From positions 3,614 through 67,613 of the forward strand of contig CAYHBS010000004.1 of assembly GCA_964354975.1 (NCBI GenBank): 64,000 bases of DNA. Direction: 5' to 3'. Made by a program: the position numbers and the translations under genes. The stretch is from an uncultured Candidatus Saccharibacteria bacterium (GTDB lineage: Bacteria; Patescibacteriota; Minisyncoccia; Ryanbacterales; HO2-45-13). Under the pieces are notes generated by a model that ran no database searches, was not told the DNA's origin, and worked only from the letters and a program-made list of their open reading frames with translations. Every line of letters starts with the position of its first letter. Positions within the stretch are counted from its first letter, which is position 1. This document shows positions 1 through 64,000 of this stretch, one piece after another.

Positions 1-1382
1 GCGATATCGCGCGTGCGCTGACCTGCAAGCACTTCATACCTCCGCTCCATTTCTGCCACTGCCCAGCGGAGCGCTTTAATGGCCCCCTTTGGGCGCGTCA
101 CCACGGGAGCGACCAGATGTGGAATATCGTGATAATGGGCAAGTTCCACGCGCTTTGGGTCAATCATTATGAAGCGCAGTTCTGCCGGAGAATTTTTAAA
201 AAGTAAACTTGTAATGATGTCATGAATTGCCACCGACTTACCGCTCCCCGTACTTCCCGCGATGAGTAGGTGTGGCATACGCGCAATATCTGCATACACC
301 GCGTCCCCCCGTACATCTTTACCGAGTGGAAATATCAGCTGTCCTCCTTCTTGAAATCGTTGATCTTCAATGAGCGGACGCAGACCAACGAATGCAATTG
401 CTTTGTTTGGAATTTCGAGCCCCACCAGCGACTTTCCTGGAATAGGAGCTTCCATGCGCAGTGGATGCGCAGCAAGCGCAAGCGCGAGGTCATTTTGCAA
501 CGCGGCGATACGCGCAATCTTCACACCCTGCGCTGGTTTGAGCGTATATTGAGTGACCGATGGACCAGTACTCACCTCGCCCATTTCCACTGGAATACCA
601 AATTCAGCAAGTGTCCGCTGAATAATATTTGCGTTCGCTTTAATATCACCGGATGTGGGCTTCCCTTTGTCTTTCTCGAGTAGCGAGAGTGGGGGTAATT
701 CATAATGATCGTCATTCATGCGCGGCCTGCGCACTTTCGCTGGACGTAGCGCTTCACGCGTCTCCGCCTCCTTCTCCTCTTCGTGTATTTCGGAAACCGC
801 GGGCACCGGCGTTCCTGCTGGCGTAGATAGCGTACTCGCGGGTTCTGCGACCTCCTCTTCGTTGTCCCCAAAAGATTCTCGCCAACGGGTGAGTGAAAAA
901 TCAAATGCGATCAGTACACCGGCGATCAAAATGACCGATAAGATAAGTCCCGTTGCCCACGCATCAAACAACATCTTCAGTGGATATGCGATGGCCCAAC
1001 CAACATATCCTGCGGTGTTATCCGCAAATCCAAGATCAATGAGTGCAAGTGCCGAGAGAAGAAACATCGTCCCTCCGATTGCTGTTGCGCTCACTACTTT
1101 TCTGCGGTGTGACGTCAGCAAATGCGCACCGAGTACGAGACATGCGATAGGTACGAGTAAATATGCTTTCCCAAATAATTGCGAGAGAAATGGATAGATG
1201 GTGCGGCCAAACGCTCCTGAAAGATCAAATTCTGCAAGCAAAAAGAGCACACCGAGCAGTATGAGTAAAATCGCGGAAATGCTATCTTTTGTTTCTTGCC
1301 GAAGTTCGGAAAACGCGGAACGGATGAAACCAGGACGCTCCTCTTTTGGTTCCTTTTTCTGGCGCTTCTGTTTAGTTTTCAC
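1..1382 (-). CDS. ftsK: DNA translocase FtsK/SpoIIIE (partial; C-terminal end lies beyond window start)
   Basis: Minus-strand translation from a GTG at 1382 gives N-terminal TM helices and then a motor domain with Walker A (LIAGSTGSGKS). It runs off the window, so it is missing from the ORF track. Confidence 0.85.
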   Translation of the reverse strand, partial: MKTKQKRQKKEPKEERPGFIRSAFSELRQETKDSISAILLILLGVLFLLAEFDLSGAFGRTIYPFLSQLFGKAYLLVPIACLVLGAHLLTSHRRKVVSATAIGGTMFLLSALALIDLGFADNTAGYVGWAIAYPLKMLFDAWATGLILSVILIAGVLIAFDFSLTRWRESFGDNEEEVAEPASTLSTPAGTPVPAVSEIHEEEKEAETREALRPAKVRRPRMNDDHYELPPLSLLEKDKGKPTSGDIKANANIIQRTLAEFGIPVEMGEVSTGPSVTQYTLKPAQGVKIARIAALQNDLALALAAHPLRMEAPIPGKSLVGLEIPNKAIAFVGLRPLIEDQRFQEGGQLIFPLGKDVRGDAVYADIARMPHLLIAGSTGSGKSVAIHDIITSLLFKNSPAELRFIMIDPKRVELAHYHDIPHLVAPVVTRPKGAIKALRWAVAEMERRYEVLAGQRTRDI

Positions 1383-1420
1383 TACCGTATTATACGGGAG
1401 AATACACCCTCCTCCAATGG

Positions 1421-1455
1421 AAAACCCCTGTCCCACACTGTGGGACAGGGGTTTT
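1421..1455. terminator. Intrinsic terminator hairpin downstream of rpoC (15 bp stem aaaacccctgtccca/tgggacaggggtttt, loop cactg)
   Basis: Perfect inverted repeat with flanking A/T runs between the rpoC stop and the ftsK start. Confidence 0.6.
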
Positions 1456-1481
1456 CGCTGGCACGGTGCTTGTGCCCGAGC

Positions 1482-4400
1482 TTATGCCGCTTCTTCAGCT
1501 TCTTCTGCGGCACGACGCTCCTGATGGGAGGCAAATCCTGTTCCTGCAGGAATGAGACGCCCAATAATAACGTTTTCTTTGAGACCCACCAACTTATCCT
1601 CGCGGCTCTCAAGTGCGGCGCGAATAAGCACCTTGGAGGTTTCCTGGAACGATGCGGCGGACAGAAAACTTGGCGTCGTGATTGCTACTTTCGTGATTCC
1701 GGAGAGCATTTCTACTGCCTCCGCTGACACTTTCCCCTCTTTGATAAATTGCCTATTCTCTGTCGCAAGTGAAAGTTTATCCACGATTTCACCTTCTGCA
1801 AACGAGGAGTCGTTTGGCTTGATGATTTTGACACGCGAAAACATCTGACGAATCATCACTTCTACGTGTTTCTGACTGATTGACGCTCCTTGGAGCGCAT
1901 ACATCTTCACAATTTCGGTGAGAATATAATTCACCGCTTTTGTCTTCCCTGCAACCTCAAACAGTTGTTTAAGATCGATTGGTCCTTCGCAGAGCAAATC
2001 TCCTGCGGCAACCGTATCGCCTTTCTTCACCGTTACGGTGCGTCCGAATGGAATATGAAATTCCTCAACCTCCCCTTTTGATTTCTTTCCACCTCCTTTG
2101 GGAAGAATGTGAATGGTTTTTTCTTTGTCGTCTTCAACAATATCGAGCACTTCTCCATCTATTTCAGAAATCACTGCGACTCCCTTCGGCATGCGCGCCT
2201 CAAATACTTCTTCCACGCGAGGAAGTCCCAGGGTAATATCCGACCCTCCCGCACCCACGGCGCCTCCGGAGTGGAAGGTGCGCATGGTCAGCTGTGTTCC
2301 CGGTTCTCCGATTGCCTGCGCGGCAACAATGCCCACTGCTGCGCCCATCTCCACAGGACGATTATGTCCGAGATCATATCCGTAACAGGTCTGACAAATA
2401 CCCCTGCGCGCCCCGCAGTACACGGGCGAGCGCAACACCACTGCTTTAATCCCCGCTTCGTCGAGCGCGGCGGCCTCTTCGTGTGAAAGGAGATGCCCTT
2501 TCTTGAACGCCACACTTCCATCCTCACTCTTTACGCCCTCTGCAAGGATACGCCCCACGAGGCGCTTTCTCATTGAAACTCCTTCTTGTTCAAGATCACT
2601 TCGACGCACCGTGAGTCCCTCGGTAACACCACAATCCTCTTCGGTAACGACAACATCATGCGCAACGTCCACGAGACGTCGAGTAAGATATCCTGCGACT
2701 GCGGTTTTCAGTGCGGTGTCTGCGGTTCCTTTCCGAGCACCGTGGGTAGAGATGAAATACTCAAACACTGAAAGTCCTTCTTTGTAGCTCGAAATAATGG
2801 GAAGTTCGATAATGCGGCCCGATGGGTTGCGCATGAGTCCTTTGATTCCCGCCATCTGCGTAATAGAGCCCCATGAACCACGCGCACCAGATGTGACGAG
2901 CTGATATACTGATCCTGTTTTATTGAGACTCATCGGCACCGCGTCAGTCACTTCCTTTGTAACGGCGCTCCATACTTCGATCACTTTTGTATATCGTTCG
3001 TCGTCGGTGAGAAGTCCGTTGTCATACTGATCCTGAATTTCTGACACCTTCTTGAGCCCCCTATCAATCATGTCGCTCTTTGCGGGAGGTACCACCAGAT
3101 CATCCATTCCCCAGCTCACACCTGATTTCGTCGCGTACTGGTATCCAATGTCTTTCACTTTATCAAGAATGCCCGGAATTGGATCTGGTCCGTACGTGCG
3201 GAACAACGTGTCCATGAGTGCGCCGAGTTTCTTTTTATCGAGTACTTCATTCACAAATGGAAAGTCATTCGGAAGAGCGGCGTTGAAATAGATACGTCCC
3301 ACCGATGTTTCGAGCGTCTCTACTTTGTCGCCGGAGCGTGTAAGAATTTTTACCGGGGCACGAAGATCTAAATCTCCGAGGTCATATGAGAGCACGGTTT
3401 CATTCTTTGAAGAAAATATTTTACCGACGCCCTTCCCATCCTCTTTCAGGGAGGTGAGCCAATAGATACCAAGCACGATATCCAGTGTTGGAGCAGAAAT
3501 ACTCTCTCCCGTAGATGGCTTGAGTAAATTCTTGGAGCTCGCCATAATTTCGCGCGCTTCTTTCTGCGCTTCTTCGGTGAGTGGTACGTGTACCGCCATT
3601 TGGTCTCCATCGAAGTCTGCGTTGAACGCGGAACAGACCATGGGATGGAGCTGAATAGCGTTCCCTTCAATGAGAAGGGGTTGGAATGCCTGAATACCAA
3701 GGCGGTGCAGTGTTGGCGCGCGGTTCAGCAGCACATACTTCCCTTTAATAACCTCTTCAAGAATCGCCCACACTTCTGGAGTGGCGTCATCAATCAGTTT
3801 TCCCGAACCACGAATATTATGTGCGTACTCGCGCTCAATAATTTTCTGAATAACAAATGGACGGAAGAGCTCGAGCGCCATGTGCTTTGGAAGTCCACAC
3901 TGGTGCATCTTGAGTGTTGGCCCCACCACAATCACCGAGCGACCAGAATAGTCCACGCGCTTTCCAAGTAAGTTCTGACGGAATCGTCCTTGTTTTCCTT
4001 TGAGCATGTCTGCGAGTGATCGCAGCGGCCGGCGTTGTGCCTGTGAACTCACAGGTGAAGTACTGCGGCGCATAGAGTTGTCGATAAGCGCGTCCACCGC
4101 TTCCTGAAGCATACGTTTTTCGTTTCGCGTAATAACTTCTGGGGCGTGAAGTTCGTAGAGTCGCTTGAGTCGGTTGTTACGATTGATGACGCGGCGATAT
4201 AAATCGTTTACATCAGATGATGCGTGGCGTCCTCCATCGAGCGGCACCATAGGGCGGAGATCCGGAGGAATCACGGGGAGCACCGAAAGGAACATCCAAT
4301 CGGGTCGGATATTTGATTTTGCAAGCGACTTTGCAAGACGAAGACGCGTGACGAGTTTCTTGCGATTCGCGGGAGATGCTAGAGCGGCCTCGCCTTCAAG

Positions 4401-5093
4401 CTTCAAAATCATCGATGGGAAATCAAACGCCTCCACAATACGCTTGAGTGCCTCCGCTCCGGTTTCTGCTTTAAATACGGTGCCGTATTTAATAGAGAGA
4501 CGGTGATATTCCACTTCAGAAAGCACGGTATGCATCGTAAGATTCTTGAGTTCTGATTTTGCGCGCTCTGCAGCGGTGCGTAATGTCGCCTTGTCGGTAA
4601 CAGTTTTTTGCTTAGATTTATATTCCTGCTCAATGGACTTGAGCGCTTCTTTACGCGCTCCTTCATCTACCGATGTAATGATGTACCCCGCAAAATAAAT
4701 CACGCGCTCCAAATCTACAATCGAGAGGTCGAGTAGTGTGCCGAGTCGAGACGGAACGGAACGGACAAACCAAATATGCGCCACAGGTGCTGCAAGCTCA
4801 ATGTGTCCCATGCGCTCACGGCGAACAAGTGAGCGCGTTACCTCGACGCCACACTTATCACACGTGATTCCCTTATACCGTACGCGGCGATACTTTCCAC
4901 AGTAACATTCAAAGTCCTTTGTGGGACCAAAAATTTTCTCACAAAAAAGCCCATCACGCTCCGGGCGTTGCGTGCGGTAGTTAATGGTTTCTGGCTTCAT
5001 GACTTCACCATGCGACCAACTGCGAATAACCTGCGGGGATGCAAGCCGCAGCACAAGAGATTTCAGATCGTTCACTTTTCTATCCATGCTCAT
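1482..5093 (-). CDS. rpoC: DNA-directed RNA polymerase subunit beta'
   Basis: 1203 aa with the NADFDGD catalytic motif and a zinc-binding CxxC N-terminus. Sits in rpoB-rpoC gene order. Confidence 0.97.
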   Translation of the reverse strand: MSMDRKVNDLKSLVLRLASPQVIRSWSHGEVMKPETINYRTQRPERDGLFCEKIFGPTKDFECYCGKYRRVRYKGITCDKCGVEVTRSLVRRERMGHIELAAPVAHIWFVRSVPSRLGTLLDLSIVDLERVIYFAGYIITSVDEGARKEALKSIEQEYKSKQKTVTDKATLRTAAERAKSELKNLTMHTVLSEVEYHRLSIKYGTVFKAETGAEALKRIVEAFDFPSMILKLEGEAALASPANRKKLVTRLRLAKSLAKSNIRPDWMFLSVLPVIPPDLRPMVPLDGGRHASSDVNDLYRRVINRNNRLKRLYELHAPEVITRNEKRMLQEAVDALIDNSMRRSTSPVSSQAQRRPLRSLADMLKGKQGRFRQNLLGKRVDYSGRSVIVVGPTLKMHQCGLPKHMALELFRPFVIQKIIEREYAHNIRGSGKLIDDATPEVWAILEEVIKGKYVLLNRAPTLHRLGIQAFQPLLIEGNAIQLHPMVCSAFNADFDGDQMAVHVPLTEEAQKEAREIMASSKNLLKPSTGESISAPTLDIVLGIYWLTSLKEDGKGVGKIFSSKNETVLSYDLGDLDLRAPVKILTRSGDKVETLETSVGRIYFNAALPNDFPFVNEVLDKKKLGALMDTLFRTYGPDPIPGILDKVKDIGYQYATKSGVSWGMDDLVVPPAKSDMIDRGLKKVSEIQDQYDNGLLTDDERYTKVIEVWSAVTKEVTDAVPMSLNKTGSVYQLVTSGARGSWGSITQMAGIKGLMRNPSGRIIELPIISSYKEGLSVFEYFISTHGARKGTADTALKTAVAGYLTRRLVDVAHDVVVTEEDCGVTEGLTVRRSDLEQEGVSMRKRLVGRILAEGVKSEDGSVAFKKGHLLSHEEAAALDEAGIKAVVLRSPVYCGARRGICQTCYGYDLGHNRPVEMGAAVGIVAAQAIGEPGTQLTMRTFHSGGAVGAGGSDITLGLPRVEEVFEARMPKGVAVISEIDGEVLDIVEDDKEKTIHILPKGGGKKSKGEVEEFHIPFGRTVTVKKGDTVAAGDLLCEGPIDLKQLFEVAGKTKAVNYILTEIVKMYALQGASISQKHVEVMIRQMFSRVKIIKPNDSSFAEGEIVDKLSLATENRQFIKEGKVSAEAVEMLSGITKVAITTPSFLSAASFQETSKVLIRAALESREDKLVGLKENVIIGRLIPAGTGFASHQERRAAEEAEEAA

Positions 5094-5098
5094 AGTGA

Positions 5099-8000
5099 TT
5101 ATTCGTTATCGAAGTTTAGCTCGACTTTTTCTCTCCGCGCGCCATACATAGGTCGTTCGCGCTCTTCCTCTTCTTCGGGTTCACTTTCGCGATAATTAAT
5201 CACAACGTCCAGCGCAAGACCCTTCAGTTCATGCACGAGCACATGGAATGACGTTGGAACATGCGGACTCTTTTTTTGTTCTCCCCGCACGATCGAGTCA
5301 TAGATGGCTGCGCGTCCGGTCACATCGTCCGATTTGATGGTAATCATTTCCTGGAGCATATATGCCGCTCCGTATCCTTCGAGGGCCCACACTTCCATTT
5401 CTCCAAAACGCTGTCCCCCTCCCTGCGCCTTTCCTCCGAGCGGCTGCTGGGTAATGAGTGAATAAGAACCAATCGAACGCATGTGGATTTTGTCTTCCAC
5501 CATGTGATGGAGTTTGAGCATGTAGATGTATCCGACCATCACATCCTGATCGAATTGCTCACCGGACCTCCCGTCGAACAGACTTACTTTTCCGGAACGC
5601 GGAAATCCTGCTTTTTCAAGCTCATCTTTAATTTCATTTTCTGTGGGACCAGCGAGCGATGGGCATACCGCGCGGTATCCAAGCGTGTGAGCCGCAAGTC
5701 CGAGGTGTGTTTCCAAAATTTGCCCGATGTTCATACGAGACGCAACGCCGAGCGGATTTAAAATAATATCCACCGGAGTACCGTCTTCAAGATGCGGCAT
5801 ATCCTCTTCAGGAAGCACTTTCGAGATCACCCCTTTATTACCGTGGCGTCCCGCAAGCTTATCTCCCACCTGAATGCGACGTAACTGCGCCACTTCCACA
5901 TGAATACGCTTAATAACACCAGATTCCAGTCGGTCACCATTTTCGCGTGAGAAAAGTTTCACCCCAATGACGCGTCCTCCCTTTCCGTTTGGTACACGCA
6001 GTGATGTGTCTTTCACATCGCGTGCTTTGTCTCCGAAAATTGCGTGCAGGAGCCGCTCTTCTGGTGTAAGATCGATTTCTCCCTTCGGAGAAATTTTTCC
6101 AACTAAAATGTCCCCGGGTCGCACTTCAGCGCCAATCCGTACTACGCCTTCCGAGTCTAAATCCTTTAATTTTTCTTCTCCGACGTTCGGGATATCTGGA
6201 GTCGTAATTTCATCTCCCAGTTTTGTCTCGCGCACGTCCATCGTGAACTCTTCGATGTAGACGGACGTAAAACGATCATCCTTCAATACACGCTCTGAAA
6301 GAATGATGGCATCTTCATAGTTTGCGCCTCCCCATGAAAGAAACGCGACGAGTAGGTTTTGACCAAGCGCGAGGTCTCCATCACGCGTGGATGAATTATC
6401 GGCGAGGAGCTGCCCTTTTGCCACTTTATCGCCTTTCTGTACGCGTGGTGTATGATGAAATGTGCTCGATGTGTTTGAACGCAGAAACGATGAGAGCGGA
6501 TACACGTGCTTTTTGCTTCCCGTTTGTACCACCACTTTCGACGCATCAATTTCAATAATTTTTCCGTCTTCCTCTGCGAGCACCACCTGACCGGAATCTT
6601 CTGCGGCACGCGTTTCCATTCCGGTTCCTACGAGCGGTGGATCTGCTTTCACACAGGGCACCGCTTGGCGCTGCATGTTCGAACCCATGAGCGCGCGATT
6701 TGCGTCATCATGCGCGAGAAACGGAATGAGACCGGTTGCAATACTGAAAATTTGTTCTGGTGCGACATCAATGTATTCAATTTCGCTGCGATCAAAAATG
6801 CCGAAGCGTCCCGCGGTACGCGCTTCTACGCGCTCATCGGAAAGCTTTCCTTTGGCGTCATACGCAACGCCAGCATGCGCAATCACATGCTCTGCCTCTT
6901 CAAACGCAGTCATGAGCTTGATCTCCTGTTTAATCACACCCTTCTCCACCTTGCGATACGGCGTTTCAATAAGACCGAGTGAATTGATCGAAGCATAAAT
7001 TGCGAGGTGTCCCACCAGACCAATGTTTGGTCCTTCCGGAGTTTCAATGGGGCATATTCGTCCGTAGTGCGAGGTGTGCACGTCGCGCACTTCAAACCCC
7101 GCGCGCTCCCTGGTAAGACCGCCCGGACCAAGCGCAGAAAGCCGACGTTTGTGCTCAAGCTCTGAAAGCACGTTCGTCTGATCCATAAACTGCGAGAGTT
7201 GGTTCGTGAGGAAAAAGTCCTTGAGCACCGTCATGAACGGACGAGAGTTCACAATTTGGAGAGGAGTGACGGTTTCTGGCTCCAAAATAGACATCCGATC
7301 TCTAATATGGCGTTCCATGCGCGCGAGTCCCACCCGGAGACGATTCTGGAGCATTTCGCCCATACCGCGAATACGGCGGTGCCCTAAGTGGTCAATATCG
7401 TCTGGAGTTTCCGTTGGTGAATTATTTTTGCGAATGATTTCGCTCACCGTATTCACTAAATCGGAAAGCGTGAGGGTACGATCAGTAATGTCTTTCTTTT
7501 GAAGCTTTTGGAAGCGTACATTTAATTTGTGTCTTCCCACCGGAGAGATATCATAGCGGGCAGCAGAAAACATACCATCAATGAGTTGACGGGCGTTATC
7601 GGCAGTTGCGAGGTCTCCCGGACGAATGCGCTTATAAATTTCGATATACGATTCGTCAACGTTCTTTGCAGTGTCCTTTTTGAGGGTATTTTCGATGTGC
7701 GGAAGCTCGCCGTTGTCCACTACCGAAAATGCTTTTTTAATTTCTTCATCGGTCTTGAGTCCAAAGACGCGAAGGAGCGAGGTGACGGGAATTTTACGCT
7801 TCCGGTCCACCTTGACCCATACACTTCCGTCCACATCAGATTCCAATTCGAGCCACACTCCGCGCCCCGGAATGATCTTGGCTCCAAAGCGGCGCTTCCC
7901 GCGCACAATCTGCTGCGTGAAATATACACCAAATGACCGCACCACTTGCGAAACAATGACGCGCTCAACGCCGTTAATAATAAAGGTGCCGCGCTTCGTC

Positions 8001-8371
8001 ATCAGCGGAAAGTCTGCAAAAAAGATTTCTTGCGTTTTTACTTCACCCGTGCGCTTATTTGTGAGCTCCATGCGTACTCTTAGCGGAGCTTCATACGAAC
8101 GATTATTGGTACGCGCCTGGGTTTCATCCATTGGCGGTGCGTCGATCGTGTAGTCGACAAATGAGAGAGAAAATTCTTTTCCGGAAACGTCTTCTATTGG
8201 GCTAAACTCCGTAAATAATTCTTTCAGTCCCTGGTCAAGAAACCATTGATACGCCTCGAGCTGCACTTTGGCGAGGTACGGGAGCGGGGCAAGCGGTTCC
8301 CGATACTTCGAGAAATACTTCTTTGGAAGCATAGATGTTTGGGGCGCAACAGTACCATCCGGAGGACTCAC
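5099..8371 (-). CDS. rpoB: DNA-directed RNA polymerase subunit beta
   Basis: 1090 aa with conserved RpoB blocks. Lies immediately upstream of rpoC. Confidence 0.97.
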   Translation of the reverse strand: MSPPDGTVAPQTSMLPKKYFSKYREPLAPLPYLAKVQLEAYQWFLDQGLKELFTEFSPIEDVSGKEFSLSFVDYTIDAPPMDETQARTNNRSYEAPLRVRMELTNKRTGEVKTQEIFFADFPLMTKRGTFIINGVERVIVSQVVRSFGVYFTQQIVRGKRRFGAKIIPGRGVWLELESDVDGSVWVKVDRKRKIPVTSLLRVFGLKTDEEIKKAFSVVDNGELPHIENTLKKDTAKNVDESYIEIYKRIRPGDLATADNARQLIDGMFSAARYDISPVGRHKLNVRFQKLQKKDITDRTLTLSDLVNTVSEIIRKNNSPTETPDDIDHLGHRRIRGMGEMLQNRLRVGLARMERHIRDRMSILEPETVTPLQIVNSRPFMTVLKDFFLTNQLSQFMDQTNVLSELEHKRRLSALGPGGLTRERAGFEVRDVHTSHYGRICPIETPEGPNIGLVGHLAIYASINSLGLIETPYRKVEKGVIKQEIKLMTAFEEAEHVIAHAGVAYDAKGKLSDERVEARTAGRFGIFDRSEIEYIDVAPEQIFSIATGLIPFLAHDDANRALMGSNMQRQAVPCVKADPPLVGTGMETRAAEDSGQVVLAEEDGKIIEIDASKVVVQTGSKKHVYPLSSFLRSNTSSTFHHTPRVQKGDKVAKGQLLADNSSTRDGDLALGQNLLVAFLSWGGANYEDAIILSERVLKDDRFTSVYIEEFTMDVRETKLGDEITTPDIPNVGEEKLKDLDSEGVVRIGAEVRPGDILVGKISPKGEIDLTPEERLLHAIFGDKARDVKDTSLRVPNGKGGRVIGVKLFSRENGDRLESGVIKRIHVEVAQLRRIQVGDKLAGRHGNKGVISKVLPEEDMPHLEDGTPVDIILNPLGVASRMNIGQILETHLGLAAHTLGYRAVCPSLAGPTENEIKDELEKAGFPRSGKVSLFDGRSGEQFDQDVMVGYIYMLKLHHMVEDKIHMRSIGSYSLITQQPLGGKAQGGGQRFGEMEVWALEGYGAAYMLQEMITIKSDDVTGRAAIYDSIVRGEQKKSPHVPTSFHVLVHELKGLALDVVINYRESEPEEEEERERPMYGARREKVELNFDNE

Positions 8372-8624
8372 CGGAAGGTCATGACGCCCAAAAAAGTATT
8401 ATGCGCACGTAATAATGGAAAACGAAACGTTTGGTTCAGTACACATGGTTGCCTGATACACCGATAAGCATATGAAAATAAAAGAGCCCCAAAGAGTCAC
8501 CCGGGTTATGCACTAGGTTAAGTTGACGTTATACGGCAAACACGCTACTTGCATTCTACCTATAATATCCTCCGTGTCAAGTTACGTGCCCCCGGATGTG
8601 GATAACATGTGGGGTGCCGGTGGA

Positions 8625-8699
8625 TTACGCCCGGAGCGCTTTTCCCTGCTTCCAAGTCATCCAGGTAACGAGGAGTGGGCCCTCACCTACGAATACCTT
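8625..8699 (-). pseudogene. Remnant duplicate of the secF 3' end (encodes ...KVFVGEGPLLVTWMTWKQGKALRA*)
   Basis: 30 nt (8646-8678) are near-identical to secF codons for PLLVTWMTWKQ at 9410-9442, with degraded similarity further upstream. The fragment is intergenic. Confidence 0.5.
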
Positions 8700-8718
8700 A
8701 GCTTAGAGACACTACTTT

Positions 8719-9330
8719 TTATTTTATCAGTATGGAAATCTCCCTTTTTCTATCTGTTGTCGTTACGTACTCTAACTTTTTTGAATGTGTAAAGCCTATT
8801 TCTCGAAAAACCATCTCCCATTCATCAAAATAAAAAAACGAAGGGCTATAACCTGAAAAGGCATTGTATGGTGCCCCGATGGCTGGATTGTCCAAAATAA
8901 CTATGCCGCCATCATTCAATAACTTATATGCCTTCTCTAAAACTTTTTTTTGCTGATTTTTATCAAAGTCACATATCACTGACCAAGGAAAAAGAACGGC
9001 ATCGAAATCTTTCCCTTCATAATCCATAAATGAGCACAGAAACAATATTTCTGATGGATGAAAACCTTTCTCTAAAAGATACTTTGAAAACTCGTCGAGA
9101 TATACCTGCTGAACATCGATACCAATATATTCATGTCCCTCAATAAAAAACCTTCCCAGCCTCCCCGTGCCACACCCAACTTCTAATACTTTATTTTTCC
9201 CCAACAATAATTTACTAAAGTACTGAAAATCAATCGGGGTATTTCCTCCAAGACCAGCTAATCTCGCATACTCACTCAAAATTTCTGGAGAAATCGTATT
9301 ATAAAACTTTTTTACTACCTCAAGGTCCAT
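8719..9330 (-). CDS. Class I SAM-dependent methyltransferase
   Basis: Motif I VLEVGCGTGRLG and an acidic motif II. The ORF is AT-rich relative to its neighbours. Confidence 0.8.
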   Translation of the reverse strand: MDLEVVKKFYNTISPEILSEYARLAGLGGNTPIDFQYFSKLLLGKNKVLEVGCGTGRLGRFFIEGHEYIGIDVQQVYLDEFSKYLLEKGFHPSEILFLCSFMDYEGKDFDAVLFPWSVICDFDKNQQKKVLEKAYKLLNDGGIVILDNPAIGAPYNAFSGYSPSFFYFDEWEMVFREIGFTHSKKLEYVTTTDRKREISILIK

Positions 9331-9392
9331 GTCAAAATTATTGGATTAAATCTGAAAAACTACTATACCGATACGCCTTTCATTAATGTACA

Positions 9393-10295
9393 TTACGAAC
9401 TCCGCCTCTGCTTCCAAGTCATCCATGTTACCAGCAGAGGAGACGCTACAAAGATCGAGGAGTAGGTACCGAATGAGATACCGAGAATCAGTGCGAGTGA
9501 GAAGTATTTGACCGTTGATCCCCCAAAGAAAAACACTGCAACAAGTACCAGCACCGTTGTGAGTGAGGTATTGATTGAACGCGCAATCGTTTCTTTAATG
9601 CTCCGTTCAACCACTGCGTCAAACGCAAGTGAAGGGTAGCGAAGCAGATTTTCTCTTACGCGATCGAAGACAACGATAGTGTCGTGAATTGAAAATCCAA
9701 GTACGGTCAATAGCGCCGAGACAAATAGCACATCAATCTCGACTCCGTAAAAATGTCCGAGCACTGCAAATACTCCTGTGGGAATGAGAATATCATGGGC
9801 AAGTGCAATGATCGCCGCGCCCGCGTACACCCATGATGAAATTTTGTACGACACTTTTCGAAATGCAAAAGCGATGTAACAAAGAATGGCAATCACGGCG
9901 ATCGCAATAGCAGTTAGTGATTTTTGTTTGAGCTCACGTCCAATAGTGGGGCCAATAGTATCAAAACGCAGCTCCTTCACGTTCCCTTCCCCCGAAGCAG
10001 CAACAATACTTGAAAGAAGCGCCTGGTGCTCGGCCTCGGTGAGTGTACGCGTACGGATGAGAAATCCAGCGTCCCCCGTTGGCTGAACCGTTGCGCCGGC
10101 AATCCCTTTTGCGGTAGTGGCCGATTCAATGACCTGCCGGTCTGGACGAGTCATACTGTATTCAATTTCTAGAATTGATCCTCCGGTGTAGTCAATTCCG
10201 AGCTTCAGGCCGTACTGCACAATTGCCCCGAGACTCACGATCATGAGTATGGCCGCTGCCGCGAAGTAGATATTTCGATTTTTGACAATTTCCAT
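9393..10295 (-). CDS. secF: Protein translocase subunit SecF
   Basis: Polytopic membrane protein with SecF family blocks, following secD. Start chosen at MEIVKN; the ORF track extends to 10331. Confidence 0.88.
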   Translation of the reverse strand: MEIVKNRNIYFAAAAILMIVSLGAIVQYGLKLGIDYTGGSILEIEYSMTRPDRQVIESATTAKGIAGATVQPTGDAGFLIRTRTLTEAEHQALLSSIVAASGEGNVKELRFDTIGPTIGRELKQKSLTAIAIAVIAILCYIAFAFRKVSYKISSWVYAGAAIIALAHDILIPTGVFAVLGHFYGVEIDVLFVSALLTVLGFSIHDTIVVFDRVRENLLRYPSLAFDAVVERSIKETIARSINTSLTTVLVLVAVFFFGGSTVKYFSLALILGISFGTYSSIFVASPLLVTWMTWKQRRSS

Positions 10296-10299
10296 AAAG

Positions 10300-11598
10300 T
10301 TACTTTTTTGATTTATCGCCCATGAGCACACGCATGCGATCTGTTTCGTTTAACTGTACTGCGCGAAGAAACATCCGCGTCACAACAATTGCTGAAAACA
10401 TACTCACGAGAACTCCGATTCCGAGGGTTAGTGCGAATCCTTTCACAAAGCTGGTACCAAAGTAATACAGAATGGTGGACGTAATAATGCTGGAAGTATT
10501 TGAGTCGCGAATCGAAGACCATGCACGATGAAATCCTTCTTCCACTGATCCTTTAATTGTCTTACCGAGTCTTAGCTCTTCTTTTGTGCGCTCAAAGATG
10601 AGCACGTTTGCGTCCACCGCCATTCCGACCGAAAGAATAAATCCGGTCATGGCAGCGGCAGTGAGTGTCACCGGAAGTAATTTAAATATGACAAGTGAGA
10701 GCGAAATATAAATACACAGTGCAAGTACCGCCACAAGTCCCGGTAATCGGTAATAGAGCAACATAAACAGCATGACCGCAATGACACCGACAATCCCTGC
10801 GCGAAATGTGTCCGAGAGTGCGCGCTCCCCAAGCGTGGATTGCACCGTCTGCTGTCCTATCAGTTCGACATTGAGCGGAAGTGCCCCAGCATTGAGACTG
10901 CGCACAAGCGCATTTGCTTCTTCAATAGTGAAGTTTCCTGTAATCACCGCCTGTCCTCCGGTAATTGGTTCGTTCACCATTGGGATACTCACCGGAGCGC
11001 CATCAAGATAAATAGCGATGCGCTGACCCACATACTGCGTAGTAAGTTCTTCAAAAATTTTTGCCCCTTCGTCGTTCAGAATAAGTCCGACTTGCGGAGA
11101 TTGTGTTTGTTGTTGGTATTCTATGCGTGCCCGCTTCAAATATCTTCCGGTCAGCGCGCTTGGAACATACACCTCCTGTGGAGTGCTGGTGGCGCCTTCT
11201 CCGGGAATCATCATGGGCACGCGAAATTCGAGATACGGAGTAGCGCCGATTTGCTGAATTGCTTGATTAATATCTTTAATTCCTGCGAGCTCTACAATGA
11301 GACGCTGTTCTCCTGCACTGCTCGCAACTTGCACGATCGGCTCGGACACGCCCATAAAATTCACGCGGCGCTCAATGGCGTCGCGTAAACTCGCAACCGC
11401 ATCTGTAACATCCTCCGGAGCAACCGTCGTTGTATCAATGCGATATGTTAAATGTGCGCCACCGGCAAGATCAAGCCCGAGTACATAGTCTGGGATAAAC
11501 CGATCAAGCGGCCCTTGTCCAAATATCGGAAACGCAACATACGCCGCAAGTATTCCACCAAGGAGCACCAGCGCGGCAATCGTACGAGGTGATTTCAT
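10300..11598 (-). CDS. secD: Protein translocase subunit SecD
   Basis: 432 aa with an N-terminal TM, a periplasmic domain and a C-terminal 6-TM bundle typical of SecD. Confidence 0.9.
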   Translation of the reverse strand: MKSPRTIAALVLLGGILAAYVAFPIFGQGPLDRFIPDYVLGLDLAGGAHLTYRIDTTTVAPEDVTDAVASLRDAIERRVNFMGVSEPIVQVASSAGEQRLIVELAGIKDINQAIQQIGATPYLEFRVPMMIPGEGATSTPQEVYVPSALTGRYLKRARIEYQQQTQSPQVGLILNDEGAKIFEELTTQYVGQRIAIYLDGAPVSIPMVNEPITGGQAVITGNFTIEEANALVRSLNAGALPLNVELIGQQTVQSTLGERALSDTFRAGIVGVIAVMLFMLLYYRLPGLVAVLALCIYISLSLVIFKLLPVTLTAAAMTGFILSVGMAVDANVLIFERTKEELRLGKTIKGSVEEGFHRAWSSIRDSNTSSIITSTILYYFGTSFVKGFALTLGIGVLVSMFSAIVVTRMFLRAVQLNETDRMRVLMGDKSKK

Positions 11599-11604
11599 GA
11601 ATGA

Positions 11605-12027
11605 TTATTTGATTTCAATGCCCATGGAACGCGCGGTACCGGCAATGATTTTTTCTGCGGCTTCCACATCGTTTGCATTGAGATCCTCCATTTTGCGTTC
11701 TGCAATCTGTCGAAGTTGCGCTTTTGAGATACTCCCCACTTTTCCGGTGAGCGGATTGCCCGCTCCCTTCTCCACCTTCGCGGCTTTGCGGAGTAAATCT
11801 GAAGCCGGAGGAGTTTTTAACTTAAATTCAAACGAACGATCGGTAAAGATCGTAATTTCTACCGGAATAATATCGGTACCCTTATCTGCGGTAGCCGCAT
11901 TAAACTTTCCAACAAAATCGCCGATGTTGATACCGTGCTGTCCGAGTGCGGGTCCTACGGGAGGCGCCGGATTTGCTTTTCCCGCGGGGATTTGAAGTTT
12001 TACAATTGTCTTAATTTCTTTAGCCAT
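11605..12027 (-). CDS. rplK: 50S ribosomal protein L11
   Basis: [35 protein letters not shown] is the canonical L11 N-terminus. Confidence 0.95.
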
Positions 12028-12048
12028 AGTGCGTTGAATATTTGGGTG

Positions 12049-12594
12049 TTATAGCTTTTTTGCCTGCAGAGGGTCAAGCTCTACGGGAGTTTCGCGCCCG
12101 AAGATGGAAACAAGCACCTTAATCTTTCCACGCTCCTCATCTACCTCCTCCACACGCCCTTCCATGTCTTTAAATGGACCGTCAGTAATGCGCACCATGT
12201 CGCCCTTCAGCACATCAATCTTGTGGCGTGGGTCTTCCTCGCCCATACGCTTCATGAGCACCCCAATTTCATCATCCGAAAGCGGAATCGGGGTGGTTCC
12301 CGCGCCCACAAACCCTGTGACACGTGGGGTGTTACGCACCACGTACCATGAGTCATCGGTCACGATCATTTCCACAAGCACATATCCCGGATAAATCTTC
12401 TCTTCTACTACTTTGCGCTTTCCCGCCTTAATTTTTATTTTCTTTTCGGTGGGAACGAGAACTTGAAAAATTTTATCCTCCATACCCATCGATTCAATGC
12501 GCTGGCGCATATTGCGCGCAACCGCATCTTCATACCCCGAATAGGTATGGATGGCATACCAGTTGCGACCGAATTCAGATGTTTGCTTTGGCAT
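12049..12594 (-). CDS. nusG: Transcription termination/antitermination protein NusG
   Basis: NGN domain plus a C-terminal KOW motif, in secE-nusG-rplK gene order. Confidence 0.93.
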   Translation of the reverse strand: MPKQTSEFGRNWYAIHTYSGYEDAVARNMRQRIESMGMEDKIFQVLVPTEKKIKIKAGKRKVVEEKIYPGYVLVEMIVTDDSWYVVRNTPRVTGFVGAGTTPIPLSDDEIGVLMKRMGEEDPRHKIDVLKGDMVRITDGPFKDMEGRVEEVDEERGKIKVLVSIFGRETPVELDPLQAKKL

Positions 12595-12612
12595 AGCGAA
12601 ACGCAGGGAATA

Positions 12613-12798
12613 CTAAATAGCGATAATACGCTCCCAAATGAGTCGGAAAAAACTATCGAGTGCGCCCAGGTACAGCGCAACCACGATGGAAAACACAACC
12701 ACGAGGATCGTGGATTTGATAGTTTGCGACCGCGTTGGCCAATTTACTTTTGTGAGTTCTCTGCGAGTTTCGCGGAGATATTCGATGAGTCCGTACAT
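12613..12798 (-). CDS. secE: Preprotein translocase subunit SecE
   Basis: 61 aa with a single C-terminal TM, immediately upstream of nusG. Confidence 0.75.
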   Translation of the reverse strand: MYGLIEYLRETRRELTKVNWPTRSQTIKSTILVVVFSIVVALYLGALDSFFRLIWERIIAI

Positions 12799-12947
12799 GC
12801 GTGTATATTTCTTTTTCTATATAAAAACCCATCCCGGGGTACTGGATCAGAGTACCATTCCCTTGAAAAAGATGCAAGTGCGAGATGTGGTGATAAATAT
12901 TCCAAGATACACCTGCGACGGCTCACCCAAAACCGCACCTACCTACG

Positions 12948-13757
12948 TTATGCGACACGCGCCTGACGTTTTTCAGTCATCAGAGCGAGAGCTCCTTTGT
13001 ATCGCCCTTTCCCAAGAAAGATTGGGTAGAAACTTCTTGTCGCGTACAATTTTATTCCTTGGTGAGAACCGATGTGCGCGCCCCGCTCAATGCGCTCAAA
13101 GTCACGCAGATGTGGATTCTGTCGAAACGGCTCGGGAACATCATACTTCCCAATAACCGTGTACAACGTCTTTCGGGGAAATAGTTGCTTGGTCCCGCGC
13201 AACATGCCGCGGTTAATCAACAACTGCTCGACATGCGCGAGTGCCTTTCGGTACTGGTGACCAAGCTTATTCGGTCCGTACTCGATAGAAATGCCAAGCG
13301 GAACATGGCTGATGAGCGCGCCCTTCGCATATATGTGCGCAGGCACATACATCACTTTTTTCACTGGAAATTCCGCGAGCAGTCTTTTCGTACGCGCATT
13401 CCACTTTGTCACGATCGCGAGACTGTCAATGCGCGAATTCGTACCATGAATATCGATAACGAGATCGAATTCGCGAAGTGCGCGGAAAATATTGCGCGCA
13501 AGCTGATGTTCCCTGGTCTTTCCTTTCACGGGAAATATTCTATTCAAATCGTAGCTAAATTCACGTTTTTTGTGCGCGTGAGCAGAAGGATGCGCAAGAA
13601 AACCTGTCAAACTCCCGCTCATCAGATCGCACCTTATCAATTCCTTGCAAACCTTCATACCGATAATCTCATCTCCGTGCATGCACGCAAGGATCGCCGC
13701 CGACGGGCGCGCGTTTCCTTTTTTTAAAATTGTTTTTGGATGTGCTTTTATCTTCAT
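12948..13757 (-). CDS. Succinylglutamate desuccinylase/aspartoacylase family zinc hydrolase
   Basis: ACMHGDEIIG and DIHGT zinc-ligand motifs. Start trimmed to MKIKAHPKT; the ORF track's first 61 residues look non-coding. Confidence 0.7.
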   Translation of the reverse strand: MKIKAHPKTILKKGNARPSAAILACMHGDEIIGMKVCKELIRCDLMSGSLTGFLAHPSAHAHKKREFSYDLNRIFPVKGKTREHQLARNIFRALREFDLVIDIHGTNSRIDSLAIVTKWNARTKRLLAEFPVKKVMYVPAHIYAKGALISHVPLGISIEYGPNKLGHQYRKALAHVEQLLINRGMLRGTKQLFPRKTLYTVIGKYDVPEPFRQNPHLRDFERIERGAHIGSHQGIKLYATRSFYPIFLGKGRYKGALALMTEKRQARVA

Positions 13758-13824
13758 CTGAAAAGCTCGATCAGTAACGAAAACTTCGCAACTAATCGGA
13801 TGTTGCTCGGAATTGCAAAACGGC

Positions 13825-15897
13825 TTACACGTCGAGATTTTTGACGGACTTTGCGCGGCTTTGAATGAAGTGTTTGCGCGGCCCCACTTCCGCACCCATG
13901 AGTACGTCAAACACAATATCCGCCTGCTTCGCGTCATCAATAGAAACTTTACGGAGATGGCGCGTGGAAGGATTCATGGTGGTCTCCCATAACTGATCCG
14001 GGTTCATCTCTCCAAGTCCTTTGTAGCGCTGCATCGTCACACCCTTGAGTGCGGGATCTTGCATTTCCTGCGTGATGTCTTCTGATTCTTGTTGAGAATC
14101 TTCTATTGCATCGAGTATCGAGGGCTTCTTGCCTTCTTTTTCAGCTTTATCCGCCTTGTCTTTCTCCTCTTTTTCTTCTTTCAGTTTTTTAAATTCGGCA
14201 AGAATACGCTCTTTATCGGCGTCCACGAATGCGTATTCCACTCTCTTTCCTTTTTGGATACGGTAGAGAGGCGGCTCTGCAATGTAGAGAAAACCTTGCT
14301 CAATAATCGGCATGTAGTAGCGATAAAACAATGTCAGCAGGAGTGTACGAATATGCGCGCCGTCCACGTCCGCGTCTGTCATAATCACGATCTTGTGATA
14401 ACGGAGTTTTGAAATATCAAACTCTTCGCCAATACCTGCGCCCATCGCAATCACGAGCGCGCGCACCTCGCTGGAGGCAAGCATCTTATCGAGACGCGCG
14501 CGTTCGACATTTAAAATTTTCCCACGAAGCGGAAGAATCGCTTGAAATTCACGCGAACGTGCTTGCTTTGCAGATCCTCCCGCAGAGTCTCCTTCCACTA
14601 TAAATATTTCCGAATCTTCCGCATTTTTTGACTGGCAGTCTGCGAGTTTGCCAGGGAGCGTAAATCCGGAGAGCGCACCTTTACGCAGAATTGTTTCTTT
14701 TGCGGCTTTTGCGGCGCGACGTGCTTTTGCGGCAAGAATGACCTTTCCAATCATTGCGCGCGCATCCTGTGGATGTTGCTCGAGAAATTCGATGAACGAA
14801 GCAGAAAATATTGAGTCCACCGCGCTTCGCGCTTCTACCGATCCAAGTTTTGCCTTCGTCTGTCCTTCAAATTGCGGATCGCGAATTTTAACGGAAATAA
14901 TTGCCGAAAGCCCCTCGCGTACGTCCTCGCCGGTGAGATTTTCTTCATCTTTTTTGAGAATCTCGTTTTTCCGTGCGTAATCATTGAGCACGCGCGTGAG
15001 TGCGGTACGAAACCCCGTCAGATGCATTCCTCCTTCCGTTGTATGGATGTTATTTGCGAATGAAAGCTCGTGTGATTGTAAATCGTCAACGTACTGCAAC
15101 GCTACTTCAACTTGTACTCCTTCTGCTTCTTTTGCAGTGTAAAACGCATTTGGATGCACTGGCTGAAAATGTTTTGTCAGTGACGCAATATACGCTTTTA
15201 CGCCTCCTTCAAAATGAAAGGTGAACGACGCGGGCTCTCCCTTACGCGCATCCACTACGCGAATCGTCACACCTGCCGTCAGATATGCCTGCTGGCGCAC
15301 ACGCGTAAGAATTGTATTCCAGATATACTCGGGCATTGTTCCCTCATCTCCAAAAATTTCTGGGTCTGGTTCGTAGATCACCGTGGTGCCTACGCGCGTG
15401 GCTTTTCCTTCTTTTTTAACTTTTGTGGTAGGAATTCCTTTTTTATATTCCTGTGTGTAGCGCTCTCCATCGCGCATCACTTCTACGCGCAGATACCGCG
15501 AAAGCGCGTTGACCACCGACACTCCCACTCCGTGAAGTCCCGCCGCCACTTTATATGAGTCCCCGCCAAATTTTCCTCCCGCGTGCAAAGTGGTGAGTAC
15601 GGTCTCGAGTGCAGATTTCTTTGTTTGTTTATGAATATCAACGGGGATACCACGACCATCGTCGGCAACGCTCACGCGATGATTGGGCAACAGTGTAATC
15701 GTAATAAATTTTGCATATCCCGCCATCGCCTCGTCAATCGAGTTGTCCACGACTTCCCAAATCAAATGATGGAGCCCATCAATGCCGGTGGATCCAATGT
15801 ACATTCCCGGGCGCTTCCGTACCGGATCCAATCCCTCAAGCACGGTAATATCACGGGATGTATATTCTGATTTTTTCTTTTCGTTTTTTGCCATCAT
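13825..15897 (-). CDS. gyrB: DNA gyrase subunit B
   Basis: GHKL ATPase N-terminus, Toprim domain and a C-terminal tail. The length fits GyrB. Confidence 0.95.
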   Translation of the reverse strand: MMAKNEKKKSEYTSRDITVLEGLDPVRKRPGMYIGSTGIDGLHHLIWEVVDNSIDEAMAGYAKFITITLLPNHRVSVADDGRGIPVDIHKQTKKSALETVLTTLHAGGKFGGDSYKVAAGLHGVGVSVVNALSRYLRVEVMRDGERYTQEYKKGIPTTKVKKEGKATRVGTTVIYEPDPEIFGDEGTMPEYIWNTILTRVRQQAYLTAGVTIRVVDARKGEPASFTFHFEGGVKAYIASLTKHFQPVHPNAFYTAKEAEGVQVEVALQYVDDLQSHELSFANNIHTTEGGMHLTGFRTALTRVLNDYARKNEILKKDEENLTGEDVREGLSAIISVKIRDPQFEGQTKAKLGSVEARSAVDSIFSASFIEFLEQHPQDARAMIGKVILAAKARRAAKAAKETILRKGALSGFTLPGKLADCQSKNAEDSEIFIVEGDSAGGSAKQARSREFQAILPLRGKILNVERARLDKMLASSEVRALVIAMGAGIGEEFDISKLRYHKIVIMTDADVDGAHIRTLLLTLFYRYYMPIIEQGFLYIAEPPLYRIQKGKRVEYAFVDADKERILAEFKKLKEEKEEKDKADKAEKEGKKPSILDAIEDSQQESEDITQEMQDPALKGVTMQRYKGLGEMNPDQLWETTMNPSTRHLRKVSIDDAKQADIVFDVLMGAEVGPRKHFIQSRAKSVKNLDV

Positions 15898-15898
15898 A

Positions 15899-17956
15899 TT
15901 ATCTGACTTCCCATCCTTCCATTTCGGAAAGCGCATTCACAGTGCGTTGAATAATGCGGCCAACCTCTTCGTCCGTTAATGTTCGGTCATGCGACTGAAA
16001 TACCAGATGAAAGGCAAGACTGCGACGTTCCTCTCCAATCTCGTCCCCCTCATAGTAATCGAAAAGATCAGAATCGATAAGGAGCATCCCCCCTTCTTTT
16101 TCGATAATTCCCTGTACTTCATCGACGCGCGTATCTGCGGGAACCAGCAGGGAAATATCGCGCACCACCGCCGGATATTTTGAGATGGGACGAAATTGTT
16201 TTTCTTCTTCAATAAGCTCTAGGAGTTCTGCGAGCATAATCTCCACCGCCGCAACACGGAGTGTAATATCGAATCTCCGGAGAACGTCGGGGTGTATTTC
16301 ATAAATCACACCCACATGCGTTCCTTCAATATCAATCGTGGCAGAGCGGTACGGATGTGCGACGTGACCCGCAATCATTGGCCAGTACGTATCACGGCGC
16401 GAACGAAAATCATGCAATCGATGTTCAGGAACACCAAAACGCTCAAGCACGGTACTGATATCCCCTTTTGCTTCAAAAAATAAATCGCCATGTTCGTCCC
16501 GTGGGCGCGCAATCATGAGTGTGAGATGTTCTCGCTCGGTCACGTGCTGGGCAGTTTCTGCAAATACACGCCCTATTTCAAAAAATTTCGGTGCGTACGT
16601 TCCATCCTGGTGCGCGCGGATATTTTTAAACATCCCCGCATGCAAGGTGCCGCGCATATATGCACTCATGCTTGAGATAGGGTTTTCGAGCGGGATAAGG
16701 TCGTTGGTATTCATAAGTAATTTTGTGGCATCGTCGGCGCTCATAAATGCATAATTCATCACTTCACTGTATCCCGACGCCGCAAGCAGATCGCGCAGTT
16801 CTTCGCTAAGCTCGTGGAGATCATTTGCATGTGGTGGCACCAACTGCGCGCTCGGAGGCACCGTAGGAATACGATCATACCCTGCAATGCGCCCGATTTC
16901 TTCGATGAGATCGGTTTCTGAATTGAGGTCAATACGAAATGTTGGCGCAATCACTCGGTACGACGATTTTGCAAGTCGCGTGACCCCGCATCCAATGCGC
17001 TTTAAAATCGCTTCTATTTCTTTCTCTGGAATTTCAACACCCAACATCGCACTCACATGCGCGGTGTTGAGCGACATCCGCGCGGGCGGAGGTTCGGTCT
17101 CGCCTACATCCAAACGTCCCCGTAGTACGACACCACCGGCAACATCACGCACAAGTGCTGCAAGCCGATCAACACCGTGCGATATGAGTGAAGGATGAAG
17201 TCCTGCCGCAAACCGCTGTGAAGCGTCTGTGGAAAGTCCAAGCAGTTTCGCGGTTTTACGAATAAGCGCCCGGTCAAAATGCGCGCCCTCAATTGCGACG
17301 CGCGTCGTGTGTTCGGTCACTCCTGTGCGCGCTCCACCTTTAATACCTGCTATAGCAATGGGCCCATCATTGTCCGCAATCACCAGCGTACCTATAGGGA
17401 GCTCTATATTTGCGCCGTCCAGTGTTTCGATGTGCTCGCCTCGGATGGAGCGGCGCACTACAATTCCGCCCTTAATAGTGTCTGCATCAAATACGTGGAG
17501 TGGCTGGCCGGTTTCAAGCATGACGTAGTTTGCGGCGTCCACCACATTATTGATCGATTGAATGTCACAGGTCGCAAGTCGCTCCACCATATGTGTCGGC
17601 GTCTCTCCAATCACTACTTTGTCCACAACGCGGAGTGCATACCGACTCACATCTCCTTCTGCGTGCAGCTTCACGCGTATCACTCCTGTCGTGCGCACGG
17701 TAGGAGATTCTTTCATCGATGGCGTGCGGTACGTCACCTTCTTATTGAGAATCGCGCCAAGTTCTCGCGCCATACCTTCGTGCCCCCCGGCATCTGCAAC
17801 GCGATTTGGCAGTACCGAGATAATGAGTTGGGTATCTTTTCCTTTACGAACAATGTCCTCTACCTCAAACGCATGTAGCGAAATTGCGTCCGCAACTACC
17901 TGCGGAGACGGAAGCGTTGGAAGATATGTTTTCAGCCACTGATAGGAATACTTCAT
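15899..17956 (-). CDS. pheT: Phenylalanine--tRNA ligase beta subunit
   Basis: 685 aa with the B3/B4 and tRNA-binding domain order, adjacent to pheS. Confidence 0.93.
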   Translation of the reverse strand: MKYSYQWLKTYLPTLPSPQVVADAISLHAFEVEDIVRKGKDTQLIISVLPNRVADAGGHEGMARELGAILNKKVTYRTPSMKESPTVRTTGVIRVKLHAEGDVSRYALRVVDKVVIGETPTHMVERLATCDIQSINNVVDAANYVMLETGQPLHVFDADTIKGGIVVRRSIRGEHIETLDGANIELPIGTLVIADNDGPIAIAGIKGGARTGVTEHTTRVAIEGAHFDRALIRKTAKLLGLSTDASQRFAAGLHPSLISHGVDRLAALVRDVAGGVVLRGRLDVGETEPPPARMSLNTAHVSAMLGVEIPEKEIEAILKRIGCGVTRLAKSSYRVIAPTFRIDLNSETDLIEEIGRIAGYDRIPTVPPSAQLVPPHANDLHELSEELRDLLAASGYSEVMNYAFMSADDATKLLMNTNDLIPLENPISSMSAYMRGTLHAGMFKNIRAHQDGTYAPKFFEIGRVFAETAQHVTEREHLTLMIARPRDEHGDLFFEAKGDISTVLERFGVPEHRLHDFRSRRDTYWPMIAGHVAHPYRSATIDIEGTHVGVIYEIHPDVLRRFDITLRVAAVEIMLAELLELIEEEKQFRPISKYPAVVRDISLLVPADTRVDEVQGIIEKEGGMLLIDSDLFDYYEGDEIGEERRSLAFHLVFQSHDRTLTDEEVGRIIQRTVNALSEMEGWEVR

Positions 17957-17961
17957 ATATA

Positions 17962-19008
17962 TTAAAATTGTTCGAGGAATTTCATATGATTCTCTCGAAA
18001 CAGCCGAATATCAGGAATGTGATATTTCATCATCGCAATGCGATCCATGCCAACACCAAACGCCGCGCCCTTCCACTCGTTTTTTACATATCCCGCTGCG
18101 CGAAATACCTCGTCGTGCACCATGCCGGCTCCGGCAAGCTCTAACCAACCCGTCTGTTTGCAAATCGCGCACCCCTTCCCGCGACACGCTTGGCACGAAA
18201 CATCAATTTCAAACCCCGGCTCTACAAATGGAAAAAAGCTCGGACGCAAACGAATCTCCACATCTTTCGCAAGGAGCGTGCGAAAGAATGTAAGTAAAAT
18301 ATATTTGAGATTACTCACGGAAATATCTTTGTCCACGATGAGCCCTTCCATATTCACAAATTCGGAATCGTGGCTCGCGTCGCTCGCTTCATATCGATAC
18401 ACCGGCCCCGGAGCAATCATGCGAAATGGCGGTTGGTGCGACTGCATATACCTCACCTGGAGTGACGAGGTGTGTGTACGCAGAAGCAAGCGTTGCTTTG
18501 GATTCGTTGGACGAGGATGTTGGCGAATCCAAAACGTGTCCCAAAAATCTCGCGCGGGATGATCAATCGGAATATTTAACGAATCAAAATTGTAAAACTC
18601 GGATTCTACATGCGGCCCATCCACAACCTCAAATCCCATCGGCACAAATACTTTCTCTGCTTCTCTTCGAATTTGTGTGAGCGGATGAATATGCCCCCGC
18701 GATGCGCGACGGGAGGGTAACGAAATATCAATTGCCTCTTTTTCAAGTTGTGAGCGCGTATGTGCCCCCTTCATGGCGCTCATCCGCTCTGCAATAAGTT
18801 TCTCAATTTCGATGCGAAGTCCGTTTGCCTTCGTACCAACGATCGCCCGCTCATCTGTAGGAAGATCTTTCAATCCGCGCAAAATGGCCGTCAATTTCCC
18901 TTGCTTACGACCAATATATCGCAGTTCAATATCCCGTAGCTCATCTACAGAAGCGGCGGATCTAATCGCCTCGCGGGCCTCTCGAGAGAGCGCATCCAGT
19001 GCGTGCAT
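17962..19008 (-). CDS. pheS: Phenylalanine--tRNA ligase alpha subunit
   Basis: Class II aaRS motifs (FRMIAPGPVYRYE, GAGMVHDEV). Confidence 0.95.
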   Translation of the reverse strand: MHALDALSREAREAIRSAASVDELRDIELRYIGRKQGKLTAILRGLKDLPTDERAIVGTKANGLRIEIEKLIAERMSAMKGAHTRSQLEKEAIDISLPSRRASRGHIHPLTQIRREAEKVFVPMGFEVVDGPHVESEFYNFDSLNIPIDHPARDFWDTFWIRQHPRPTNPKQRLLLRTHTSSLQVRYMQSHQPPFRMIAPGPVYRYEASDASHDSEFVNMEGLIVDKDISVSNLKYILLTFFRTLLAKDVEIRLRPSFFPFVEPGFEIDVSCQACRGKGCAICKQTGWLELAGAGMVHDEVFRAAGYVKNEWKGAAFGVGMDRIAMMKYHIPDIRLFRENHMKFLEQF

Positions 19009-19058
19009 GGACTTCAGTATACCCCAAAAAAGACCGATATTGAAGTGGAAATACTGAA

Positions 19059-20066
19059 TTATGCGCCGGCGACCGCAGCGAGAATACGCTCCGCCTCAAC
19101 CGCATTCTTTGCAAGCATCAATGCAGATTTGACCTCTCCCAGTGACGGCACTCCTTTCAGGTAGGCATTCAAATGTTTTTTGATGACCGCAAAATGTTTT
19201 TCGTGCCCGTGAAATTCGCGCGTATTCCGATCCGAAGGACCAAAATATTCAACGTACGCAGCGAGGTGCTGCCGCATCACCGCAATGCGCTCGGCGTCGC
19301 TGATTTCAATTTTTCCACTCCCAAACCACGGATTTCCAAACCACGCACGCCCCACCATAATACCGTCCACACCGGTTTCCTCTGCGCGTGTGCGCGCCTC
19401 CTCGAGTGAGGCGACGTCACCATTACCAATAATCAACGTGCCACTTCCGCGCGCTAACTCCACCGCGCGTACCGCAAGATCCCACCGCGCAGGCACTTTC
19501 GACATTTCTTTGCGCGTACGGAGATGGAGTGTGATTGCGTCGGGGTGTGCCGTCAGGAGTGTTGGTAGCCACGTATCAATCTCGACTGTGTTATATCCGA
19601 GTCGGGTTTTAATCGAAACCGGAAGTCCACCACTTTCTGACTGCGCTGCCTGTATTACCTCCACTGCAAGTGCAGGATTTTTTATGAGCGCGGCACCCGC
19701 GCCTTGTTTTTCGATACCGCGGTCGGGACATCCCATATTGATATCAATTCCGTCAAATCCGAGGGACAAGATGAGCGCCGCGCACCGAGCTACGTTATCC
19801 GGTTTTGAAGAAAAAATTTGCGCGACGATCGGGCGCTCGTTCGGTGCATATGATAAATCGCGAAGTAGTTTTGGGCGGCCTTTTTCAGAACAGAGTCCAT
19901 CGCACGAAACAAATTCGGTGTACATCACGTCCGGTCGCCCATGCGCAGCAATCACCCGCCGAAATGCGGGATCGGTGCCGTCTGCCATAGGAGCGCATAC
20001 TAAAAATGGACGTGGAAGTCGCTTCCAAAAATTCGTGGTATGCATTTCTGCGGTAGTCTTCAACAT
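19059..20066 (-). CDS. dus: tRNA-dihydrouridine synthase
   Basis: FLVCAPMADGTDPAFRRV N-terminus and an FMN-binding TIM-barrel Dus signature. Confidence 0.88.
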   Translation of the reverse strand: MLKTTAEMHTTNFWKRLPRPFLVCAPMADGTDPAFRRVIAAHGRPDVMYTEFVSCDGLCSEKGRPKLLRDLSYAPNERPIVAQIFSSKPDNVARCAALILSLGFDGIDINMGCPDRGIEKQGAGAALIKNPALAVEVIQAAQSESGGLPVSIKTRLGYNTVEIDTWLPTLLTAHPDAITLHLRTRKEMSKVPARWDLAVRAVELARGSGTLIIGNGDVASLEEARTRAEETGVDGIMVGRAWFGNPWFGSGKIEISDAERIAVMRQHLAAYVEYFGPSDRNTREFHGHEKHFAVIKKHLNAYLKGVPSLGEVKSALMLAKNAVEAERILAAVAGA

Positions 20067-20181
20067 ATCGCATGAGTATGGTATCTCGTGACTGGATCAT
20101 TTGCACGAACTCCTTCTCCTCTCTATCCAATTCGCGCAACCCTACCCATCCACTATTTACATTTTCACAAATATTATTCCA

Positions 20182-20205
20182 CCCCTAATTCGCGCGAATT
20201 AGGGG
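20182..20205. promoter_or_regulatory. Perfect 24 bp palindrome ccccTAATTCGCGCGAATTAgggg (copy 1)
   Basis: Self-complementary sequence between the arsR-like stop and the dus start. Confidence 0.5.
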
Positions 20206-20240
20206 TATATCATACCACCGCGCTGTTTATAATTACATTT

Positions 20241-20516
20241 TTACAACATCGAGAGTATTGCACGAACTGTGGAAGACTGCGCGCGAGATGTCACAATACG
20301 GTAATGTACTTTCAGTCTGCGCTGTTCTCTCTCAAGGATATCAACACTGAACAGGATGGTGAGATGTTTTGATGTTGCTTTCACCGATAATTTAAGTGCA
20401 CCCGCAATGTCGCTCACTGCCATCTCTTTATTCTTCTGGAGCATGCGCAATATTTCGAGCCTACGCCTGTTTGCAAGGGCTTTTAATGTGCGCTCAATGT
20501 TTTTCATCTGTTCCAT
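20241..20516 (-). CDS. ArsR/SmtB family transcriptional regulator
   Basis: 91 aa winged HTH (RRRLEILRML...VSDIAGALKLSVKATSKHL). Confidence 0.8.
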   Translation of the reverse strand: MEQMKNIERTLKALANRRRLEILRMLQKNKEMAVSDIAGALKLSVKATSKHLTILFSVDILEREQRRLKVHYRIVTSRAQSSTVRAILSML

Positions 20517-20585
20517 ATAACGTACAGTTTGTTTTGATAATATTACACAGTGACTTTTTTGCTATTCAATCTACTTCTTATAGTA

Positions 20586-20607
20586 CCCTAATTCGCGCGA
20601 ATTAGGG
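20586..20607. promoter_or_regulatory. Perfect 22 bp palindrome CCCTAATTCGCGCGAATTAGGG (copy 2), likely ArsR-family operator
   Basis: Identical to copy 1. Lies about 70 bp upstream of the arsR-like start. Confidence 0.5.
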
Positions 20608-20734
20608 ACATAGTACACGGCGGAGGCGTACTATCAATCGCAGCAACGGAGGAAAAACGAGGATACCGCGATCTATGATAAAGAAACGTATCTGTGAGGA
20701 TGCGCTCTTGCCGACGTGCTCCCCCATATACTAC

Positions 20735-22216
20735 TCACTCCGATATTTGAAAAATTGGAAGCACTGAAGCGGTAGCGCCTTCCATATCTTCGACTGCAGC
20801 GGATGTCTTGGTATTTGCCAGGTAGGTATAAAATACGCTTTCGGAAATATACGTACGAATAAGATCGGCATCCTTCTTACGATCAGTACTGCCAAGCAGT
20901 ACAATCCCTATGGGGCGCCCCTCAAATTCAGTCATTTTCAGATTGAACACCGCAACGAGCGTCTCACCTGCAGCGCCCGTAAACCCGCTTTTACTCCCAA
21001 TGTGTCCGGGGGTATCCAAAAATTGGCTGATATTTTTCCATTGATACGCATGGTGCGACTCACTCGCGGGCAGCGCCTTGGTGCGCAACGTCGTTACGTC
21101 AAGTACATGTTGCTTACTGATATAGAGATACCGCGCAAGCCGAATGAGATCGAGCGCGGTGGAAGTGTTTTTTGGCGAAAGTCCACTCGCATCTTCAAAG
21201 TGTGTTTGCTTCAGTCCAATCGACGACACTTTTGTATTCATCAAATCAACAAAACGCCGCTCTCCTACATATTCCGCAAGTGCCATTGCCGCATCGTTAC
21301 TTGATTCGAGGAGTAATGGAAACACAAATTCCTGTACTGCAAGTATGTCCCCAGGAACTAAATCTCCCCCCACCCCTTCGGTATCTACTGCGGTACGCGA
21401 AATAGAAAGTTCTTTGTAGTGGTCAAAATTATCAAACGCAGCGAGCACGGTAAATAATTTGCTAATCGACGCAATTGGCATCACGGTATTTCCTTGCTCT
21501 TCGAGGAGCACATCTCCCGTCGTGAGATCCGCAACCGCAAACGCCGTGGCACTGATACCACTCGGTATAGGAACGCCCGAGGAACGCACATAATATCCTG
21601 TTGGTGCCGCCGTTACTTCGTCGCGTACACCCGTCACGATAATGGGCGTTCCGATATCGATGATTTCAAACAGCGCTTTCGCGTCTTCCGTAGAAAGTCG
21701 AATGCATCCGCCGGAATACGTAGAATTCACGAGCGTACCATCATCCTTGTGCGGCCAGCCGTGAATAAAATAGTTGCCGTAAAAATGCATCGAGTATGGC
21801 ATCCAAATTTTTGCAATCGAAGAGAAGTGATTTTTTTCTTTCGTCTTGATGGCATAGGTGCCCGCGGGAGTCTCATAGGTAGAACCCGGTTTCCCGATCG
21901 CAAGGATGGGAAAGGTGCGATCTGCTTTTCCATCACGAAATACGGTGAGCACATGCGCATGAAGATCCGCATGAATAGACACTCCTTCCTTTGGAATTGA
22001 GAGTGGTTCGCGTACTGTTCCCGGAGTAAATGGCGGAACGGTGTGTTCAGCCTGTGGGATCTCTATTTCCTCGATCGATTCAGCGTCATGTGTTTGGAAT
22101 ACGTCCGATAGTAGCGCGGGAGAATGACCGAGTGCCGTAGCACCCCCCGATGTTAACAAAAAACCCAGCGCGAGGGTAAAGAGTACAAAAAAATGCCTGT
22201 GGACGTAGCGTATCAT
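20735..22216 (-). CDS. Fusion protein: N-terminal L,D-transpeptidase (YkuD) domain plus C-terminal D-alanyl-D-alanine carboxypeptidase (S11, PBP5-like) domain
   Basis: HGWP...SGGCIRL catalytic Cys motif in the N-terminal domain. SISK (SxxK), SSND (SxN) and KSG (KTG) motifs in the C-terminal domain. N-terminal signal/TM. Confidence 0.75.
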   Translation of the reverse strand: MIRYVHRHFFVLFTLALGFLLTSGGATALGHSPALLSDVFQTHDAESIEEIEIPQAEHTVPPFTPGTVREPLSIPKEGVSIHADLHAHVLTVFRDGKADRTFPILAIGKPGSTYETPAGTYAIKTKEKNHFSSIAKIWMPYSMHFYGNYFIHGWPHKDDGTLVNSTYSGGCIRLSTEDAKALFEIIDIGTPIIVTGVRDEVTAAPTGYYVRSSGVPIPSGISATAFAVADLTTGDVLLEEQGNTVMPIASISKLFTVLAAFDNFDHYKELSISRTAVDTEGVGGDLVPGDILAVQEFVFPLLLESSNDAAMALAEYVGERRFVDLMNTKVSSIGLKQTHFEDASGLSPKNTSTALDLIRLARYLYISKQHVLDVTTLRTKALPASESHHAYQWKNISQFLDTPGHIGSKSGFTGAAGETLVAVFNLKMTEFEGRPIGIVLLGSTDRKKDADLIRTYISESVFYTYLANTKTSAAVEDMEGATASVLPIFQISE

Positions 22217-22275
22217 GCGTTCAGTATTTCTATTATACGTGCATGCACAGCATATGCTGCTGTGGATAGAAAAAT

Positions 22276-22299
22276 CCCGTCCCGCCTAGGCGGGACGGG
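22276..22299. terminator. Hairpin cccgtcccgcc-ta-ggcgggacggg followed by a T-run on the minus strand
   Basis: Immediately downstream of the 22314..22718 gene. Confidence 0.55.
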
Positions 22300-22313
22300 C
22301 AGTTGCATTGTCA

Positions 22314-22718
22314 CTACGCGTGCTGACTTTGCGCCACACGCACGAGCGCCGTGTACATGATGCGCTCAATACCTTGCACGACCCGCCGCTCTTCATCGTG
22401 ATGACGAATACGGTATGAGACGCGTAGCATTCGCGTCACGATCTTTGGGCTCTTATTGAGATATAGCGCAAGTGTTGCGGTGGAAAGATCGGGCGCATAC
22501 TTCCGCGCAATGGCGCACACCAGTCTTCTCGCCTCGTTGAAATGGCGTACTGACCGGGAAGATTTCATCTGCTCAAGACTGACGGTTGTCACCTTTGACA
22601 CTGTTGAAGTAATCAACTCCAGTCGCACATACGCGCGCCGACCAAACAGCGCGGCACGAATACTGCGTTCCACTGCGGCCGCGGCGGTGGAAGAGTCCCT
22701 CGGTAATGTTTGTTGCAC
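22314..22718 (-). CDS. DnaA C-terminal (domain IV)-like HTH protein
   Basis: Weak similarity to the DnaA DNA-binding domain (RHFNEARRLVCAIARKY...). No AAA+ domain. Confidence 0.45.
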   Translation of the reverse strand: MQQTLPRDSSTAAAAVERSIRAALFGRRAYVRLELITSTVSKVTTVSLEQMKSSRSVRHFNEARRLVCAIARKYAPDLSTATLALYLNKSPKIVTRMLRVSYRIRHHDEERRVVQGIERIMYTALVRVAQSQHA

Positions 22719-22827
22719 GGTGCTACCTCCTAGATTCTAGGGCGTAACTATACTGGATTATTCCCCGATGTAAAGAGAGTGGGGGCAGCTGATATAGCTA
22801 CCCCCTCCTGTTGAATGCTGTGCGTCA

Positions 22828-23580
22828 TCAGCTACTCGTTTTGGTAGATACGTCGGAAGCGGACGGAACTTTTGCAGGTACCGGGTGAGTGATACCGAGC
22901 ACCTCGTCCAATCGATCGAGTATCAGTTGAATATCACGCAAATGGTCACGTGTTTTTTTGCTTTCATCGATGTCAATGGTCACGACCCCGCGTAATACGG
23001 TGGTATGATTTCTCTGCGAAAGTGCGCCCCCAATATCTGGAAGGGATAGCTGTGTGCGTACGCGCGCGATCCAATAGAGAATATTGCGTGGATAGTTTTG
23101 ACGTCTCTTCTTTTGTCGCGAAAGTATTTCACTTTCTGGTATCTTAAAGTACCACGCGACGACCGCGAGAATACGATCTAATTCGGATGCTGATCGTAAT
23201 CTTTTCAACTCCCCGTCAGAAAACAAGTCGATGGATGGCCGTTTGACGGTATGATCACCCCTATCATCAGCGGTGCGCTCGTATGTCGCGCACGGTGAGT
23301 CCTCACGGTTTATGATACGCGCTTTCGATTGTTGATCTTTCTTCTTATCATGCTCGCCAATACGCTGTTGGGCAGTCAATGCTCCGTGGAACATACACCG
23401 ACCTTCATTCGTAGGATTTCCACATTGAAAGCAATACCTGCGTTTGAGTGTGGTCGGATCTTTTTGCGTGCACTCGCGACAGAGATCGTTTCCCCCCACT
23501 AAATCGATGCGTAGTAGCTGTGTGCCATCTTCGGTGCAATACCGATTAATGCCTCCAAACATGTACGCGTCCATATACAC
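22828..23580 (-). CDS. Zn-ribbon plus DnaA domain IV-like HTH protein
   Basis: C-terminal PRNILYWIARVRTQLSLPDIGGALSQRNHTTVL closely matches the DnaA box-binding signature (RDHTTVLHA). The N-terminus has CxxC...CxxC. Confidence 0.65.
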   Translation of the reverse strand: MYMDAYMFGGINRYCTEDGTQLLRIDLVGGNDLCRECTQKDPTTLKRRYCFQCGNPTNEGRCMFHGALTAQQRIGEHDKKKDQQSKARIINREDSPCATYERTADDRGDHTVKRPSIDLFSDGELKRLRSASELDRILAVVAWYFKIPESEILSRQKKRRQNYPRNILYWIARVRTQLSLPDIGGALSQRNHTTVLRGVVTIDIDESKKTRDHLRDIQLILDRLDEVLGITHPVPAKVPSASDVSTKTSS

Positions 23581-23631
23581 TCCTTAAGGTGCGTTTGATT
23601 GGGTTGTACCATTTTGTAATCAAAATGTACA

Positions 23632-23883
23632 TCAACGCTTGCGCGCGCGTTGAATCAGCCGTAGCTTGCGATCGCGGCGTAACTGCTTAATCGCATGTTC
23701 ACGCGTGAGTGCGTGTGATTTATTTTTACAGCGTTCGGTATACGCAATTGCGACTGGCGGGTGGGACCTCGTATAGCGTCCGCCCCTTCCTGCTTTGTGT
23801 GCGGTAAAACGGCGCGCGAGATTATCGGTACTTCCGGTATACAAACTCCCATCCTTACATTTGAGGATATATATGCACCACAT
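23632..23883 (-). CDS. GIY-YIG nuclease family protein (UPF0213/YhbQ-like)
   Basis: YILKCKDGSLYTGSTDNLARRFTAH is the GIY-YIG motif. Confidence 0.8.
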   Translation of the reverse strand: MWCIYILKCKDGSLYTGSTDNLARRFTAHKAGRGGRYTRSHPPVAIAYTERCKNKSHALTREHAIKQLRRDRKLRLIQRARKR

Positions 23884-23910
23884 AGATACAGTATAAAAGA
23901 AAACCGCCCC

Positions 23911-24138
23911 TCATGGGGCGGGTTGTTTCAAAAAATTCGGGTGCCACGGCAATGTGGTGGTGTTGATTGACTCGCGAATGTTTGCTGGCAGACTCATGCG
24001 AATCACTCTTGCCGCTCCCTCAAGCAGGGTGCGATCGGCGCTCCCTTCATTTGAGCGATGTGCTAATTTCTCAATGAGAACAGCGCACCATTCGTTTTCC
24101 ATCGCACGAATCGTTTGAGATTGCTCTGAAGTACTCAT
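23911..24138 (-). CDS. Hypothetical protein
   Basis: ORF with its own intrinsic terminator hairpin (aaccgcccc/ggggcggtt) overlapping its stop. Confidence 0.4.
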   Translation of the reverse strand: MSTSEQSQTIRAMENEWCAVLIEKLAHRSNEGSADRTLLEGAARVIRMSLPANIRESINTTTLPWHPNFLKQPAP

Positions 24139-24165
24139 TGCATCCCTCCTTGTTCGTTGGGCACT

Positions 24166-24393
24166 CTACCGCCGAAGTGTCAGCGACGCAAGACCTTTAC
24201 GCAAGTTCTCGGTTGCACCACCATAGCGCTGACGAGTCGTCATGTCTCGTGGTGCGTCTCCGAGCTCGGCCTGCGCTATGCGCCGATTCAGCAGAGCTGG
24301 AGTTTCTAGAATTTTGATAGATCTCCTTTTCGACTTTCCGAGACTTTCAGTATTACGCCGTGACTTTTGAGTTCTTGGTAGTAACTTTTTCAT
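24166..24393 (-). CDS. Hypothetical basic protein
   Basis: 75 aa ORF, co-oriented with its neighbours. Confidence 0.35.
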   Translation of the reverse strand: MKKLLPRTQKSRRNTESLGKSKRRSIKILETPALLNRRIAQAELGDAPRDMTTRQRYGGATENLRKGLASLTLRR

Positions 24394-24726
24394 CTACTCC
24401 TCCTGGTGTCATCTGTAGTAATTCTATCACAACAAAACCACGCGCCAAACACGCGTCCGACGCACATAAAAAAATTTAGCGAGCACTGCGGATATTCCCA
24501 ATTTGCACGGAAGCGACTGCCATCGCATCTGCTGCAACGACATCTTGCTCGATCGCAAACTTTTGCACTTCCCCCCACACACCAATAAACGTCACGAGAA
24601 TAATTGCGAGCGTCCAATCGAGCCAGCGTTCGAGAAAGACTTTTTTGTTCATATGTATATTGTGGCACGTTCATCCAGCATGGCGAGCACGGGGTGTGCA
24701 AATCCCTAGAGCGAAGGTATGTGATC

Positions 24727-25452
24727 TTATTTTTCACCTGCGGCGTAGTTAAACGCCTCATGCCAGTTGATATTACGCGTGATATACATCACTCCCGAAA
24801 GTAATGCGAATAGGAGGAGCGAACCCGCGAGGAGCGCATACGTTTCAAGATGGAGCGTAATCAACAAATACGCATAAATAATTGTGAGGAGAAGTGCGAT
24901 GAGCATTCCCCCACTTTTTGTTTTGAGTATGAAATGACTATAGAGCGAAATCAGCGCCGTGGTCATGAGCGCAGCAATGATATACGCCGCTAAAAATCCA
25001 ATGTGCTCCATAAATGCGAGGAGTAATAGATAAAATTCCGCAAGTGAAAGCCCAACAAGTAAATATTGTATCGGGTGGAGCCGGAGGCGATAAAAAATTT
25101 CCATGAGGAAAAACGCAAGGAACGTAAGTACAATAAAAAGAATTGCATACTTCAGCACGCGATCAACAAGTCTATACACGCTTACACCGTTTTCATCAAA
25201 CCCCGGAAGTTTCCCGTGTATAAGCACTTTGGCCACGTCTCCACCTTGTCTCTCTACTGCGGCCCCTTGATATGCAATTCGGTCGTTGACCATTGACTGA
25301 ACAAATAGACTGGCAGCAAAACTCACAATCAAAATCACCCCAATCACGAAGATTTTTATAGCAAACGCAATATACGAAGCAAGCGGTGTGAGTGGCCCCA
25401 TGTACTTATGGTAACACCGGTAGGGCGGTAAAAGTAACGCCATCAAGGACAC
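24727..25452 (-). CDS. Polytopic inner-membrane protein, CreD-family-like
   Basis: Five to six predicted TM helices. The YRLVDRVLKYAILFIVLTF block resembles the CreD family. Real start may be MGPLTP at 25401. Confidence 0.5.
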   Translation of the reverse strand: MSLMALLLPPYRCYHKYMGPLTPLASYIAFAIKIFVIGVILIVSFAASLFVQSMVNDRIAYQGAAVERQGGDVAKVLIHGKLPGFDENGVSVYRLVDRVLKYAILFIVLTFLAFFLMEIFYRLRLHPIQYLLVGLSLAEFYLLLLAFMEHIGFLAAYIIAALMTTALISLYSHFILKTKSGGMLIALLLTIIYAYLLITLHLETYALLAGSLLLFALLSGVMYITRNINWHEAFNYAAGEK

Positions 25453-25497
25453 GAGTAATCACCTGTGTGACTTTAGGAGAGATGAAATAAACAAGAG

Positions 25498-25523
25498 AAA
25501 ACCAGGACGTTAGGTCCTGGTTT
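25498..25523 (-). terminator. Hairpin aaaccaggac-gtta-gtcctggttt followed by ttttctcttgttt on the minus strand
   Basis: 10 bp perfect stem and a U-rich tail in minus-sense. Bounds the structured segment. Confidence 0.5.
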
Positions 25524-25870
25524 GGTTGGCACCCGGAAGGTTGGCGCTCACGCAGTCAATGCTGCCAAGAGTCTCCGCTGAACACAACGAACCACTCGCG
25601 TCGCGAACACAGGAAAGAGAGAACATCACCATCAAGAAAAAAGAAACAAGGCGTTCGCTCGTATGGGAGTGCGCTCGCAAGCACATCCCTCGTACCCAAC
25701 TCGGTACCCGTTGATTGCCTGCGCTCACCAACCTTCCGGGGACTTTTGACCGTCTGTAGAGACGACCAAGAGCCTACAGCAATAATAGCGCGAGAGATAC
25801 AACAGAGCAACTCACCGGAATTGGTGGGCGCAGTGAAAACTTTCCCTAATACTCAATACCTAAATATGAA
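25524..25870. ncRNA. Candidate structured ncRNA downstream of the RT gene, flanked by a 13 bp inverted repeat and bounded by hairpin terminators (strand uncertain, minus favoured)
   Basis: No convincing ORF. IR cccggaaggttgg (25532-25544) / ccaaccttccggg (25728-25740). Internal stem-loops. A/T strand asymmetry. Confidence 0.3.
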
Positions 25871-25902
25871 AAAAGGGGTAGCTGGATTCCGCTACCCCTT
25901 TT
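25871..25902. terminator. Bidirectional intrinsic terminator (aaaaggggtagc-tggattcc-gctacccctttt plus gttttttt) overlapping the RT stop codon
   Basis: 12 bp stem flanked by A-run and T-run. Confidence 0.65.
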
Positions 25903-26836
25903 GTTTTTTTCTCCTCCGCGCAGCTTTCCTCGCTACACGGTATGTATGCACTAGTCGTGTAAAGGTTTGATCGAAGGGTTCTTCCCGCATAATCCCAGAT
26001 ATGACGCCCATTCTTCCAGAAAGTTCAGAGAACCCTTCCCCAGTCTCTAGGAATTTTCTGAGAAGTTTTTTGGTCTTCCAGCGAAATTGTTGTGGAACAA
26101 AAATACGTCCTCCAAGTTCTAGTCCCACGCCATTGACCACTACTGGACCTTTCATCAAATCCCATACGTGCGTCTTTCGATGACTAATAGAAAATCCAGC
26201 GGATTCGATAATGGATCGAATGTTGCTCCGTTTTTTCTCTCCTATCACTTCTGCCGCAGAAAACACAAGATCATCGATATAGCGCGTATAGGTCATACCA
26301 TACCTCGCGACCACAGGGGCAAGCACTCGATCAAGTACTGCGCTCGCATAGATATTAAACAGGTCGGGCGATGCGGGGGCGCCAACTGCAAGTCCACCAG
26401 AGCATGATGCACAATAATTCTCTAGAAATGTGCGTGCCATCTCTACTTCGGTGTTTAGGGGGAGTTGTCCTTCCAATGAAAGTAGAATCTCCGCGAGCGT
26501 ATTGAGATTGATGGTATGATACGCATCACGCAAATCAAGGTGATAGATATATCGATTTTGACGATGACGCGCAACGTGTCGTGCCGGGTTAGCCCCTGGG
26601 CGCGCTCCCGTGGCAAACCGCAGATCGGCGGGTAGTGAACGTAAGTGAGAAATGAGGCGCTTGTGAAGTTGTCTCATCGATGTATTCGGAGCTTCGATAA
26701 GACGCTTTTTCCTCGTACCACTAAGTGGATTGATGTCGTTGTAAAGGAACCTCCGAAACTTCGGAGGTGTTTTTGTTCTGGGCAACAAATCTATCAGATA
26801 CATCTGAAACACCTCCTCTATCCTTGGTTTGGCCAC
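25892..26836 (-). CDS. Reverse transcriptase, retron-type RT domain only (314 aa, GTG start)
   Basis: RT motifs: KKRLIEAPNTSMRQL, NPARHV...YIYHLDLRDAYHTI (NAxxH/motif A-like), GLAVGAPASPDLFNIY, TYTRYIDDLVFS (YIDD), VVNGVGL (VTG-like). No maturase or endonuclease domains. Confidence 0.85.
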   Translation of the reverse strand: MAKPRIEEVFQMYLIDLLPRTKTPPKFRRFLYNDINPLSGTRKKRLIEAPNTSMRQLHKRLISHLRSLPADLRFATGARPGANPARHVARHRQNRYIYHLDLRDAYHTINLNTLAEILLSLEGQLPLNTEVEMARTFLENYCASCSGGLAVGAPASPDLFNIYASAVLDRVLAPVVARYGMTYTRYIDDLVFSAAEVIGEKKRSNIRSIIESAGFSISHRKTHVWDLMKGPVVVNGVGLELGGRIFVPQQFRWKTKKLLRKFLETGEGFSELSGRMGVISGIMREEPFDQTFTRLVHTYRVARKAARRRKKQKG

Positions 26837-27283
26837 ACTCTATCATACACGCGCAGCGAATGATACTTTTCAAGATTCGAGAGAATATCACTCCGCTTTG
26901 CAAATCCCGACGCCTCGGTTGGGGCATGTGTTTTGCAAATCAAAAACCGCCATACTGCGGTTTTTGAGTAAAACTTCTGGCTGCCATGGGTGGGCGCTCA
27001 TTGGCACCGAATAATCAGGGACATCAATACGTTAAATGTTGCTAATACAGAATAGAGCAGCTCTTTTTTGTAAATTGGGTCTCCTGCTAGTGGAAGTTGG
27101 AACTGCGCTTTATAACACAACATCCCTACTGATGGATTTTTTTGATTTACGTGTCACTATTACCTAGCCAACGTTTATATGGGTTTCTGCGGGTAAAATC
27201 TCTCAGGAATATTCCGTAGCTTACATAACCTCTATCTTTATACTATGCTAAAAATGTGATGAAGCTTCAATACATAAGCTTGA

Positions 27284-28522
27284 ATGAATAAGAAAAAAAA
27301 GGTGATGATCTTCGTTGACGGAGAATTCATCCCATCCTACAGTGGGGCGACAAATAGATTTCACTATTTATCTGACGCCCTTCAACGATATACAAATACA
27401 GAAGTTGTTGTCGTTGTGTCCGACCGTGGTTGGACAGACACAAAGCTAATTAGAAAAGAGCGATTTAGGACATATTTGGTTCGCTCTGACTTATTTAAAA
27501 ACATTGACTTTCTGTTCCATCTAGTAAACAGGGAGCAACCTCAGATACTACAATTTGCTAACCTTGAGCTTGCCGTTCAACTAGGCATCCCCTTATCAGT
27601 AATGGGTGGTCAACACTTGGTGTATGAGGCGCATTATGATGATTTGGAATTCGCTAAATCTCTTGGTGCACCCAAAAAACAATTAGATAGCGTAAGGGGT
27701 TTAATGCATCACTTCGGCATTTATTTTGATAAGATTATTTCCCTCAGTAAGGATGACCACCTTGTTAAATCAAGATTTGGGGTTAGCGCGTCTCGCATCG
27801 CTATAGTGCCGAGCGGAATCAGACTAGATGACTTTCCACATAGTTGTTTTAAAGCGACCTCAAAAAAAATAATATTTCTAGGGAATTATTATTATGCCGT
27901 CAATTTAGCGGCTCTGAAACTGATTAGGAATTCTGTTTATCCAAAATTATCTGAGAAAGGATATATTTTTTATATTATTGGTGACATTCCATCCAAGATA
28001 AAGAAATCACTTGAGAAAAAAAACTTCGTAATCGTCGGCAAACAAAGTACGCTAAATACATACTTCAGTAATTCATTGTGCGCCCTTTCACCCGTTGCTG
28101 CTGGGTCCGGGATGAGAATTAAGATACTTGACTATTTGAATGCGGGGCTACCTGTCATCACAACCAGCCAGGGATCGCGGGGGTTCCTAAATAGAAACTT
28201 ATTGATGATTGAGGATGACATTAATAAGTTTTCCGAAATTATAGAGCTCATTGCAAGGTCAACTTTCACCTCTAGATTATTATCTGAGGCAGGCAGAAGG
28301 TTTGTTAGAAAACATATGTCCTGGAGTGTGGTCGCACAAAGCATGTCTGAAGAGTACGATAAAATTCTCCATAAAAGGAGGGTTACAAAGATCAATGCCC
28401 TGAATAGAATAAGTCAGCTAACTGCTCGTGATCCCGCGTGGCTTAAAGAAGTCATCAAAAAGGGGCGTTTTCAGGGAGCGAAACCCCATCTTTCGAAAAA
28501 ATCATATATAGTACTAAATTGA
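27284..28522 (+). CDS. Glycosyltransferase family 1/4 (GT-B fold)
   Basis: C-terminal GT1 signature (AAGSGMRIKILDYLNAGLPVITT). 412 aa. Confidence 0.8.
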   Translation: MNKKKKVMIFVDGEFIPSYSGATNRFHYLSDALQRYTNTEVVVVVSDRGWTDTKLIRKERFRTYLVRSDLFKNIDFLFHLVNREQPQILQFANLELAVQLGIPLSVMGGQHLVYEAHYDDLEFAKSLGAPKKQLDSVRGLMHHFGIYFDKIISLSKDDHLVKSRFGVSASRIAIVPSGIRLDDFPHSCFKATSKKIIFLGNYYYAVNLAALKLIRNSVYPKLSEKGYIFYIIGDIPSKIKKSLEKKNFVIVGKQSTLNTYFSNSLCALSPVAAGSGMRIKILDYLNAGLPVITTSQGSRGFLNRNLLMIEDDINKFSEIIELIARSTFTSRLLSEAGRRFVRKHMSWSVVAQSMSEEYDKILHKRRVTKINALNRISQLTARDPAWLKEVIKKGRFQGAKPHLSKKSYIVLN

Positions 28523-29109
28523 TGAAATCAATCATCGCCCTTGAAGGGCTCCCCTGCTCAGGGAAAACTGAATTTTTTGAGAAGTTCAAAACCAGTGGGG
28601 TGGAAATGTTTTTCATTCCTGAGCTCTACATGGATGCCCGCGACAAAGTGAATGCTAAAGATGCCCGAGCATTATATACTGAGGCTGAGAAGGATAAGTT
28701 TAAAAAAGTGCCTAAAAATGCACATACCATTTTGTGTGATCGATCATATATTTCAACACTCGGATTTTCCTATGCTTATGGGAAAACATTTTGGGAATAC
28801 AGCACATATGACTACAACACTAAGTTTTTTTCTACAAATCACGATGCAATCCTAGTCCCAACGCATGTTATTGTATTTCGAATACCACCCGAAGAAAGTT
28901 TGAGAAGAAGCACAGAGAAGGGCAGAACTGAAGACGTAGCATATTGGCAGAATATTCAGTTTCTGAGTAATTTTGCAGCCTTTTACGAGTCAGATTTATT
29001 AAAAACGCTTATTAAGAGTAAAATAATATTTGTAGACGCATTAAATATCCATCCTGAGCAAGTTTACGGTCAAGTCGATCAATCGATTAGACAATATATC
29101 AGGAAGTGA
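28519..29109 (+). CDS. P-loop nucleoside/nucleotide kinase, deoxynucleoside kinase/thymidylate kinase-like
   Basis: IALEGLPCSGKT P-loop, a DRS motif (LCDRSYIS) and an Arg-rich lid (LRRSTEKGRTED). Confidence 0.55.
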   Translation: MMKSIIALEGLPCSGKTEFFEKFKTSGVEMFFIPELYMDARDKVNAKDARALYTEAEKDKFKKVPKNAHTILCDRSYISTLGFSYAYGKTFWEYSTYDYNTKFFSTNHDAILVPTHVIVFRIPPEESLRRSTEKGRTEDVAYWQNIQFLSNFAAFYESDLLKTLIKSKIIFVDALNIHPEQVYGQVDQSIRQYIRK

Positions 29110-29137
29110 TTATTACGATGTGAGCGGGTCATAATAA

Positions 29138-29992
29138 GTGTGTAGTAAAAATATGGAATCATTTAAAATTGTCCGCCATCTCGAAGAGTCTCATCAAGAG
29201 GAGATTAATCGTGACGCCGATATAGACCCAGAAGAAATTGCATTGCTAAAGACTTACTACTTGCCTGCGATTTTAGAAAATATACGATCAGGAAAATATG
29301 ACAGTGCAACGGTAATCTGCAGCGACAAGTTGCGCTCAAGCCGGACTGCTGACATCCTTCGGGAAGAACTGCAGCGTTATGGAGATATCCCCGTCAATCA
29401 GGAAACTGACGATCGGATCTCTGCTGAAATCCATGGGCGATATAAAACTGGAACAAATTCTGATAATCCTTTAATTGAACGTGCTAAAATGATTTTTTTA
29501 CATGAGGCATTCGAAAAGCACAATGTTTGGTATAGACACGGATCCGCTAGTAATGATGCGGGTGAAATTCTGTATCCTGAGTTGAATGAAATATTTGAAT
29601 CCCCTGGGGAAAATCAAATTGAATTAAATATTCGCATGTATCGATTTGTTTTGGATTTACTCCAGAGGATTGAAGAAAATCCGACAAATCTCTTCATCTT
29701 ATCTGCTCATCATGTAGTGATGTCCACCTTACTTGCACTTCAGCGCATTTCCGAAAAAGGTGGGCCTTTTATTAACATCCGGTACCACCCTCAGGGCTTA
29801 TTGTATGCGGATCAAAATATGGAAACTGAGGAAATGATCGGGGGTTGGGATAATTTTTACGATTATTACAAATCTCGAAACTATATTTTTGATATTGATG
29901 TTCAAAAACTCAAACAGATAAGAGAGATAATCCAGGCTGAGCTGGATCTTTGCCTAGCGAGCTACACTCAACACTACGGAAATAGACTCTAG
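29138..29992 (+). CDS. Hypothetical protein, possible histidine-phosphatase (phosphoglycerate-mutase-like) fold
   Basis: N-terminal VRH and C-terminal LSAHHV motifs weakly resemble the RHG/SHG catalytic motifs. Confidence 0.3.
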   Translation: MCSKNMESFKIVRHLEESHQEEINRDADIDPEEIALLKTYYLPAILENIRSGKYDSATVICSDKLRSSRTADILREELQRYGDIPVNQETDDRISAEIHGRYKTGTNSDNPLIERAKMIFLHEAFEKHNVWYRHGSASNDAGEILYPELNEIFESPGENQIELNIRMYRFVLDLLQRIEENPTNLFILSAHHVVMSTLLALQRISEKGGPFINIRYHPQGLLYADQNMETEEMIGGWDNFYDYYKSRNYIFDIDVQKLKQIREIIQAELDLCLASYTQHYGNRL

Positions 29993-31665
29993 TCGTTTCC
30001 CTTAATGATCTCGGATTTGAGTAGTTTCCCATTGTAGATTAAACCCTTGGTATAATTTATTTTTTCGTAAAGACTTATCGTATCCTCGAGACTATTTGTC
30101 AGTGGCATGCCCTTAAAATTCAGCGATGTGTTGAGCAATAGTGCAATTCCGGTTTTATGGAAAAACAAACTGATTAAGTCACACAGAAATGGATTATCTT
30201 CCTTTGTGATAGTCTGAACTCGCGCACTCCCGTCTACATGTAGAGCCCCTGGTATTTTTGATTGAACTTCGCTCTTAACTTCATACTTGTAAAGCATAAA
30301 AGGAGATTTTGCAGGTCCAGTAAAGTATTCGTTTAACTTACTTTCCAGCACAATCGGAGCGAGCGGCCTGTAGGATTCGCGCTCTTTGATTCTCTCACTT
30401 AACAAGTCTCTTACTTTTTTACTATCCGGTCTTGCTATGAATGACCTGTTGCCTAGCGCACGTGGCCCTACTTCTGATCGTCCATTATGCACAAGTAATA
30501 TGCCATCAGACAGCAATATTTCGATGCATTTCTCAATTGTCTCCGATGAATATTCATATACATGCACCCCCTCGCCCAAGTAGGGAAAACGTGCACCTAT
30601 TCGTCCCCCTAAGACATTGTTTATCAAAATTGACAATGACCCAAGCGATTGACCTGAATCGTCGCAACAGGGCGCCACAAAGTGAATTTTGTCTTTATAA
30701 AATCCTGCGACGCGAGAATTAAGTTCGAGATTTAAACCCACTCCTCCAGACATAATAATTCCATCAACATTTTTTGCGTGTTGATCAATCACTGAAGAAA
30801 TGTCATCCATCTTGTGATTTACAAAGAATTCCTGGACAGTCGCTGCAAAATCTGTTGCTGAATTGGTTGGCCTTAGTGCTTGACCCTTTAATATCCTTAA
30901 TGGACTACTCTCAAAAATCTGGTAAATATCCTCGTACTTTGCAATTTCTATTTCTCGGTAAATCTGCTCCAAGACATCATAATACTCGACACGCACTTTA
31001 CCCAGTCCAGCTAGTGCCATCATTTTGCCATCTGGTGGATTGTGACTATGAAGCTCCGCTCCGTAAAGAAACATAGCACACGCGCCATAAGTTTTCCCGG
31101 AGATGTGCCCGGCTAAATCAATATTTAGCCTAGTTATAGAATTCCCTCTTCCTAAATAGTACGAGTTACACTCATTCATTTTTGTCAGTGGGTCCACGTC
31201 CCCACCACCATCAGAAGTGACAATAAGGACATTTTCAATTCCTGTGGTTAGATATATCCCCGCATGAGATAAGTGATGATTCGTAATCAAAACGTTACGC
31301 CTTAAACCAAAAAAATTAATTTCTTTCCAAAAGGCTGTCTTTAAGGTTTGCTCACCATAATCAATAATGTCTGCTTCCTGCAAAAAGGGATTGTTAAAGG
31401 TGGTCATAGACCAGTACTTCACACTTTCTATTGACTCTCCTAGTATATTGAGGCCGTATCTCACAAGGTATTCCATTTCATCCACAGCGCAAGCTTTTTT
31501 CTTTTCGCGAAACACTCTTTCAGCCTCTAATACCAAACAGATGTTTCTGCCAAACGCAAAAGATGCGGATGAGTCATGAAAATTAAACGAAATACTGCAG
31601 AACAACTCGCCGTCAATATTGGACGCGTGGGACAGTCCAAATTTTTCTGTACCGCTGTTATCCAA
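29989..31665 (-). CDS. Carbamoyltransferase (NodU/CmcH family)
   Basis: N-terminal LSHASNIDG...FHDSSAS and HLSHAGIY blocks typical of NodU/CmcH O-carbamoyltransferases. 558 aa. Confidence 0.8.
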   Translation of the reverse strand: MDNSGTEKFGLSHASNIDGELFCSISFNFHDSSASFAFGRNICLVLEAERVFREKKKACAVDEMEYLVRYGLNILGESIESVKYWSMTTFNNPFLQEADIIDYGEQTLKTAFWKEINFFGLRRNVLITNHHLSHAGIYLTTGIENVLIVTSDGGGDVDPLTKMNECNSYYLGRGNSITRLNIDLAGHISGKTYGACAMFLYGAELHSHNPPDGKMMALAGLGKVRVEYYDVLEQIYREIEIAKYEDIYQIFESSPLRILKGQALRPTNSATDFAATVQEFFVNHKMDDISSVIDQHAKNVDGIIMSGGVGLNLELNSRVAGFYKDKIHFVAPCCDDSGQSLGSLSILINNVLGGRIGARFPYLGEGVHVYEYSSETIEKCIEILLSDGILLVHNGRSEVGPRALGNRSFIARPDSKKVRDLLSERIKERESYRPLAPIVLESKLNEYFTGPAKSPFMLYKYEVKSEVQSKIPGALHVDGSARVQTITKEDNPFLCDLISLFFHKTGIALLLNTSLNFKGMPLTNSLEDTISLYEKINYTKGLIYNGKLLKSEIIKGND

Positions 31666-31688
31666 AAAAATATTTAATTGATCCTTTT

Positions 31689-32153
31689 TTAGCTCACGCC
31701 AATAAATGGATCCTCTGATTCAGCAAAAAACTTTATGTTCTCCCAGAACGTGTTCTTCAGCCTCTTTGGAAATACCTTCAAATCCTGCAAGTCGTCCTTT
31801 GTGAACCACTTTGCCTCTTCTACTGCCCCATTTGGATCAAGATCAATATGTGCTTCATTTAACGCTTGCTCATGAGACATTTTTGCCAACCAGAATGTTT
31901 CAAGACAAATATTTTCAATCTCTCCCTCGATACCGTGAAATTCTTGGAGATAAAGAAGTTTTAGTATTTCGACGTGCATGCCCGTCTCCTCAAGAACTTC
32001 TCGCTTCGCACATTCAACAATGTTTTCAATCTCATATTCCCAACTCCCCCCGGGGGCATACCAAAACTTAGTGCCCTTATTTCTAACTAGCAAAATCTTG
32101 TTCTCGTCAGGCTTGTAAGTTATAACACGAGCTATTGGTTTAATTTTCTTCAT
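31689..32153 (-). CDS. NUDIX hydrolase
   Basis: Nudix box GGSWEYEIENIVECAKREVLEETG. Confidence 0.8.
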   Translation of the reverse strand: MKKIKPIARVITYKPDENKILLVRNKGTKFWYAPGGSWEYEIENIVECAKREVLEETGMHVEILKLLYLQEFHGIEGEIENICLETFWLAKMSHEQALNEAHIDLDPNGAVEEAKWFTKDDLQDLKVFPKRLKNTFWENIKFFAESEDPFIGVS

Positions 32154-32310
32154 AATTAACGGCCGTGAAGCCTTAGTGATTAATATAGAAACTTATCTTC
32201 TTAGTATGCTATCTCAAATACATGCTTTCTGCATCTATTCTTGCTCAAAGAACGTTTGAGAATACATATTAGCTCGCTTCCCCAATGGATGGTAGAACTG
32301 CGATGAGCTC

Positions 32311-32352
32311 CACAATCAATAATAAAGAAATAGTCTCGCACATGCGAGGCTA
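32311..32352. repeat. Long near-perfect hairpin (aataaagaaatagtctcgca / tgcgagGctatttctttatt)
   Basis: About 20 bp stem with one bulge, immediately left of the direct-repeat copy. Confidence 0.5.
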
Positions 32353-32361
32353 TTTCTTTAT

Positions 32362-32383
32362 TTTGTTGCGGGACCGGGATTTG
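32362..32383. repeat. Direct repeat copy A, tttgttgcgggaccgggatttg (22 bp perfect, with about 50 bp of imperfect extension)
   Basis: Identical 22-mer at 37315-37336. Confidence 0.6.
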
Positions 32384-32553
32384 ATTGGAACCAAGTCTTC
32401 GGGCACATACGGGAAATCGCTATATTCAGTAAAGAAGTGCTCATGCCCGCGTGAAGGGGTGAGGGTGCAGATTTGACGGTATGGGTATTTAAAAAGAATG
32501 CTATTGATAGGCATATAGCATTCTCCTTTAAAGCTCTATCATTCAAATCGTGT

Positions 32554-32958
32554 TCACTGTGGGTATTTCCTGAAACAGTCTGATTTATTTTGCTGAAGCT
32601 GTGCGTCATTCTTATCATGCGCATCAGTAAATGCCGCCGCCCCCACACAGGTGCCACCGCCATCTACTTTACAATCTTCATACATTCCAACTAACTGTCT
32701 CCCCCATTCCTGCCAGTCAATTTCCGCGTTAGTTATGCAAGTATTCAATAATTGTTTAGCCTTCTCTTCAGTACGTGACTCCGTGAATGATTTATTAATT
32801 TGCTCCTGTCTTTCCTGCTCGATTTTTATTAGTTGCTGCTTTTCAATAGACCTTTGCTTGTTTACTTCACTTGCGAAGTAAAAACCGCCCAAAATAATAC
32901 TCGCGACAATAATCGTGACTGGTAATGACAGGTTATTAAATCTTGCGAAGATATCCAA
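32554..32958 (-). CDS. Secreted/membrane-anchored Cys-rich protein (DUF1311/LprI-like, tentative)
   Basis: N-terminal TM and a C-terminal domain with four Cys. Confidence 0.35.
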   Translation of the reverse strand: MDIFARFNNLSLPVTIIVASIILGGFYFASEVNKQRSIEKQQLIKIEQERQEQINKSFTESRTEEKAKQLLNTCITNAEIDWQEWGRQLVGMYEDCKVDGGGTCVGAAAFTDAHDKNDAQLQQNKSDCFRKYPQ

Positions 32959-32963
32959 ATTTT

Positions 32964-33950
32964 TTAGTTATCTTCAAATAAGCTCCCTGCAATCCAATCG
33001 TCGGTTCCGGTTGCTGTTCTGTTTAGTCCTCCACTGACCGTAGCGTGGGGTCCCCAGGATAAATTACCGTTCCCACCAGTTACTGATGAGCCTCCGCTAC
33101 GAGCTTCATTGAATACTCCGCCGCAAACGGCAGCAGAGCCCCCACTGGCAAGATTATCATTTCCTCCGGCAACCGACGCATAATCTGCGGTTGTTTTGTT
33201 TCTCAATCCTCCGCTAATAGTTGAGCTGTTTCCAATAACATTATTTCCTTCTCCGCCAGACACCGATGCATATACACCTGTAGTAGAATTATATCTTCCG
33301 GCTCCAATCCACGACATTAAACCATTGGCAGAATTTCTCCATCCGCCCGTGATAGAGGAAAGCTCTCCAACAGCGTGGTTTTCACTACCACCAACAATTG
33401 TTGAGTTCGCACCGACCAATTGGTTTTGTCGACCAGTAGTAAAGCCGCCATAGCTGATATATTCATGCTCCGGCCCAACAACAAGATTGTGCGAACCGTC
33501 TCGAGAAAATAGGCCGGTGCTTTGCTCATTGTAACCTATAATTAAGTTTCCTAAACCATTCTTTGTTGCCGTACTTCCAGCGCCATTTGTAAGGTGTATG
33601 TTGCATCCTTCAAAATACACATCATTACCATCAACTCTCACACAGGGGATGGATGTTCCGGCAATACCTTGTGGTCCTTGCTCTCCTTGTGAGCCCGCTT
33701 CACCTTGAGGGCCTTGCGCCCCTGTTGCCCCCTGAATATTCCAGACCACGAGCTTTTCTCCCTCTCTGCAAACCGTACGTCTAAAGCCGTCACCTATCAT
33801 CTGCATCGTTCCGTCTCTTTTTACACATGCAGCAAGAGTTTCTCCGCCCACTTGCCCATAAGTTTGAGCAGCAAACATGAGAATTAAGATAACAATACCC
33901 CCGGCAACAAATGAGGGCATATTGATTTGAGAATATTTTGAATAGTTCAT
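32964..33950 (-). CDS. Collagen-like triple-helix repeat protein with C-terminal SGG/NG-repeat beta-helix (phage tail-fibre-like)
   Basis: G-x-y run (GATGAQGPQGEAGSQGEQGPQGIAGT). Repeated xSGGxxN units. N-terminal signal/TM. Confidence 0.6.
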   Translation of the reverse strand: MNYSKYSQINMPSFVAGGIVILILMFAAQTYGQVGGETLAACVKRDGTMQMIGDGFRRTVCREGEKLVVWNIQGATGAQGPQGEAGSQGEQGPQGIAGTSIPCVRVDGNDVYFEGCNIHLTNGAGSTATKNGLGNLIIGYNEQSTGLFSRDGSHNLVVGPEHEYISYGGFTTGRQNQLVGANSTIVGGSENHAVGELSSITGGWRNSANGLMSWIGAGRYNSTTGVYASVSGGEGNNVIGNSSTISGGLRNKTTADYASVAGGNDNLASGGSAAVCGGVFNEARSGGSSVTGGNGNLSWGPHATVSGGLNRTATGTDDWIAGSLFEDN

Positions 33951-34607
33951 GATAGTTTTGATATTAACTAATAATTTTTGATAATTTTACCTCGGCAACA
34001 CAAAACCCACCGCTAGGCGATGGCTTGCGCCACCTACCACTCTTTCGAGCGGTAACCACTGCTGGTGCTCCTAAACGATGGGTTTAGTAGCCAGCAGTGG
34101 TTTTTTGCCATGCCACGAGAAAGGTTGTGGTTTAGGCACACAATACATGTATCTATTTAGTTGTACATCACAATCGTATACTTGCGCTACATACCTGTAA
34201 AGAGTGGGACTAATTGTTAAGCGTATTTATTTCCTCTTGATTATTGGACAAGATTATGCTAAGTTAAAAATAGAAAGTACTTAAGAAAATTATTTTTCCT
34301 GCACAAACGTTCTCGACTGTAATCTACGTATAGCTTGATGCACTCCGAGGGCCAAAGTGACAATATCCCTGAAATATGGGAGGCCATGTTTTCGGCCAGG
34401 CTTCAGTTCAATGCGTGTTATCACTTGGGGAACGATGGAAAAATTTATATTTTTGTGATTACTTGGCGAGATGAATTGACGGGCACCAATCGGTGATACC
34501 CGCGAATCGCGACTAGATGAGTATGTGCAATGCACTCATTTGTGAGGCGTTGCTTTGTTATTCGTCACATCCCGTCAGAGAGTCACAACGAAGCAACGGC
34601 ATCAGAA

Positions 34608-34877
34608 ATGGTGCCGTTATTCGTTTTTCTACTCCTCTTAATGCTCACAATTGCAGAATGTAAGGAAATATTGGGAGAGGATGTGTCATCAATATCTGAT
34701 GATGAAATTTTAGTTGTTCGTGATGCATTATATGCGCTGGCAGAGCTTGCTATAGATAAACAGTCGAATACTAACCACTTTGATTTTCATGCTGGTTTTG
34801 GGCAAAAGGACGGCATCCCCCCGCCCAAAACCGACATGAGAACCGGGAGATGCCATGACCCAAAACCAGGAGAATAA
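34608..34877 (+). CDS. Hypothetical exported or lipoprotein-like protein
   Basis: MVPLFVFLLLLMLTIAEC signal-like N-terminus. Start trimmed from the ORF at 34530. Confidence 0.3.
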   Translation: MVPLFVFLLLLMLTIAECKEILGEDVSSISDDEILVVRDALYALAELAIDKQSNTNHFDFHAGFGQKDGIPPPKTDMRTGRCHDPKPGE

Positions 34878-35394
34878 AAATTGCGCTAAAGCGATAAAAA
34901 TACCATATATTATGATTCCTACAGCAGTTGCAATGCGCAAAGATATTTCCCAAGGAGCGAAATTAACATACGGCATTATTTACACGCGACAGAATGGGAC
35001 GAAACCAGCCTACGCATCCCAAAAAAATATGGCTTTTCATATCGGCGTCTCTGAACGAACTATTCGAAAATATTTACGGGCATTAATAGCTCTGAATTTG
35101 ATATATCAGAAGCGCTTTGGACTAACGAGAACCAATAGATACTGGGTAAAGGACCGCACGAAACCGTCCTCTCATGATAGGAACTCTACTTCGGCTCTAC
35201 ATAGGTATGAACCTTCCGGTCATAGTAATAGTAAGGGAAATAGTAAAGCAGTAAGTCAGCTGCCCTTACATAAATCAGAAGGAACATGGAGGGAATACCG
35301 TATTCATAGACACCCTGATGGTAATATCAAGATTTGTGTTGACAGCGAATGGAAGATATTCGCGGGTGACGAACGCGACATTATATGGAAATAA
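34855..35394 (+). CDS. Winged-helix HTH protein (phage replication-organizer/DnaD-like N-terminal domain, tentative)
   Basis: IKIPYIMIPTAV...FHIGVSERTIRKYLRALIALNLI HTH pattern. Confidence 0.45.
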   Translation: MTQNQENKNCAKAIKIPYIMIPTAVAMRKDISQGAKLTYGIIYTRQNGTKPAYASQKNMAFHIGVSERTIRKYLRALIALNLIYQKRFGLTRTNRYWVKDRTKPSSHDRNSTSALHRYEPSGHSNSKGNSKAVSQLPLHKSEGTWREYRIHRHPDGNIKICVDSEWKIFAGDERDIIWK

Positions 35395-35786
35395 GAATGA
35401 GCAAGACACACATCGGGCCAGAAAACTCACAAAAAAAATCCCAACTTACAGTTAAACAGAAAGAGTGGGTTTCCGAAACCATTGCCACAAAAAATCCAAC
35501 GGAAGCCGCCTATCGAGCCTATGATGTTAAAGACCGACATAATGCATCAGTTATTGCTTCTGAAAACCTGTTAAAACCTTACTTACGAGAGGCATTAAAT
35601 GAAATGCTGGAAAACCATAATCTGCATTTAAATGACACCGTGCAAGAACATAAATGGCTCATCGCACAACGTGAGCATATTGCTACAAAGTTCGATGCAA
35701 TTAAAGAACACTACGAATTGCTCGGTCTACACACAAAGGACAGAGTCAATACAGGAATAAATATTGCATTAGTGGTCAGAAAATGA
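35385..35786 (+). CDS. Phage terminase small subunit-like protein
   Basis: LTVKQKEWVSETIATKNPTEAAYRAYDVKD resembles the TerS (Terminase_2) N-terminal helix pattern. Confidence 0.45.
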   Translation: MEIRMSKTHIGPENSQKKSQLTVKQKEWVSETIATKNPTEAAYRAYDVKDRHNASVIASENLLKPYLREALNEMLENHNLHLNDTVQEHKWLIAQREHIATKFDAIKEHYELLGLHTKDRVNTGINIALVVRK

Positions 35787-35811
35787 AACAGATGTAATGA
35801 TAAAATAATAT

Positions 35812-37404
35812 ATGCAGACTCCAAAAGGAATCATCTATTGCAGGGTGTCTTCTCAAGACCAGGTATCTGGGACTTCTTTAGATAGCCAACAAAAAGCATG
35901 TTTGGAATATGCAGAAACAAAAGGTATTAAAGTTGAGAAAATATTTGTCGAAAAAGGAGAGTCAGCCACTGCCGCAAATAGAGCGGAACTGATAAAAGCA
36001 TTGAACTTTTGTGGAGACAGAAAGGGTCAGATTTCGGCATTTATTGTTTGGAAGATTGATAGATTTGCGCGAAATACAACTGACCACTTTGGCTTACAGG
36101 CACAATTAATTAAATTTGGGACATCATTACATTCTGTTACCGAACCTATCGATAAAACTCCTATCGGAAAGATGATGGAAACCATGCTAGCCGGATATGC
36201 TCAGCTTGAAAATGATATTAGGCGGCAAAGATGCGAGGGGGGTATGCAGCGCAAAATTGCAGAAGGCATTCGACCGTGGAAACCACCACTGGGCTATGCC
36301 GTTCCACCAAAGACTGAGCGGAGGAAAACCAAGGCAGATGTGCGTGACCCCGAGCGTTTTCTGCTTGTACAAAAAACATTAAAGGCATATGCCACAGGGG
36401 CTTATTCCATAGCTAATTTAACCCAGGAAGCGACTAAACGGGGTCTTCGCACTCGTACTGGGAAGCCTATGCGCATTCAGCTTCTAGAGCGACTATTAAC
36501 AGATAAGTATTATGCGGGAATATTAACTGACCCCTGGACCAAGAAAGAGTACCCCGGACTACATGAACCAATGATAACCCTTGAGGAACACCAGCACATC
36601 CAACTCGTAAAATCTGGCCTATCCAACAATGCAATTAATACACGAACCTATGCTCATCCAGATTTTCCACTTCGAGGGCTTTTGATTTGTGTGTGTGGCG
36701 TGAAATTGACCGCTGGTTGGACGAAAGGAAGAAACAACAAATACCCCTATTATCACTGTAAACAAAAAGGATGCGTGCACTTTGGACATGCAATTCCTAA
36801 ACATAGGCTGGAGGAAAAGTTTCTTATTTTTCTCAAGCGCATTACCCCTCAGGAGCATTTCATAAAACTTTTTGAAACCATTGTGCTAGATGTATGGCGA
36901 AACAAACATCAATCACACACACAACAACGCATGCATTATGAAGCGGAAATCAAAAGATTAAATTCGCAACGAGAGCGATATATTGAAATGCGCGCAAATG
37001 GAGAGATTAACCGCGAGGAATTTAAAATCTATAGTGAACGCTTAGAAAACCAGATAACGGGTCTTACTATTTCGAGAAACGAAGAGAATATTGAAGAGTT
37101 AGACATGGGGACATTACTCTCCTATACAACACAATTCATGCGTAATTTATCTCGGCAGTGGCAGGATATGCAGGATATAAAACAAAAACAGCGGCTCCAG
37201 AAATTGGTTCTACCGGAAGGGATTATGTTTGATAAATCCACCGGAGAGCTTGGAACCGCTGTTTTGTCGCCTGTTTTCAGGATGAATCAGGTATTTGAGG
37301 ATGGCGAATCCGACTTTGTTGCGGGACCGGGATTTGCACCCGGGTCTGGAGGTTCGCACATTCCCAATATTTCTAATGGGGCTGGACTATACCATCTTCC
37401 ATAA
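35812..37404 (+). CDS. Large serine recombinase (resolvase/invertase N-terminal catalytic domain plus recombinase and zinc-ribbon/coiled-coil domains)
   Basis: YCRVSSQDQ catalytic Ser motif, DRFARN, recombinase domain and a Cys cluster. 530 aa. Confidence 0.9.
   Translation: MQTPKGIIYCRVSSQDQVSGTSLDSQQKACLEYAETKGIKVEKIFVEKGESATAANRAELIKALNFCGDRKGQISAFIVWKIDRFARNTTDHFGLQAQLIKFGTSLHSVTEPIDKTPIGKMMETMLAGYAQLENDIRRQRCEGGMQRKIAEGIRPWKPPLGYAVPPKTERRKTKADVRDPERFLLVQKTLKAYATGAYSIANLTQEATKRGLRTRTGKPMRIQLLERLLTDKYYAGILTDPWTKKEYPGLHEPMITLEEHQHIQLVKSGLSNNAINTRTYAHPDFPLRGLLICVCGVKLTAGWTKGRNNKYPYYHCKQKGCVHFGHAIPKHRLEEKFLIFLKRITPQEHFIKLFETIVLDVWRNKHQSHTQQRMHYEAEIKRLNSQRERYIEMRANGEINREEFKIYSERLENQITGLTISRNEENIEELDMGTLLSYTTQFMRNLSRQWQDMQDIKQKQRLQKLVLPEGIMFDKSTGELGTAVLSPVFRMNQVFEDGESDFVAGPGFAPGSGGSHIPNISNGAGLYHLP
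37315..37336. repeat. Direct repeat copy B, tttgttgcgggaccgggatttg, inside the 3' end of the serine recombinase gene
   Basis: Identical to 32362-32383. Confidence 0.6.
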
Positions 37405-37733
37405 TTGGAAGTCCTCATTATAGTCTCTGAACCTTTCCTATCTATCAGATAAGACTTGGCTGCTGATTGTCGAATCTCTGTTTTTTTTTGCCATCACGCC
37501 CACTCTTTCGAATCACGTTGTGGCAAACAAAGCTCTCACGAGTTTCCAGCAGTTTCGAAGATTTTTCCGTCGCACATTACTGAGCGAGGTCACAATTATT
37601 TATGAGCCTCCCGAGGTACTACTCCTCTATCCCGCGGCTTACAGATTACCACAATATTACAACTGTGACAATCTTGGCACATACAAAATAACTGTGAATA
37701 TTATCGAACCAACGATATGATATAATATATATT

Positions 37734-38438
37734 ATGGCTAAAACACTGGCGCGCTCACGTGCAATACAATTACGCATAGAAGGAAAAAGTGTCAAGGAAA
37801 TTGCGCGATTGTTACAGGTTTCTACAAGCTCCGTAAGTATCTGGTGCCGCGACATTCAACTCTCATCTACTCAGTCTGAATTCCTTCGGTTAAGGCAAAT
37901 TGCATCAGGTTTCAGGGGTCGCCAAATCGGTGCCGACGTAAATAGAAAGAAGAAGCAATTGCGCATCGAAAAAGCACGCATTTACGCAGCAACGCTGTGG
38001 AAACAACATGGAGATGATCCTCTGTTTTTATTGGGCATTGGCTTGTATTGGGGGGAGGGAAGCAAAACTGATAAGTTGAGTTTTTCCAATTCGGATCCTG
38101 CTATGGTGCGATTTATGATGCTTTGGTTACAAAAATACCTCGGCGTATCGAAAAGTGATTTTGTCGCACGCGTCTATATAAACAATATTCACCATAAGCG
38201 CGCTACGGTGGTTCAACAATATTGGATACACTATCTCACATTGCCGGAAAGACAATTTCGATCTACGTGCTATATTTATTCAGTCCCTAAAAAACGGTAC
38301 GACAATCATGATATATATTTTGGTATACTTGCATTACGTGTTCGCCGTAGTACAGTATTGAAATATATTGTGCTAGCATTGCTCGCACGAGTAAAGGATG
38401 TCGGGGTAGCTCAGTTGGTTAGAGCGGAGCACTCATAA
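37734..38438 (+). CDS. HTH plus single-motif LAGLIDADG-like endonuclease (tentative)
   Basis: N-terminal HTH (GKSVKEIARLLQVSTSSVSIWCR). LLGIGLYWGEGSK resembles the LAGLIDADG motif. The 3' end overlaps the tRNA. Confidence 0.4.
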   Translation: MAKTLARSRAIQLRIEGKSVKEIARLLQVSTSSVSIWCRDIQLSSTQSEFLRLRQIASGFRGRQIGADVNRKKKQLRIEKARIYAATLWKQHGDDPLFLLGIGLYWGEGSKTDKLSFSNSDPAMVRFMMLWLQKYLGVSKSDFVARVYINNIHHKRATVVQQYWIHYLTLPERQFRSTCYIYSVPKKRYDNHDIYFGILALRVRRSTVLKYIVLALLARVKDVGVAQLVRAEHS

Positions 38439-38473
38439 AGCTCAGGTCGGCAGTTCGATCCTGCCCCCCGGCA
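38400..38473 (+). tRNA. tRNA with CAT anticodon (Met, or Ile2 if modified)
   Basis: Manual fold: acceptor gtcgggg/ccccggc, D-arm gctc-agttggtta-gagc, anticodon loop ctCATaa, T-arm ggcag-ttcgatc-ctgcc, discriminator A. One A-A mispair at 31-39. No encoded CCA. Confidence 0.75.
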
Positions 38474-38501
38474 CAAGTATAAAAAAGCCATTTGGCGTTT
38501 T

Positions 38502-39050
38502 TTATTTGCACGAAACAGCAAATTCCTTCAGACGTTCCCCCACAAGCACTGCATCCGCCTCAGAATGCACGTCATCGATTGACCCAATTAAACTCGCTTG
38601 GCACATCCAACCGGAAAATATACTTCTCGCTTCGGCAAAAGATTCCTTTTTTCTTTTGCCCGTTTGTAAATCACGACTGTTCCAAACTGCACGAACCTGT
38701 GCCGGCAAATCCGCTAGCTCCTGAATGGTATTGGGTTCGATGAGGCACTTTTCAATGTGCGTACTCGGTACTCTTCCCACCACCAGCACCCAGTCCGCTC
38801 CTGCCGCGAGTGCTCGCTCAATATCTCCGTCACTCGCGTGAATTCCCTTTGCGAGAATTGGTTTGTTGGTCATCGTGCATGCTTTTTTAATGAGATCAAA
38901 AGATCCGCCCCACCGCGGGTCGGTATGAATTGAGATCATATCTCCCACGCGATTTGCCACCGCAAAAAGTTCGTCCCATGTGTGCGCTGACCTAAATCCA
39001 AATGGAGACTGCGTTTTGACTTCAGCAATGATTTTAATTCCATGATACAT
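38502..39050 (-). CDS. trpC: Indole-3-glycerol-phosphate synthase-like protein (compact, 182 aa)
   Basis: IIAEVKTQSPFGF (IAEVKxxSPSxG signature), ILAKGIHASD and DAVLVGERL blocks. Confidence 0.55.
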   Translation of the reverse strand: MYHGIKIIAEVKTQSPFGFRSAHTWDELFAVANRVGDMISIHTDPRWGGSFDLIKKACTMTNKPILAKGIHASDGDIERALAAGADWVLVVGRVPSTHIEKCLIEPNTIQELADLPAQVRAVWNSRDLQTGKRKKESFAEARSIFSGWMCQASLIGSIDDVHSEADAVLVGERLKEFAVSCK

Positions 39051-39087
39051 ATGTCCATGGTACCAACGGACCGAAAGAAGTGAAAAC

Positions 39088-39261
39088 TTATCTTAAGCTC
39101 CTTTTGTGTTCTTCAATTTCTTTATCGAGCCTCTCTCGTTGCTGTTGCATTTCCTTTAACTTAGCTTCCTTCTCTTTTTTTTGCGCTTCCTGGGCTTCTC
39201 TAAGCCGCCTTTCCGCCTCGGCTACTTTTTTCGCCGAATCAGTCGATGTATCTTTTTCCAT
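39088..39261 (-). CDS. Small coiled-coil protein (57 aa), hypothetical
   Basis: Manual minus-strand translation MEKDTSTDSAKKVAEAERRLREAQEAQKKEKEAKLKEMQQQRERLDKEIEEHKRSLR. Below the ORF-track cutoff. Confidence 0.25.
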   Translation of the reverse strand: MEKDTSTDSAKKVAEAERRLREAQEAQKKEKEAKLKEMQQQRERLDKEIEEHKRSLR

Positions 39262-39329
39262 ACGATATGAATTAATTATACGGATAATATTTTTGCAACC
39301 TTATATATAGTATAACAAATAGTGAACAT

Positions 39330-39363
39330 GTGAAGTGCATATCCCATGGGATATGCACTTCAC
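39330..39363. repeat. Perfect palindrome gtgaagtgcatatccc-atg-gggatatgcacttcac (16 bp arms)
   Basis: Self-complementary. No flanking T-run. Confidence 0.5.
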
Positions 39364-39577
39364 GCCAAAGCTACGAATTTACCAGAAACATAAATTTGTT
39401 GCGCACAACCTTTTGTTTTGGAGTAAGCCGCTCGACGAGATAGACACTTATTGGGATGACTCTATCACCCACGCTGAATGAATAATTCTCTTTTTTTGTA
39501 ATGTGTGAACGATATCTCTCGCCACACCACTTCTCCCATATACGGTTAGTGAAATAACCTATCAGTGCGATATAATA

Positions 39578-40270
39578 ATGGGTATGCGAATCCGCACTCA
39601 TCGGGTCGTGAACAAAGACTTCTTTAAAGAGTGGGCCGCTCCGATGGCATATGTGCTTGGATTTTTCATGGCGGATGGATACATGACACATAATTCCCGA
39701 GGCGCACACTTTCTCTGTATGCAAATTACTGACAGGAATCTGCTATACAAGCTCCGCGCCGCAATGCGATCCACGCACAAAGTGAGCGCGAGAACCACGC
39801 ACGACGCCGGGAAACCACTGTACCGATTACAAATCGGCAGCAAAGAAATGTGTGATGATTTGCGCAAACTCGGCATCAGAAATGGGAAAACGCACAATAT
39901 GCGCTTACCAAATGTACCACAAAAATATGTTTCGGATTTTGTTCGCGGGTACTTTGATGGAGACGGAAACGTTTGGGTTGGACTTGTCCACAAGGAGCGT
40001 CAACGATCATTACTTGCTATCAACACCGTATTCACTTCGTGCTCCGGACATTTTCTGCGCGTCCTCAAAAAAACGCTGAAAGAGTATGAAATCCACGGCC
40101 ATATGAGCAACGCAAACTCGTACTGTAGGCTCTCCTACAGCATTCATGCGTCGCTAAAGTTACACGGATTGATGTATGGAAAGTATCATGGTAATCTGTT
40201 CCTGCGCCGAAAACGAAAAGTATTTGAGCGATATGTTCGAAACCGAAATGCGGCTGTAGCTCAACGGTAG
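39578..40270 (+). CDS. LAGLIDADG family homing endonuclease (double-motif)
   Basis: Motif 1 YVLGFFMADGYM and motif 2 VRGYFDGDGNVWV. A -10-like gatataat lies upstream. The 3' end overlaps the tRNA-Asp. Confidence 0.8.
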   Translation: MGMRIRTHRVVNKDFFKEWAAPMAYVLGFFMADGYMTHNSRGAHFLCMQITDRNLLYKLRAAMRSTHKVSARTTHDAGKPLYRLQIGSKEMCDDLRKLGIRNGKTHNMRLPNVPQKYVSDFVRGYFDGDGNVWVGLVHKERQRSLLAINTVFTSCSGHFLRVLKKTLKEYEIHGHMSNANSYCRLSYSIHASLKLHGLMYGKYHGNLFLRRKRKVFERYVRNRNAAVAQR

Positions 40271-40321
40271 AGCGCTCGCCTGTCACGTGAGAGGTCGTGG
40301 GGTCAGCACCCATCAGCCGCG
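40250..40321 (+). tRNA. tRNA-Asp(GTC)-like with non-canonical T-loop (GTCAGCA)
   Basis: Perfect 7 bp acceptor gcggctg/cagccgc, canonical D-arm tagctcaacggtagagc, anticodon loop ctGTCac. The T-stem needs a G-U pair and the T-loop lacks T54/A58. Confidence 0.5.
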
Positions 40322-40490
40322 CAGTATAAAAAAACCGCCGAAGGGCGCGTTTTTTTGTTTTGCGGTAGAGGAAGTGATCTGCATCACTTCCGTATGGGTG
40401 CTGACGGACGGAGCTGTGTATTAACACCAGTTAAAACCAGCGAGTCGGGGTAGCGAACATTTCGAGCGAGTGCGAGAAATGATTCGTGAC

Positions 40491-40511
40491 CAGCACCCAT
40501 CAGCCGCGCCA
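40491..40511 (+). repeat. Duplicated tRNA-Asp 3' end (cagcacccatcagccgcgc plus CA completing CCA), direct repeat of 40304-40322
   Basis: 19 bp perfect copy with imperfect extension back to tcgtg. Only this copy encodes CCA. Confidence 0.55.
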
Positions 40512-40579
40512 ATAACCCCGCTGGTAAGAAACATGCTCGCGAAAATCATTCCATGTGGCGCTGGGTGCCGCCTCGGTAA

Positions 40580-41986
40580 CTAACCCTCCTTCTCTGTGAG
40601 ACGCTCAATCTCTGCTCCCAATGCAAATAGCGTCCCTTCGTCAAACGGCTTCCCAATCAACTGCACCCCAACGGGCAGATTCCCCACCTTGCCACACGGA
40701 AGTGAGAGCGCGGGAACACCCGCCAAATTTACAGGTACCGTGTACACGTCCGAGAGATACATCGTGAGCGGATCGCTTGTTTTTTCTCCAAATTTGAATG
40801 GCAATGTTGGAGATGTTGGAGTGAGTATTACGTCCACCGATTCAAATGCTGTAGTAAAATCTTGTGCGATCAATGTACGCACTTTTTGTGCGCGGCCATA
40901 AAACTCATCGTAGTACCCGCTCGACAGTACGTGAGTGCCAAGAATAATACGGCGTCGCGCTTCTTTTCCAAATCCATTCGAGCGCGACTTCAGATAATCC
41001 CCTGCGAGTGTACCTGTAGATTCAAAATATCCGTACCGGAGTCCATCAAATCGCGCGAGATTTGATGATACTTCTGCAGGCATAATAATGTAATACACTG
41101 CAAGCGCGTGCGGGGAATGTGGCAGTGAAATATCTTGTATAATTGCCCCATTCTTCTCGAGTAAATCGATGGTGTTCTGAATAATTTTTTTAATTTCTGG
41201 ATCGAGCCCATCTGCAAAATATTCTTTTGGCACTCCAACTGTCCATCCCACAGTTTTTGTCGGCCGCTCGCGCGGAACTACCGACGTTGCATCTTTTGGA
41301 TCTTTCCCGCGGATGACGTTAAATAATGTTTCTGCGTCTGCAACTGAAGTTGCGAGTGGCCCAATTTGATCAAGCGAAGACGCCATCGCAATAAGTCCCG
41401 ATCGCGACACGCTACCATATGTGGGCTTAAGTCCCACAACCCCACAAAATGCGGCGGGCTGGCGGATAGATCCACCTGTGTCTGATCCGAGTGCAACCGG
41501 TACCATATCTGCCGCAACCGCCGCGGCAGAGCCCCCAGATGAACCTCCTGGTACGCGACTGGTATCTATCGGATTTTTTGTTGGACCATATGCGGAATTC
41601 TCCGTGGAGCTGCCCATCGCAAACTCGTCCATATTGGTTTTGCCAATGAGCACCGCCCCTGCCGCGCGCAATTTTTTCACCACAAACGCGTCGTACGCCG
41701 CAATGTGATTCGCAAGCATTTTTGATCCCGCCGTGGTCACGGTTCCGGCAATACACATGTTATCCTTTATTGCGATGGGTACACCTGCAAGCGGCAATTG
41801 TTCCTCTCCTTTCCGCACACGTTCATCCACCGCCGCGGCTTCTGCGAGCGCATGTTCGGGATTTACTAACAAGAACGCATGAAGTTCCTTGTCGCGCTCG
41901 GCGATGCGATTTAGATACTCTTGAGCCACATCAACAGCCGAGCGGACCCCACCCGACACCGAAGTAACAATATCAGTGATATGCAT
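40580..41986 (-). CDS. gatA: Glutamyl-tRNA(Gln)/aspartyl-tRNA(Asn) amidotransferase subunit A
   Basis: Amidase signature GGSSGGSAAAVAA. Start chosen at MHITDIV; the ORF track extends to 42049. Confidence 0.92.
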   Translation of the reverse strand: MHITDIVTSVSGGVRSAVDVAQEYLNRIAERDKELHAFLLVNPEHALAEAAAVDERVRKGEEQLPLAGVPIAIKDNMCIAGTVTTAGSKMLANHIAAYDAFVVKKLRAAGAVLIGKTNMDEFAMGSSTENSAYGPTKNPIDTSRVPGGSSGGSAAAVAADMVPVALGSDTGGSIRQPAAFCGVVGLKPTYGSVSRSGLIAMASSLDQIGPLATSVADAETLFNVIRGKDPKDATSVVPRERPTKTVGWTVGVPKEYFADGLDPEIKKIIQNTIDLLEKNGAIIQDISLPHSPHALAVYYIIMPAEVSSNLARFDGLRYGYFESTGTLAGDYLKSRSNGFGKEARRRIILGTHVLSSGYYDEFYGRAQKVRTLIAQDFTTAFESVDVILTPTSPTLPFKFGEKTSDPLTMYLSDVYTVPVNLAGVPALSLPCGKVGNLPVGVQLIGKPFDEGTLFALGAEIERLTEKEG

Positions 41987-41993
41987 TCGTTTC

Positions 41994-42290
41994 TCAAACA
42001 TTTCCAAATACGTTCGGTACTTGTAACTGGTCGTCTTTTGCTTTGGCAAGTTGCGACATCATGCGATTACGCTCGGCCTCGTCAGTAGGAATTGCAACGT
42101 CGTCGCGTATCACATTTTCGAGAAGCTCTGCGTGCGTCATTGGTGTCACTTCTGCAACATCAAGCGTATTCAGTGACTCTGCATAATTCAAAATACTCCC
42201 CGCTTCCCGAGCGAGCGTTTCTACTTCTGCGTCTGTCACTTCGAGTCTCGCAAGAGAGGCGAGTTTTTTGATGGTGTCCTTGGAAATCAT
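41994..42290 (-). CDS. gatC: Amidotransferase subunit C
   Basis: 98 aa GatC-like, upstream of gatA. Confidence 0.8.
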   Translation of the reverse strand: MISKDTIKKLASLARLEVTDAEVETLAREAGSILNYAESLNTLDVAEVTPMTHAELLENVIRDDVAIPTDEAERNRMMSQLAKAKDDQLQVPNVFGNV

Positions 42291-42305
42291 GCGTCGTATC
42301 CTACG

Positions 42306-44369
<2,064 letters not shown>

Positions 44370-44948
44370 TTAATTGCAGTTTGATGGCAAGCGCTCAATG
44401 AACGTGAACTCAAGCGCTCGCTCTATGACGCGATCCGCCACCCCGCATGACGCTCCCGCGCGCACCCTTCCCCGCGAAAGAATGGAAGTCTGCAGTTGTT
44501 TTGGAGATCCATTAATACAGGACTTGGTCACGGTAACTGCCGCGCAGTCTGGACTCGTATTATTCAATATAAAATTGGATGTATATGCTCTGGGGGCTCC
44601 GCCACCGGTGAGTAGTATCGTAGAAAAGGTGATAGTCTGTCCGCCACAGGATATTTCTTTTGCGCCCGTTGTACGAGAGAACGCGCGATAAGAATCATTT
44701 GCGGAATTGTTAATTTGCTCTCGCGCTTCACCCCAATACCGTGCGCACTCAAGCCCAAAATTTGCCATATAAAAAGCGCGGATGGAGTCGGACTCTTGCC
44801 CCGAGAGCTTATACTCGGAAAATAGCAGTGTAAAAATACCGGTTGCAAGACTAAAACTCATGGTCATCACGAGAAATGCGATCAGCAACGTCACACCGGA
44901 CGTGCGCGTCGGAAACGATACAGAATGTTGATAAGATAGGTGCATCAT
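44370..44948 (-). CDS. Hypothetical membrane-anchored protein, possibly pilus-associated
   Basis: N-terminal TM. Located at the head of the pilin gene run. Confidence 0.35.
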   Translation of the reverse strand: MMHLSYQHSVSFPTRTSGVTLLIAFLVMTMSFSLATGIFTLLFSEYKLSGQESDSIRAFYMANFGLECARYWGEAREQINNSANDSYRAFSRTTGAKEISCGGQTITFSTILLTGGGAPRAYTSNFILNNTSPDCAAVTVTKSCINGSPKQLQTSILSRGRVRAGASCGVADRVIERALEFTFIERLPSNCN

Positions 44949-44949
44949 A

Positions 44950-45513
44950 TTACGGCTGTAATTTTCTCGGTGTCACTGATGTTTGTAAAAATATGTTGGT
45001 TTCGATATTTGCCCTGCTGCGCCCCGCGGTACCTTGCACTGCAATAGTGACAAAAGATTGCCTGCGCGTTGTTGGTTCCGAGGTTTCATCGGCGAGAAAG
45101 AAGGAGAGTTGGTCAATCGGCACATTCGCATCCGTAATGGCCCCCCAACCTTCACTGCCTATTTTTCGCTCGATTGCTTTCTTTGCCGTAGTAAGTCTGA
45201 TTCGTACAGTTTCGTCTTTGGAATTTTGATACTGAAAATACTGACAGGGAATTGTGGTAGTGTCTATCGCTAAAAAGTCGGAATTCATGCAATTATAATT
45301 GGTGCCTGTGCGCATATCTTTTGCAATCGCCTCAACGGCAAAGCGCACGTTATCAAACGCACTCTGAAGGGCCGCCGCTTTGCGCTGCGCATTAGTGAGC
45401 GTGAGGAGCGACCCAATCGCTACCGTTGCGACAAGTGAAAAAATTCCTACGGACACAATCAGTTCAATAAGGGAAAACCCTTTATTCGCCGGACGGAAGG
45501 TGTGAGTGATCAT
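44950..45513 (-). CDS. Prepilin-type N-terminal cleavage/methylation domain protein (minor pilin or pseudopilin)
   Basis: KGFSLIELIVSVGIF class III signal motif. Confidence 0.7.
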   Translation of the reverse strand: MITHTFRPANKGFSLIELIVSVGIFSLVATVAIGSLLTLTNAQRKAAALQSAFDNVRFAVEAIAKDMRTGTNYNCMNSDFLAIDTTTIPCQYFQYQNSKDETVRIRLTTAKKAIERKIGSEGWGAITDANVPIDQLSFFLADETSEPTTRRQSFVTIAVQGTAGRSRANIETNIFLQTSVTPRKLQP

Positions 45514-45514
45514 A

Positions 45515-46261
45515 TTATGGCGTTTGCAATGAATTGGGCAGCCAGTTAAACATGCGCGTCGACACTACGTGCTGTAAATCATTTCCGTTTCTATCTTCCC
45601 AAAATACCGTCGCGGTCACAATAATCTCCTGCACACTGTTATCATCTCCCCCGCAAAATGCACTTTCCGTCACGGTGACGTATCTCCTAAATATTGTTTG
45701 TGTCGAACTCCCGGGAGGGGTGCTCGCCTGGATAAATATCTTTTTTCCTCCCGTAAGCGTTTGTTCATACACGATTTGATTTGAATCCCCCGCAGCGGTA
45801 TTTGCAAGTCGAGTGCTCGTCGTTTTTGATCCCGTGGGAATAGTCACAATAAATTGTTTGCTTCCTGCACCAGGGCACGAGGGATCGTCTACTAAATCTA
45901 TTGTGGGCGACGTGTCACTGACCCACGTTCCATTACGGAGCGACGTGTCAGAGTGCAGTAGGCGCAAGAAATTACTATCACGTTCAGATTGCACCGCTTC
46001 CATGGCTTCCTGGGCAAGCATTGACGCGGTGAGGCGATTTCTGGTATATGACGCGGTTGCAATACTCGTCGAAGCAAGCCCCATGGCACTCGTCACTCCG
46101 ATGAGTAAAATCGAAATAGACACCATGGACTCCACCAAGGTAAACCCTCGCGCGCAGTGTTTTTGATGAAATGGTATTTTTTCCGCACGTGCCATCTCTA
46201 CCTCGCGGAGTAATTGCGTTGCGAAACATTGTTTGTGTTGTGTGGAAACGCTACGCAACAT
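45515..46261 (-). CDS. Prepilin-type N-terminal domain protein (minor pilin)
   Basis: RGFTLVESMVSISIL motif. Confidence 0.65.
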   Translation of the reverse strand: MLRSVSTQHKQCFATQLLREVEMARAEKIPFHQKHCARGFTLVESMVSISILLIGVTSAMGLASTSIATASYTRNRLTASMLAQEAMEAVQSERDSNFLRLLHSDTSLRNGTWVSDTSPTIDLVDDPSCPGAGSKQFIVTIPTGSKTTSTRLANTAAGDSNQIVYEQTLTGGKKIFIQASTPPGSSTQTIFRRYVTVTESAFCGGDDNSVQEIIVTATVFWEDRNGNDLQHVVSTRMFNWLPNSLQTP

Positions 46262-46263
46262 AC

Positions 46264-47016
46264 TTAATTACAGGCCTGGTAGGCGCCTGCCGTGTTCATA
46301 AGACTAATCTGCCCTGTTTTCCATATATCAATTTTTCGCACCAAATTTGATCCGTCTGTAGTAGTGAGACATATCCAGACATGATTTGTCGCGCCGGGCG
46401 CGTCGGGAATGGGACCCCCGTTATCATAGGTGAAATATACAGTGGGATCCGGACGATGATAGATAACGTGGAGCACCCTATTTGATCCGGGATTAATGTC
46501 TGCTCCATTTGGCGTACCGTCGTCGTAGCGAATTGCGGAGATCACCACGCGGGGATTTAATTTCCATTCTTGATAGTAATCGGTTGACTGTTCATTATAG
46601 GTATTCCCAAATCCCGTTTGGTCATATTTGAGATTCCCCGCGCTTAACGAATCGGTTGCGTTACTTGCAGGAAGATCAGGAAATAGAATAACTTGATTGT
46701 TTGCGGCAAGATCAAAACGTGCGCCTACCGCAGGATAAAAATCGCAATTACTGACACAAGACAGTCGCTTCACTGCACTGACACTAATACCTTGTTGTTG
46801 CACTTCTCGCAGTAGGAGCGTTAACTCCTGCGCCGTTTGATTGAGCGCGGTGTGACTACGAGATTTTGTAATGCTCTCCACCGTAATTCCGGAAAGAATG
46901 ACTACAATCCCGAGCGCAATAATCATCTCAAGAAGGGTAAATCCACGCGTTGCTGTGGCGAGCACCGGTAAGCGATCGCGGACATGCATGCGCATACGCG
47001 CTCTTTCTTTATTCAT
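46264..47016 (-). CDS. Prepilin-type N-terminal domain protein (minor pilin)
   Basis: RGFTLLEMIIALGIV motif. Confidence 0.65.
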   Translation of the reverse strand: MNKERARMRMHVRDRLPVLATATRGFTLLEMIIALGIVVILSGITVESITKSRSHTALNQTAQELTLLLREVQQQGISVSAVKRLSCVSNCDFYPAVGARFDLAANNQVILFPDLPASNATDSLSAGNLKYDQTGFGNTYNEQSTDYYQEWKLNPRVVISAIRYDDGTPNGADINPGSNRVLHVIYHRPDPTVYFTYDNGGPIPDAPGATNHVWICLTTTDGSNLVRKIDIWKTGQISLMNTAGAYQACN

Positions 47017-47497
47017 ATTTCAGCATCAGTACATCGCCAGACGCGACGAACACATGCTCAAGCGATGATACCCTGGCACCATTAATATACAGCGTCCACC
47101 GTTTCCCGTCCTCTTCATTGGCAACGTCGCCAAGTGCGATGGGTAAAAATTTTTCACCGACTTGTACCCGATATTCATGTGTTGCGGCGGCCAAATAGAC
47201 GATATCGCGCGCGTCAAGCGGAGCGCTAATGTCGCGCTCTTCTTCAATATTCGTTCCATTCCCAAAATCAATAGTTACTTTGACCATGCCCAGTACAGCG
47301 GTCTCGTCGTTACTGCCTTTAGGCGACTCGGCGTCCGACGCAGATACGGCGGCACCACCCGAAGCATCATTTCCTCGCAAGGCAGAATTAAAAAAGGCAA
47401 CGCCTGCGACAGCAATGAGTAGCGTGGTAATTCCCGCTAAAATATATTCCCCTTTTTGATTCATGTGAGGAGCGTCACTACGGTTGTAGTATACCAC
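47009..47497 (-). CDS. Hypothetical membrane-anchored protein
   Basis: TM near the N-terminus. Overlaps the pilD start. Confidence 0.35.
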   Translation of the reverse strand: MVYYNRSDAPHMNQKGEYILAGITTLLIAVAGVAFFNSALRGNDASGGAAVSASDAESPKGSNDETAVLGMVKVTIDFGNGTNIEEERDISAPLDARDIVYLAAATHEYRVQVGEKFLPIALGDVANEEDGKRWTLYINGARVSSLEHVFVASGDVLMLKYE

Positions 47498-48450
47498 TCA
47501 ACGAGTTCGTACCCAAAAGCAAATGCAATGACGGTGCCTGCAAAGAGAAACGGGCCAAATGGAATCTGCGTTTTGCGGTTGTATGCACCTACAAGCAAAA
47601 AGACGATTCCCCAGATGGCGCCGATCCAAAACGCGAGGAGCAAGGAAACCAATGTCAGGAGTGGTCCGGAAAATAATGCGATGCCAAATACGAGCTTCGC
47701 GTCTCCAAGGCCCATCCATGTTCCTTTTGATATCGCCCAGAGCGCCCAGAAAAGTCCCGCCGCAAGCACCGCTACAGAAAACGTGAGTGACGGCTCCAGT
47801 CTCACAATGTTGGATAGGTCATGTACTACGAATGCATAAATTCCCCCCGAGATAGCGAGAATAAGATTCAGTGTGTCGGGAATTATCTTGTGGCGAATAT
47901 CATATACAGAGAGCACTACTCCCACCGCCATCACGACGAGCGCTGATACTACTGCAACAAACACAGGGATCATGTCGCCGAGTGTAAATAGCCGCGCACC
48001 CTCTCCCACCGAGTCCAAATTGTCCGTAATAAATTGCATGAGGCCGCTTTTCCACGCAACTAATACAAATAGCGCTCCCGTAAGCAATTCCACAACTGGA
48101 TATTGCCAAGAAAATTTTGAACCGCAGTGCCGGCATCTACCGCGCAGATATAAAAAGCTGACTACCGGTATCAAATCAATCGCCGTGAGTCGCGCGCCAC
48201 ATGACAAGCATTTCGACTCCCCCCGTACAATCGATTCACTGGTGCGCAGACGCAGAGAAACAACATTGAGGAAACTCCCAATACCAACTCCTATCACAAA
48301 AACTAATAATATAATCAGATACTGCACTACGTTATAGTATAAACTACTAACTAGGTTGAGGTGTGCGCAACTTAGATTAGGGCGATTAAAAGCAAAAAAT
48401 GATACCCTCCCGCACTCCGTATGCTGCACGCGGGAGTGGCCGGGCATCAA
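47461..48450 (-). CDS. pilD: Prepilin peptidase (A24 family)
   Basis: Tetra-Cys zinc motif (CLSCGARL...CRHCGSKF) and a polytopic membrane domain. Confidence 0.85.
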   Translation of the reverse strand: MMPGHSRVQHTECGRVSFFAFNRPNLSCAHLNLVSSLYYNVVQYLIILLVFVIGVGIGSFLNVVSLRLRTSESIVRGESKCLSCGARLTAIDLIPVVSFLYLRGRCRHCGSKFSWQYPVVELLTGALFVLVAWKSGLMQFITDNLDSVGEGARLFTLGDMIPVFVAVVSALVVMAVGVVLSVYDIRHKIIPDTLNLILAISGGIYAFVVHDLSNIVRLEPSLTFSVAVLAAGLFWALWAISKGTWMGLGDAKLVFGIALFSGPLLTLVSLLLAFWIGAIWGIVFLLVGAYNRKTQIPFGPFLFAGTVIAFAFGYELVEWYTTTVVTLLT

Positions 48451-48496
48451 AACACAAACGCCGCCAGTAGGGCGGCGTTTGTGTTAATATCTCAAA

Positions 48497-48955
48497 TTAG
48501 TTGCACGATACGTCGCTCGCCCCCAACTCAGTTGCTGTCACCTTTGCGGCTCCAGTTCCATCAATACAAAACACTGATGCGGGAACCGTTTTTAATGGAA
48601 CCTCGATCGCATAACCAGCAGCGGCATTCTCATGACAAGTCGCTTGTCCATCGGCACCAGCAAGTGTAAGAGTTGATACCGTTCCACCAGAAACCCCCGC
48701 TTGAACTTTCGAAGCGTCGATTGCAGCAGTAACTGCTGGATCGGCACAAAGTCCGGCATATGATTGAGGGGTGTCATAAAACAACTCGGCTGTCGCACGA
48801 AGACCCGATAAGTTTGCCTTAATTGCCGCGTCATTTGCTTTTGAACGCGCAGTTTGAAGTGAAGCGAGCACCACTCCTGCCAGTATTCCAATGATGGCGA
48901 TCACGACGAGGAGTTCAATAAGGGTAAAACCTTTTTCTGAACGATTTTTAAACAT
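48497..48955 (-). CDS. pilA: Type IV major pilin
   Basis: [23 protein letters not shown]-terminus and a C-terminal Cys pair. Confidence 0.8.
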
Positions 48956-49140
48956 ATTTTTGTAATTGATAATGATAAACCACCTAATAATATAAATAGA
49001 GTTTGTTATATATTGCTCGACCAGTTAGCTTTGTGCCCCTTTATTATACTTCCTTACGAAATAAGGAAAAAATGGGGTGTGGACAACGCCGGCCCCGCAT
49101 GTGGGGGCGAAATGGCTAATATCTCATTGACCTAATGCCT

Positions 49141-49340
49141 AAAATCATTAAATCACAAGAACATTAAATCATGAGATTACGAGAACATGAAAACACGAGA
49201 ACATGAAAACACGAGAACATGAAAACACGAGAACATGAAAACACGAGAACATTAATTCATAAAATCACAAGAACAGTACATCACGAGATCATGAAAACAT
49301 TAAATCATGAAAACACGAGATCATAGAAACAGGTTCGGCC
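49141..49340. repeat. Tandem repeat region: 4 perfect copies of acgagaacatgaaaac (49179-49242) plus degenerate atcacaagaacat/catgaaaac-type flanks
   Basis: Direct reading of the sequence. Related motifs recur at 49897-49918 (inverted) and 51164-51195. Confidence 0.7.
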
Positions 49341-49370
49341 TGCTACCAGCGGTAAGCCATGTGTATCAGT

Positions 49371-49616
49371 CTACCTTAGTTTTTTGTAGGTATTATCGCC
49401 GCGGCGCTCGATGGCAAAAACAAATATGCCACGCGCGTCAATACGAACAATAATGCGAATATCACCAACTCGCACACGATACATGTGCCCACGCGCAGTA
49501 AGTCTTTTTATATCTAGCCCCTCAATATCCCCGACAAAGAGCAATTCCAGTGCCTTCGCCACACGAGCGCGCTCGGCAACGCTCAACTTTCTTAAATACT
49601 TCTCTATTTTATCCAT
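49371..49616 (-). CDS. Type II toxin, RelE/ParE family
   Basis: YRVRVGDIRIIVRID...FVFAIERRGDNTY resembles the RelE/ParE core. Lies downstream of and overlapping the antitoxin. Confidence 0.75.
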   Translation of the reverse strand: MDKIEKYLRKLSVAERARVAKALELLFVGDIEGLDIKRLTARGHMYRVRVGDIRIIVRIDARGIFVFAIERRGDNTYKKLR

Positions 49617-49851
49617 TCAGCTTTTTGAGCACAGAAATGACTTTTTTTGCAGAAACCCCACCATCAGAAATTTTCCCAAAATCAGCAACTGTTTCCCATG
49701 CGCCCTCATCTCCCCATGGATCTACGGGAGAGAGTTTAAAAAGCGGACGAGAACGGCGCATCACAATAAATTGCTCCCCTTTCGCAACACGCGATGAATA
49801 TTTTTCTACATTTTCCCTCAATTCCTTTAGTCCAATGATGTTTGTTTTCAT
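49609..49851 (-). CDS. Type II antitoxin, Phd/YefM family
   Basis: NIIGLKELRENVEKYSSRVAKGEQFIVMRRSRP resembles the Phd/YefM N-terminal domain. Confidence 0.75.
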   Translation of the reverse strand: MKTNIIGLKELRENVEKYSSRVAKGEQFIVMRRSRPLFKLSPVDPWGDEGAWETVADFGKISDGGVSAKKVISVLKKLNG

Positions 49852-49858
49852 ATCTTAA

Positions 49859-49876
49859 GATTATCTTAAGATAATC
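49859..49876. promoter_or_regulatory. Perfect 18 bp palindrome gattatcttaagataatc, candidate TA operator
   Basis: Starts 8 bp upstream of the antitoxin start codon. Overlapping direct repeats atcttaaga x2. Confidence 0.5.
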
Positions 49877-49933
49877 TTTGTGTCAACCGTGCTTATGATC
49901 TTGTGATTTCATGTTTTTATGAGTAGCTGTTCG

Positions 49934-51142
49934 CTAAAATGCGGTACCGAGACTGTAGAGCGGAAGAAGCACCGAGGCAACAAGAAATGCCACGCCCCCT
50001 CCCAAAATAAGAATCATCGCTGGCTCGATGATGGAAACGAAATTTTCGACAAGCGAATCTACTTCGCGGCGGTAAAATCGGGAAAGAGACTCAAGCATGG
50101 TATTCATCTTTCCCGCTTCCTCTCCAATGCGCATCATCTGGGTGACGAGCACGGGAATATCCGCGTGACGAGACAGCGCGTCCGAAATGGTAGACCCTCC
50201 TTTCACCGCCTCAATTGCCTCTACGATAATATCTTGATAAACAACACTCCCCATCACCGATGCAGTCACTTCGAGGGATCGAATAACCGGAACTCCGGCG
50301 GAAAGTAATGTCTGTAAATTGTCGCAAAATCGCGCCATATATATCTTGCGCTCAAGTGTGCCAAGCACAGGGAGTGCAAGTAAAAATCGCTCCCATGCAA
50401 GTTGCCCCGCTGGCGTATGAACAAATCTCCATAAAAATGACCCTGCGATACCTACGAGCACAAAGATGACAATCCAAAACGCTCTAAAAAATTCTCCGGT
50501 GCCGATGACAATGCGAGTGTAAATCGGCAGTTCAATATTTTGCTCTTTAAAAATGGTTGCGAGATTTGGGATCACAATAGTGAGCATCAGCATCATGACA
50601 ATCAGGAAGGCGAGCATCACGAACGCGGGATACACCAGCGCGTTCCGCGCCTTGTTTCGTAACTCGTATTGGCGCTCTAAGTAGTCCGCAAGATAATTAA
50701 ATACCTGTCCTAATTTTCCGGATTCCTCTCCGGACCGCACCATATTGACATAAAACTCGGAAAACAACTTCGGATGTTTTGTCATCGCGGCCGACATTGG
50801 CTGTCCTCCTTGAATATCCTCGAGTACTTGTTGGAGAATGGTGCGAATGGTATTTTTTTCTACCTCCCCCGCCATGGTTTTGAGCGCTTCCAGTACCGGA
50901 ATTTTTGCGTCAAAGAGTGTGGCGAGCTGTCGAGAAATAAGTACCACATCACGATTACTCACGCGCTCCAGTGAAACCCCAAGCATCGCCGCAAGCCCTC
51001 CCTCGGATCCCGATGGCACCACATTCACCACAATAAAGTTACGGCGCTGAAGTCCTTCGATCGCCGCATCCATAGAAACGGCTTCAAGCTGCCCTTCTTT
51101 GAGGGCGCCGTCGGTGGTGCGAACCTTGTAGTTAAATAACAT
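49934..51142 (-). CDS. pilC: Type IV pilus platform protein PilC/GspF
   Basis: 402 aa with the two GspF repeat domains. Confidence 0.9.
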   Translation of the reverse strand: MLFNYKVRTTDGALKEGQLEAVSMDAAIEGLQRRNFIVVNVVPSGSEGGLAAMLGVSLERVSNRDVVLISRQLATLFDAKIPVLEALKTMAGEVEKNTIRTILQQVLEDIQGGQPMSAAMTKHPKLFSEFYVNMVRSGEESGKLGQVFNYLADYLERQYELRNKARNALVYPAFVMLAFLIVMMLMLTIVIPNLATIFKEQNIELPIYTRIVIGTGEFFRAFWIVIFVLVGIAGSFLWRFVHTPAGQLAWERFLLALPVLGTLERKIYMARFCDNLQTLLSAGVPVIRSLEVTASVMGSVVYQDIIVEAIEAVKGGSTISDALSRHADIPVLVTQMMRIGEEAGKMNTMLESLSRFYRREVDSLVENFVSIIEPAMILILGGGVAFLVASVLLPLYSLGTAF

Positions 51143-51263
51143 GGGGAAGAATTTCTAATTTCTAAATCATTAAATCACAAGAACATGAAAACATGGGAGC
51201 GGGGAGGGGGTTGAAGGCCACACATCTCATGGGGCAATTAATCATATCAATCACCTGCGGTGA

Positions 51264-52328
51264 TTACCTAAGAAGTAATTTAAACTCATCCGGTTTCAAG
51301 CTGTAATTGATTGCGTGTTCCAGCGACACCTCTCCGCGCTTTACAAGATCCACCAGCGAGCGGTTGAGACTTACCATTCCCTCCTGCGAGCTCGTGTCAA
51401 TGACCATTGGAATTTCGTGCGTCTTCCCTTCTCGTATCAGGTTCCGCACCGCAGAGTTTGCAATGAGGAGTTCATACGCAGGAATGAGTCCTCCGGATAT
51501 CCGGGGGATGAGTCGCTGCGAAAAAATACCAATCATGGTGGCGGCGAGTTGCGCGCGAATCTGCTGCTGTTGATGCCCCGGAAAACTATCGAGAATACGA
51601 TCAATCGTTTGCGAGGCGGAGTTGGTGTGCAGCGACGAAAAAATCAGGTGCCCGGTTTCTGCGGCGGTCACTGCGGCTGACATGGTTTCTGGGTCTCTCA
51701 TTTCACCGATCATCCCCACGTTTACATCTTGGCGAAACATTGCGCGAAGCGCGCTTGCAAAATCAGATGCATCGATGCCAATTTCACGCTGACTGATGAC
51801 AGATCTGTCCTGCGTAAACATGTACTCAATAGGATCTTCGATCGTCACAATGTGTTCCGCTCGCGTGTGGTTGATGAGATCCACCAGCGCCGCGAGCGTC
51901 GTTGATTTCCCGTGTCCCGTGGGGCCGGCAATCAAGAAAAACCCTTGCTCGCGGAGCGTGAACTCTTTTAAAATCTGCGGGACACCAAGGTCTTCAATGG
52001 TACGAATATGTACCGGAATCAGGCGAAGCGCGGCACCCATAAATCCGCTGTAAAAAAATGAGTTCACGCGGAAGCGCGCCTGCTCGGCGTGCTGATATGA
52101 AAAATCGAGTGAACGACGGCGCAAAAACTCTTCTTTCCTTCCGGCCGGGATGAGCGCACTCACAAGTCCTTCGGTTATTTCAGGGGTGAGTAAATTTTTT
52201 TTCGTAAGCGCAACCAGTTCCCCATTGACACGAATAGTTGGATACCGCCCCACGGCAATATGTAAGTCAGACGCATTCTCGCGAAGTACGGTCTCTACTA
52301 AATCTCGTATTTCTTCTCGGTAATCCAT
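51264..52328 (-). CDS. pilT: Twitching-motility retraction ATPase PilT
   Basis: Walker A GPTGHGKSTT and the AIRNLIRE-like motif (AVRNLIRE). 354 aa. Confidence 0.88.
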   Translation of the reverse strand: MDYREEIRDLVETVLRENASDLHIAVGRYPTIRVNGELVALTKKNLLTPEITEGLVSALIPAGRKEEFLRRRSLDFSYQHAEQARFRVNSFFYSGFMGAALRLIPVHIRTIEDLGVPQILKEFTLREQGFFLIAGPTGHGKSTTLAALVDLINHTRAEHIVTIEDPIEYMFTQDRSVISQREIGIDASDFASALRAMFRQDVNVGMIGEMRDPETMSAAVTAAETGHLIFSSLHTNSASQTIDRILDSFPGHQQQQIRAQLAATMIGIFSQRLIPRISGGLIPAYELLIANSAVRNLIREGKTHEIPMVIDTSSQEGMVSLNRSLVDLVKRGEVSLEHAINYSLKPDEFKLLLR

Positions 52329-52712
52329 TTACGAATGTGAACTGATAATCTGTTTTACTTTTTCAACGATCTCCGTTGGTGTGGAATATGCCTTTAACAT
52401 ATAGTCCGTTGCACCATGCGCCATACATTTTTCCTTACCTTCCTCTTCGCCGAGATTCGTCAGTACGAGCACTGGAGTCGTTTTTGTAATACCAAGTCTA
52501 TCAAGCTCCTCGATAAGATCAAAGCCGTTGGTGTGTGGCATAATCATGTCGGAAATAATCAACTGATACTTTCCTGGCGCTATTTTTGTGAGCGCTTCCT
52601 TTCCGTCGCGCGCAAACTCAAGATTAAATCCGGCTTGCTTAAACTTGAGCGCATACATTTCGAGCACAAACTCATCGTCATCGACAAAGAGTATGGCATT
52701 GGTATCGCTCAT
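52329..52712 (-). CDS. Response regulator receiver-domain protein (CheY-like)
   Basis: Asp pocket (DDDEFVLEMY...ISDMIMP...K) in a single REC domain. Confidence 0.8.
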   Translation of the reverse strand: MSDTNAILFVDDDEFVLEMYALKFKQAGFNLEFARDGKEALTKIAPGKYQLIISDMIMPHTNGFDLIEELDRLGITKTTPVLVLTNLGEEEGKEKCMAHGATDYMLKAYSTPTEIVEKVKQIISSHS

Positions 52713-52723
52713 GAGTATATCTA

Positions 52724-54445
52724 TTATAGCGCGACCTCGGAGAGACTCTCAAGGCCAATTTCTCCTTTAAAGACTTTTACGAGACCGTCTTGGCGAAGCA
52801 CAATCATACCTTGGCGTTTTGCCTCTCTCGAAATGGTGGCTTCAGTGGCGCCTTTGGCAATAATTTCCTCAAGTTCTGGCGTCATGGAAAGCACCTCCGT
52901 AATGGCAAGTCGTCCTCGCGTGCCTTTCGGACATGTCGGCGATGGTTTTGCTTCATATATCGTGTCCGGAATTTTGACCTTTTTCTTGAGGTGATCGGGG
53001 AACACTTCATACTCTGCCTCTAACTGCTCTTTCAATTTTCCCGTCACGGGTATTTCGGTACGCGAGTCTGGGCACAGTGTACGTGTCAGACGTTGCGCGA
53101 TGGCAAGCACCAGAGTCGGCGCAATAAGATACGGATCCACCCCCATATCAATAAGGCGCGGAATGACTCCAACGGAATCGTTGGTGTGCAACGTAGAAAG
53201 CACCAAGTGACCGGTGAGCGCGGCATGAATTGCAAGTTGCGCGGTTTCTTTATCGCGAATTTCTCCCACCATAATAACGTCGGGGTCTTGGCGAAGTACC
53301 GAACGGAGTCCGCTCGCAAACGAATAATCGATTTCAGGGCGTACCTGCGATTGATTGAGTCCTTCAATGTAATATTCGATGGGGTCTTCCAAACTCACAA
53401 TGTTGCGTCCCTCATCGTTAATAATTTGCAACATTGCGTAGAGTGTGGTGGATTTTCCGGATCCGGTAGGACCGGTAATAAGCACCATACCGAACGGACG
53501 CTTCAGACCTTCTTGAATGAGCTGTAAATTTTTTCCGGTGTATCCGAGATTTTCAAGATCATTGACGCCACGCGATGGATCCAGAATACGAATCGCTACT
53601 TTTTCTCCGTAATATGTGGGAAACGTGGAAACACGAAAATCAATGTCATTTCCGTCGAGTGATACTTTAAATCTGCCGTCTTGTGGCTTGCGCTTCTCGT
53701 CGATTTTGAGATTCGACATAATCTTGATACGCGAAATCACCGCTTCGTGCACGCGCATTGGAAGTAAAATACTCGTGTAGAGCACACCGTCCACACGAAA
53801 ACGCACACGGAGTTTTTCCTTCCCTGGTTCAATATGAATGTCGGAAGCGCGCCCTTCAATCGCGTGGCGAATAATCACCTGTACTGTTTTTGTAATTGGA
53901 GCGTCCTCCTTGATTTGCTCAATTGCATCCTCGCGAGTTGCCTTTATTTCCATCTCCGACTCTTTCTTCTGCTCATCGGCCTGCATCACCGACAACGCCT
54001 CTTCTACCTCTCCGGAAAGTCCCCCATAGTTTTTGATGACCGATTCGAAATCGGACTGCGAAATGAGATAAATGCGAAACGCGCGGTTTGTCCCGGACGA
54101 AATAAACTGGAGCGCCTCGCGCGCCTCAATGTCTTCGGGATTGACCATGCCCACTTCCAAAATACCGTCGTCGCTCAATGCAAGTGGTACAAATTTATAC
54201 TGCGTCGCAGTATCTTTCGGGATGAATTTGAGCGTATCAAACTCAATGGTTTTTTCTGTCACGTGGCGCGCCGGTATACCAAGGAGCGCGGATTTTGCCT
54301 CCAGTATCCGCTCCTTTGCAACGCCGCGACGCACGAGTATTTCCTCTGGATCCGCGCCAGAAACACGCGCTTCATTACGAATCGCGGACGCGTCATCAAG
54401 CGTTATGGTATTTTGTGCGACAAGGACGTCGAGCAGGGATTGCAT
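52724..54445 (-). CDS. pilB: Type IV pilus assembly ATPase PilB/GspE
   Basis: Walker A GPTGSGKSTT, Asp/His boxes and a tetra-Cys motif. 573 aa. Confidence 0.9.
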   Translation of the reverse strand: MQSLLDVLVAQNTITLDDASAIRNEARVSGADPEEILVRRGVAKERILEAKSALLGIPARHVTEKTIEFDTLKFIPKDTATQYKFVPLALSDDGILEVGMVNPEDIEAREALQFISSGTNRAFRIYLISQSDFESVIKNYGGLSGEVEEALSVMQADEQKKESEMEIKATREDAIEQIKEDAPITKTVQVIIRHAIEGRASDIHIEPGKEKLRVRFRVDGVLYTSILLPMRVHEAVISRIKIMSNLKIDEKRKPQDGRFKVSLDGNDIDFRVSTFPTYYGEKVAIRILDPSRGVNDLENLGYTGKNLQLIQEGLKRPFGMVLITGPTGSGKSTTLYAMLQIINDEGRNIVSLEDPIEYYIEGLNQSQVRPEIDYSFASGLRSVLRQDPDVIMVGEIRDKETAQLAIHAALTGHLVLSTLHTNDSVGVIPRLIDMGVDPYLIAPTLVLAIAQRLTRTLCPDSRTEIPVTGKLKEQLEAEYEVFPDHLKKKVKIPDTIYEAKPSPTCPKGTRGRLAITEVLSMTPELEEIIAKGATEATISREAKRQGMIVLRQDGLVKVFKGEIGLESLSEVAL

Positions 54446-54460
54446 AGCATAGGAAGAATA

Positions 54461-54787
54461 CTAGAACGGAAGGAATGGGTTTGCATTCCGGTAATTGGTT
54501 GGTGGATCAATACGCACCGATCCGTCACGAAGCGCACGAAATTGTGGGTCCTGAAACATCTGGCTATTGAGTTTAATCTCCCCATTTTCTTCTGGAATGG
54601 CGTCAATTCGATTCAGCGTCTCTACTACCTCCCGATACATTCCTGCCGATTCCGCGGTACCGGATTGCGTAATGGTTCCGTCGGAAGCGGGCGCGCGCAT
54701 GCTGTAATACAGCACCACCACTCCTCCAACAAGCACCAGAAGAAGAATGAAAATGATATTTTGATTTGTACCTCCGGAGTCTTGCAT
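54461..54787 (-). CDS. Hypothetical pilus-associated membrane protein
   Basis: Single TM. Start trimmed to MQDSGGT; the ORF track extends to 54904. Confidence 0.35.
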   Translation of the reverse strand: MQDSGGTNQNIIFILLLVLVGGVVVLYYSMRAPASDGTITQSGTAESAGMYREVVETLNRIDAIPEENGEIKLNSQMFQDPQFRALRDGSVRIDPPTNYRNANPFLPF

Positions 54788-54788
54788 A

Positions 54789-55310
54789 TTATTCGCCAAC
54801 GTAATATGATTTTGCGTTGATATTAAAAGAATATTCGTCAGATTCCCCTGCTGTGAACGCAACGGTTTGCATATCAGTGAGGCGTACCATGTATTCAATC
54901 TCATTCAAAAAATTAATGAGCGCTCCGTACGTGCCTTTCACACCAATCGTCACATCGAGTGTGGAGAGATTTCCTTCATCCCCTGTCTTTCCGCTTGGTT
55001 TGAGCGCCAAAGATTCGAGTTCTACGTTCCCGCGAGACACCATACCATTGAGCATGAGCAGCATATCTTCACGAGAAGATCCCGTGGGAATCATTTTATC
55101 CAACTTCTCGCGGTCCCCAGGGGAAATGGTATTAAAACTTGTCTGCATCTGATCAAGTTTCATTTTTGCGCGTTCAATGTGAGCCACTTTCTGTTCAAGA
55201 TCGTCCAGTTCCACCCGCACTCCCCCAATGTCAGCCCAAATATTTGTGCCAATTGCGTACATCGCGCCGAGTGATCCCAGAATGAGTATGATTCCTAATA
55301 AATTTTTCAT
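54789..55310 (-). CDS. PilO-like pilus assembly protein
   Basis: N-terminal TM and a coiled-coil. Position between pilN-like and pilB. Confidence 0.5.
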   Translation of the reverse strand: MKNLLGIILILGSLGAMYAIGTNIWADIGGVRVELDDLEQKVAHIERAKMKLDQMQTSFNTISPGDREKLDKMIPTGSSREDMLLMLNGMVSRGNVELESLALKPSGKTGDEGNLSTLDVTIGVKGTYGALINFLNEIEYMVRLTDMQTVAFTAGESDEYSFNINAKSYYVGE

Positions 55311-55888
55311 GGGTTGGAAGTGGGGGTCACTTGAGACCCGATACGCGGAAGCGCATTGGCCTTTACTATTAACGCGACCGAAAACGATATTGATTTATCA
55401 TCTCCAAGTTGCATATTATCAAACTCTACTTTTTCGATATTGGGATTTTGTCGGTATCCCACAAGCTGTTCTGCAAATGCACGGTCAGTTTTTGCAACGG
55501 CGGAAAGGGTAATCGAACGCGTGGTTGGCACATATGCAAATGACGTATAGCGGACATCGCGCGTGGTGGCGCGTTCAAGAATATCAAACACGGGAGAAAC
55601 GCGTGTGTGTGCATTTAGCAGTGTCACCCCACGATCAATAGAGTCTGCAAAATTAAGCAGGGATTTTTTCTCTGGTGTCGCAACGTCATTTTTAAACACT
55701 TCAATTTGTGCGCGTGCATTATTCCTTTGACGGATAAGATACTGTTTGTATCCATAGAGTCCTCCAATCAGGATGAGTGCCATCACTACAAAAATGAACC
55801 CCATCACGAGGGTAAACGAAACAGGTTCCCGCCGCGAAATGGGAAGCGGTGCGCGCGTTGGCATAGGTGGCAAAGGTACGCCTGACAT
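55307..55888 (-). CDS. PilN-like pilus assembly protein
   Basis: Single TM plus a periplasmic domain, immediately after pilM. Confidence 0.5.
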   Translation of the reverse strand: MSGVPLPPMPTRAPLPISRREPVSFTLVMGFIFVVMALILIGGLYGYKQYLIRQRNNARAQIEVFKNDVATPEKKSLLNFADSIDRGVTLLNAHTRVSPVFDILERATTRDVRYTSFAYVPTTRSITLSAVAKTDRAFAEQLVGYRQNPNIEKVEFDNMQLGDDKSISFSVALIVKANALPRIGSQVTPTSNP

Positions 55889-55943
55889 GTAGCTGTCTAT
55901 ATTCTACACGAAAGTAGCACGACTGTGATGTGCATATCTGATA

Positions 55944-57062
55944 TTACCGTGCGTTAAATCCCGCAAACGCGAGTCCCACAGCAACGGCAAATGGTGGAGC
56001 AATTGATTTTGCAATAGGTTCCATAGCGGCGGGATACTCAAGGAGCATAAATGGATTTCCGAGCGCGGTCTCAAGTCCAAAAAATTGCGCTGCGTATTCC
56101 ACAAGTCCGGGAAGTAACGCGGTGCCCCCGACCAGTATGACTTTCGTTGCATCATGTCCAACGGTTTTTTGGTAATGCCTCCGAAGCCGTTCGACATCTT
56201 GAAAGATTGCATCAATAACTGGAAGAAGGGTAGCGCGTACTTCGCGCGTTTCTGGGCGATCGATAATACCAGAAGAACGTTTCATTTCTTCCGCGCGCTG
56301 AAATTCTACGTTCATTGCTTGTGCAAGCGTGAGCGTTAAATTTTGTCCGCCACGTTCACTTCCCAGTACGCTACGAATGCTCCCCTGTTCTACAATGGCA
56401 ATTTTTGTTGTTGCCGCTCCAACATCTATCACAACGGTTGGTGTGCGAATGCGCCCAATGACGCTTCGCACCGCGCTCGACACCTCAAGTTCAATGACTG
56501 CAGAAGAGAGTCCAACGCTGTCGACAATGCGCGCATAGTACGATTCCATTTCGCGCTGCAGTGCGGTGAGTAAAATTGGAATTTTCCCTTGTTTCTGCTG
56601 TTGTTCTTCGGGAGAGAGTTGAATATATTCCCATGACGTATTCACCTCTGAAATTGGGAGCGGAATATATTTACGTGCCTCAAATTGCACGGTGGATGCA
56701 ATTTCTGCAGCAGGCATTTGCGGAAGCTCTAACATTTTCATAAATCCATATCGGAGGGGTAGCGCGATTGCCGCAGCACGTGCAGTTGCCTCTGATTCTT
56801 TGAGGAGATCTTTGAGCATTTGAGAAAGTCGTTCGTCAGTGGGCGCGACCACGCGACCAATCTCTCTTCCTTCGTATATGCCCGTGGATAGTTCTCCGTA
56901 CGTAGAAAGTACCGCGCGATCTTTAAGGAGTTGCACCTGGGCAATTTTGATCGAAGCGGCGCCAATATCCACACCGATCACCGTGCCCGGCGCGGACTTT
57001 TTCGACCCAAAAATTTTCAGTTTTCCCAACTGAAATCCCATTCCTGCAAAGTAGTATATCAT
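55944..57062 (-). CDS. pilM: Type IV pilus assembly protein PilM (actin-like ATPase)
   Basis: Actin/FtsA-like fold motifs (VIGVDIGAASIKIA, DVGAATTKIAIV). Confidence 0.85.
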   Translation of the reverse strand: MIYYFAGMGFQLGKLKIFGSKKSAPGTVIGVDIGAASIKIAQVQLLKDRAVLSTYGELSTGIYEGREIGRVVAPTDERLSQMLKDLLKESEATARAAAIALPLRYGFMKMLELPQMPAAEIASTVQFEARKYIPLPISEVNTSWEYIQLSPEEQQQKQGKIPILLTALQREMESYYARIVDSVGLSSAVIELEVSSAVRSVIGRIRTPTVVIDVGAATTKIAIVEQGSIRSVLGSERGGQNLTLTLAQAMNVEFQRAEEMKRSSGIIDRPETREVRATLLPVIDAIFQDVERLRRHYQKTVGHDATKVILVGGTALLPGLVEYAAQFFGLETALGNPFMLLEYPAAMEPIAKSIAPPFAVAVGLAFAGFNAR

Positions 57063-57068
57063 GGAGTC

Positions 57069-57773
57069 ATGAACACACGTGAGCGCGCTTGGGAATATCT
57101 GTGCACACAGATTGGGTCATTGTTGTTCCCTTCGTACTGCGTTGGTTGTCATACGCCGCACACATTACTGTGTCATGCATGTGCCGGCGTGCTCTTCGCT
57201 CCTCCCTCAAAATGCTTACTCTGTGCGCGTCCGGTGCTTGGTGGAATATGTAGAGATTGCGCAAAGAAAAGCGCGATAACACACATCGATGCATATGCTC
57301 CCTACAGGCACCCGCTTGCGCGTGCGCTTGTCACGGGAACAAAGTACCACTATGAACACGCGCTTGCACGTCCAATCGGTACACTCCTTGCAACGCTTCT
57401 TACAGATGTTCCCGCAAACTCGTTGTTCGTACCAATCCCGCTTCATAGAAAAAAACTCCGCGAGCGCGGATTCAATCAATCACACCTCATAGCGCGAAGT
57501 ATTGCAGCAGAGCTCCATATTCCTATCGAAGAAACCGATTCGCTCTATCGTACGCGCTACACTCCCCCACAAGCGCGCACGACGTCCCGAAAAGAACGGC
57601 GCGCACATCTTGCCTCCGCATTTGCTCTTCAAAATACAACGGTGTTGACGGGAAAACACCTCATCCTCGTCGATGATGTCATCACCAGCGGCGCTACTGC
57701 ACGCGAAGCAGCGCGCACCCTTGTGCGCGCTGCTCCCGCATCTATTCGCGTGCTCGCATTTGCGTACGGCTAA
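57069..57773 (+). CDS. comFC: Competence protein ComFC (phosphoribosyltransferase domain)
   Basis: N-terminal CxxC...CxxC and the PRTase motif LILVDDVITSGAT. Start trimmed from the ORF at 56931. Confidence 0.8.
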   Translation: MNTRERAWEYLCTQIGSLLFPSYCVGCHTPHTLLCHACAGVLFAPPSKCLLCARPVLGGICRDCAKKSAITHIDAYAPYRHPLARALVTGTKYHYEHALARPIGTLLATLLTDVPANSLFVPIPLHRKKLRERGFNQSHLIARSIAAELHIPIEETDSLYRTRYTPPQARTTSRKERRAHLASAFALQNTTVLTGKHLILVDDVITSGATAREAARTLVRAAPASIRVLAFAYG

Positions 57774-58498
57774 ATCACCAGCTCTCTTCGCTTTCCTTTC
57801 ACTTCCACAATACTGGTGGACGCAATATATGCCGCCATTGCGCTCGCGAGCGCAAGAAGTCTCGTCACCGGAATAACTGCGCCGGTTGCAATACCCATCT
57901 CTTCAAGCGACCCGGAGATGGCGAGTACCATCACGGAGAGTGTTGCAAACAACACAAATTTTCGTTCAATGTGTGGAATGCGTTGGTCAAAGAGCGCCCG
58001 AAGCATCATGAGTCCCGCCACAAAGAGTGCGGGCACAATTGCAATGGCATACAATTCTTGAGAAAATTTCGTCAATACAAATGTATTCGTAAAGAACGCT
58101 TCACCGTGCACCTGCAGACCAAACACGAAGACCGACCACGTAAAAATAAGCGCAAGTGACATAAGTGGAATGAAGAGTAGCCAAAGTGCTCTGCGATTTT
58201 GCAAACGCGCGTGAAAAAAAATGATGAGTGTCACCAGTGCGATACCAATACCAATTTGAGAAAGAAGTGAAAAGTTATAAGAAAGTGGACCCTTCCCTTT
58301 CCAAAGTAAAAAATCAGAAAATCCGGTGAACATCCAGACGATACCGATAATAAACCAGAAGAGCGAAAAAAAGAGCGCCTGGAGGTGAATGTTGAGCGCC
58401 ACAAGGTCGCGCTTGCGTAAAAAATAATAGAACTGCGCAATCGCGATGAGCGCAATTGATCCGGCAACAAGCGCCATAAAGAGCATGCCGTTTGTCAT
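57770..58498 (-). CDS. Polytopic membrane protein, hypothetical
   Basis: Seven to eight TM helices. Confidence 0.5.
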   Translation of the reverse strand: MTNGMLFMALVAGSIALIAIAQFYYFLRKRDLVALNIHLQALFFSLFWFIIGIVWMFTGFSDFLLWKGKGPLSYNFSLLSQIGIGIALVTLIIFFHARLQNRRALWLLFIPLMSLALIFTWSVFVFGLQVHGEAFFTNTFVLTKFSQELYAIAIVPALFVAGLMMLRALFDQRIPHIERKFVLFATLSVMVLAISGSLEEMGIATGAVIPVTRLLALASAMAAYIASTSIVEVKGKRRELVI

Positions 58499-58672
58499 AC
58501 TATATATAGTATACGCGATAGCGCTGCGGCGGTGCAGCGCTCCTGTTGATGGCCCTCACACCAGAATGCAGAGACTATGACACATGCAAATGACTCTGGG
58601 TGCGCATTCGGTGTGGGGTTTCGCGTTTCTCACTCACCAACCACACGTGAGATGGTGTGTTTCGAGAAATGC

Positions 58673-59398
58673 TCAATTTTTCGGCGTACCTGGAACCACC
58701 TCGGTGGACACTACGCGGATCTTGTCAGCGGTAAATTGATAGAAAATCTTGAGCGTTGGTAAATCGGGACAACACCGTGCGGCGTCCGCCGAGTAACCGG
58801 GAACGGTTTCAACCACCATATTGCGCTCCACGTGCACTTCGTTGTACCCCATGAATTGATAGTTTTTCCCGTCCAGCACGCCGTCAAGTAGTGTTCCTCG
58901 TGGATATACGTTCGCTTTCCCGTTACGCAGCGTAATGATTTCCCATTCCATCGATGTGCCCGTTCCCGCATATTCTTTTTTCACGACAAGTACTTTACTA
59001 CTCGCAGTGTCAAGCGTGTCGAGCTCTATTGATTCAGGGGCTTCTTTGTCGGCGTCAGCGCGGTATACAGTTTCCCATTTTCCATCCTCACAAACATCAA
59101 TAACAAGACCGGATGATGGAAGCAGATAGTCATCATTTCCGGCAGATTTGAATGTGCGCACGAGCTCAATCTCACTTGTTGCGTCCATTTCAATCGTCCG
59201 CTCTTCTGTCACGTTGCCAGTGGTAATGCTTGGAGCGTCCGCGATATCACATTTCGTATTTTCTGGACTGGCAATTTGTCCTGCTTGGTACGCAAGCTCT
59301 CTCCCACTTTGCGTTCGTGTGAGATACACACCCCCCACGAGCACGATGATTGCCACACTAATACCAAGTAGGCGCGAACGAGATATGTGTGAAGGCAT
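58673..59398 (-). CDS. Secreted/membrane-anchored hypothetical protein
   Basis: N-terminal signal-anchor. Confidence 0.5.
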   Translation of the reverse strand: MPSHISRSRLLGISVAIIVLVGGVYLTRTQSGRELAYQAGQIASPENTKCDIADAPSITTGNVTEERTIEMDATSEIELVRTFKSAGNDDYLLPSSGLVIDVCEDGKWETVYRADADKEAPESIELDTLDTASSKVLVVKKEYAGTGTSMEWEIITLRNGKANVYPRGTLLDGVLDGKNYQFMGYNEVHVERNMVVETVPGYSADAARCCPDLPTLKIFYQFTADKIRVVSTEVVPGTPKN

Positions 59399-59459
59399 AA
59401 GTGCTCTTTATCATACAATCCTGAGGCGCACACATCAAAGCCATATGTGCGACAAACCC

Positions 59460-59499
59460 AATGTGCAACTTTTCCGCGGTCGCGGAAAAGTTGCACATT
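59460..59499. repeat. 40 bp near-perfect palindrome aatgtgcaacttttccgc-ggtc-gcggaaaagttgcacatt
   Basis: 18 bp perfect arms. No flanking T-run. Confidence 0.5.
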
Positions 59500-59566
59500 C
59501 GTTATGAACGCAACACACAACATCAACAGAAAAGCGCCGTCGTCTTACGACTCGGGCGCTTGGTGT

Positions 59567-59764
59567 TCAACACTTGGTGAGTGCCACGGCGGGATAGAGC
59601 ACACCATCAGCACCCTCGCGCAAAGTGATCTTTCCAACCACGCGCGCGATTATGGTCTCACAACGCGTCACCACTACTACTGCGGGCGTGCCCATGCTGA
59701 CGCTTTCATCGCACATCGACACGTCGATCAGATGGGCACAATTCGGATTTACGCACTGCTCCAT
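59567..59764 (-). CDS. Hypothetical small Cys-containing protein
   Basis: Translationally coupled to the upstream ORF. Confidence 0.3.
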   Translation of the reverse strand: MEQCVNPNCAHLIDVSMCDESVSMGTPAVVVVTRCETIIARVVGKITLREGADGVLYPAVALTKC

Positions 59765-59766
59765 GT

Positions 59767-59976
59767 TTAATCCCTCCCAAACTCTCTATCCATCGCGTGA
59801 TTGAGAGCAATCTTGGCCAGAAGCTCTGGCAACTGTGCATCCAGCCACTTTGCCGTCTTGGCCAACCGTACGACATCAAGATCAACTGATGGCTTTGTAC
59901 GCCAGAGCTCGTCGCGGATCGGCGCATCAATGATGCCGTTTGTGATGAGAATCCGATCAAACTCTGATCTCTCCAT
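59767..59976 (-). CDS. Hypothetical protein
   Basis: 69 aa ORF in the same operon-like run. Confidence 0.35.
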   Translation of the reverse strand: MERSEFDRILITNGIIDAPIRDELWRTKPSVDLDVVRLAKTAKWLDAQLPELLAKIALNHAMDREFGRD

Positions 59977-59977
59977 C

Positions 59978-60259
59978 TTACTCCCTCCTCATGGAACTTT
60001 TATGTATTTCACCAACCGGGCGCGTGGACATACGATTGAGCTCGCGACCGCACTTCGGACAATTGTCTGTTGTCACAGAACGGCCAGCTAACGCTCCCTC
60101 GAGCATTATGGAAACGAACTGTGTCACCTTGTATGGATCGTGCGCACCGCTGATGACCATATACGTCACGGGGTAATTGCAACCGTTGCATTCTCGGCGC
60201 TCCTCGTGCATCATATTGCCTTCCTCCTCTGTTGTTGGATGAACGATGTTGGTTTCCAT
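59978..60259 (-). CDS. Zinc-ribbon protein (CxxC...CxxC), hypothetical
   Basis: CNGCN...CPKCG. Confidence 0.4.
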   Translation of the reverse strand: METNIVHPTTEEEGNMMHEERRECNGCNYPVTYMVISGAHDPYKVTQFVSIMLEGALAGRSVTTDNCPKCGRELNRMSTRPVGEIHKSSMRRE

Positions 60260-61088
60260 GGAGTCCGTAGATGGATCGCACCGAAACTGATCGCTTTCGC
60301 GCCGAGTTCCCTGAGCTTTTCCATATCTTCAAATTCCATGACGCTTGGACCAATCACAGGGATCGATCCTTGCTTGGCGAGCGCTTCAACTGCCTTCCAG
60401 TTATGTTTTTGTGCCGGCTTGCCGGAGACGCCACCGCCTCCACCACCGACTTACCTCTCGAGCTTCCACAACGGTGTCTGCTCGCCTTGAATAAATACTG
60501 TCTTCCACGGCACGCTGTTGAGAGAAACTGCTTCCGCAATTCCAATAAGTCCGCGCGCGATAGTGAGGTAGTCTTGGTCAGCTGAGATCTTCACGATGAT
60601 GGGATGACGCGAAGCACGTTTAACCGCCTTCACACTGTCGATCACCATCTGAGCCTGCTCCATTGTGTGTCCGGTATTGGGACATGAGACGTTCACTTCA
60701 AGCGCGACGAGGTCGAAGCGATTGAGCATGTCCGTCATTTCCACCAGCTCCTTTTTATCACCGAAGATTGATCCGGCTGTCGGGAACTTTTTGAAGTCGA
60801 GCGTAGGACCTACTCCCTACACCACCATTCGATGCCGGGGTTGGTAAGTCCAACCTTATTGACCGCGCCTCCTGGAATTAGGCGAACGCAGGTCCAGGGT
60901 TTCCACCACCGCAAATTCCCAGGTCGCGGGTTTCGCGTCAGGGACTTGATGACGACAGTGAATAATTCGGGCTTAATGAGACCGGACCACACGAGTGGTC
61001 GTTCCCAGGGCCATCCTTTGCCATCAAACGCAAGAGCGCCGCTTGCGACCATATATGTGAAAACATGGTCATTTGAAAGAGCGATCAT
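60241..61088 (-). pseudogene. pyrD: Dihydroorotate dehydrogenase (pyrD) gene disrupted by at least two frameshifts
   Basis: Three consecutive minus-strand pieces in different frames: an N-terminal piece (60810..61088, GLTNPG block), a middle piece (EVNVSCPNT = DHOD signature) and a C-terminal piece (GGVSGKP...IPVIGPSV). Confidence 0.6.
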
Positions 61089-61521
61089 GAGAAAATCCTC
61101 CTGTGTGCTGGTCTATTTCAAAGTTCAAATGAGCACACGAATCCGTGCTTTTGGCTTTGCCGAAATGAATCAGCTCTGCCGCAACCTTAGCGAGAAAAGA
61201 GGATATTGTAAATAATAAAATCCCTACGTCTTAAGGGTTTAAAGTTGCCAATCTGGCGGAGACGGTGTCCCGAAGTTAGAACCGAAAAAGTGGCTTAAAT
61301 TCAAGTATCTTGATAAAAGTATACAGAAACTACGGGCTATCTACAAAGTTCACCCTGAATGGTTTGAGGTGCCGAAACCAAAGTCAGATAAGGGGCAGAA
61401 CGCGGTAGATTACTCGATTAAATAAATTCATACCATCTGGCGGACGATATTGAGCGACGTTAGAACGTACTTCCAGAGTATCAAAATACCAGATCTTGCC
61501 AGATTTAAGGGACAAATAACG

Positions 61522-62415
61522 CTATTCTTCGTTGAGCCCTTGCCATTTACCACCCCGCTCAAATGACCAGATCGCATCATACGCAAAATCCTTACGAGTG
61601 AGTTCTGATTTATCTTTGATGGAAAAATCAAAGAAAACGAAATTCGGTACATCCTTCGCTGGTGTAGAGTTATCAAAAGGTGGAAGGATAAATTCAAACA
61701 AGATTGGCACGCCCGGCCGGTAGCGACGACGGAATTCCAAAAAATATGAACCCTTTCCCATTTTGCATCGCTTACCTAATACTAGAGAGATATGATGTTC
61801 GGCTATCTCGTCTTTGAGCGAAGCATTTCTGAGTTTGTCTCGGGCACTTTGAAAGAATTTATTGGCCATTGGCCGCTTTGGGTTTGGGTAGCATAAAAAT
61901 ACGTATTCATCGGGGCTTATCACTACTATCGAAATCTGTACATTTTTCGATTCATCCTTATTGCTTCCGTCCGTCCACTTTAAGAAAAGCCCTGAGAGGT
62001 TTTTGGCTAGTTCTAAGTCCGTCACCATCATGGAAACGAGCGGAATGTCCTCTTCGGTTGGCGGTTTTACATAACCAAAACCCATCCCGACCCATTTCTC
62101 TGGGTCTATCTCAAAATCCGGCATCGGATGAATGAATGCATAGGCATGCGCGAACGCTACCTTTTCCAAAAACAAGGAGATGAGATAAACGACAACTCCG
62201 AAACTAAAAGCGATCCATACCGAACCGAAAACAAAAAAGGCTGAAAGTAATCCAACCAGTGTAAAGAAGTATTTAATAAGTCGTGTTTTCCGCTGATGCC
62301 GTTGAGGTATAACCAATCTGAAAAACCTCTCTCCCTTCCGGATCTGGTACTCACTTCGAAAACGGTTTATTCGAAGCATTACTCGCCTATAAAATTGTCT
62401 GATTTGCTGTGGCAT
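61522..62415 (-). CDS. Hypothetical membrane-anchored protein
   Basis: 297 aa with two N-terminal TM helices. Confidence 0.5.
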   Translation of the reverse strand: MPQQIRQFYRRVMLRINRFRSEYQIRKGERFFRLVIPQRHQRKTRLIKYFFTLVGLLSAFFVFGSVWIAFSFGVVVYLISLFLEKVAFAHAYAFIHPMPDFEIDPEKWVGMGFGYVKPPTEEDIPLVSMMVTDLELAKNLSGLFLKWTDGSNKDESKNVQISIVVISPDEYVFLCYPNPKRPMANKFFQSARDKLRNASLKDEIAEHHISLVLGKRCKMGKGSYFLEFRRRYRPGVPILFEFILPPFDNSTPAKDVPNFVFFDFSIKDKSELTRKDFAYDAIWSFERGGKWQGLNEE

Positions 62416-62469
62416 AGCTTGTGGATAAATTCAATTCTTTTTATATAGGTATCATACTATAATATACAT

Positions 62470-63561
62470 ATGGCGAGCAATCAGATTTTCAAAGCAGTTT
62501 ATTTTTCTGACTACAAAGAAACGAACCCAAAAGCAAAGGGTGTTATTTTGGCTTTCGGTGAGAGAAATATAGATTTATATAAGAGCATAGTTGATTTAGG
62601 AAGTAGCGAGTTACGCAACTTGCTTGGAACCGACTCGTATCTTGAGCTAGAGCAACGCGCGCAACGGGAGGGGTTACCACTAAACACTTACTGCCTTTGG
62701 TATTTGCGGAAAAATCTCGGCGTAGAAGAAATAAAAACGAAAACAGTAAAGAGTGGCGGAAAGACAATCTCTAACTTTATGGGTCAGGTCATTAAGGGAG
62801 ATTGCTTAGAAGTAATGAAGTCAATTCCAGCAAAATCAATAGACATGATTTTGTGTGATTTGCCATACGGTACTACGCAAAACCATTGGGACAGTGTCAT
62901 CCCGATTGACCAACTTTGGAAGCACTATGAGCGAATTATAAAAGATAAGGGTGTCATTGCTCTTACGGGACAGGGGCTCTTTACGGCAAATTTGATGTTG
63001 TCTAACTCAAGATTATTTAAATACAAAATCACTTGGGTAAAATCAAAACCGACAAACTTTCTTAATGCCAAAAAACAACCGTTGAGGAAGCATGAGGATA
63101 TCTGTATTTTTTATAAGAGTCAGCCCGAATATAATCCTCAGATGACTTATGGTGAGCCTTATAATAAAGGTTTTAGGAAAGATCAATTCACTGGAAGCTA
63201 TGGCAATTTCAAAACCGTTGAGGTAAAAAGCAATGGCGAAAGGTATCCTACCGATGTTGTTTATTTTAAAACCGCCGAAAGTGAGGGCGAAGTTTATCAT
63301 CCTACACAAAAACCAGTAGAGCTTGGTCGCTATCTAATTCGCACTTTCACAAAGGAGGGCGAAGTTGTGCTAGACAATACTTGCGGAAGCGGCAGTTTCC
63401 TTGTTTCGGCCGTTTTAGAAGGAAGAAAATTTATTGGGATTGAAAAAAACGAAGATGTTTATCTGTTCAAGAAACATAAAGTGGATTATATCGAGGTTTC
63501 CAAAAAGCGTATCAAAGAAGCTGAAAATCAATACAAAGCTACTAGTAATAAACTTTTTTAG
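62470..63561 (+). CDS. Beta-class (N6-adenine/N4-cytosine) DNA methyltransferase
   Basis: DLPYG (DPPY motif IV) precedes HPTQKP and DNTCGSGSF (motif I). Confidence 0.85.
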   Translation: MASNQIFKAVYFSDYKETNPKAKGVILAFGERNIDLYKSIVDLGSSELRNLLGTDSYLELEQRAQREGLPLNTYCLWYLRKNLGVEEIKTKTVKSGGKTISNFMGQVIKGDCLEVMKSIPAKSIDMILCDLPYGTTQNHWDSVIPIDQLWKHYERIIKDKGVIALTGQGLFTANLMLSNSRLFKYKITWVKSKPTNFLNAKKQPLRKHEDICIFYKSQPEYNPQMTYGEPYNKGFRKDQFTGSYGNFKTVEVKSNGERYPTDVVYFKTAESEGEVYHPTQKPVELGRYLIRTFTKEGEVVLDNTCGSGSFLVSAVLEGRKFIGIEKNEDVYLFKKHKVDYIEVSKKRIKEAENQYKATSNKLF

Positions 63562-63618
63562 TTTAAAGTATTAAAAACCTTCAAATTCCGTCTCCGGTAT
63601 TTTTTCCACCATTTCACT

Positions 63619-64000
63619 CTATTCTTGTTGGGTGATAACCTCCTTCTCAAGGAGCCATTTTAGAACATGAATCGACTGATTGGGGTGTAGGAAGGGGCTC
63701 ACCTCTCCATTTAAGTGCATTTCGTTTTTAATATAATCAAGGTGTTTTTGTTGTAACACACCCCGTCCAACAAGATCGTAGCCGATACGTAAAGTATCGA
63801 CCCGAGTAAGATTTAAATCTCCCTTTTTCTCCGCATCCAATTTCACGTCTTCAGGTTCTATTTTTAGTAAATCGGTTATGGACTCAAGTCCATTTAAATT
63901 TCTATTATAAAATTCAATTTCATGCGCTCGATAGGCAAACCACTCTCTACCACGTTCTGATATTGCACCGGGTGGAAGATATACACCTTCGCGCAGTACC
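63619..64000 (-). CDS. Hypothetical protein (partial, continues beyond window end); candidate restriction endonuclease partner
   Basis: The ORF continues upstream past 64000. Convergent with the MTase. Confidence 0.35.
   Translation of the reverse strand, partial: VLREGVYLPPGAISERGREWFAYRAHEIEFYNRNLNGLESITDLLKIEPEDVKLDAEKKGDLNLTRVDTLRIGYDLVGRGVLQQKHLDYIKNEMHLNGEVSPFLHPNQSIHVLKWLLEKEVITQQE

What the first reader, a model, noticed from the sequence alone, without database searches (positions are those of the whole stretch)
27284..32153. Lower-GC cluster: glycosyltransferase, dNK-like kinase, phosphatase-like ORF, NodU/CmcH carbamoyltransferase and NUDIX hydrolase
Three plus-strand genes (GT-B glycosyltransferase, a deoxynucleoside/thymidylate-kinase-like P-loop kinase and a possible histidine phosphatase) converge on a carbamoyltransferase and a NUDIX hydrolase. 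All are visibly more AT-rich than the core genes. Kinase, NUDIX, glycosyltransferase and carbamoyltransferase together is the enzyme set expected for making or tailoring a modified nucleotide or nucleoside (or a carbamoylated glycoconjugate). The cluster is embedded in a phage-like island, so a DNA/nucleotide hypermodification or nucleoside-antibiotic-like pathway is a possibility.
Basis: inference. Interest (0 to 1): 0.55.

Follow-up and report, generated by a model that had tools for sequence, protein, structure and literature searches.

The report
Mobile glycosyl-carbamoyl small-molecule enzyme cassette
The five low-GC genes are a real, strictly conserved and horizontally mobile enzyme cassette from uncultivated bacteria that probably builds a carbamoylated sugar derivative of a nucleotide-like small molecule; it is uncharacterised, and it is not a phage DNA-modification cluster.

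Summary
Five intact genes sit at the stated coordinates: a GT4 glycosyltransferase, a TMPK/dNK-like kinase, a divergent histidine phosphatase, a TobZ/NodU-type O-carbamoyltransferase and a NUDIX hydrolase. Their GC is 39.7%, against 48.6±1.2% for the surrounding chromosome.

They are not a chance neighbourhood. The same five genes recur at 33-73% protein identity in about ten other metagenomic lineages (Patescibacteria, Saccharibacteria, Omnitrophota), once in a different gene order, in otherwise unrelated surroundings. The glycosyltransferase and kinase are fused in 40 of 60 glycosyltransferase homologues. Variant cassettes keep glycosyltransferase + kinase + phosphatase + NUDIX and swap the tailoring enzyme.

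All five proteins look soluble. No phage carries the kinase or the phosphatase, and no base-hydroxylating enzyme is present, so phage-type DNA hypermodification is not supported.

The best reading, which is inferred, is a cytoplasmic pathway. It glycosylates a phosphorylated acceptor, most likely a nucleoside monophosphate, then carbamoylates the sugar and trims or re-adds phosphates. The acceptor and the biological role are unknown. Candidate roles are an antimetabolite or defence function, or glycan tailoring.

The "phage-like island" is a separate ~5 kb satellite-like element inserted in an adjacent tRNA. The cassette lies outside that element.

The parts
27284..28522 (+). GT4-family retaining GT-B glycosyltransferase (412 aa), with a conserved C-terminal tail that forms the linker in glycosyltransferase::kinase fusions
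   Evidence: Pfam Glyco_trans_1_4 3.4e-13. AlphaFold pLDDT 91. Foldseek top hits are GlgM, PimB', sucrose-phosphate synthase, MshA, PglA and BshA. The invariant G274/G276/R278/K280 and the E310-x7-E318 motif are present. 40 of 60 homologues are ~611-622 aa fusions to the kinase.
28522..29109 (+). P-loop kinase of the thymidylate-kinase / deoxynucleoside-kinase superfamily (195 aa; the mechanical ORF starts at TTG 28519)
   Evidence: The family profile matches PDB thymidylate kinase at 4e-5 and deoxynucleoside kinase at 5e-5. PHROG 761 'thymidylate kinase' scores 1.7e-11. NCBIfam dTMP kinase scores 30.8 bits, below the 83 cut-off. The EGLxxxGKT P-loop and the DRS motif are invariant. The start overlaps the glycosyltransferase stop as TGATG. 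The kinase domain of the fusions is 29% identical, E 1e-19.
29153..29992 (+). Divergent histidine-phosphatase-superfamily enzyme (279 aa; the mechanical ORF starts at GTG 29138)
   Evidence: There is no Pfam hit for the window protein. The AlphaFold model has pLDDT 85.7. Foldseek matches cofactor-dependent phosphoglycerate mutases and YKR043C with prob 1.0. R13-H14, SSDKxRSxxT (R66) and H191 are invariant. 7 of 10 members hit His_Phos_1, best E 0.0012. The family has 131 representatives, and fusions of the types HP::GT2 and His_Phos_1::APH::HP exist.
29989..31665 (-). TobZ/NodU/CmcH-type O-carbamoyltransferase (558 aa; Kae1-like plus YrdC-like domains)
   Evidence: Pfam Carbam_trans_C 1.7e-50 and Carbam_trans_N 1.5e-15. 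PDB sequence hits are NovN 3.4e-34, GdmN about 1e-28 and TobZ 6e-28. The motifs HHxxH (130-134), DGGGD (152-156), CCDDxGQSxG (333-342), GPRALGNRSF and LNTSLN are invariant. The stop codon shares CTAG with the phosphatase stop.
31689..32153 (-). Small MutT/NUDT1-like NUDIX hydrolase (154 aa)
   Evidence: Pfam NUDIX 4.9e-13. The REVLEETG Nudix box is invariant. PDB hits are Arabidopsis NUDT1 and MutT-type enzymes, 3e-6. It is 63-73% identical across cassettes, and 40% identical (E 2e-29) to the NUDIX of a distant glycosyltransferase-kinase cassette.
26950..27283 (.). Low-GC upstream region of the glycosyltransferase-kinase-phosphatase operon (promoter not identified)
   Evidence: The intergenic region is 41% GC, and the low-GC block starts near 27.0 kb. 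Promoter-like matches are not above the chance expectation.
32154..32361 (.). Upstream region of the NUDIX-carbamoyltransferase operon. It ends at a perfect hairpin (32321-32362) that abuts the duplicated tRNA 3' end
   Evidence: GC is 37%. Inverted repeat I1 and direct repeat D4 come, and the sequence.

Best explanation
The five genes form one self-contained, horizontally mobile enzyme cassette that works in the cytoplasm on a small molecule.

Shown: the five genes travel together, in fixed or shuffled order, across unrelated genomic settings. The glycosyltransferase and kinase are translationally coupled here and physically fused in most relatives. All five keep their catalytic motifs, and none has a membrane segment.

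Inferred mechanism: the conserved core follows the 'phosphorylated acceptor' logic of GT4 enzymes such as sucrose-phosphate synthase, MshA and GlgM. In that logic a phosphorylated acceptor is glycosylated and a dedicated phosphatase later removes the phosphate. The core here is a GT4 glycosyltransferase, an NMP-kinase-like kinase, a phosphatase and a NUDIX hydrolase.

The kinase belongs to the thymidylate/deoxynucleoside-kinase superfamily. The NUDIX is MutT-like, the type that converts NTP to NMP plus PPi. A related cassette adds a nucleoside-diphosphate kinase. The acceptor is therefore most likely a nucleoside monophosphate.

The proposed steps are as follows. NUDIX supplies the NMP. The glycosyltransferase adds a hexose from an NDP-sugar. 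The carbamoyltransferase O-carbamoylates a sugar hydroxyl using carbamoyl phosphate plus ATP, as TobZ and NodU do. The fused or coupled kinase re-phosphorylates the modified NMP, which housekeeping kinases would not accept. The histidine phosphatase releases the nucleoside form or detoxifies it.

The product would be a carbamoyl-glycosyl nucleotide or nucleoside. Its role is unknown. The mobile and defence-rich neighbourhoods suggest an antimetabolite used in conflict with phages or other cells.
For: Conservation:
- The same five genes occur at GT 47-52%, kinase 33-44%, phosphatase 51-66%, carbamoyltransferase 50-55% and NUDIX 63-73% identity in L002-L012 and L015-L016. Their flanks are unrelated to one another.
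- L011/L012 hold all five in a different order.
- L017 lacks only the carbamoyltransferase.

Coupling:
- The genes show TGATG and CTAG overlaps.
- The glycosyltransferase::kinase fusion occurs in L006 and in 40 of 60 glycosyltransferase homologues.

Related cassettes:
- One has NUDIX (40% identical)/GT-kinase-NDK-epimerase/HAD. Another has CYTH/GT-kinase-epimerase/HAD.
- A third has GT-kinase with GT2, an APH kinase and a canonical His_Phos_1.
- Fusions GT2::NUDIX, HP::GT2 and His_Phos_1::APH::HP exist.

Enzyme identities.

Solubility: no hydrophobic segment typical of a membrane span.

Mobility:
- L003 and L004 are 99% identical from the recombinase gene through the cassette and unrelated upstream.
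- There is a copy on a Siphonobacter conjugative element.
- The cassette is low-GC and lies next to a tRNA.

Defence neighbours: a type IIG restriction-modification enzyme with a DrmD-like helicase, methyltransferases with a type IV restriction enzyme, the candidate PDC-S02, and a retron-type reverse transcriptase.

Precedents:
- The tunicamycin cluster combines a glycosyltransferase, a histidine phosphatase (TunG), a pyrophosphatase (TunN) and an epimerase (PMC6965331, PMC6105854).
- Viperins are linked or fused to NMP-kinase-family CMPK2, which supplies their nucleotide substrate (bioRxiv 10.1101/2023.09.13.557418).
Against: - No substrate has been measured, and the order of steps is inference.
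- The kinase scores far below the dTMP-kinase equivalog cut-off, so its acceptor could be something other than a nucleotide.
- The structural neighbours of the glycosyltransferase include lipid- and glycan-directed enzymes (PimB', PglA, WaaG) as well as small-molecule ones.
- Relatives of the fusion sit beside GT2, GT9 and a polysaccharide pyruvyl-transferase, which suggests glycan synthesis.
- The HAD phosphatases in related cassettes are of a sugar-phosphatase type.
- Several copies lie inside ribosomal-protein operons of Patescibacteria. That placement fits a constitutive housekeeping role better than an inducible weapon.
- A kinase (NMP to NDP) and a NUDIX acting on the same nucleotide could form a futile cycle unless their specificities differ.
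- No PADLOC defence model matches except a weak NUDIX candidate.
Confidence: 0.4

Rival explanations
1. Cell-envelope glycan tailoring. The cassette adds a side-chain sugar to a cytoplasmic-face glycan intermediate (teichoic-acid-like polymer, secondary cell-wall polymer or capsule). It then phosphorylates and O-carbamoylates that sugar, changing surface chemistry, for example phage receptors. NUDIX and the phosphatase would manage the NDP-sugar or NDP pool.
For: - Glycosyltransferase::kinase fusions in L023-L025 are flanked by GT9, GT2 and a polysaccharide pyruvyl-transferase.
- Foldseek neighbours include PimB', PglA, HepE and WaaG.
- One source annotates a homologue as 'involved in cell wall biosynthesis'.
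- From my own knowledge, not tested here: the Pseudomonas aeruginosa LPS core region combines the GT4 enzyme WaaG, heptose kinases and a NodU-type carbamoyltransferase, and colanic-acid clusters carry a NUDIX (GDP-mannose mannosyl hydrolase).
- Mobile-element-borne surface modification is common.
Against: - No copy of the five-gene cassette carries a flippase, polymerase, polyprenyl-phosphate transferase or any membrane protein.
- All five proteins lack membrane segments.
- The kinase has an NMP-kinase fold rather than the protein-kinase-like fold of known glycan kinases.
- NDK, CYTH and an orthologous NUDIX in related cassettes point to nucleotide handling.
Confidence: 0.22
2. Biosynthesis of a non-nucleotide soluble glycoside, such as a compatible-solute-like or aminoglycoside-like compound. 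The kinase phosphorylates a sugar, polyol or acid. GT4 glycosylates it, as in the sucrose-P, glucosylglycerate or MshA systems. The carbamoyltransferase decorates it and the phosphatase releases it.
For: - The top structural neighbours GlgM, sucrose-phosphate synthase, MshA and BshA all act on small, mostly phosphorylated acceptors.
- Phosphatases (histidine phosphatase or HAD of the Cof type) are invariably present.
- The L018 variant has an MFS exporter, a Gfo/Idh/MocA oxidoreductase and a PLP enzyme next to the phosphatase and GT2::NUDIX.
- APH/fructosamine-kinase partners and fusions occur.
- The closest homologues of the carbamoyltransferase decorate sugars of antibiotics: TobZ and NovN.
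Against: - The kinase's only detectable relatives are nucleotide and nucleoside kinases.
- NUDIX and NDK have no obvious role in such a pathway.
- No enzyme is present that would make an aglycone.
Confidence: 0.2
3. Polymer-level nucleic-acid modification: DNA or RNA hypermodification as in phages, or a self/non-self mark.
For: - The enzyme set superficially parallels the T4-type logic of NTP pyrophosphatase, dNMP kinase and glycosyltransferase (established knowledge).
- DNA methyltransferases and restriction genes neighbour several copies.
Against: - No homologue of the phosphatase, kinase or glycosyltransferase was found in IMG/VR or INPHARED phages.
- Known DNA glycosylation needs a hydroxylated base made by a ThyA or TET homologue (PMC13326640), and none is present in any copy.
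- The top 50 Foldseek hits contain no DNA glucosyltransferase.
- The cassette sits in cellular chromosomes, with no polymerase or DNA-binding partner.
Confidence: 0.05
4. Xenobiotic or antibiotic inactivation cassette. The glycosyltransferase, kinase and carbamoyltransferase each modify an incoming toxin.
For: - Mobile-element carriage, including a conjugative element.
- Association with APH-type kinases.
- Location in ribosomal operons.
Against: - Strict co-conservation of five enzymes, including two hydrolases, is not how resistance determinants are organised.
- A glycosyltransferase-kinase fusion implies sequential steps on one substrate.
- There is no similarity to known resistance families.
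Confidence: 0.06

Closest known systems
Tunicamycin-type nucleoside-antibiotic gene cluster (tunA-N)
   Same: It combines a glycosyltransferase (TunD), a histidine phosphatase (TunG), a small pyrophosphatase (TunN) and an NDP-sugar epimerase (TunF). The genes are translationally coupled, and TunF/G/N are assigned to precursor supply (PMC6965331, PMC6105854).
   Different: The cassette has no radical-SAM TunB, dehydratase TunA, acyltransferase, deacetylase or ABC exporter. The tunicamycin cluster has no carbamoyltransferase and no NMP-kinase-like kinase. Sequence homology to the Tun proteins was not tested.
GT4 'phosphorylated acceptor then phosphatase' systems (sucrose-phosphate synthase/phosphatase, MshA in mycothiol synthesis, GlgM)
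   Same: The glycosyltransferase model's best structural matches are these enzymes. A dedicated phosphatase is always co-encoded, and fusions of the phosphatase to a glycosyltransferase exist.
   Different: Sequence identity is only 13-16%. Those systems lack a kinase fused to the glycosyltransferase, a NUDIX and a carbamoyltransferase. The acceptor here is unknown.
TobZ / NovN / GdmN / NodU O-carbamoyltransferases
   Same: The two-domain architecture and the conserved metal- and nucleotide-binding motifs are the same. The enzyme presumably makes carbamoyl-AMP and transfers the carbamoyl group to a hydroxyl.
   Different: E-values are 1e-28 to 1e-34, and the NodU equivalog scores 138 bits against a cut-off of 1000. 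The substrate and pathway differ. Cyanophage 'Nol-like' carbamoyltransferases are only about 27% identical.
Viperin-CMPK2 (nucleotide-modifying enzyme linked or fused to an NMP-kinase-family kinase)
   Same: A thymidylate-kinase-related kinase is genetically linked or fused to an enzyme that modifies a nucleotide, and it feeds that enzyme (bioRxiv 10.1101/2023.09.13.557418). The context is one of conflict or immunity.
   Different: The modifying enzyme here is a glycosyltransferase plus a carbamoyltransferase, not a radical-SAM enzyme. No antiviral activity has been shown.
Phage pre-replicative nucleotide modification (T4 dCTPase + dCMP hydroxymethylase + dNMP kinase + DNA glucosyltransferases)
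   Same: The logic matches: an NTP pyrophosphatase, a modifying enzyme, a dedicated NMP kinase and a glycosyltransferase (established knowledge).
   Different: The cassette is not in a phage. It has no base-hydroxylating enzyme. The glycosyltransferase is not of a DNA-glucosyltransferase family. No phage homologues exist.

Membership tests
Phage DNA hypermodification cluster | Encoded in a phage or prophage genome | tested here: not met
   The flanks are chromosomal core genes: rpoB/C, gyrB, pheT, ligA, gatA. There are no phage structural genes, and the phosphatase, kinase and glycosyltransferase have no relatives in IMG/VR or INPHARED.
Phage DNA hypermodification cluster | An enzyme that installs a reactive hydroxyl on a base (dNMP hydroxymethylase/ThyA homologue, or TET/JBP) | tested here: not met
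   None of the five proteins, and no conserved neighbour in about ten cassette copies, has such a domain. The requirement is taken from PMC13326640.
Phage DNA hypermodification cluster | A glycosyltransferase related to DNA glucosyl- or arabinosyl-transferases | tested here: not met
   The top 50 Foldseek PDB hits are GT4 enzymes that act on small molecules or glycans.
Nucleoside-antibiotic biosynthetic cluster (tunicamycin-like) | Glycosyltransferase + histidine phosphatase + nucleotide pyrophosphatase in one operon | tested here: met
   compared with PMC6965331.
Nucleoside-antibiotic biosynthetic cluster (tunicamycin-like) | Scaffold-forming enzymes (radical SAM, dehydratase), an exporter, and a product that contains a nucleoside | tested here: not met
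   No such genes occur in any five-gene copy. The product itself is not testable with these tools.
Histidine phosphatase superfamily (284-aa ORF) | dPGM-like fold with a catalytic RH(G) His, two Arg and a second His | tested here: met
   Foldseek prob 1.0 to dPGMs. R13, H14, R66 and H191 are invariant. The motif reads RHL rather than RHG.
Histidine phosphatase superfamily (284-aa ORF) | Pfam His_Phos_1 above the gathering score | tested here: not met
   The window protein has no hit. 7 of 10 relatives hit only weakly, best E 0.0012.
Thymidylate kinase (equivalog) | NCBIfam TIGR00041 at or above 83.25 bits; P-loop plus DR(Y/F) motif | tested here: not met
   The score is 30.8 bits. The P-loop and a DRS motif are present. 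The protein belongs to the superfamily but is not a bona fide Tmk.
TobZ/NodU/CmcH carbamoyltransferase | Carbam_trans_N plus Carbam_trans_C domains with HHxxH/D/D metal ligands | tested here: met
   The NodU equivalog threshold is not met: 138 bits against 1000.
NUDIX hydrolase | Nudix box GX5EX7REUXEEXGU | tested here: met
   Pfam scores 49.7 bits against a cut-off of 21.1. REVLEETG is invariant. The G-to-E spacing is one residue longer than the consensus (read).
Known anti-phage defence system (PADLOC-DB 2.0) | A match to a system's protein models | tested here: not met
   Only the NUDIX hits a single-gene candidate, PDC-S07, at 6.4e-8. The other four have no hit.
Retron (with the neighbouring reverse transcriptase) | The reverse transcriptase co-occurs with the cassette as its effector | tested here: not met
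   A reverse transcriptase homologue is found only in the window's own contig, and in none of the other cassette loci.

The most novel reading that the evidence does not exclude
The cassette is a previously unrecognised chemical-defence or chemical-warfare module of ultra-small uncultivated bacteria. In this reading it converts a normal nucleotide into a glycosylated, carbamoylated nucleotide analogue. The analogue would poison phage or competitor polymerases, or other nucleotide-using enzymes, much as viperin products do. The NUDIX and phosphatase would feed the pathway and protect the producer. The widespread glycosyltransferase::NMP-kinase fusion would then define a new class of nucleotide-glycosylating enzymes.
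Probability: 0.15. Interest if true: 0.85.

Novelty: new variant of a known kind. Interest (0 to 1): 0.52.

Why it matters
All five enzyme families are familiar. This combination is not matched by any NCBIfam, PADLOC or PHROG system model, and four full-text literature searches found nothing. That includes the much larger glycosyltransferase::thymidylate-kinase-like fusion family to which the cassette belongs. The cassette is compact (4.9 kb) and self-contained, and it moves between Patescibacteria, Omnitrophota and, in a related form, a cultivated Bacteroidota. It is therefore an easy target for heterologous expression. If the product is a modified nucleotide, it would add a new chemistry (glycosylation plus carbamoylation) to the short list of nucleotide-based antimetabolites and signals. 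If it is a glycan decoration, it would reveal surface chemistry in bacteria that cannot yet be grown.

Tried and rejected
- E. coli genome searches with the cassette and its flank found nothing, so the source is not an enterobacterium despite a creD fragment.
- Scans of viral contigs with the phosphatase and glycosyltransferase alignments found no relatives. Scans of phage genomes with the phosphatase and kinase also found none.
- A plasmid search with the glycosyltransferase gave only distant generic glycosyltransferases.
- I first supposed that the island had split creD, with creC on the far side. This was rejected: the far-side gene is an amidase.
- I tested whether the large serine recombinase mobilises the cassette in this window. 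It does not: the 22-nt direct repeats bound a separate 5 kb element that excludes the cassette. No further copy of that repeat exists.
- I tested whether the retron-type reverse transcriptase belongs with the cassette. This was rejected. No Rfam family matches its upstream region.
- Literature searches for this gene combination, for glycosyltransferase-thymidylate-kinase fusions and for LOOT RNA gave nothing relevant.
- A cluster-member look-up gave no organism names.
- The promoter and terminator scan was not above chance.

Full report
**1. The observation**

- Pfam assigns 27284-28522(+) to GT4-type glycosyltransferases.
- 29989-31665(-) matches both carbamoyltransferase domains, and 31689-32153(-) matches NUDIX.
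- 28519-29109(+) matches thymidylate kinase/AAA_28 weakly.

The 284-aa ORF has no Pfam hit. An alignment of its ten database relatives shows an invariant N-terminal RH, an SSDKxRSxxT motif and a later invariant His.
- Its AlphaFold model has pLDDT 85.7.
- The model matches cofactor-dependent phosphoglycerate mutases and other histidine phosphatases, with Foldseek probability 1.0.
- Seven of the ten relatives weakly hit His_Phos_1.

The composition shift is large. The cassette is 39.7% GC, against 48.6±1.2% in equal-sized windows elsewhere (z = -7.3), and third codon positions show the same shift.

The rest of the window is an ordinary bacterial chromosome: rpoB/C, gyrB, pheT, ligA, gatA-like amidase, type IV pilus genes and secD. 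The source record is labelled a Patescibacteria MAG.

**2. One unit, not a chance neighbourhood**

Exact-sequence and homology look-ups recovered the same five genes in about ten further lineages. They come from groundwater-type metagenomes, Omnitrophota and Saccharibacteria MAGs.

A tblastn table shows parallel divergence:

| Protein | Identity across copies |
|---|---|
| Glycosyltransferase | 47-52% |
| Kinase | 33-44% |
| Phosphatase | 51-66% |
| Carbamoyltransferase | 50-55% |
| NUDIX | 63-73% |

The flanks of these copies are unrelated. They include restriction-modification and DISARM-like helicase genes, methyltransferases, a repressor, a histidine kinase and ribosomal-protein operons.

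Several further results support a single functional unit:
- In L011/L012 the five genes are present in a different order, inserted between rplE and rpsN.
- In L017 only the carbamoyltransferase is missing.
- L003 and L004 are 99% identical from the start of a serine-recombinase gene through the cassette, and unrelated upstream. This shows recent mobility.
- Within the window, the glycosyltransferase stop and kinase start overlap (TGATG), and the convergent phosphatase and carbamoyltransferase genes share one CTAG for both stop codons.

**3. The wider family**

Of the 60 closest glycosyltransferase homologues, 40 are proteins of about 611-622 aa in which the glycosyltransferase is fused to the same kinase domain. 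The glycosyltransferase's conserved C-terminal tail is the linker.

More distant glycosyltransferase-kinase pairs sit with:
- an orthologous NUDIX (40% identity), a nucleoside-diphosphate kinase, an SDR epimerase and a HAD phosphatase (L021);
- a CYTH/cupin protein, an epimerase and HAD phosphatases (L019);
- GT2, an APH-type kinase and a canonical His_Phos_1 (L013, and a Siphonobacter conjugative element, L022).

A full HMM search finds 131 representatives of the phosphatase family. They include HP::GT2 and His_Phos_1::APH::HP fusions. One variant has a GT2::NUDIX fusion beside an MFS transporter.

The conserved core is thus glycosyltransferase + kinase + phosphatase + NUDIX. The carbamoyltransferase is one of several interchangeable tailoring modules.

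**4. The enzymes**

- **Glycosyltransferase.** The model (pLDDT 91) is a standard retaining GT4 GT-B fold with the EX7E motif. Its best structural matches are GlgM, PimB', sucrose-phosphate synthase, MshA, PglA and BshA. Many of these glycosylate small phosphorylated acceptors, whose phosphate a dedicated phosphatase later removes.
- **Kinase.** Its only detectable relatives are thymidylate and deoxynucleoside kinases. It has the EG..GKT P-loop and a DRS motif, but it is far below the dTMP-kinase equivalog threshold.
- **Carbamoyltransferase.** It keeps all the motifs of the TobZ/NovN/GdmN family.
- **NUDIX.** It is a small MutT/NUDT1-like enzyme.

None of the five has a membrane segment.

**5. 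Most likely mechanism (inferred)**

I propose a cytoplasmic pathway on a phosphorylated small acceptor, most likely a nucleoside monophosphate.
- NUDIX makes the NMP.
- GT4 adds a sugar.
- The carbamoyltransferase decorates the sugar.
- The coupled kinase re-phosphorylates the modified NMP.
- The histidine phosphatase releases or detoxifies the nucleoside form.

There are two precedents. The tunicamycin cluster has a glycosyltransferase, a histidine phosphatase, a pyrophosphatase and an epimerase (PMC6965331, PMC6105854). Viperins are linked or fused to an NMP-kinase-family kinase (bioRxiv 10.1101/2023.09.13.557418).

I give this model 0.4. No step has been measured, and the evidence for a nucleotide acceptor is indirect.

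**6. Rivals**

- **Envelope-glycan tailoring (0.22).** Relatives of the fusion have GT2, GT9 and pyruvyl-transferase neighbours, and some structural neighbours are glycan-directed. Against it, the cassette lacks any membrane or lipid-carrier machinery and has a nucleotide-kinase fold.
- **A non-nucleotide glycoside (0.20).** This fits the GT4-plus-phosphatase logic and the MFS/oxidoreductase variant. It leaves NUDIX, NDK and the kinase family unexplained.
- **Phage-type DNA hypermodification (0.05).** This is disfavoured. The kinase, phosphatase and glycosyltransferase have no phage homologues. No base-hydroxylating enzyme is present, which known pathways require (PMC13326640). The glycosyltransferase does not resemble DNA glucosyltransferases.
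- **A resistance cassette (0.06).** This does not explain the strict five-gene conservation.

**7. Context in this window**

The "phage-like island" is a distinct ~5 kb element (32384-37314) bounded by exact 22-nt repeats. The repeats are the 3' end of a tRNA-Met(CAT) gene on the minus strand. That gene is interrupted by a group I intron.

The element carries a large serine recombinase, a small-terminase-like protein, a replication-initiator-like HTH protein, a collagen-like repeat protein and a LOOT RNA. This is a satellite-like layout, not a prophage.

The cassette lies immediately outside the element, next to the tRNA's original terminator hairpin. On the other side is a retron-type reverse transcriptase with host-like GC, which is absent from every other cassette locus.

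**8. Verdict**

The cassette and the larger glycosyltransferase::kinase fusion family are uncharacterised. I rate this a new variant of a known kind, a small tailoring or biosynthetic cluster built from known enzyme families. Interest is moderate, and a direct experiment could test it.

Noticed in passing
window 25892-26836 (-), upstream 26837-27100: A stand-alone retron-type reverse transcriptase of 314 aa. Its best PADLOC hits are RT_other and RT_outgroup, and the NCBIfam St85-like model scores below its cut-off. The upstream region is structured (fold z = -2.3) but has no Rfam match and no obvious effector gene. The reverse transcriptase is not linked to the cassette elsewhere.
   Followed up: partly
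window 32384-37314, repeats 32362-32383 and 37315-37336: A ~5 kb integrative element bounded by exact 22-nt direct repeats and inserted in the 3' end of a tRNA. It carries a large serine recombinase, a small-terminase-like protein, a replication-initiator-like HTH protein, a 328-aa collagen-like/beta-helix surface protein and a small membrane protein. This looks like a phage-satellite-like element in a Patescibacteria genome.
   Followed up: partly
window 34019-34138 (-): A full-length match to the Rfam LOOT RNA (87 bits against a gathering score of 46) lies inside the 5 kb element. The papers library held nothing useful on this family.
   Followed up: no
window ~37318-37636 (-): A tRNA-Met(CAT) gene with an initiator-like C1/A72 mismatch is interrupted in the anticodon loop by a group I intron (Rfam 76.6 bits). 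ARAGORN finds the tRNA only after in-silico splicing. The serine-recombinase ORF runs into the tRNA's 3' end.
   Followed up: yes
window 24727-25452 (-): A creD-like ORF matches only the C-terminal third of the CreD profile (positions 287-428 of 428). It is either a truncated gene or a short membrane protein.
   Followed up: no
window 38400-40510: A cluster of small features: tRNA-Met (38400-38474); tRNA-Asp (40250-40322), whose last 19 nt are repeated at 40491-40509; a LAGLIDADG endonuclease ORF (39578-40270) that ends inside the tRNA-Asp gene; and an indole-3-glycerol-phosphate-synthase fragment (38502-39050). The repeat suggests another integration scar.
   Followed up: no
window 61000-64000: A second low-GC stretch (38-43% GC) at the window's end contains an N6/N4 DNA methyltransferase (62470-63561). 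It is possibly another acquired island.
   Followed up: no
L023-L025 (8992-12753), L011/L012, L006, L021: Glycosyltransferase-kinase cassettes repeatedly sit inside or right after ribosomal-protein operons of Patescibacteria: directly after rplE in three independent contig sets, and after fusA in another. The reason for this placement is unexplained.
   Followed up: partly
P0121, P0125, P0129, P0193 (no locus): The divergent phosphatase family occurs in multi-domain proteins: canonical His_Phos_1 + APH/fructosamine-kinase-like domain + this phosphatase (~760 aa), and this phosphatase + GT2 (606 aa). These link it to a wider network of kinase, phosphatase and glycosyltransferase domains.
   Followed up: partly
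L003 vs L004, position ~6863: Two contigs from different samples are 99% identical from just inside a serine-recombinase gene through the whole cassette, and unrelated upstream. One has methyltransferases plus a type IV restriction-like gene there. The other has a type IIG restriction-modification enzyme plus a DrmD-like helicase. This suggests recombinase-associated shuffling of defence modules.
   Followed up: partly

Follow-up and report, generated by a model that had tools for sequence, protein, structure and literature searches.

A probable serine-recombinase element at the 3′ end of the intron-containing initiator tRNA gene in a groundwater Patescibacteria bacterium, with a recombinase gene that spans its own attachment site

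In a groundwater bacterium of the Patescibacteria (CPR), positions 32384-37314 of the 64-kb window (the whole stretch of DNA analysed here) very probably represent a 4.95 kb mobile element that used its own large serine recombinase (LSR) to enter the single initiator tRNA-Met gene, which has an intron, at its 3′ end. The recombinase gene runs across the attachment site, such that integration exchanges the C-terminus of the enzyme.

The element is bounded by a 22 bp direct repeat, TTTGTTGCGGGACCGGGATTTG, which occurs exactly twice in the 64 kb, both times on the + strand, at 32362-32383 (attL) and 37315-37336 (attR). A search allowing up to three mismatches returned only the same two sites in the window, and none of 100 shuffles yielded two matches. 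A first-pass annotation of this DNA had reported the repeat and the position of its right copy inside the recombinase 3′ end, and had proposed an integrative element with a serine recombinase gene overlapping the repeat; we confirmed the repeat as exact and unique in the window, and the sequence supports a discrete element that is moved by the LSR, with the 3′ end of its gene overlapping att. Its claim of an imperfect match continuing for about 30 bp more did not survive, as the 8/30 identities are no better than chance (9.7% of shuffles score equally).

The attR copy is the functional 3′ end of a tRNA gene, comprising the 3′ strand of the T-loop/T-stem, the acceptor 3′ strand, the discriminator and three further nucleotides, whereas the attL copy, as the repeat search and the comparison with the empty-site contig L111 indicate, is the displaced tRNA 3′ end. 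The gene, on the − strand at 37319-37636, is of the initiator type, tRNA-Met(CAU), and consists of a 5′ exon (37636-37602), a 247 nt group I intron (37601-37355; Rfam match, 76.6 bits) and a 3′ exon (37354-37319). After splicing, the sequence folds into a tRNA-Met(CAU) that has A11:U24 and is mismatched at 1:72. ARAGORN, run with introns allowed, called the gene at 37318-37636 and likewise gave the intron as 247 nt. Because the element brings an identical copy of the last 22 nt, the tRNA stays intact, while its original 3′ end and terminator hairpin have been moved 4,953 bp away. This hairpin (32321-32362, − strand; two 20 nt arms, 95% complementary) is the probable intrinsic terminator of the tRNA-fMet gene; the attL copy follows it directly, and in the empty-site allele it lies immediately downstream of the tRNA 3′ end. 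An intact tRNA gene, a displaced 3′ fragment and an adjoining integrase gene, the Islander signature, are all present. The identity of the repeat, the 3′ end of an initiator tRNA gene with an intron, had gone unnoticed in the first-pass annotation. No tmRNA gene was found in the 64-kb window.

The first-pass annotation had proposed a search for genomes without the segment, and one contig from the same aquifer population, L111, indeed carries the empty site: NUDIX, hairpin and repeat, then 33 nt of tRNA exon/intron. The 4,953 bp segment is therefore a discrete insertion that has exactly these ends and is polymorphic for presence and absence. As read from assembled contigs, occupied and empty alleles are both present in the aquifer population. 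Three further contigs (L112, L113 and L116) end precisely on a repeat boundary, and another (L120) begins 3 nt within the right repeat copy. The GC content of the element is 42.6% vs 48-49% for the host. The crossover probably takes place in the conserved core TTTGTTGC, antisense to the end of the tRNA acceptor stem and the discriminator. Among relatives with an alignable core, the shared cores are 10-22 nt long and all contain TTGTTGC; the aligned attP sites have the core in common, along with the kind of imperfect inverted repeat that LSR sites typically show. Excision would proceed by recombination of attL with attR. The attP junction pattern of the window element was absent from IMG/VR, the fetched loci and the 90% protein cluster, so that its excision is deduced from the empty allele only, which could also be the ancestral state. 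One relative, L043, has an exact attP-type junction at the start of its contig, reflecting either a tandem copy or a circle.

The recombinase, 530 amino acids in its integrated form, is encoded at 35812-37404 on the + strand. The attR repeat begins at codon 502 and is followed by 22 more codons of the ORF; its final 29 codons cross attR, the 3′ exon of the tRNA gene and 50 nt of intron sequence in antisense. The protein contains the Pfam domains Resolvase (2e-32), Recombinase (6e-6) and Zn_ribbon_recom (2e-5). S13, R84/R87 and four Cys residues are invariant across 39 homologs, and the LSR domains and the invariant catalytic and zinc residues are intact in the window enzyme. In an AlphaFold2 model of a homolog, residues 347-416 form a long helical hairpin. 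Its best NCBIfam match is CcrB, at 79.7 bits against a cut-off of 900. It is the only Resolvase-domain protein detected in Pfam and PHROG scans of the element ORFs, and the ORFs scanned gave no match to tyrosine recombinases (Phage_integrase).

On sequence grounds, attP falls within the final ~30 codons of the recombinase, and the coding remnant of the free-form (attP-form) tail, DWNQVFGHIREIAIFSKEVLMPA, ending in a stop, is found at 32383-32454 on the + strand, in frame with the attL repeat. A tail HMM built from independent helical tails had its best six-frame match in the whole window at attL (E 7.5e-6). This second reading of the attL flank, as an alternative integrase C-terminus, was not part of the earlier annotation. 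The free-form enzyme ends in a conserved amphipathic helix, ..DWNQVFGHIREIAIF.., which AlphaFold2 also models as a helix (pLDDT about 90), and the integrated form in a Gly/Pro-rich peptide encoded by the antisense tRNA exon and intron, ..APGSGGSHIPNISNGAGLYHLP. When the ends were rejoined in silico, the conserved helical tail motif (W-N-Q-I..I-R..I) was restored in the window element and in L090, L043 and L056. Since rejoining restores the tail carried by unintegrated copies, integration swaps the last ~22 amino acids of the enzyme. Remnants matching the tail HMM were present on the same strand, 5.1-11.4 kb upstream of the recombinase, at 22 tRNA-integrated loci (~17 if near-identical contigs are paired). 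An intact tail does not by itself prove a small free circle, since some copies that have the helical tail and an intact attP are found in contigs of 36-615 kb lacking any tRNA within 10 kb. In combination with convergent transcription of the tRNA gene, the tail swap may tie the activity or stability of the integrase to its integration state.

The recombinase is one of several hundred Patescibacteria LSRs, and 408 homologs score at E<=1e-20. In about 38 of 80 metagenome loci the recombinase ORF extends antisense into a tRNA gene by 40-161 nt; the tRNA is fMet, or Glu or Asn in a distant sister clade. Near-full-length homolog clusters (n=117) comprise 74 with a tRNA-antisense tail and 29 with a helical tail. 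The elements of relatives are about 5-11 kb long (5.1-11.4 kb), and some of the larger ones, but not the window copy, carry genes for Prim-Pol, PriCT and an AAA_25 helicase. The window copy may be a reduced form within a family of 5-11 kb elements, the fuller of which would replicate by Prim-Pol/helicase. Cargo and accessory genes vary freely between relatives. Of the two close relatives in IMG/VR, neither is a phage genome with structural genes beside the recombinase.

The gene content given in the first-pass annotation was largely right as to the three recombinase domains, an N-terminal Terminase_2 match, HTH_36 and a collagen repeat. On the left, two cargo genes are read leftward (− strand). 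The product of one (32554-32958) is 134 aa long, hydrophobic near the N-terminus, coiled-coil-like in the middle and Cys-containing at the C-terminus; profile scans including Pfam and PHROG gave no family match for it. The product of the other (32964-33950), 328 aa long, also has a hydrophobic segment near the N-terminus, together with a short collagen G-X-Y repeat at residues 74-98 and a Gly/Asn-rich repetitive C-terminal part; the 'tail fiber' PHROG match, and with it the earlier label 'tail-fibre-like', derives solely from this 26-residue collagen repeat and does not establish identity. Both may be surface or secreted proteins. At the head of these genes, at 34007-34138 on the − strand, is the orphan LOOT RNA (RF03000, 87 bits, 34019-34138) with a conserved terminator-like hairpin and U-run (34007-34023), overlooked in the earlier annotation; it was present in 12 of 15 further tRNA-fMet loci, and the cargo would be headed by this small RNA of the family. 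Rightward (+ strand), 34641-34877 encodes a conserved 78 aa acidic protein (MLxxxECKxxLG..LSDEEILxIRDxLxELAEIA) that adjoins the recombinase in >25 related loci; the ORF formerly called lipoprotein-like is in fact this recombinase partner, whose start is Met38 inside that ORF. As a guess, we regard it as a candidate recombination directionality factor, which may aid excision. It is followed by an HTH_36 winged-helix protein (34855-35394; a 160 aa version in gene callers), related only to the N-terminal part of replication-initiator or DnaD-like phage proteins, and by a small-terminase-like (TerS-like) protein of 133 aa (35385-35786) with a Terminase_2-type DNA-binding domain plus helices. The latter matched Terminase_2 (E 7e-8), PHROG 51 terminase small subunit (E 8e-13), the SF6 small terminase by sequence (3ZQP, E 3e-4) and fold (4ZC3, TM 0.82) and, again by fold, NV1 TerS. 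The earlier TerS-like assignment therefore stands for the DNA-binding domain and the start of the core, but the oligomerisation core and C-terminus are modelled poorly. Pfam and PHROG scans of all element ORFs detected no capsid, portal, large terminase or tail genes, and likewise no primase-helicase or master repressor.

That the repeats arose by chance or local duplication, the segment being ordinary chromosome or a dead prophage remnant, is extremely improbable. The failure to find a circular junction would fit such an origin, but the shuffles, the empty-site allele with exactly the same ends, the identical architecture in dozens of independent loci and the lack of phage structural genes all argue against it. 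The first-pass annotation had suggested a satellite-like (PICI-like) element. We also consider it unlikely that the element is a PICI- or P4-like phage satellite in which the TerS-like protein redirects helper phage packaging to the excised 5 kb circle. The sequence and fold matches to small terminases point in this direction, as do a family member (L023) that pairs a TerS-like HTH protein with an AAA_25 helicase and the resemblance of the Prim-Pol/helicase genes of larger relatives to satellite replication modules. Against this, the TerS likeness is confident only in part, a gene of this type occurs in only about three relatives amid freely varying accessory genes, the window copy has no capsid-redirecting, identified repressor or primase gene, at 5 kb the element is far below the size of known satellites, and this host has no known helper phage.

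Two further readings concern parts of the proposal, and both come close to an even chance. The window copy could be a non-autonomous derivative of the 8-11 kb Prim-Pol/helicase elements that integrates and excises but cannot replicate, existing as a chromosomal passenger or being moved by transformation or in trans; we hold this tentatively, at somewhat less than even probability. The Prim-Pol, PriCT and AAA_25 genes missing here are present in relatives that share the recombinase, partner, LOOT RNA and target, a winged-helix fragment is all that the window has of replication-initiator type, and element sizes span 5.1 to 11.4 kb, although host replication might be recruited by the HTH_36 protein. 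As the population is polymorphic for the element, whose recombinase, partner and LOOT RNA are all intact, it is more than a mere fossil. This reading fits the tRNA-integrated mobile element proposed above and does not compete with it. The C-terminal swap, in turn, might be functionless, a by-product of genome compactness in which attP overlaps a dispensable integrase end and the tail is conserved by DNA-level constraint on the attP arm, a view to which we assign not quite half of the probability. Integrated-form tails are plain antisense tRNA and differ from one tRNA or intron to another; the tail codons that are conserved best (TGG AAC CAA) are within reach of an LSR attP half-site; and McMurdie et al. 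2011 (PMC3146451) gave a comparably trivial explanation for the DsiB integrase of Dehalococcoides, namely variable, low-efficiency translation at its C-terminus. However, beyond ~40 nt from the centre, the amphipathic pattern I-x-x-[DE]-[IV]-[RK]-x-[IL] is kept while third codon positions vary, across clades 31-60% identical; AlphaFold2 models the tail as a confident helix; and the attL remnant retains frame and stop in the window, L090, L043 and L056.

Integration into a tRNA gene and an att site spanned by the integrase's own gene are each rare and little documented for serine integrases. By architecture, the closest precedent appears to be the DsiB class of the Dehalococcoides ssrA-specific islands DsiB/DsiA (McMurdie et al. 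2011). Like the window element, DsiB islands have a CcrB-like LSR (~540 aa) at the island edge, target a small structured-RNA gene at its 3′ end, close to the T-loop/acceptor region, are flanked by a ~20 bp direct repeat, accumulate in tandem, and carry variable cargo without conjugation genes. Their integrase ORF always crosses the att site with its stop codon outside the island, and the stop codon therefore depends on the integration state. By contrast, the target here is a true tRNA gene (initiator Met, or Glu/Asn in the sister clade) rather than the tmRNA gene ssrA, and the host phylum is Patescibacteria. The free-form tail is conserved and restored on end-joining, whereas DsiB ends are described as divergent; the LOOT RNA and the 78 aa partner belong to the module only here; and the window element lacks the second small serine recombinase (DsiA) and the RecF/ParB/Mom module.

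Other systems share single features. SCC elements, which the first-pass annotation had cited, hold as a precedent in that an LSR (CcrA/B, CcrC) inserts a cassette with cargo at the 3′ end of a conserved gene and thereby produces direct repeats, but they are a looser one than the ssrA islands: their target, rlmH, is a protein gene, their ccr genes are internal and do not span att, and the CcrB score of the window enzyme is far under the family cut-off (80 vs 900 bits). Islander-type tRNA/tmRNA islands share the intact tDNA, island, displaced tDNA 3′ fragment and adjoining integrase gene, but use a tyrosine integrase in place of a serine recombinase. TIGER (2020) gives only 14 of 297 candidates and calls this use, a non-tyrosine recombinase in tRNA/tmRNA genes, unreported. 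PICI/SaPI/P4 satellites resemble the element in having an integrase at one end, a small size, a TerS-like protein and, in the relatives of the window copy, a primase-helicase; the window copy itself differs from them in the absence of primase-helicase, repressor and capsid-size genes and in its 5 kb length, below known satellites. In SSV1-type integrases and the integration-dependent immunity of BPs/Brujita, attP is likewise inside a coding gene of the element, and integration consequently alters the gene product. The repressor of BPs-like phages, as Broussard and colleagues reportedly found in 2013, loses a C-terminal degradation tag on integration. The SSV1 int gene is split on integration (PMC8371274). 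Both are tyrosine recombinase systems, whereas the window gene is not inactivated and exchanges only its last ~22 residues. phiRSM-type prophages target tRNA-Ser. Their serine-family recombinase integrates at the tRNA gene 3′ end (cited in PMC7192596); phiRSM is a filamentous phage whose small resolvase-like enzyme lacks the recombinase and zinc-ribbon domains, unlike the window LSR.

A second, degenerate free-form tail remnant, WVGAHWHRIIRDINTL, is present at 26987-27035 (+ strand), just after a hairpin (26943-26966) and exactly at the GC drop. It probably marks where an older, recombinase-free island in tandem has its left end, the island extending over about 27.0-32.36 kb.

The DNA segment of about 5 kb had been proposed in a first-pass annotation, made from the sequence alone, to be a small integrative element bounded by 22 bp direct repeats and carrying a serine recombinase. 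The repeat itself was borne out: TTTGTTGCGGGACCGGGATTTG occurs exactly twice in the window, at 32362–32383 and 37315–37336, both on the plus strand, no third copy with three or fewer mismatches was found in the window, and none of 100 shuffled sequences yielded two matches. The imperfect continuation that had been described beyond the repeat is at chance level (8 of 30 identities, a score equaled by 9.7% of shuffles). The ORF at 35812–37404 encodes a protein with Resolvase, Recombinase and zinc-ribbon domains, the composition of a large serine recombinase, and the right repeat copy begins at codon 502 of its 530 codons. The GC content is 42.6% in the element and 48–49% in the surrounding chromosome.

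We then searched public assemblies for proteins identical to the NUDIX and HTH_23 proteins that flank the element. Among the contigs recovered from Hainich groundwater (0.1 µm fractions), the majority have the occupied arrangement. By contrast, contig L111 (Hain_H51_01um_R1_6762) has the order NUDIX, hairpin and 22-mer followed by CACCCGGGTCTGGAGGTTCGCACATTCCCAATA, and its final 33 nt represent the tRNA exon/intron side rather than the element side; judged from this order, L111 is an empty attB. The comparison with relatives lacking the 5 kb segment, suggested in the first-pass annotation as a check, was thus positive. Two contigs (L112 and L113) stop precisely at the last base of the repeat, another (L116) begins precisely at its first base, and L120 begins 3 nt into the right repeat copy, which is the pattern of a branching assembly graph with both alleles present. 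We conclude that a serine-integrase element in an intron-bearing initiator tRNA gene is real and currently polymorphic. With the repeats confirmed and the empty allele found on L111, the core of the earlier interpretation, an integrative element with a serine recombinase and repeat ends, was right; it was incomplete in that it did not include the tRNA target, the exchange of the recombinase tail or the LOOT RNA described below.

The target was identified from the right repeat, which on the minus strand reads CAAATCCCGGTCCCGCAACAAA and corresponds to the T-arm and acceptor 3′ end of a tRNA. Rfam detected a group I intron at 37363–37611 (minus strand; bit score 76.6, gathering score 50), and joining 37636–37602 to 37354–37319 produced a 71-nt tRNA (74 nt including the unencoded CCA), which ARAGORN identified as tRNA-Met(CAU). 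This tRNA has a C1×A72 mismatch and an A11:U24 pair, both of which are features of initiator tRNAs. When introns were allowed, ARAGORN placed the gene at 37318–37636 with a 247 nt intron and called it Arg(CCG), a call that we rejected because the splice point was off by 1–2 nt and the anticodon consequently misread. The Met(CAU) identity was settled by aligning the exons to intron-less homologs, in which they are identical (..GGCTCAT|AACC..), and by the group I rules of a U ahead of the 5′ splice site and a G as the final intron base. Because of the intron, the target tRNA in the window is invisible to default ARAGORN and to the Rfam tRNA model. Since the right repeat is the 3′ end of this initiator tRNA, we place the insertion of the element at the 3′ end of that gene. 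The hairpin at 32321–32362 (20 + 20 nt arms), which abuts the left repeat copy, is the displaced terminator of the tRNA gene. Among GTDB genomes, the 22-mer was found in two Patescibacteria MAGs only, neither of which is syntenic with the window. Together with the origin of the samples and the names of homologs, these two MAGs identify the host as a Patescibacteria/Parcubacteria bacterium.

Group I introns of 210–287 nt split the initiator tRNA gene in many Patescibacteria, showing that such introns are frequent in this phylum. They were seen in the window (37355–37601, minus strand), in L004 (7088–7297) and in L023, L029, L036, L039 and L045, with two insertion points: after CAU (window, L039 and L045) and between A35 and U36 (L023, L029, L036 and UBA2135). 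Where the target bears an intron, the integrase ORF continues into it. Four contigs (L117, L118, L121 and L122) end within the tRNA intron or 5′ exon (window 37586–37619), and L119 has a 2 nt deletion within the intron; polymorphism of the intron, or a further copy of it elsewhere in the genome, may account for these features. Beside the initiator tRNA, an HTH_23 ORF (37734–38438, plus strand), whose product is kept at the same position in L028, L029 and L039, runs into a tRNA-Met gene (38400–38474) of the elongator or Ile2-type CAU kind. A LAGLIDADG-like ORF (39578–40270) ends inside tRNA-Asp (40250–40322).

The recombinase belongs to a larger group. Among the candidates scored, 408 homologs were found at E ≤ 1e-20, mostly with 46–60% identity, and NCBIfam gave only CcrB and XisF for the window protein, both sub-threshold. 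Alignment of the homologs (A1) revealed two sequence classes past a conserved S-D-L-V-A. Class (i) tails, G-x-G-[IF]-[EA]-P.., are the antisense translation of a tRNA T-arm and commonly close with L-stop (TTA TGA), which complements the anticodon loop CUCAUAA. Class (ii) tails read ..V-[GR]-x-x-W-N-Q-I-[IV]-x-[DE]-[IV]-[RK]-x-[IL]... The near-full-length homologs formed 117 clusters, 74 with tRNA-antisense tails and 29 with class (ii) tails, while the tails of the other 14 mostly look tRNA-derived. In 38 of 80 metagenome loci, ARAGORN detected a tRNA antisense to the last 40–161 nt of the ORF: tRNA-Met(CAU), several with introns of 219–283 nt, at 24 loci (recombinase identity to the window protein 47–59%), tRNA-Glu at nine and tRNA-Asn at five (31–36% for both).

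To relate the two tails, we fused the window ORF, at its repeat copy, with the sequence lying to the right of the left copy. Whereas the integrated-form recombinase has 530 residues, the rejoined protein has 531 and ends DFVAGPGF-DWNQVFGHIREIAIFSKEVLMPA, a class (ii) tail. A tail HMM made solely from class (ii) tails of other loci was searched against the six-frame translation of the 64 kb window, and its best match (32362–32439, E 7.5e-6) lies exactly at the left junction. In 22 tRNA-integrated loci (about 17 once near-identical contigs are paired), this HMM also found tail remnants upstream of and on the same strand as the recombinase, and it found none on the opposite strand; the distances to the recombinase indicate element sizes of 5.1–11.4 kb. 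End-joining also brought back the tail motif in L043, L056 and L090, the last belonging to the tRNA-Glu clade with a 12 nt repeat and a 5.15 kb element. In L023 and L045, the first repeats obtained as longest common substrings were rejected: they are additional copies of a tRNA fragment, and the true tail-coding junction lies about 200 nt further inward. These reconstructions show that attP lies in the recombinase gene and that the last ~22 residues are exchanged at integration. The reconstructed attP of the window element reads ..GAATCCGAC-repeat-ATTGGAACC... This junction was found neither in IMG/VR nor in the fetched loci, the recombinase's 90% cluster contains no attP-form protein, and no contig among the fetched loci is circular. 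An exact attP-type junction stands at the start of the L043 contig; it could stem from a circle or from a tandem copy.

The site is uninterrupted in class (ii) genes. Eleven aligned attP sites share a core, yTTGTTGCG, within an imperfect inverted repeat (GTCYGGAC .. GTCRGACG) whose symmetry center falls inside the core, the layout expected of serine-integrase sites. The symmetry emerged only in this alignment, a dyad scan on the single attP and attB of the window being uninformative. In relatives where the sites could be aligned, the core shared by attL and attR contains or ends at TTGTTGC, which would place the crossover at the end of the tRNA acceptor stem and the discriminator. In the part of the tail beyond the reach of an att half-site, an amphipathic pattern persists despite variable third codon positions, and AlphaFold2 modeled residues 507–524 of the class (ii) protein P0095 as helical with pLDDT of about 90. 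We infer that the tail exchange may have a functional consequence.

Two further components accompany the recombinase. A small partner protein with the motif MLxxxECKxxLG..LSDEEILxIRDxLxELAEIA is encoded upstream of the recombinase, usually directly adjoining it, in over 25 loci drawn from both clades; the window copy (34641–34877) begins at Met38 of a 115-codon ORF. We put it forward as a candidate directionality factor. The other component is the LOOT RNA (RF03000), which Rfam detected at 34019–34138 on the minus strand (87 bits). LOOT was also found in 12 of 15 further tRNA-fMet loci scanned, making 13 of 16 with the window (L023, L027, L029, L034, L035, L036, L038, L039, L041, L044, L049 and L056 being the positive ones), but was missing from the one tRNA-Glu and two class (ii) loci that were scanned. 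LOOT and the recombinase are on opposite strands in the window and in 11 of the 12 further loci (L035 is the exception), and LOOT heads the leftward cargo genes 1.7–4.7 kb upstream of the recombinase start in the loci examined. A short hairpin and a U-run are conserved 3′ of all eight copies examined; with them, the window LOOT spans 34007–34138 (minus strand). From its position ahead of the cargo and this hairpin/U-run, LOOT looks like a discrete small RNA of about 130–150 nt or an attenuating leader. We found no literature link between LOOT and any element, and the main text of Weinberg 2017 does not discuss it; this function-unknown Rfam family is now placed on a defined genetic element. 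Taken together, these elements represent a large undescribed Patescibacteria family with attP within the integrase gene and an associated orphan RNA.

The cargo is different in each element, and most cargo proteins have no Pfam match. Examples are type III restriction-modification, a MerR regulator, methyltransferases, and proteins that are secreted or in the membrane. The window copy encodes two proteins with N-terminal hydrophobic segments, one bearing a short collagen repeat. BLASTP among six bounded elements showed the recombinase alone to be common, except for one weak ORF pair between L023 and L043 (about 60 aa, 33% identity, E 1e-6). Larger relatives encode a Prim-Pol+PriCT_1+AAA_25 primase-helicase or AAA_25 alone; the sole replication-type protein of the window copy is an HTH_36 winged-helix protein.

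Is the element a phage satellite, as had been suggested from its integrase, TerS-like and replication-organizer-like genes? The 133 aa product matches Terminase_2 (E 7e-8, profile positions 1–57 of 141), PHROG 51 (E 8e-13) and, by sequence, the SF6 small terminase 3ZQP (E 3e-4, residues 10–94), and its fold matches the SF6 and NV1 small terminases (4ZC3, TM 0.82), although its C-terminal third is poorly modeled. The DNA-binding domain is thus genuinely of the small-terminase type, upholding the TerS-like assignment for that domain and lending the satellite reading some support. However, the window copy has no primase, repressor or capsid gene, no helper is known, and the TerS-like gene is restricted to few relatives (the window, L079 and, weakly, L023). 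We therefore regard a satellite as rather unlikely. An inovirus identity, prompted by Roux 2019, was rejected since no morphogenesis ATPase family matched.

A different and speculative reading, to which we give a fairly low probability, is that the enzyme senses its own integration state, attP having been deliberately placed within the integrase gene. In the free form, the C-terminal amphipathic helix would be present and the enzyme integration-competent. In the integrated form, the helix would be exchanged for a tRNA-antisense peptide and the gene opposed by convergent transcription of the initiator tRNA, such that the enzyme might be silenced or switched to partner-dependent excision; LOOT would be a regulatory or maintenance RNA belonging to the element family. 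If this reading holds, a serine integrase would contain its own switch that depends on integration, and LOOT would have its first assigned context. The conserved tail exchange offers a directly testable hypothesis on how serine integrases control their directionality or stability.

Serine integrases are major genome-engineering tools, and the family provides several hundred natural enzymes with precisely mappable attP/attB pairs in conserved tRNA 3′ ends. SSV1-type integrase splitting and BPs-like mycobacteriophage integration-dependent immunity, both tyrosine-recombinase systems, are functional analogies. tRNA genes have long been held not to be serine-integrase targets; in TIGER (2020), with 14 of 297 candidates, such use was termed unreported and proof was requested. 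The closest precedent is the Dehalococcoides ssrA islands (McMurdie et al. 2011, PMC3146451), in which a CcrB-like serine recombinase of 540 aa lies at the edge of the island, 20 bp of the tmRNA gene 3′ end are repeated, and tandem islands occur. There, dsiB always overlaps the att site and is perhaps fully functional only on the circle, and a role of the C-terminal change of DsiB in directionality or stability was raised and left open (PMC3146451). In contrast to these islands, the targets here are true tRNA genes, the host phylum differs, the DsiA/RecF/ParB module is missing, the free-form tail is conserved and restorable, and the module includes LOOT and the partner protein. The SCC/ccr elements, invoked earlier as precedent, are more distant: CcrB is indeed the best NCBIfam match but scores 80 bits against a 900-bit cut-off. 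The mobilome of CPR bacteria is poorly known, and these elements provide a first concrete view of a small mobile element that is common there and whose surface-protein cargo could bear on episymbiosis.

Class (ii) genes with intact attP also occur inside contigs of 36–615 kb that carry restriction-modification, Dnd, T4CP and relaxase genes, with no tRNA within 10 kb. An intact helical tail and attP core were seen in L103 (195 kb), L106/L107 (615 kb, a Limisphaerales MAG), L055 and L061, with genes for type I restriction-modification, Dnd, a helicase, T4CP and a relaxase among the neighbors. The module also occurs outside Patescibacteria and, apparently unintegrated, in larger replicons. These contigs may be plasmids, larger elements with the module, or a sister group with another site.

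Left of the element, a hairpin and, after it, a second free-form tail remnant in degenerate form (WVGAHWHRIIRDINTL) occupy 26943–27035, exactly where GC drops from 0.49 to 0.39. The adjoining stretch (27036–32361) encodes a GT4 glycosyltransferase, two unknowns, a carbamoyltransferase and NUDIX, is found in all contigs seen, including the empty-site contig, and probably represents an earlier tandem island whose recombinase is now lost. Just left of it lies a reverse-transcriptase (RVT_1) gene (25892–26836, minus strand), followed in related contigs by a CreD-like gene, small 75 aa paralogs and a GIY-YIG gene. Some elements have several tail remnants or copies of tRNA fragments crowded into 0.5–2 kb at their left end (L045, 1049–3116; L026/L027, 238–893), indicating repeated integration and decay at the same tRNA. 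In L003 (6648–6830; Patescibacteria MAG REEB69), where no intact tRNA was detected, the tRNA-fMet 3′ end occurs twice in direct orientation with about 140 nt between the copies and a terminator hairpin behind each, possibly the scar of a past integration and excision. In L004 (7340–7760; UBA2135), the tRNA-fMet 3′ end and ~24 nt downstream recur inverted beyond a 352 nt N run, probably an assembly or scaffolding artefact. Elsewhere in the window, an array with an 8 nt period (49114–49345; about 29 CATGAAAA / CACGAGAA units) has a related 35 nt copy 1.9 kb away (51164–51198), and the perfect 22 nt palindrome CCCTAATTCGCGCGAATTAGGG occurs twice with a spacing of 403 nt (20183–20209 and 20586–20612).

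Follow-up and report, generated by a model that had tools for sequence, protein, structure and literature searches.

Two genes on the plus strand of a Patescibacteria contig each run into the 5' end of a tRNA gene, and the locus raises the question of whether they are homing endonuclease genes tied to those tRNAs. We examined this in the window, meaning the whole analyzed stretch of 64,000 nucleotides. A previous sequence-only reading had described an HTH/LAGLIDADG-like gene (ORF1) that extends into the first 39 nt of a tRNA(CAT) and a double-motif LAGLIDADG gene (ORF2) that extends into the first 21 nt of a tRNA-Asp(GTC). Both overlaps were confirmed, as ARAGORN called both tRNAs and rejected neither, and they are the only uninterrupted tRNAs that it found in the whole window, tRNA-Met(cat) and tRNA-Asp(gtc). 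A third tRNA, missed in that reading, is encoded on the minus strand and is of the initiator type, with an intron. The features of the locus are as follows.

37318..37636, minus strand: initiator-type tRNA(CAU), split by a group I intron (Rfam Intron_gpI; ARAGORN on the spliced sequence)
37636->37602, 37601->37355, and 37354->37318, minus strand: 5' exon, intron (247 nt), and 3' exon of the split tRNA(CAU)
37721..37726, plus strand: TATAAT -10-like box, 7 nt 5' of the ORF1 ATG (direct sequence reading)
37734..38438, plus strand: ORF1, 234 aa; HTH at the N terminus, then a long helix, and a GLYWGEGSK...NSDP domain at the C terminus
38400..38474, plus strand: tRNA-Met(cat), a tRNA(CAU) of the elongator Met or Ile2 type with a G1-C72 pair (ARAGORN; Rfam, 59.9 bits)
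39544..39576, plus strand: ORF2 promoter region, GGTTAG-tgaaataa-CCTATCAG (39544-39565) followed by TATAAT (39571-39576)
39578..40270, plus strand: ORF2, 230 aa, double-motif LAGLIDADG endonuclease gene
40250..40322, plus strand: tRNA-Asp(GUC), intronless, of the short D-loop type (ARAGORN; Rfam, 57.4 bits)
40491..40509, plus strand: 19-nt exact copy of the 3'-terminal tRNA-Asp sequence, 168 nt beyond the gene (repeat search)

Borrowed stop codons and the neighboring element

The 39 nt that ORF1 shares with tRNA-Met encode its last 13 codons, and its TAA stop (38436-38438) lies inside the anticodon loop, CTCATAA. ORF2 shares 21 nt and its last 7 codons with tRNA-Asp, and its stop is the TAG of the D-loop. 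The putative TATAAT promoter 7 nt ahead of the ORF1 ATG suggests that the ORF1 mRNA is leaderless or nearly so, and similar boxes recur at the same distance from the ATG across the loci of ORF1 homologs. Ahead of ORF2 there is a promoter-like GTGAAA-16-TATAAT with 10 of 12 matches; the true start of this gene is likely the ATG at 39584, giving a protein of 228 aa.

The overlaps could be incidental if ORFs in a compact genome simply run on to the first available stop codon, with no tie to the tRNAs. Two properties of ORF1 agree with this: its tRNA-encoded tail is predicted to be disordered (residues 226-234, pLDDT of <50, in an AF2 model with a pLDDT of 90.9), and most of its homologs end 5 to 58 nt short of the tRNA, the tRNA(CAT) being overlapped in 9 of about 28 ORF1 loci. 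However, among the ORF2-family loci of other genomes in which tRNA-Asp was resolved, 66 of 76 have the stop codon within the tRNA, so the ORF2 overlap is not due to chance; in 42 of those 66, the stop is the TAG at tRNA positions 8 to 10. The neighboring tRNA is a downstream tRNA-Asp(GTC) in every resolved locus. Most of the best 120 ORF2 homologs have tRNA-encoded C termini, as do several ORF1 homologs with 40 to 47% identity (e.g., ..GVAQLVRASHS); tails of this kind are shared by homologs with 40 to 59% identity in other genomes. Finally, there is a tight association among the ORF, the intron, and the sequence type of the tRNA, as described below. These family-wide statistics already contradict an incidental origin, to which we assign next to no probability.

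A phage-type tRNA/HEG module had also been suggested, and the genes might be cargo of a tRNA-targeting phage or integrative element or part of the neighboring island. An integrated element of 10.3 kb with lower GC, carrying a large serine recombinase and a small terminase-like gene, does end at 37317 and abut the 3' end of tRNA-fMet; ORF2 matches PHROG 4645, "endonuclease" (3.4e-38); and the 3' end of tRNA-Asp is followed by its 19-nt duplicate. In contrast, both ORFs and the three tRNAs occur in unchanged order in a relative (L001) that is without the island. Identity to ORF2 does not exceed 39% among its viral relatives, of which only 2 of 80 have a tRNA at a distance of up to 1.5 kb, and the flanks consist of housekeeping genes (gatA, gatC, and ligA). 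The suggested module was rejected, and we consider such an origin very improbable. Similar 3' duplicates occur in only 5 of 51 ORF2-containing loci, which points to a separate event: the duplicate at 40491-40509 resembles the trace that a small insertion would leave at the 3' end of the tRNA, probably outside the endonuclease cassette. On the same count we rejected a cassette that brings its own whole tRNA-Asp and splits the resident gene, leaving this duplicate as a 3' relic.

ORF2, the tRNA-Asp intron, and a candidate recognition site

ORF2 is the double-motif LAGLIDADG gene that it had been taken for. It matches Pfam LAGLIDADG_3 (2e-10; 41.2 bits against a cutoff of 22.5 bits) and the PDB profiles of I-Tsp061I (3.6e-5, over both domains) and I-HjeMI (4.3e-4), and NCBI annotates an identical protein as "LAGLIDADG family homing endonuclease." Its motifs are LGFFMADGY and RGYFDGDGN, whose aspartates D33 and D129 are invariant in 30 homologs. 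The family comprises more than 2,390 proteins from at least 503 species genomes, all Patescibacteria. ORF2 has a mean column identity of 56% and about 50 invariant columns. This conservation is unusually high for a purely selfish gene and is a point against a homing reading.

In tRNA-selected metagenome loci, ORF2 was full length in 26, a remnant in 11, and absent from 49, the last being homologous tRNA loci without the endonuclease gene. In the alleles without ORF2, tRNA-Met ends 47 to 57 nt ahead of tRNA-Asp, and an own promoter is present. ORF2 pseudogenes were found in 4 of 80 genome loci. Two loci with downstream flanks that are 96% identical differ in the gene they carry, one (L104) having the LAGLIDADG gene with an intron and the other (L084) an ORF of the GIY-YIG type at the same spot and no intron; their homology starts at tRNA position -4, and the pair shows turnover between close relatives. 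With presence or absence at a fixed site, pseudogenes, and deletion remnants, both ORFs behave as free-standing, tRNA-associated homing endonuclease genes, as had been proposed.

The tRNA-Asp genes of many relatives are interrupted by a group I intron between U35 and C36 (..CCUGU / ...G / CACG..), and ARAGORN recognized 33 spliced products as tRNA-Asp. Rfam scores are 82.2, 52.5, and 51.9 bits for the introns of L013, L015, and L039, which, like that of the window tRNA-fMet, are at or above the gathering threshold; the other tRNA-Asp introns were identified by their shared core, position, and exons only. At 203 to 260 nt, the introns are too small for an ORF, and ORF2 ends 25 nt ahead of the intron site. 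Of 37 alleles that retained ORF2 in full or as a remnant, 23 had an intron, as did 2 of the 49 that had neither (odds ratio, 38.6; p = 2.4e-9), although this and all other association counts treat loci without regard to phylogenetic relatedness and therefore represent fewer independent events than loci. The intron is kept in 9 of 11 remnant alleles, as would be expected late in a homing cycle.

The presence of the intron also follows the sequence of the tRNA. Exons with the exact sequence GGTTAG-N8-CCTGTCAC have an intron in 21 of 24 loci, whereas variant exons are intronless in 32 of 34 (p = 1.3e-10). The same sequence, with up to two mismatches, lies upstream of 43 of 80 ORF2 homologs, compared with 0 of 281 control windows, and in both string and spacing it corresponds to the D-loop and anticodon loop of canonical tRNA-Asp. 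This 23-bp tRNA-Asp-like copy overlaps the ORF2 promoter. Outside the two anchor blocks, its similarity to the tRNA is at the random level (13/48). On this basis we rejected a relic of tRNA-Asp disruption whose 5' half had decayed neutrally, and the motif is either a selected copy of a site or a vestige of great age. In the tRNA itself, the candidate 23-bp site spans CCTGT/CACG, the intron insertion point, a sequence-based assignment to be read alongside the existence of short-type alleles that have ORF2 and no intron. ORF2 lies 5' of the whole tRNA and not inside the proposed site, and the intact tRNA downstream retains the site, an arrangement that counts against the homing reading.

It is important to note that the window itself belongs to the short type. 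Its tRNA-Asp reads CGGTAG-N8-CCTGTCAC, with a D-loop one base shorter (GGTAG) and an unusual T-loop, GTCAGCA. Short D-loop genes with ORF2 have the intron in nine cases and lack it in eight, and some are identical in mature sequence despite this difference (L039 and L054 versus L017). The intronless state of the window in the presence of ORF2 therefore needs an additional explanation, unless GGTAG confers resistance or the enzymes are weak or inactive. We had considered that every intronless allele with ORF2 carries a resistant exon variant; this holds for the canonical class and fails for the short D-loop class.

Two other readings bear on these associations. The genes may be domesticated LAGLIDADG-type factors and not mobile nucleases, acting as tRNA-intron maturases or as regulators of the tRNA cluster similar to WhiA, which is a LAGLIDADG-derived transcription factor. 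The conservation of ORF2 (about 50 invariant columns), its presence in at least 503 species genomes, the near absence of introns without ORF2 or its remnant, the operator-like, conserved tRNA-like motif over the ORF2 promoter, and the HTH domain of ORF1 would all fit. We nevertheless judge this unlikely: nine intron-containing alleles have only a remnant of 40 to 50 ORF2 codons, so the intron persists without the protein, and more than half of the loci with ORF2 have no tRNA-Asp intron. Further, 49 related loci do without ORF2, the two catalytic aspartates do not vary among the 30 homologs, and L084 has a GIY-YIG nuclease gene, unrelated to ORF2, at this position. Nor would a maturase be expected to link the intron to the sequence of the site.

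The second reading is that ORF2 homes alone ("intronless homing") into the spacer between tRNA-Met and tRNA-Asp or into the tRNA 5' end, in which case the intron insertion site would not be the nuclease target and the intron would be a passenger, hitchhiking by co-conversion because it is only 25 nt away. The mature tRNAs shared by ORF2-containing alleles with and without the intron, the breakpoint of allele homology at tRNA position -4, and the conserved tRNAs on both sides, which could provide repair homology, are compatible with this. It leaves unexplained why 21 of 24 exact-motif exons have an intron and 32 of 34 variants do not, and why the promoter should retain the D-loop and anticodon-loop string, and we regard it as quite unlikely.

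ORF1 and the split initiator tRNA

The description of ORF1 as HTH/LAGLIDADG-like stood in its first half, with an N-terminal HTH (HTH_23, 3.2e-7). The lone link to LAGLIDADG proteins is a 68-residue match (E = 6.6e-5) between the family profile and I-DmoI, at the second LAGLIDADG motif of the latter. Pfam LAGLIDADG models matched none of 31 ORF1 family members, which matched HTH models only; hhalign of ORF1 against the ORF2 domains was negative (probability of at most 0.5%); two Foldseek searches with ORF1 recovered no LAGLIDADG structure; and the alpha-beta-beta-alpha-beta-beta-alpha fold was not recognized in ORF1. The C-terminal domain may be a divergent single LAGLIDADG domain. Its motif is GIGLYWGEGSK, in which at least 90% of sequences retain E108, G109, and K111. 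The family is sporadically distributed, with 74 proteins in CPR bacteria.

The divergent tRNA upstream of ORF1 contains an Rfam Intron_gpI match at 37363-37611 on the minus strand (76.6 bits; E = 2.7e-18). The splice junction reads ..CUCAU / A...GCG / AACCUCC, where the 5' exon ends in U and the intron in G, and ARAGORN identified the spliced product as a valid tRNA-Met(cat) of 72 nt with a C1:A72 mismatch. The relative L001 also has an intron-split initiator tRNA in this arrangement. Across loci, initiator tRNAs were scanned for the group I core motif, since a strict regular expression had caught too few, and the motif was found in the upstream divergent tRNA of 13 of 23 loci with ORF1 and 5 of 108 without (p = 2e-8). 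The statistical partner of ORF1 is thus this tRNA-fMet and not the tRNA-Met that it runs into. The gap between the two tRNAs is about 80 nt without ORF1 and about 800 nt with it. Upstream of ORF1 we found no tRNA-like or target-like motif, only TATAAT boxes. Within the window, it is ORF1 and tRNA-fMet that fit a collaborative-type arrangement, the window tRNA-Asp being intronless.

The rRNA introns of CPR bacteria, which the sequence-only reading had offered as background, proved to be the wrong model: the introns at issue belong to group I, interrupt tRNA anticodon loops, and lack ORFs, unlike the ORF-bearing introns of rRNA genes.

Proposed collaborative homing and comparison with known systems

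With moderate confidence, we propose that ORF1 and ORF2 are free-standing homing-endonuclease-type genes in pre-tRNA leader positions, as in collaborative homing. The sequences suggest that both are mobile, selfish genes that travel with the predicted self-splicing introns of neighboring tRNA genes, ORF2 pairing with tRNA-Asp and ORF1 with the divergent initiator tRNA. They would be lodged in the very short 5' leaders of a conserved Patescibacteria cluster of tRNA-fMet, tRNA-Met, tRNA-Asp, and tRNA-Thr, each with its own predicted -10 box directly 5' of the ATG and with no stop codon of its own, so that translation would terminate at a stop within the tRNA sequence. Each ORF and its tRNA are probably transcribed together. 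For ORF2, collaborative homing is the most likely mechanism. Its enzyme would recognize a stretch of about 23 bp in the tRNA-Asp gene that runs from the D-loop to the anticodon loop (GGTTAG-N8-CCTGTCACG) and would cut alleles with an uninterrupted site; repair from the donor would then copy the nuclease gene together with the intron 25 nt away. The intron would split the site and so confer protection, and other alleles would escape through site mutations. The copy of the site over the nuclease promoter would be a vestige of invasion or an autoregulatory operator.

A broader proposal, which we advance tentatively and consider doubtful, is that a selfish system of three parts resides at one tRNA cluster throughout the phylum Patescibacteria. 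Here the LAGLIDADG endonuclease would be the translated, leaderless 5' leader of an essential pre-tRNA. Since the stop codon is inside the tRNA, RNase P processing would yield a stop-less mRNA and limit nuclease dosage, and silencing the nuclease promoter would cost the host its tRNA-Asp. A target-mimicking operator over the promoter would autoregulate the nuclease, and the D-loop and anticodon-loop sequence of tRNA-Asp would be in an arms race with it. The leader slot would be reused by unrelated nucleases, GIY-YIG at tRNA-Asp and the HTH-bearing ORF1 family at tRNA-Met.

To our knowledge, there are only a couple of phage systems in which a free-standing endonuclease works together with an ORF-less intron, and such partnerships are thought to show the birth of mobile introns. 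Here the same logic would apply in cellular chromosomes and essential tRNA genes of at least 500 species of a major uncultivated phylum, with natural snapshots of the empty site, nuclease alone, nuclease with intron, decayed nuclease with intron, and target escape variants. The system offers a candidate recognition site for a new LAGLIDADG specificity and may explain why CPR tRNA-Asp and tRNA-fMet genes are often intron-split and overlooked by tRNA finders. A protein-coding pre-tRNA leader with its stop inside the tRNA also matters for annotation pipelines and for studies of tRNA processing in reduced genomes. Our literature searches turned up no account of LAGLIDADG-tRNA-Asp units and only passing mention of group I introns in CPR tRNA genes.

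Collaborative (trans) homing has been described for the free-standing F-CphI beside the intron-containing psbA of cyanophage S-PM2 and for T4 mobE with the I-TevIII-defective nrdB intron (PMC3984707; PMC2790892; PMC6083498). As in those systems, the nuclease gene lies outside an ORF-less intron and adjoins the intron-containing gene, gene and intron co-occur, and the intron insertion point falls within the inferred nuclease site, so that the intron would protect the host allele. Unlike those systems, the present one resides in bacterial (CPR) chromosomes and not phages, its hosts are tRNAs and not protein-coding genes, and its enzyme is LAGLIDADG as opposed to EndoVII-like or HNH. Further, the ORF overlaps its predicted target gene and uses its stop codon, and it does so in hundreds of species.

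The I-Ssp6803I system likewise involves group I introns in tRNA anticodon loops and a nuclease aimed at the anticodon region, as we infer here. In our case, however, the introns are ORF-less and the nuclease gene lies outside, 5' of the tRNA, and the I-Ssp6803I family is PD-(D/E)XK, unlike the LAGLIDADG enzyme here. The intron of the window tRNA-fMet follows CAU (position 5), compared with the classical position 2. I-TevI represses its own gene through an operator that mimics its homing site, and the presumed target copy over the ORF2 promoter is similar in placement. Alternatively, that motif could be what remains of an invaded site, which would agree with the notion of "endonuclease-gene invasion" put forward for I-TevII (PMC3984707).

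LAGLIDADG endonucleases are also known inside rRNA introns of CPR bacteria (PMC8172020), which share with our genes the phylum, the superfamily, and an association with group I introns in structural RNA genes. Whereas those ORFs are inside 16S and 23S introns, ours are free-standing beside tRNAs whose introns are ORF-less. Among LAGLIDADG enzymes with solved structures, ORF2 resembles I-Tsp061I over both domains, an archaeal monomeric enzyme like I-DmoI. The GLYWGEGSK..NSDP..W..LGV segment of ORF1 resembles the part of I-DmoI that comprises the second LAGLIDADG motif and the following helix, but unlike I-DmoI, ORF1 has a single motif, an N-terminal HTH, a 48-residue helix, and a topology unmatched by Foldseek.

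tRNA genes and overlapping ORFs in the window

ARAGORN called two uninterrupted tRNAs across the 64 kb, each on the plus strand and each entered at its 5' end by an ORF. ORF1 (37734-38438), an HTH-bearing gene, meets its first stop at the TAA at 38436-38438 in the anticodon loop (CTCATAA) of tRNA-Met(cat), an overlap of 39 nt, and ORF2 (39578-40270) ends at the TAG in the D-loop of tRNA-Asp(gtc), an overlap of 21 nt. ARAGORN, Rfam, and direct reading confirmed exactly the coordinates and overlaps proposed in the sequence-only reading. That reading missed the window's third tRNA, an initiator-type tRNA(CAU) split by a group I intron. Once spliced, this tRNA is a valid tRNA-Met(cat) of 72 nt and shows the C1:A72 mismatch that bacterial initiators typically have. 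ORF1 begins 98 nt away from the 5' end of this tRNA, and the two are transcribed divergently.

Features of the window (position, strand where assigned, description).
26985-37317: integrated element, 10.3 kb, lower GC, with its insertion point precisely at the initiator tRNA 3' end
34019-34138, minus: LOOT RNA motif, in the element (Rfam 87.3 bits; gathering score, 46.4)
35385-35786: small terminase-like gene, in the element
35812-37404: large serine recombinase, in the element; ORF runs antisense into the initiator tRNA
within the element: HTH_36 protein gene
37636->37602 and 37354->37318, minus: 5' exon (ending ..CUCAU) and 3' exon of the initiator-type tRNA(CAU) (Rfam and splicing)
37363-37611 by Rfam, minus: group I intron of the initiator tRNA, 247 nt, ending in G (76.6 bits)
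38400-38474, plus: tRNA-Met(cat) (ARAGORN; Rfam 59.9 bits)
39544-39565, plus: motif upstream of ORF2, GGTTAG tgaaataa CCTATCAG
39549-39576, plus: predicted promoter, GTGAAA-16-TATAAT
40250-40322, plus: tRNA-Asp(gtc) (ARAGORN; Rfam 57.4 bits)

The source organism is a Patescibacteria (CPR) bacterium; database entries identical to the window's proteins are labeled "Patescibacteria group bacterium," and the homologues belong to Kaiser-, Nomura-, Wolfe-, Ryan-, and Pacebacteria and related groups. In a relative (L001; ORF1 69% and ORF2 73% identical), the gene order is the same: the intron-split tRNA on the minus strand, the ORF1 homologue running into tRNA-Met, an indole-3-glycerol-phosphate synthase (IGPS)-like gene, the ORF2 homologue running into tRNA-Asp, gatA, gatC, and ligA. 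Positions 26985-37317 are missing in L001 and therefore constitute a 10.3-kb integrated element, probably phage-like or otherwise mobile, which has no relation to ORF1 or ORF2. A phage-type tRNA/endonuclease module, the alternative originally offered for the two genes, is ruled out because the viral relatives of ORF2 are distant (at most 39% identical) and rarely near a tRNA (within 1.5 kb in only 2 of 80).

Two further features lie between the tRNAs. A minus-strand ORF of 182 amino acids (38502-39050), conserved in L001, matches only profile positions 48-144 of 254 of IGPS (TrpC) and is a TIM-barrel fragment that has been either cut short or repurposed. A perfect 17+17-nt palindrome (39330-39363; GTGAAGTGCATATCCCA/TGGGATATGCACTTCAC), located between a small ORF on the minus strand and the promoter of ORF2, may serve to terminate transcription in both directions or to bind a protein.

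ORF2, its tRNA-Asp junction, and the tRNA-Asp intron

As proposed earlier, ORF2 is by sequence unambiguously a double-motif LAGLIDADG protein (Pfam LAGLIDADG_3, 2e-10; PHROG 4645 "endonuclease," 3.4e-38). Its family profile matched the solved enzymes I-Tsp061I (3.6e-5) and I-HjeMI (4.3e-4), and both motif aspartates are invariant among 30 homologues. More than 2,390 homologues were found, with relatives in at least 503 species-representative genomes. For the best 120 of these homologues (50 to 59% identity, ~225 amino acids), the C terminus is mostly tRNA-encoded: the tail ..KMR(S/L/P/A)-stop corresponds to AAA ATG CGG NNG TAG, with the tRNA beginning at the G of ATG, and the tail ..NAAVAQR-stop is another reading frame of the same tRNA-Asp 5' DNA. 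Wherever the neighboring tRNA was resolved (76 loci), it was tRNA-Asp(GTC); the stop lay inside it in 66, and in 42 of those 66 it was the TAG at tRNA positions 8-10. The whole family thus has this junction, and most loci share the cluster tRNA-Met, tRNA-Met, ORF, tRNA-Asp, tRNA-Thr, tRNA-Thr.

In 33 of the 76 ORF2-bearing loci, ARAGORN saw no tRNA-Asp because the gene is split by an intron between anticodon U35 and C36 (..CCTGT/intron ..G/CACG..). These introns are ORF-less and 203 to 260 nt long; three of the 33 reached the Rfam gathering score (L013, 82.2 bits; L015, 52.5 bits; L039, 51.9 bits), and the spliced products were recognized as tRNA-Asp by ARAGORN. We then surveyed metagenomes independently of ORF2, using a 28-nt search pattern taken from the 5' portion of this tRNA-Asp type.

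ORF2 and intron status at tRNA-Asp (counts after tRNA-Asn false matches and duplicates were removed from 120 loci).
Allele; with intron; intronless
Full ORF2; 14; 12
ORF2 remnant (last 40-50 codons only); 9; 2
No ORF2; 2; 47

The intron was strongly associated with ORF2 or its remnant as opposed to neither (odds ratio, 38.6; P = 2.4e-9), with loci from metagenome-assembled genomes treated as independent although related genomes share ancestry. These comparisons indicate that the intron travels with the nuclease gene and that the polymorphism follows a homing-endonuclease life cycle of gain, fixation, decay, and loss. In empty alleles, tRNA-Met ends 47 to 57 nt upstream of tRNA-Asp, and a promoter (TTGAAA-N17-TATAAT) lies ~8 nt 5' of tRNA-Asp position +1. 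ORF2 carried internal stops in 4 of 80 genome loci. The strong conservation of ORF2 leaves room for a host-beneficial role, e.g., as a maturase or regulator; the nine intron-bearing alleles with only ORF2 remnants and the many loci with neither ORF2 nor intron argue against an obligatory host function.

Turnover appears to be rapid, as a closely related pair of loci shows. Their downstream flanks are 96% identical, with homology starting at tRNA position -4. One locus (L104) has the LAGLIDADG ORF and the intron, while the other (L084) is intronless and has in the same spot, from ~305 nt upstream of tRNA-Asp to +10, a GIY-YIG ORF (Pfam, 8.7e-11) that ends at the tRNA-Asp TAG (positions 8-10). 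The pre-tRNA-Asp leader slot is thus reused by unrelated nuclease families.

Other rearrangements were seen around this tRNA. In the ORF2-deleted loci L093, L106/L125, L120, and L150, a conserved promoter block (CTTTGAAATTATACGATTTTATGTATAAT) is followed by the last ~20 ORF2 codons and then tRNA-Asp, which looks as if a promoter cassette had taken the place of most of the nuclease gene. In L022, L029, and L046, the end of the ORF2 homologue is an incomplete copy of the tRNA-Asp 5' end (TGCGRYYGTAGCT..), with the real tRNA 60 to 100 nt later; the unit is present several times in L022, and these copies resemble traces left by imprecise recombination at this junction. An exact 19-nt copy of the tRNA-Asp 3' end lies at 40491-40509, 168 nt downstream of the gene. 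Such copies, also found 150 to 330 nt away in a minority of loci (L002, L020, L023, L055, and L077), are preceded by two recurring sequence types (..TGATTCGTGRC and ..CATGTAATG..), which suggests a small element inserting at the tRNA-Asp T-loop or 3' end. Further, the tRNA-Asp of the window and ~17 related loci has a short D-loop (CAACGGTAG) and the T-loop GTCAGCA, unusual relative to the near-universal TTCRANY.

A candidate recognition site and a model of homing

Within 200 nt upstream of ORF2 homologues we found the motif GGTTAG-N8-CCTGTCAC(G), followed by ..TATAAT and, 6 to 12 nt on, the start codon. The motif (≤2 mismatches) was present in 43 of 80 ORF2 loci and in none of 281 control windows. 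Its blocks and spacing are those of the canonical tRNA-Asp D-loop and anticodon loop (GGTTAG AGCACCCG CCTGTCACG), and outside both blocks similarity to the tRNA is at chance level (13 of 48 positions). The motif spans 23 bp, about the length of a LAGLIDADG target, and contains the intron insertion point (CCTGT/CACG).

tRNA-Asp exon type and intron status (ORF2-bearing loci only).
Exon type; with intron; intronless
Exactly GGTTAG-N8-CCTGTCAC; 21; 3
Variant (extra T, GGTTAA, GGCTAA, CTTGTCAC, others); 2; 32
Short, GGTAG (window type); 9; 8

Canonical and variant exons differed sharply in intron status (P = 1.3e-10, loci treated as independent), as would be expected if the enzyme recognizes the canonical string: with the nuclease in the genome, a canonical site would be kept only where the intron interrupts it or a mutation has altered it. 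Short exons fit this model less well: some of these loci encode identical mature tRNAs yet differ in intron status (L039 and L054 versus L017), and the intronless, ORF2-bearing state of the window is the least well explained configuration.

We propose that ORF2 cuts intronless canonical tRNA-Asp genes between the D-loop and the anticodon. Repair from a donor allele would copy ORF2 together with the intron 25 nt away, the flanking conserved tRNAs providing homology, and immunity would come from the intron or from site mutation. The promoter copy of the site could be a vestige of invasion or an autorepression operator. ORF2 would be the translated leader of pre-tRNA-Asp; a leaderless mRNA is suggested because the -10 box is only 6 to 7 nt before the ATG, and the likely start in the window is the ATG at 39584. 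Because no separate tRNA promoter seems to remain, tRNA-Asp would rely on the nuclease promoter for its expression, and cutting by RNase P at tRNA position +1 would deprive the mRNA of its stop codon.

ORF1, the tRNA-fMet intron, and relation to known systems

The ORF1 family is small and sporadic (74 proteins), and its members always lie between an initiator tRNA, usually divergent, and a downstream tRNA(CAT). The distance between these tRNAs is ~80 nt without ORF1 and ~800 nt with it. ORF1 overlaps tRNA(CAT) in 9 of ~28 loci and in most others ends 5 to 58 nt short. A group I core motif was present in the upstream tRNA of 13 of 23 loci with ORF1 versus 5 of 108 without (P = 2e-8, loci treated as independent); the link of ORF1 with the tRNA-fMet intron therefore parallels that of ORF2 with the intron in tRNA-Asp. 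A search for a target-like motif upstream of ORF1 homologues found none. In L045, L034, L137, L150, and others, the tRNA-fMet intron apparently lies at ..GGCU/CGACAUAAUGG.., versus ..CUCAU/AAAUAA.. in the window, and at least two group I intron types thus seem to occupy tRNA-fMet at different anticodon-loop positions.

The description of ORF1 as HTH/LAGLIDADG-like held for its N terminus (HTH_23, 3.2e-7) and less well for the remainder. The C-terminal domain has a nearly invariant motif (GLYWGEGSK...NSDP), and the family profile aligns with I-DmoI at its second LAGLIDADG motif and the subsequent helix (E = 6.6e-5). Pfam LAGLIDADG models matched none of 31 family members, hhalign of the ORF1 and ORF2 domains was negative, and Foldseek with two confident AlphaFold models (pLDDT 91) found no LAGLIDADG structure; disorder is predicted for residues 226-234 of ORF1, the tail encoded by the tRNA. 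Because no test beyond the I-DmoI profile match agrees, we regard ORF1 as an HTH plus what may be a divergent single LAGLIDADG domain, a putative nuclease.

The initial view of free-standing, tRNA-associated endonucleases was largely right, given the family-wide ORF2-tRNA-Asp junction, the polymorphism, and the intron linkage. Group I introns in CPR tRNAs receive a passing mention (PMC8172020), and 21 tRNA intron types have been listed in bacteria (preprint, bioRxiv 10.1101/2020.01.27.920355). The literature we searched yielded no account of nuclease genes fused to intron-bearing CPR tRNAs or of a tRNA-linked nuclease/intron system in CPR bacteria. With moderate confidence, we interpret the window as one instance of a widespread system of this kind, a variant of collaborative homing, in which a free-standing nuclease gene spreads together with the ORF-less intron of an adjoining gene, here acting on CPR tRNA genes.
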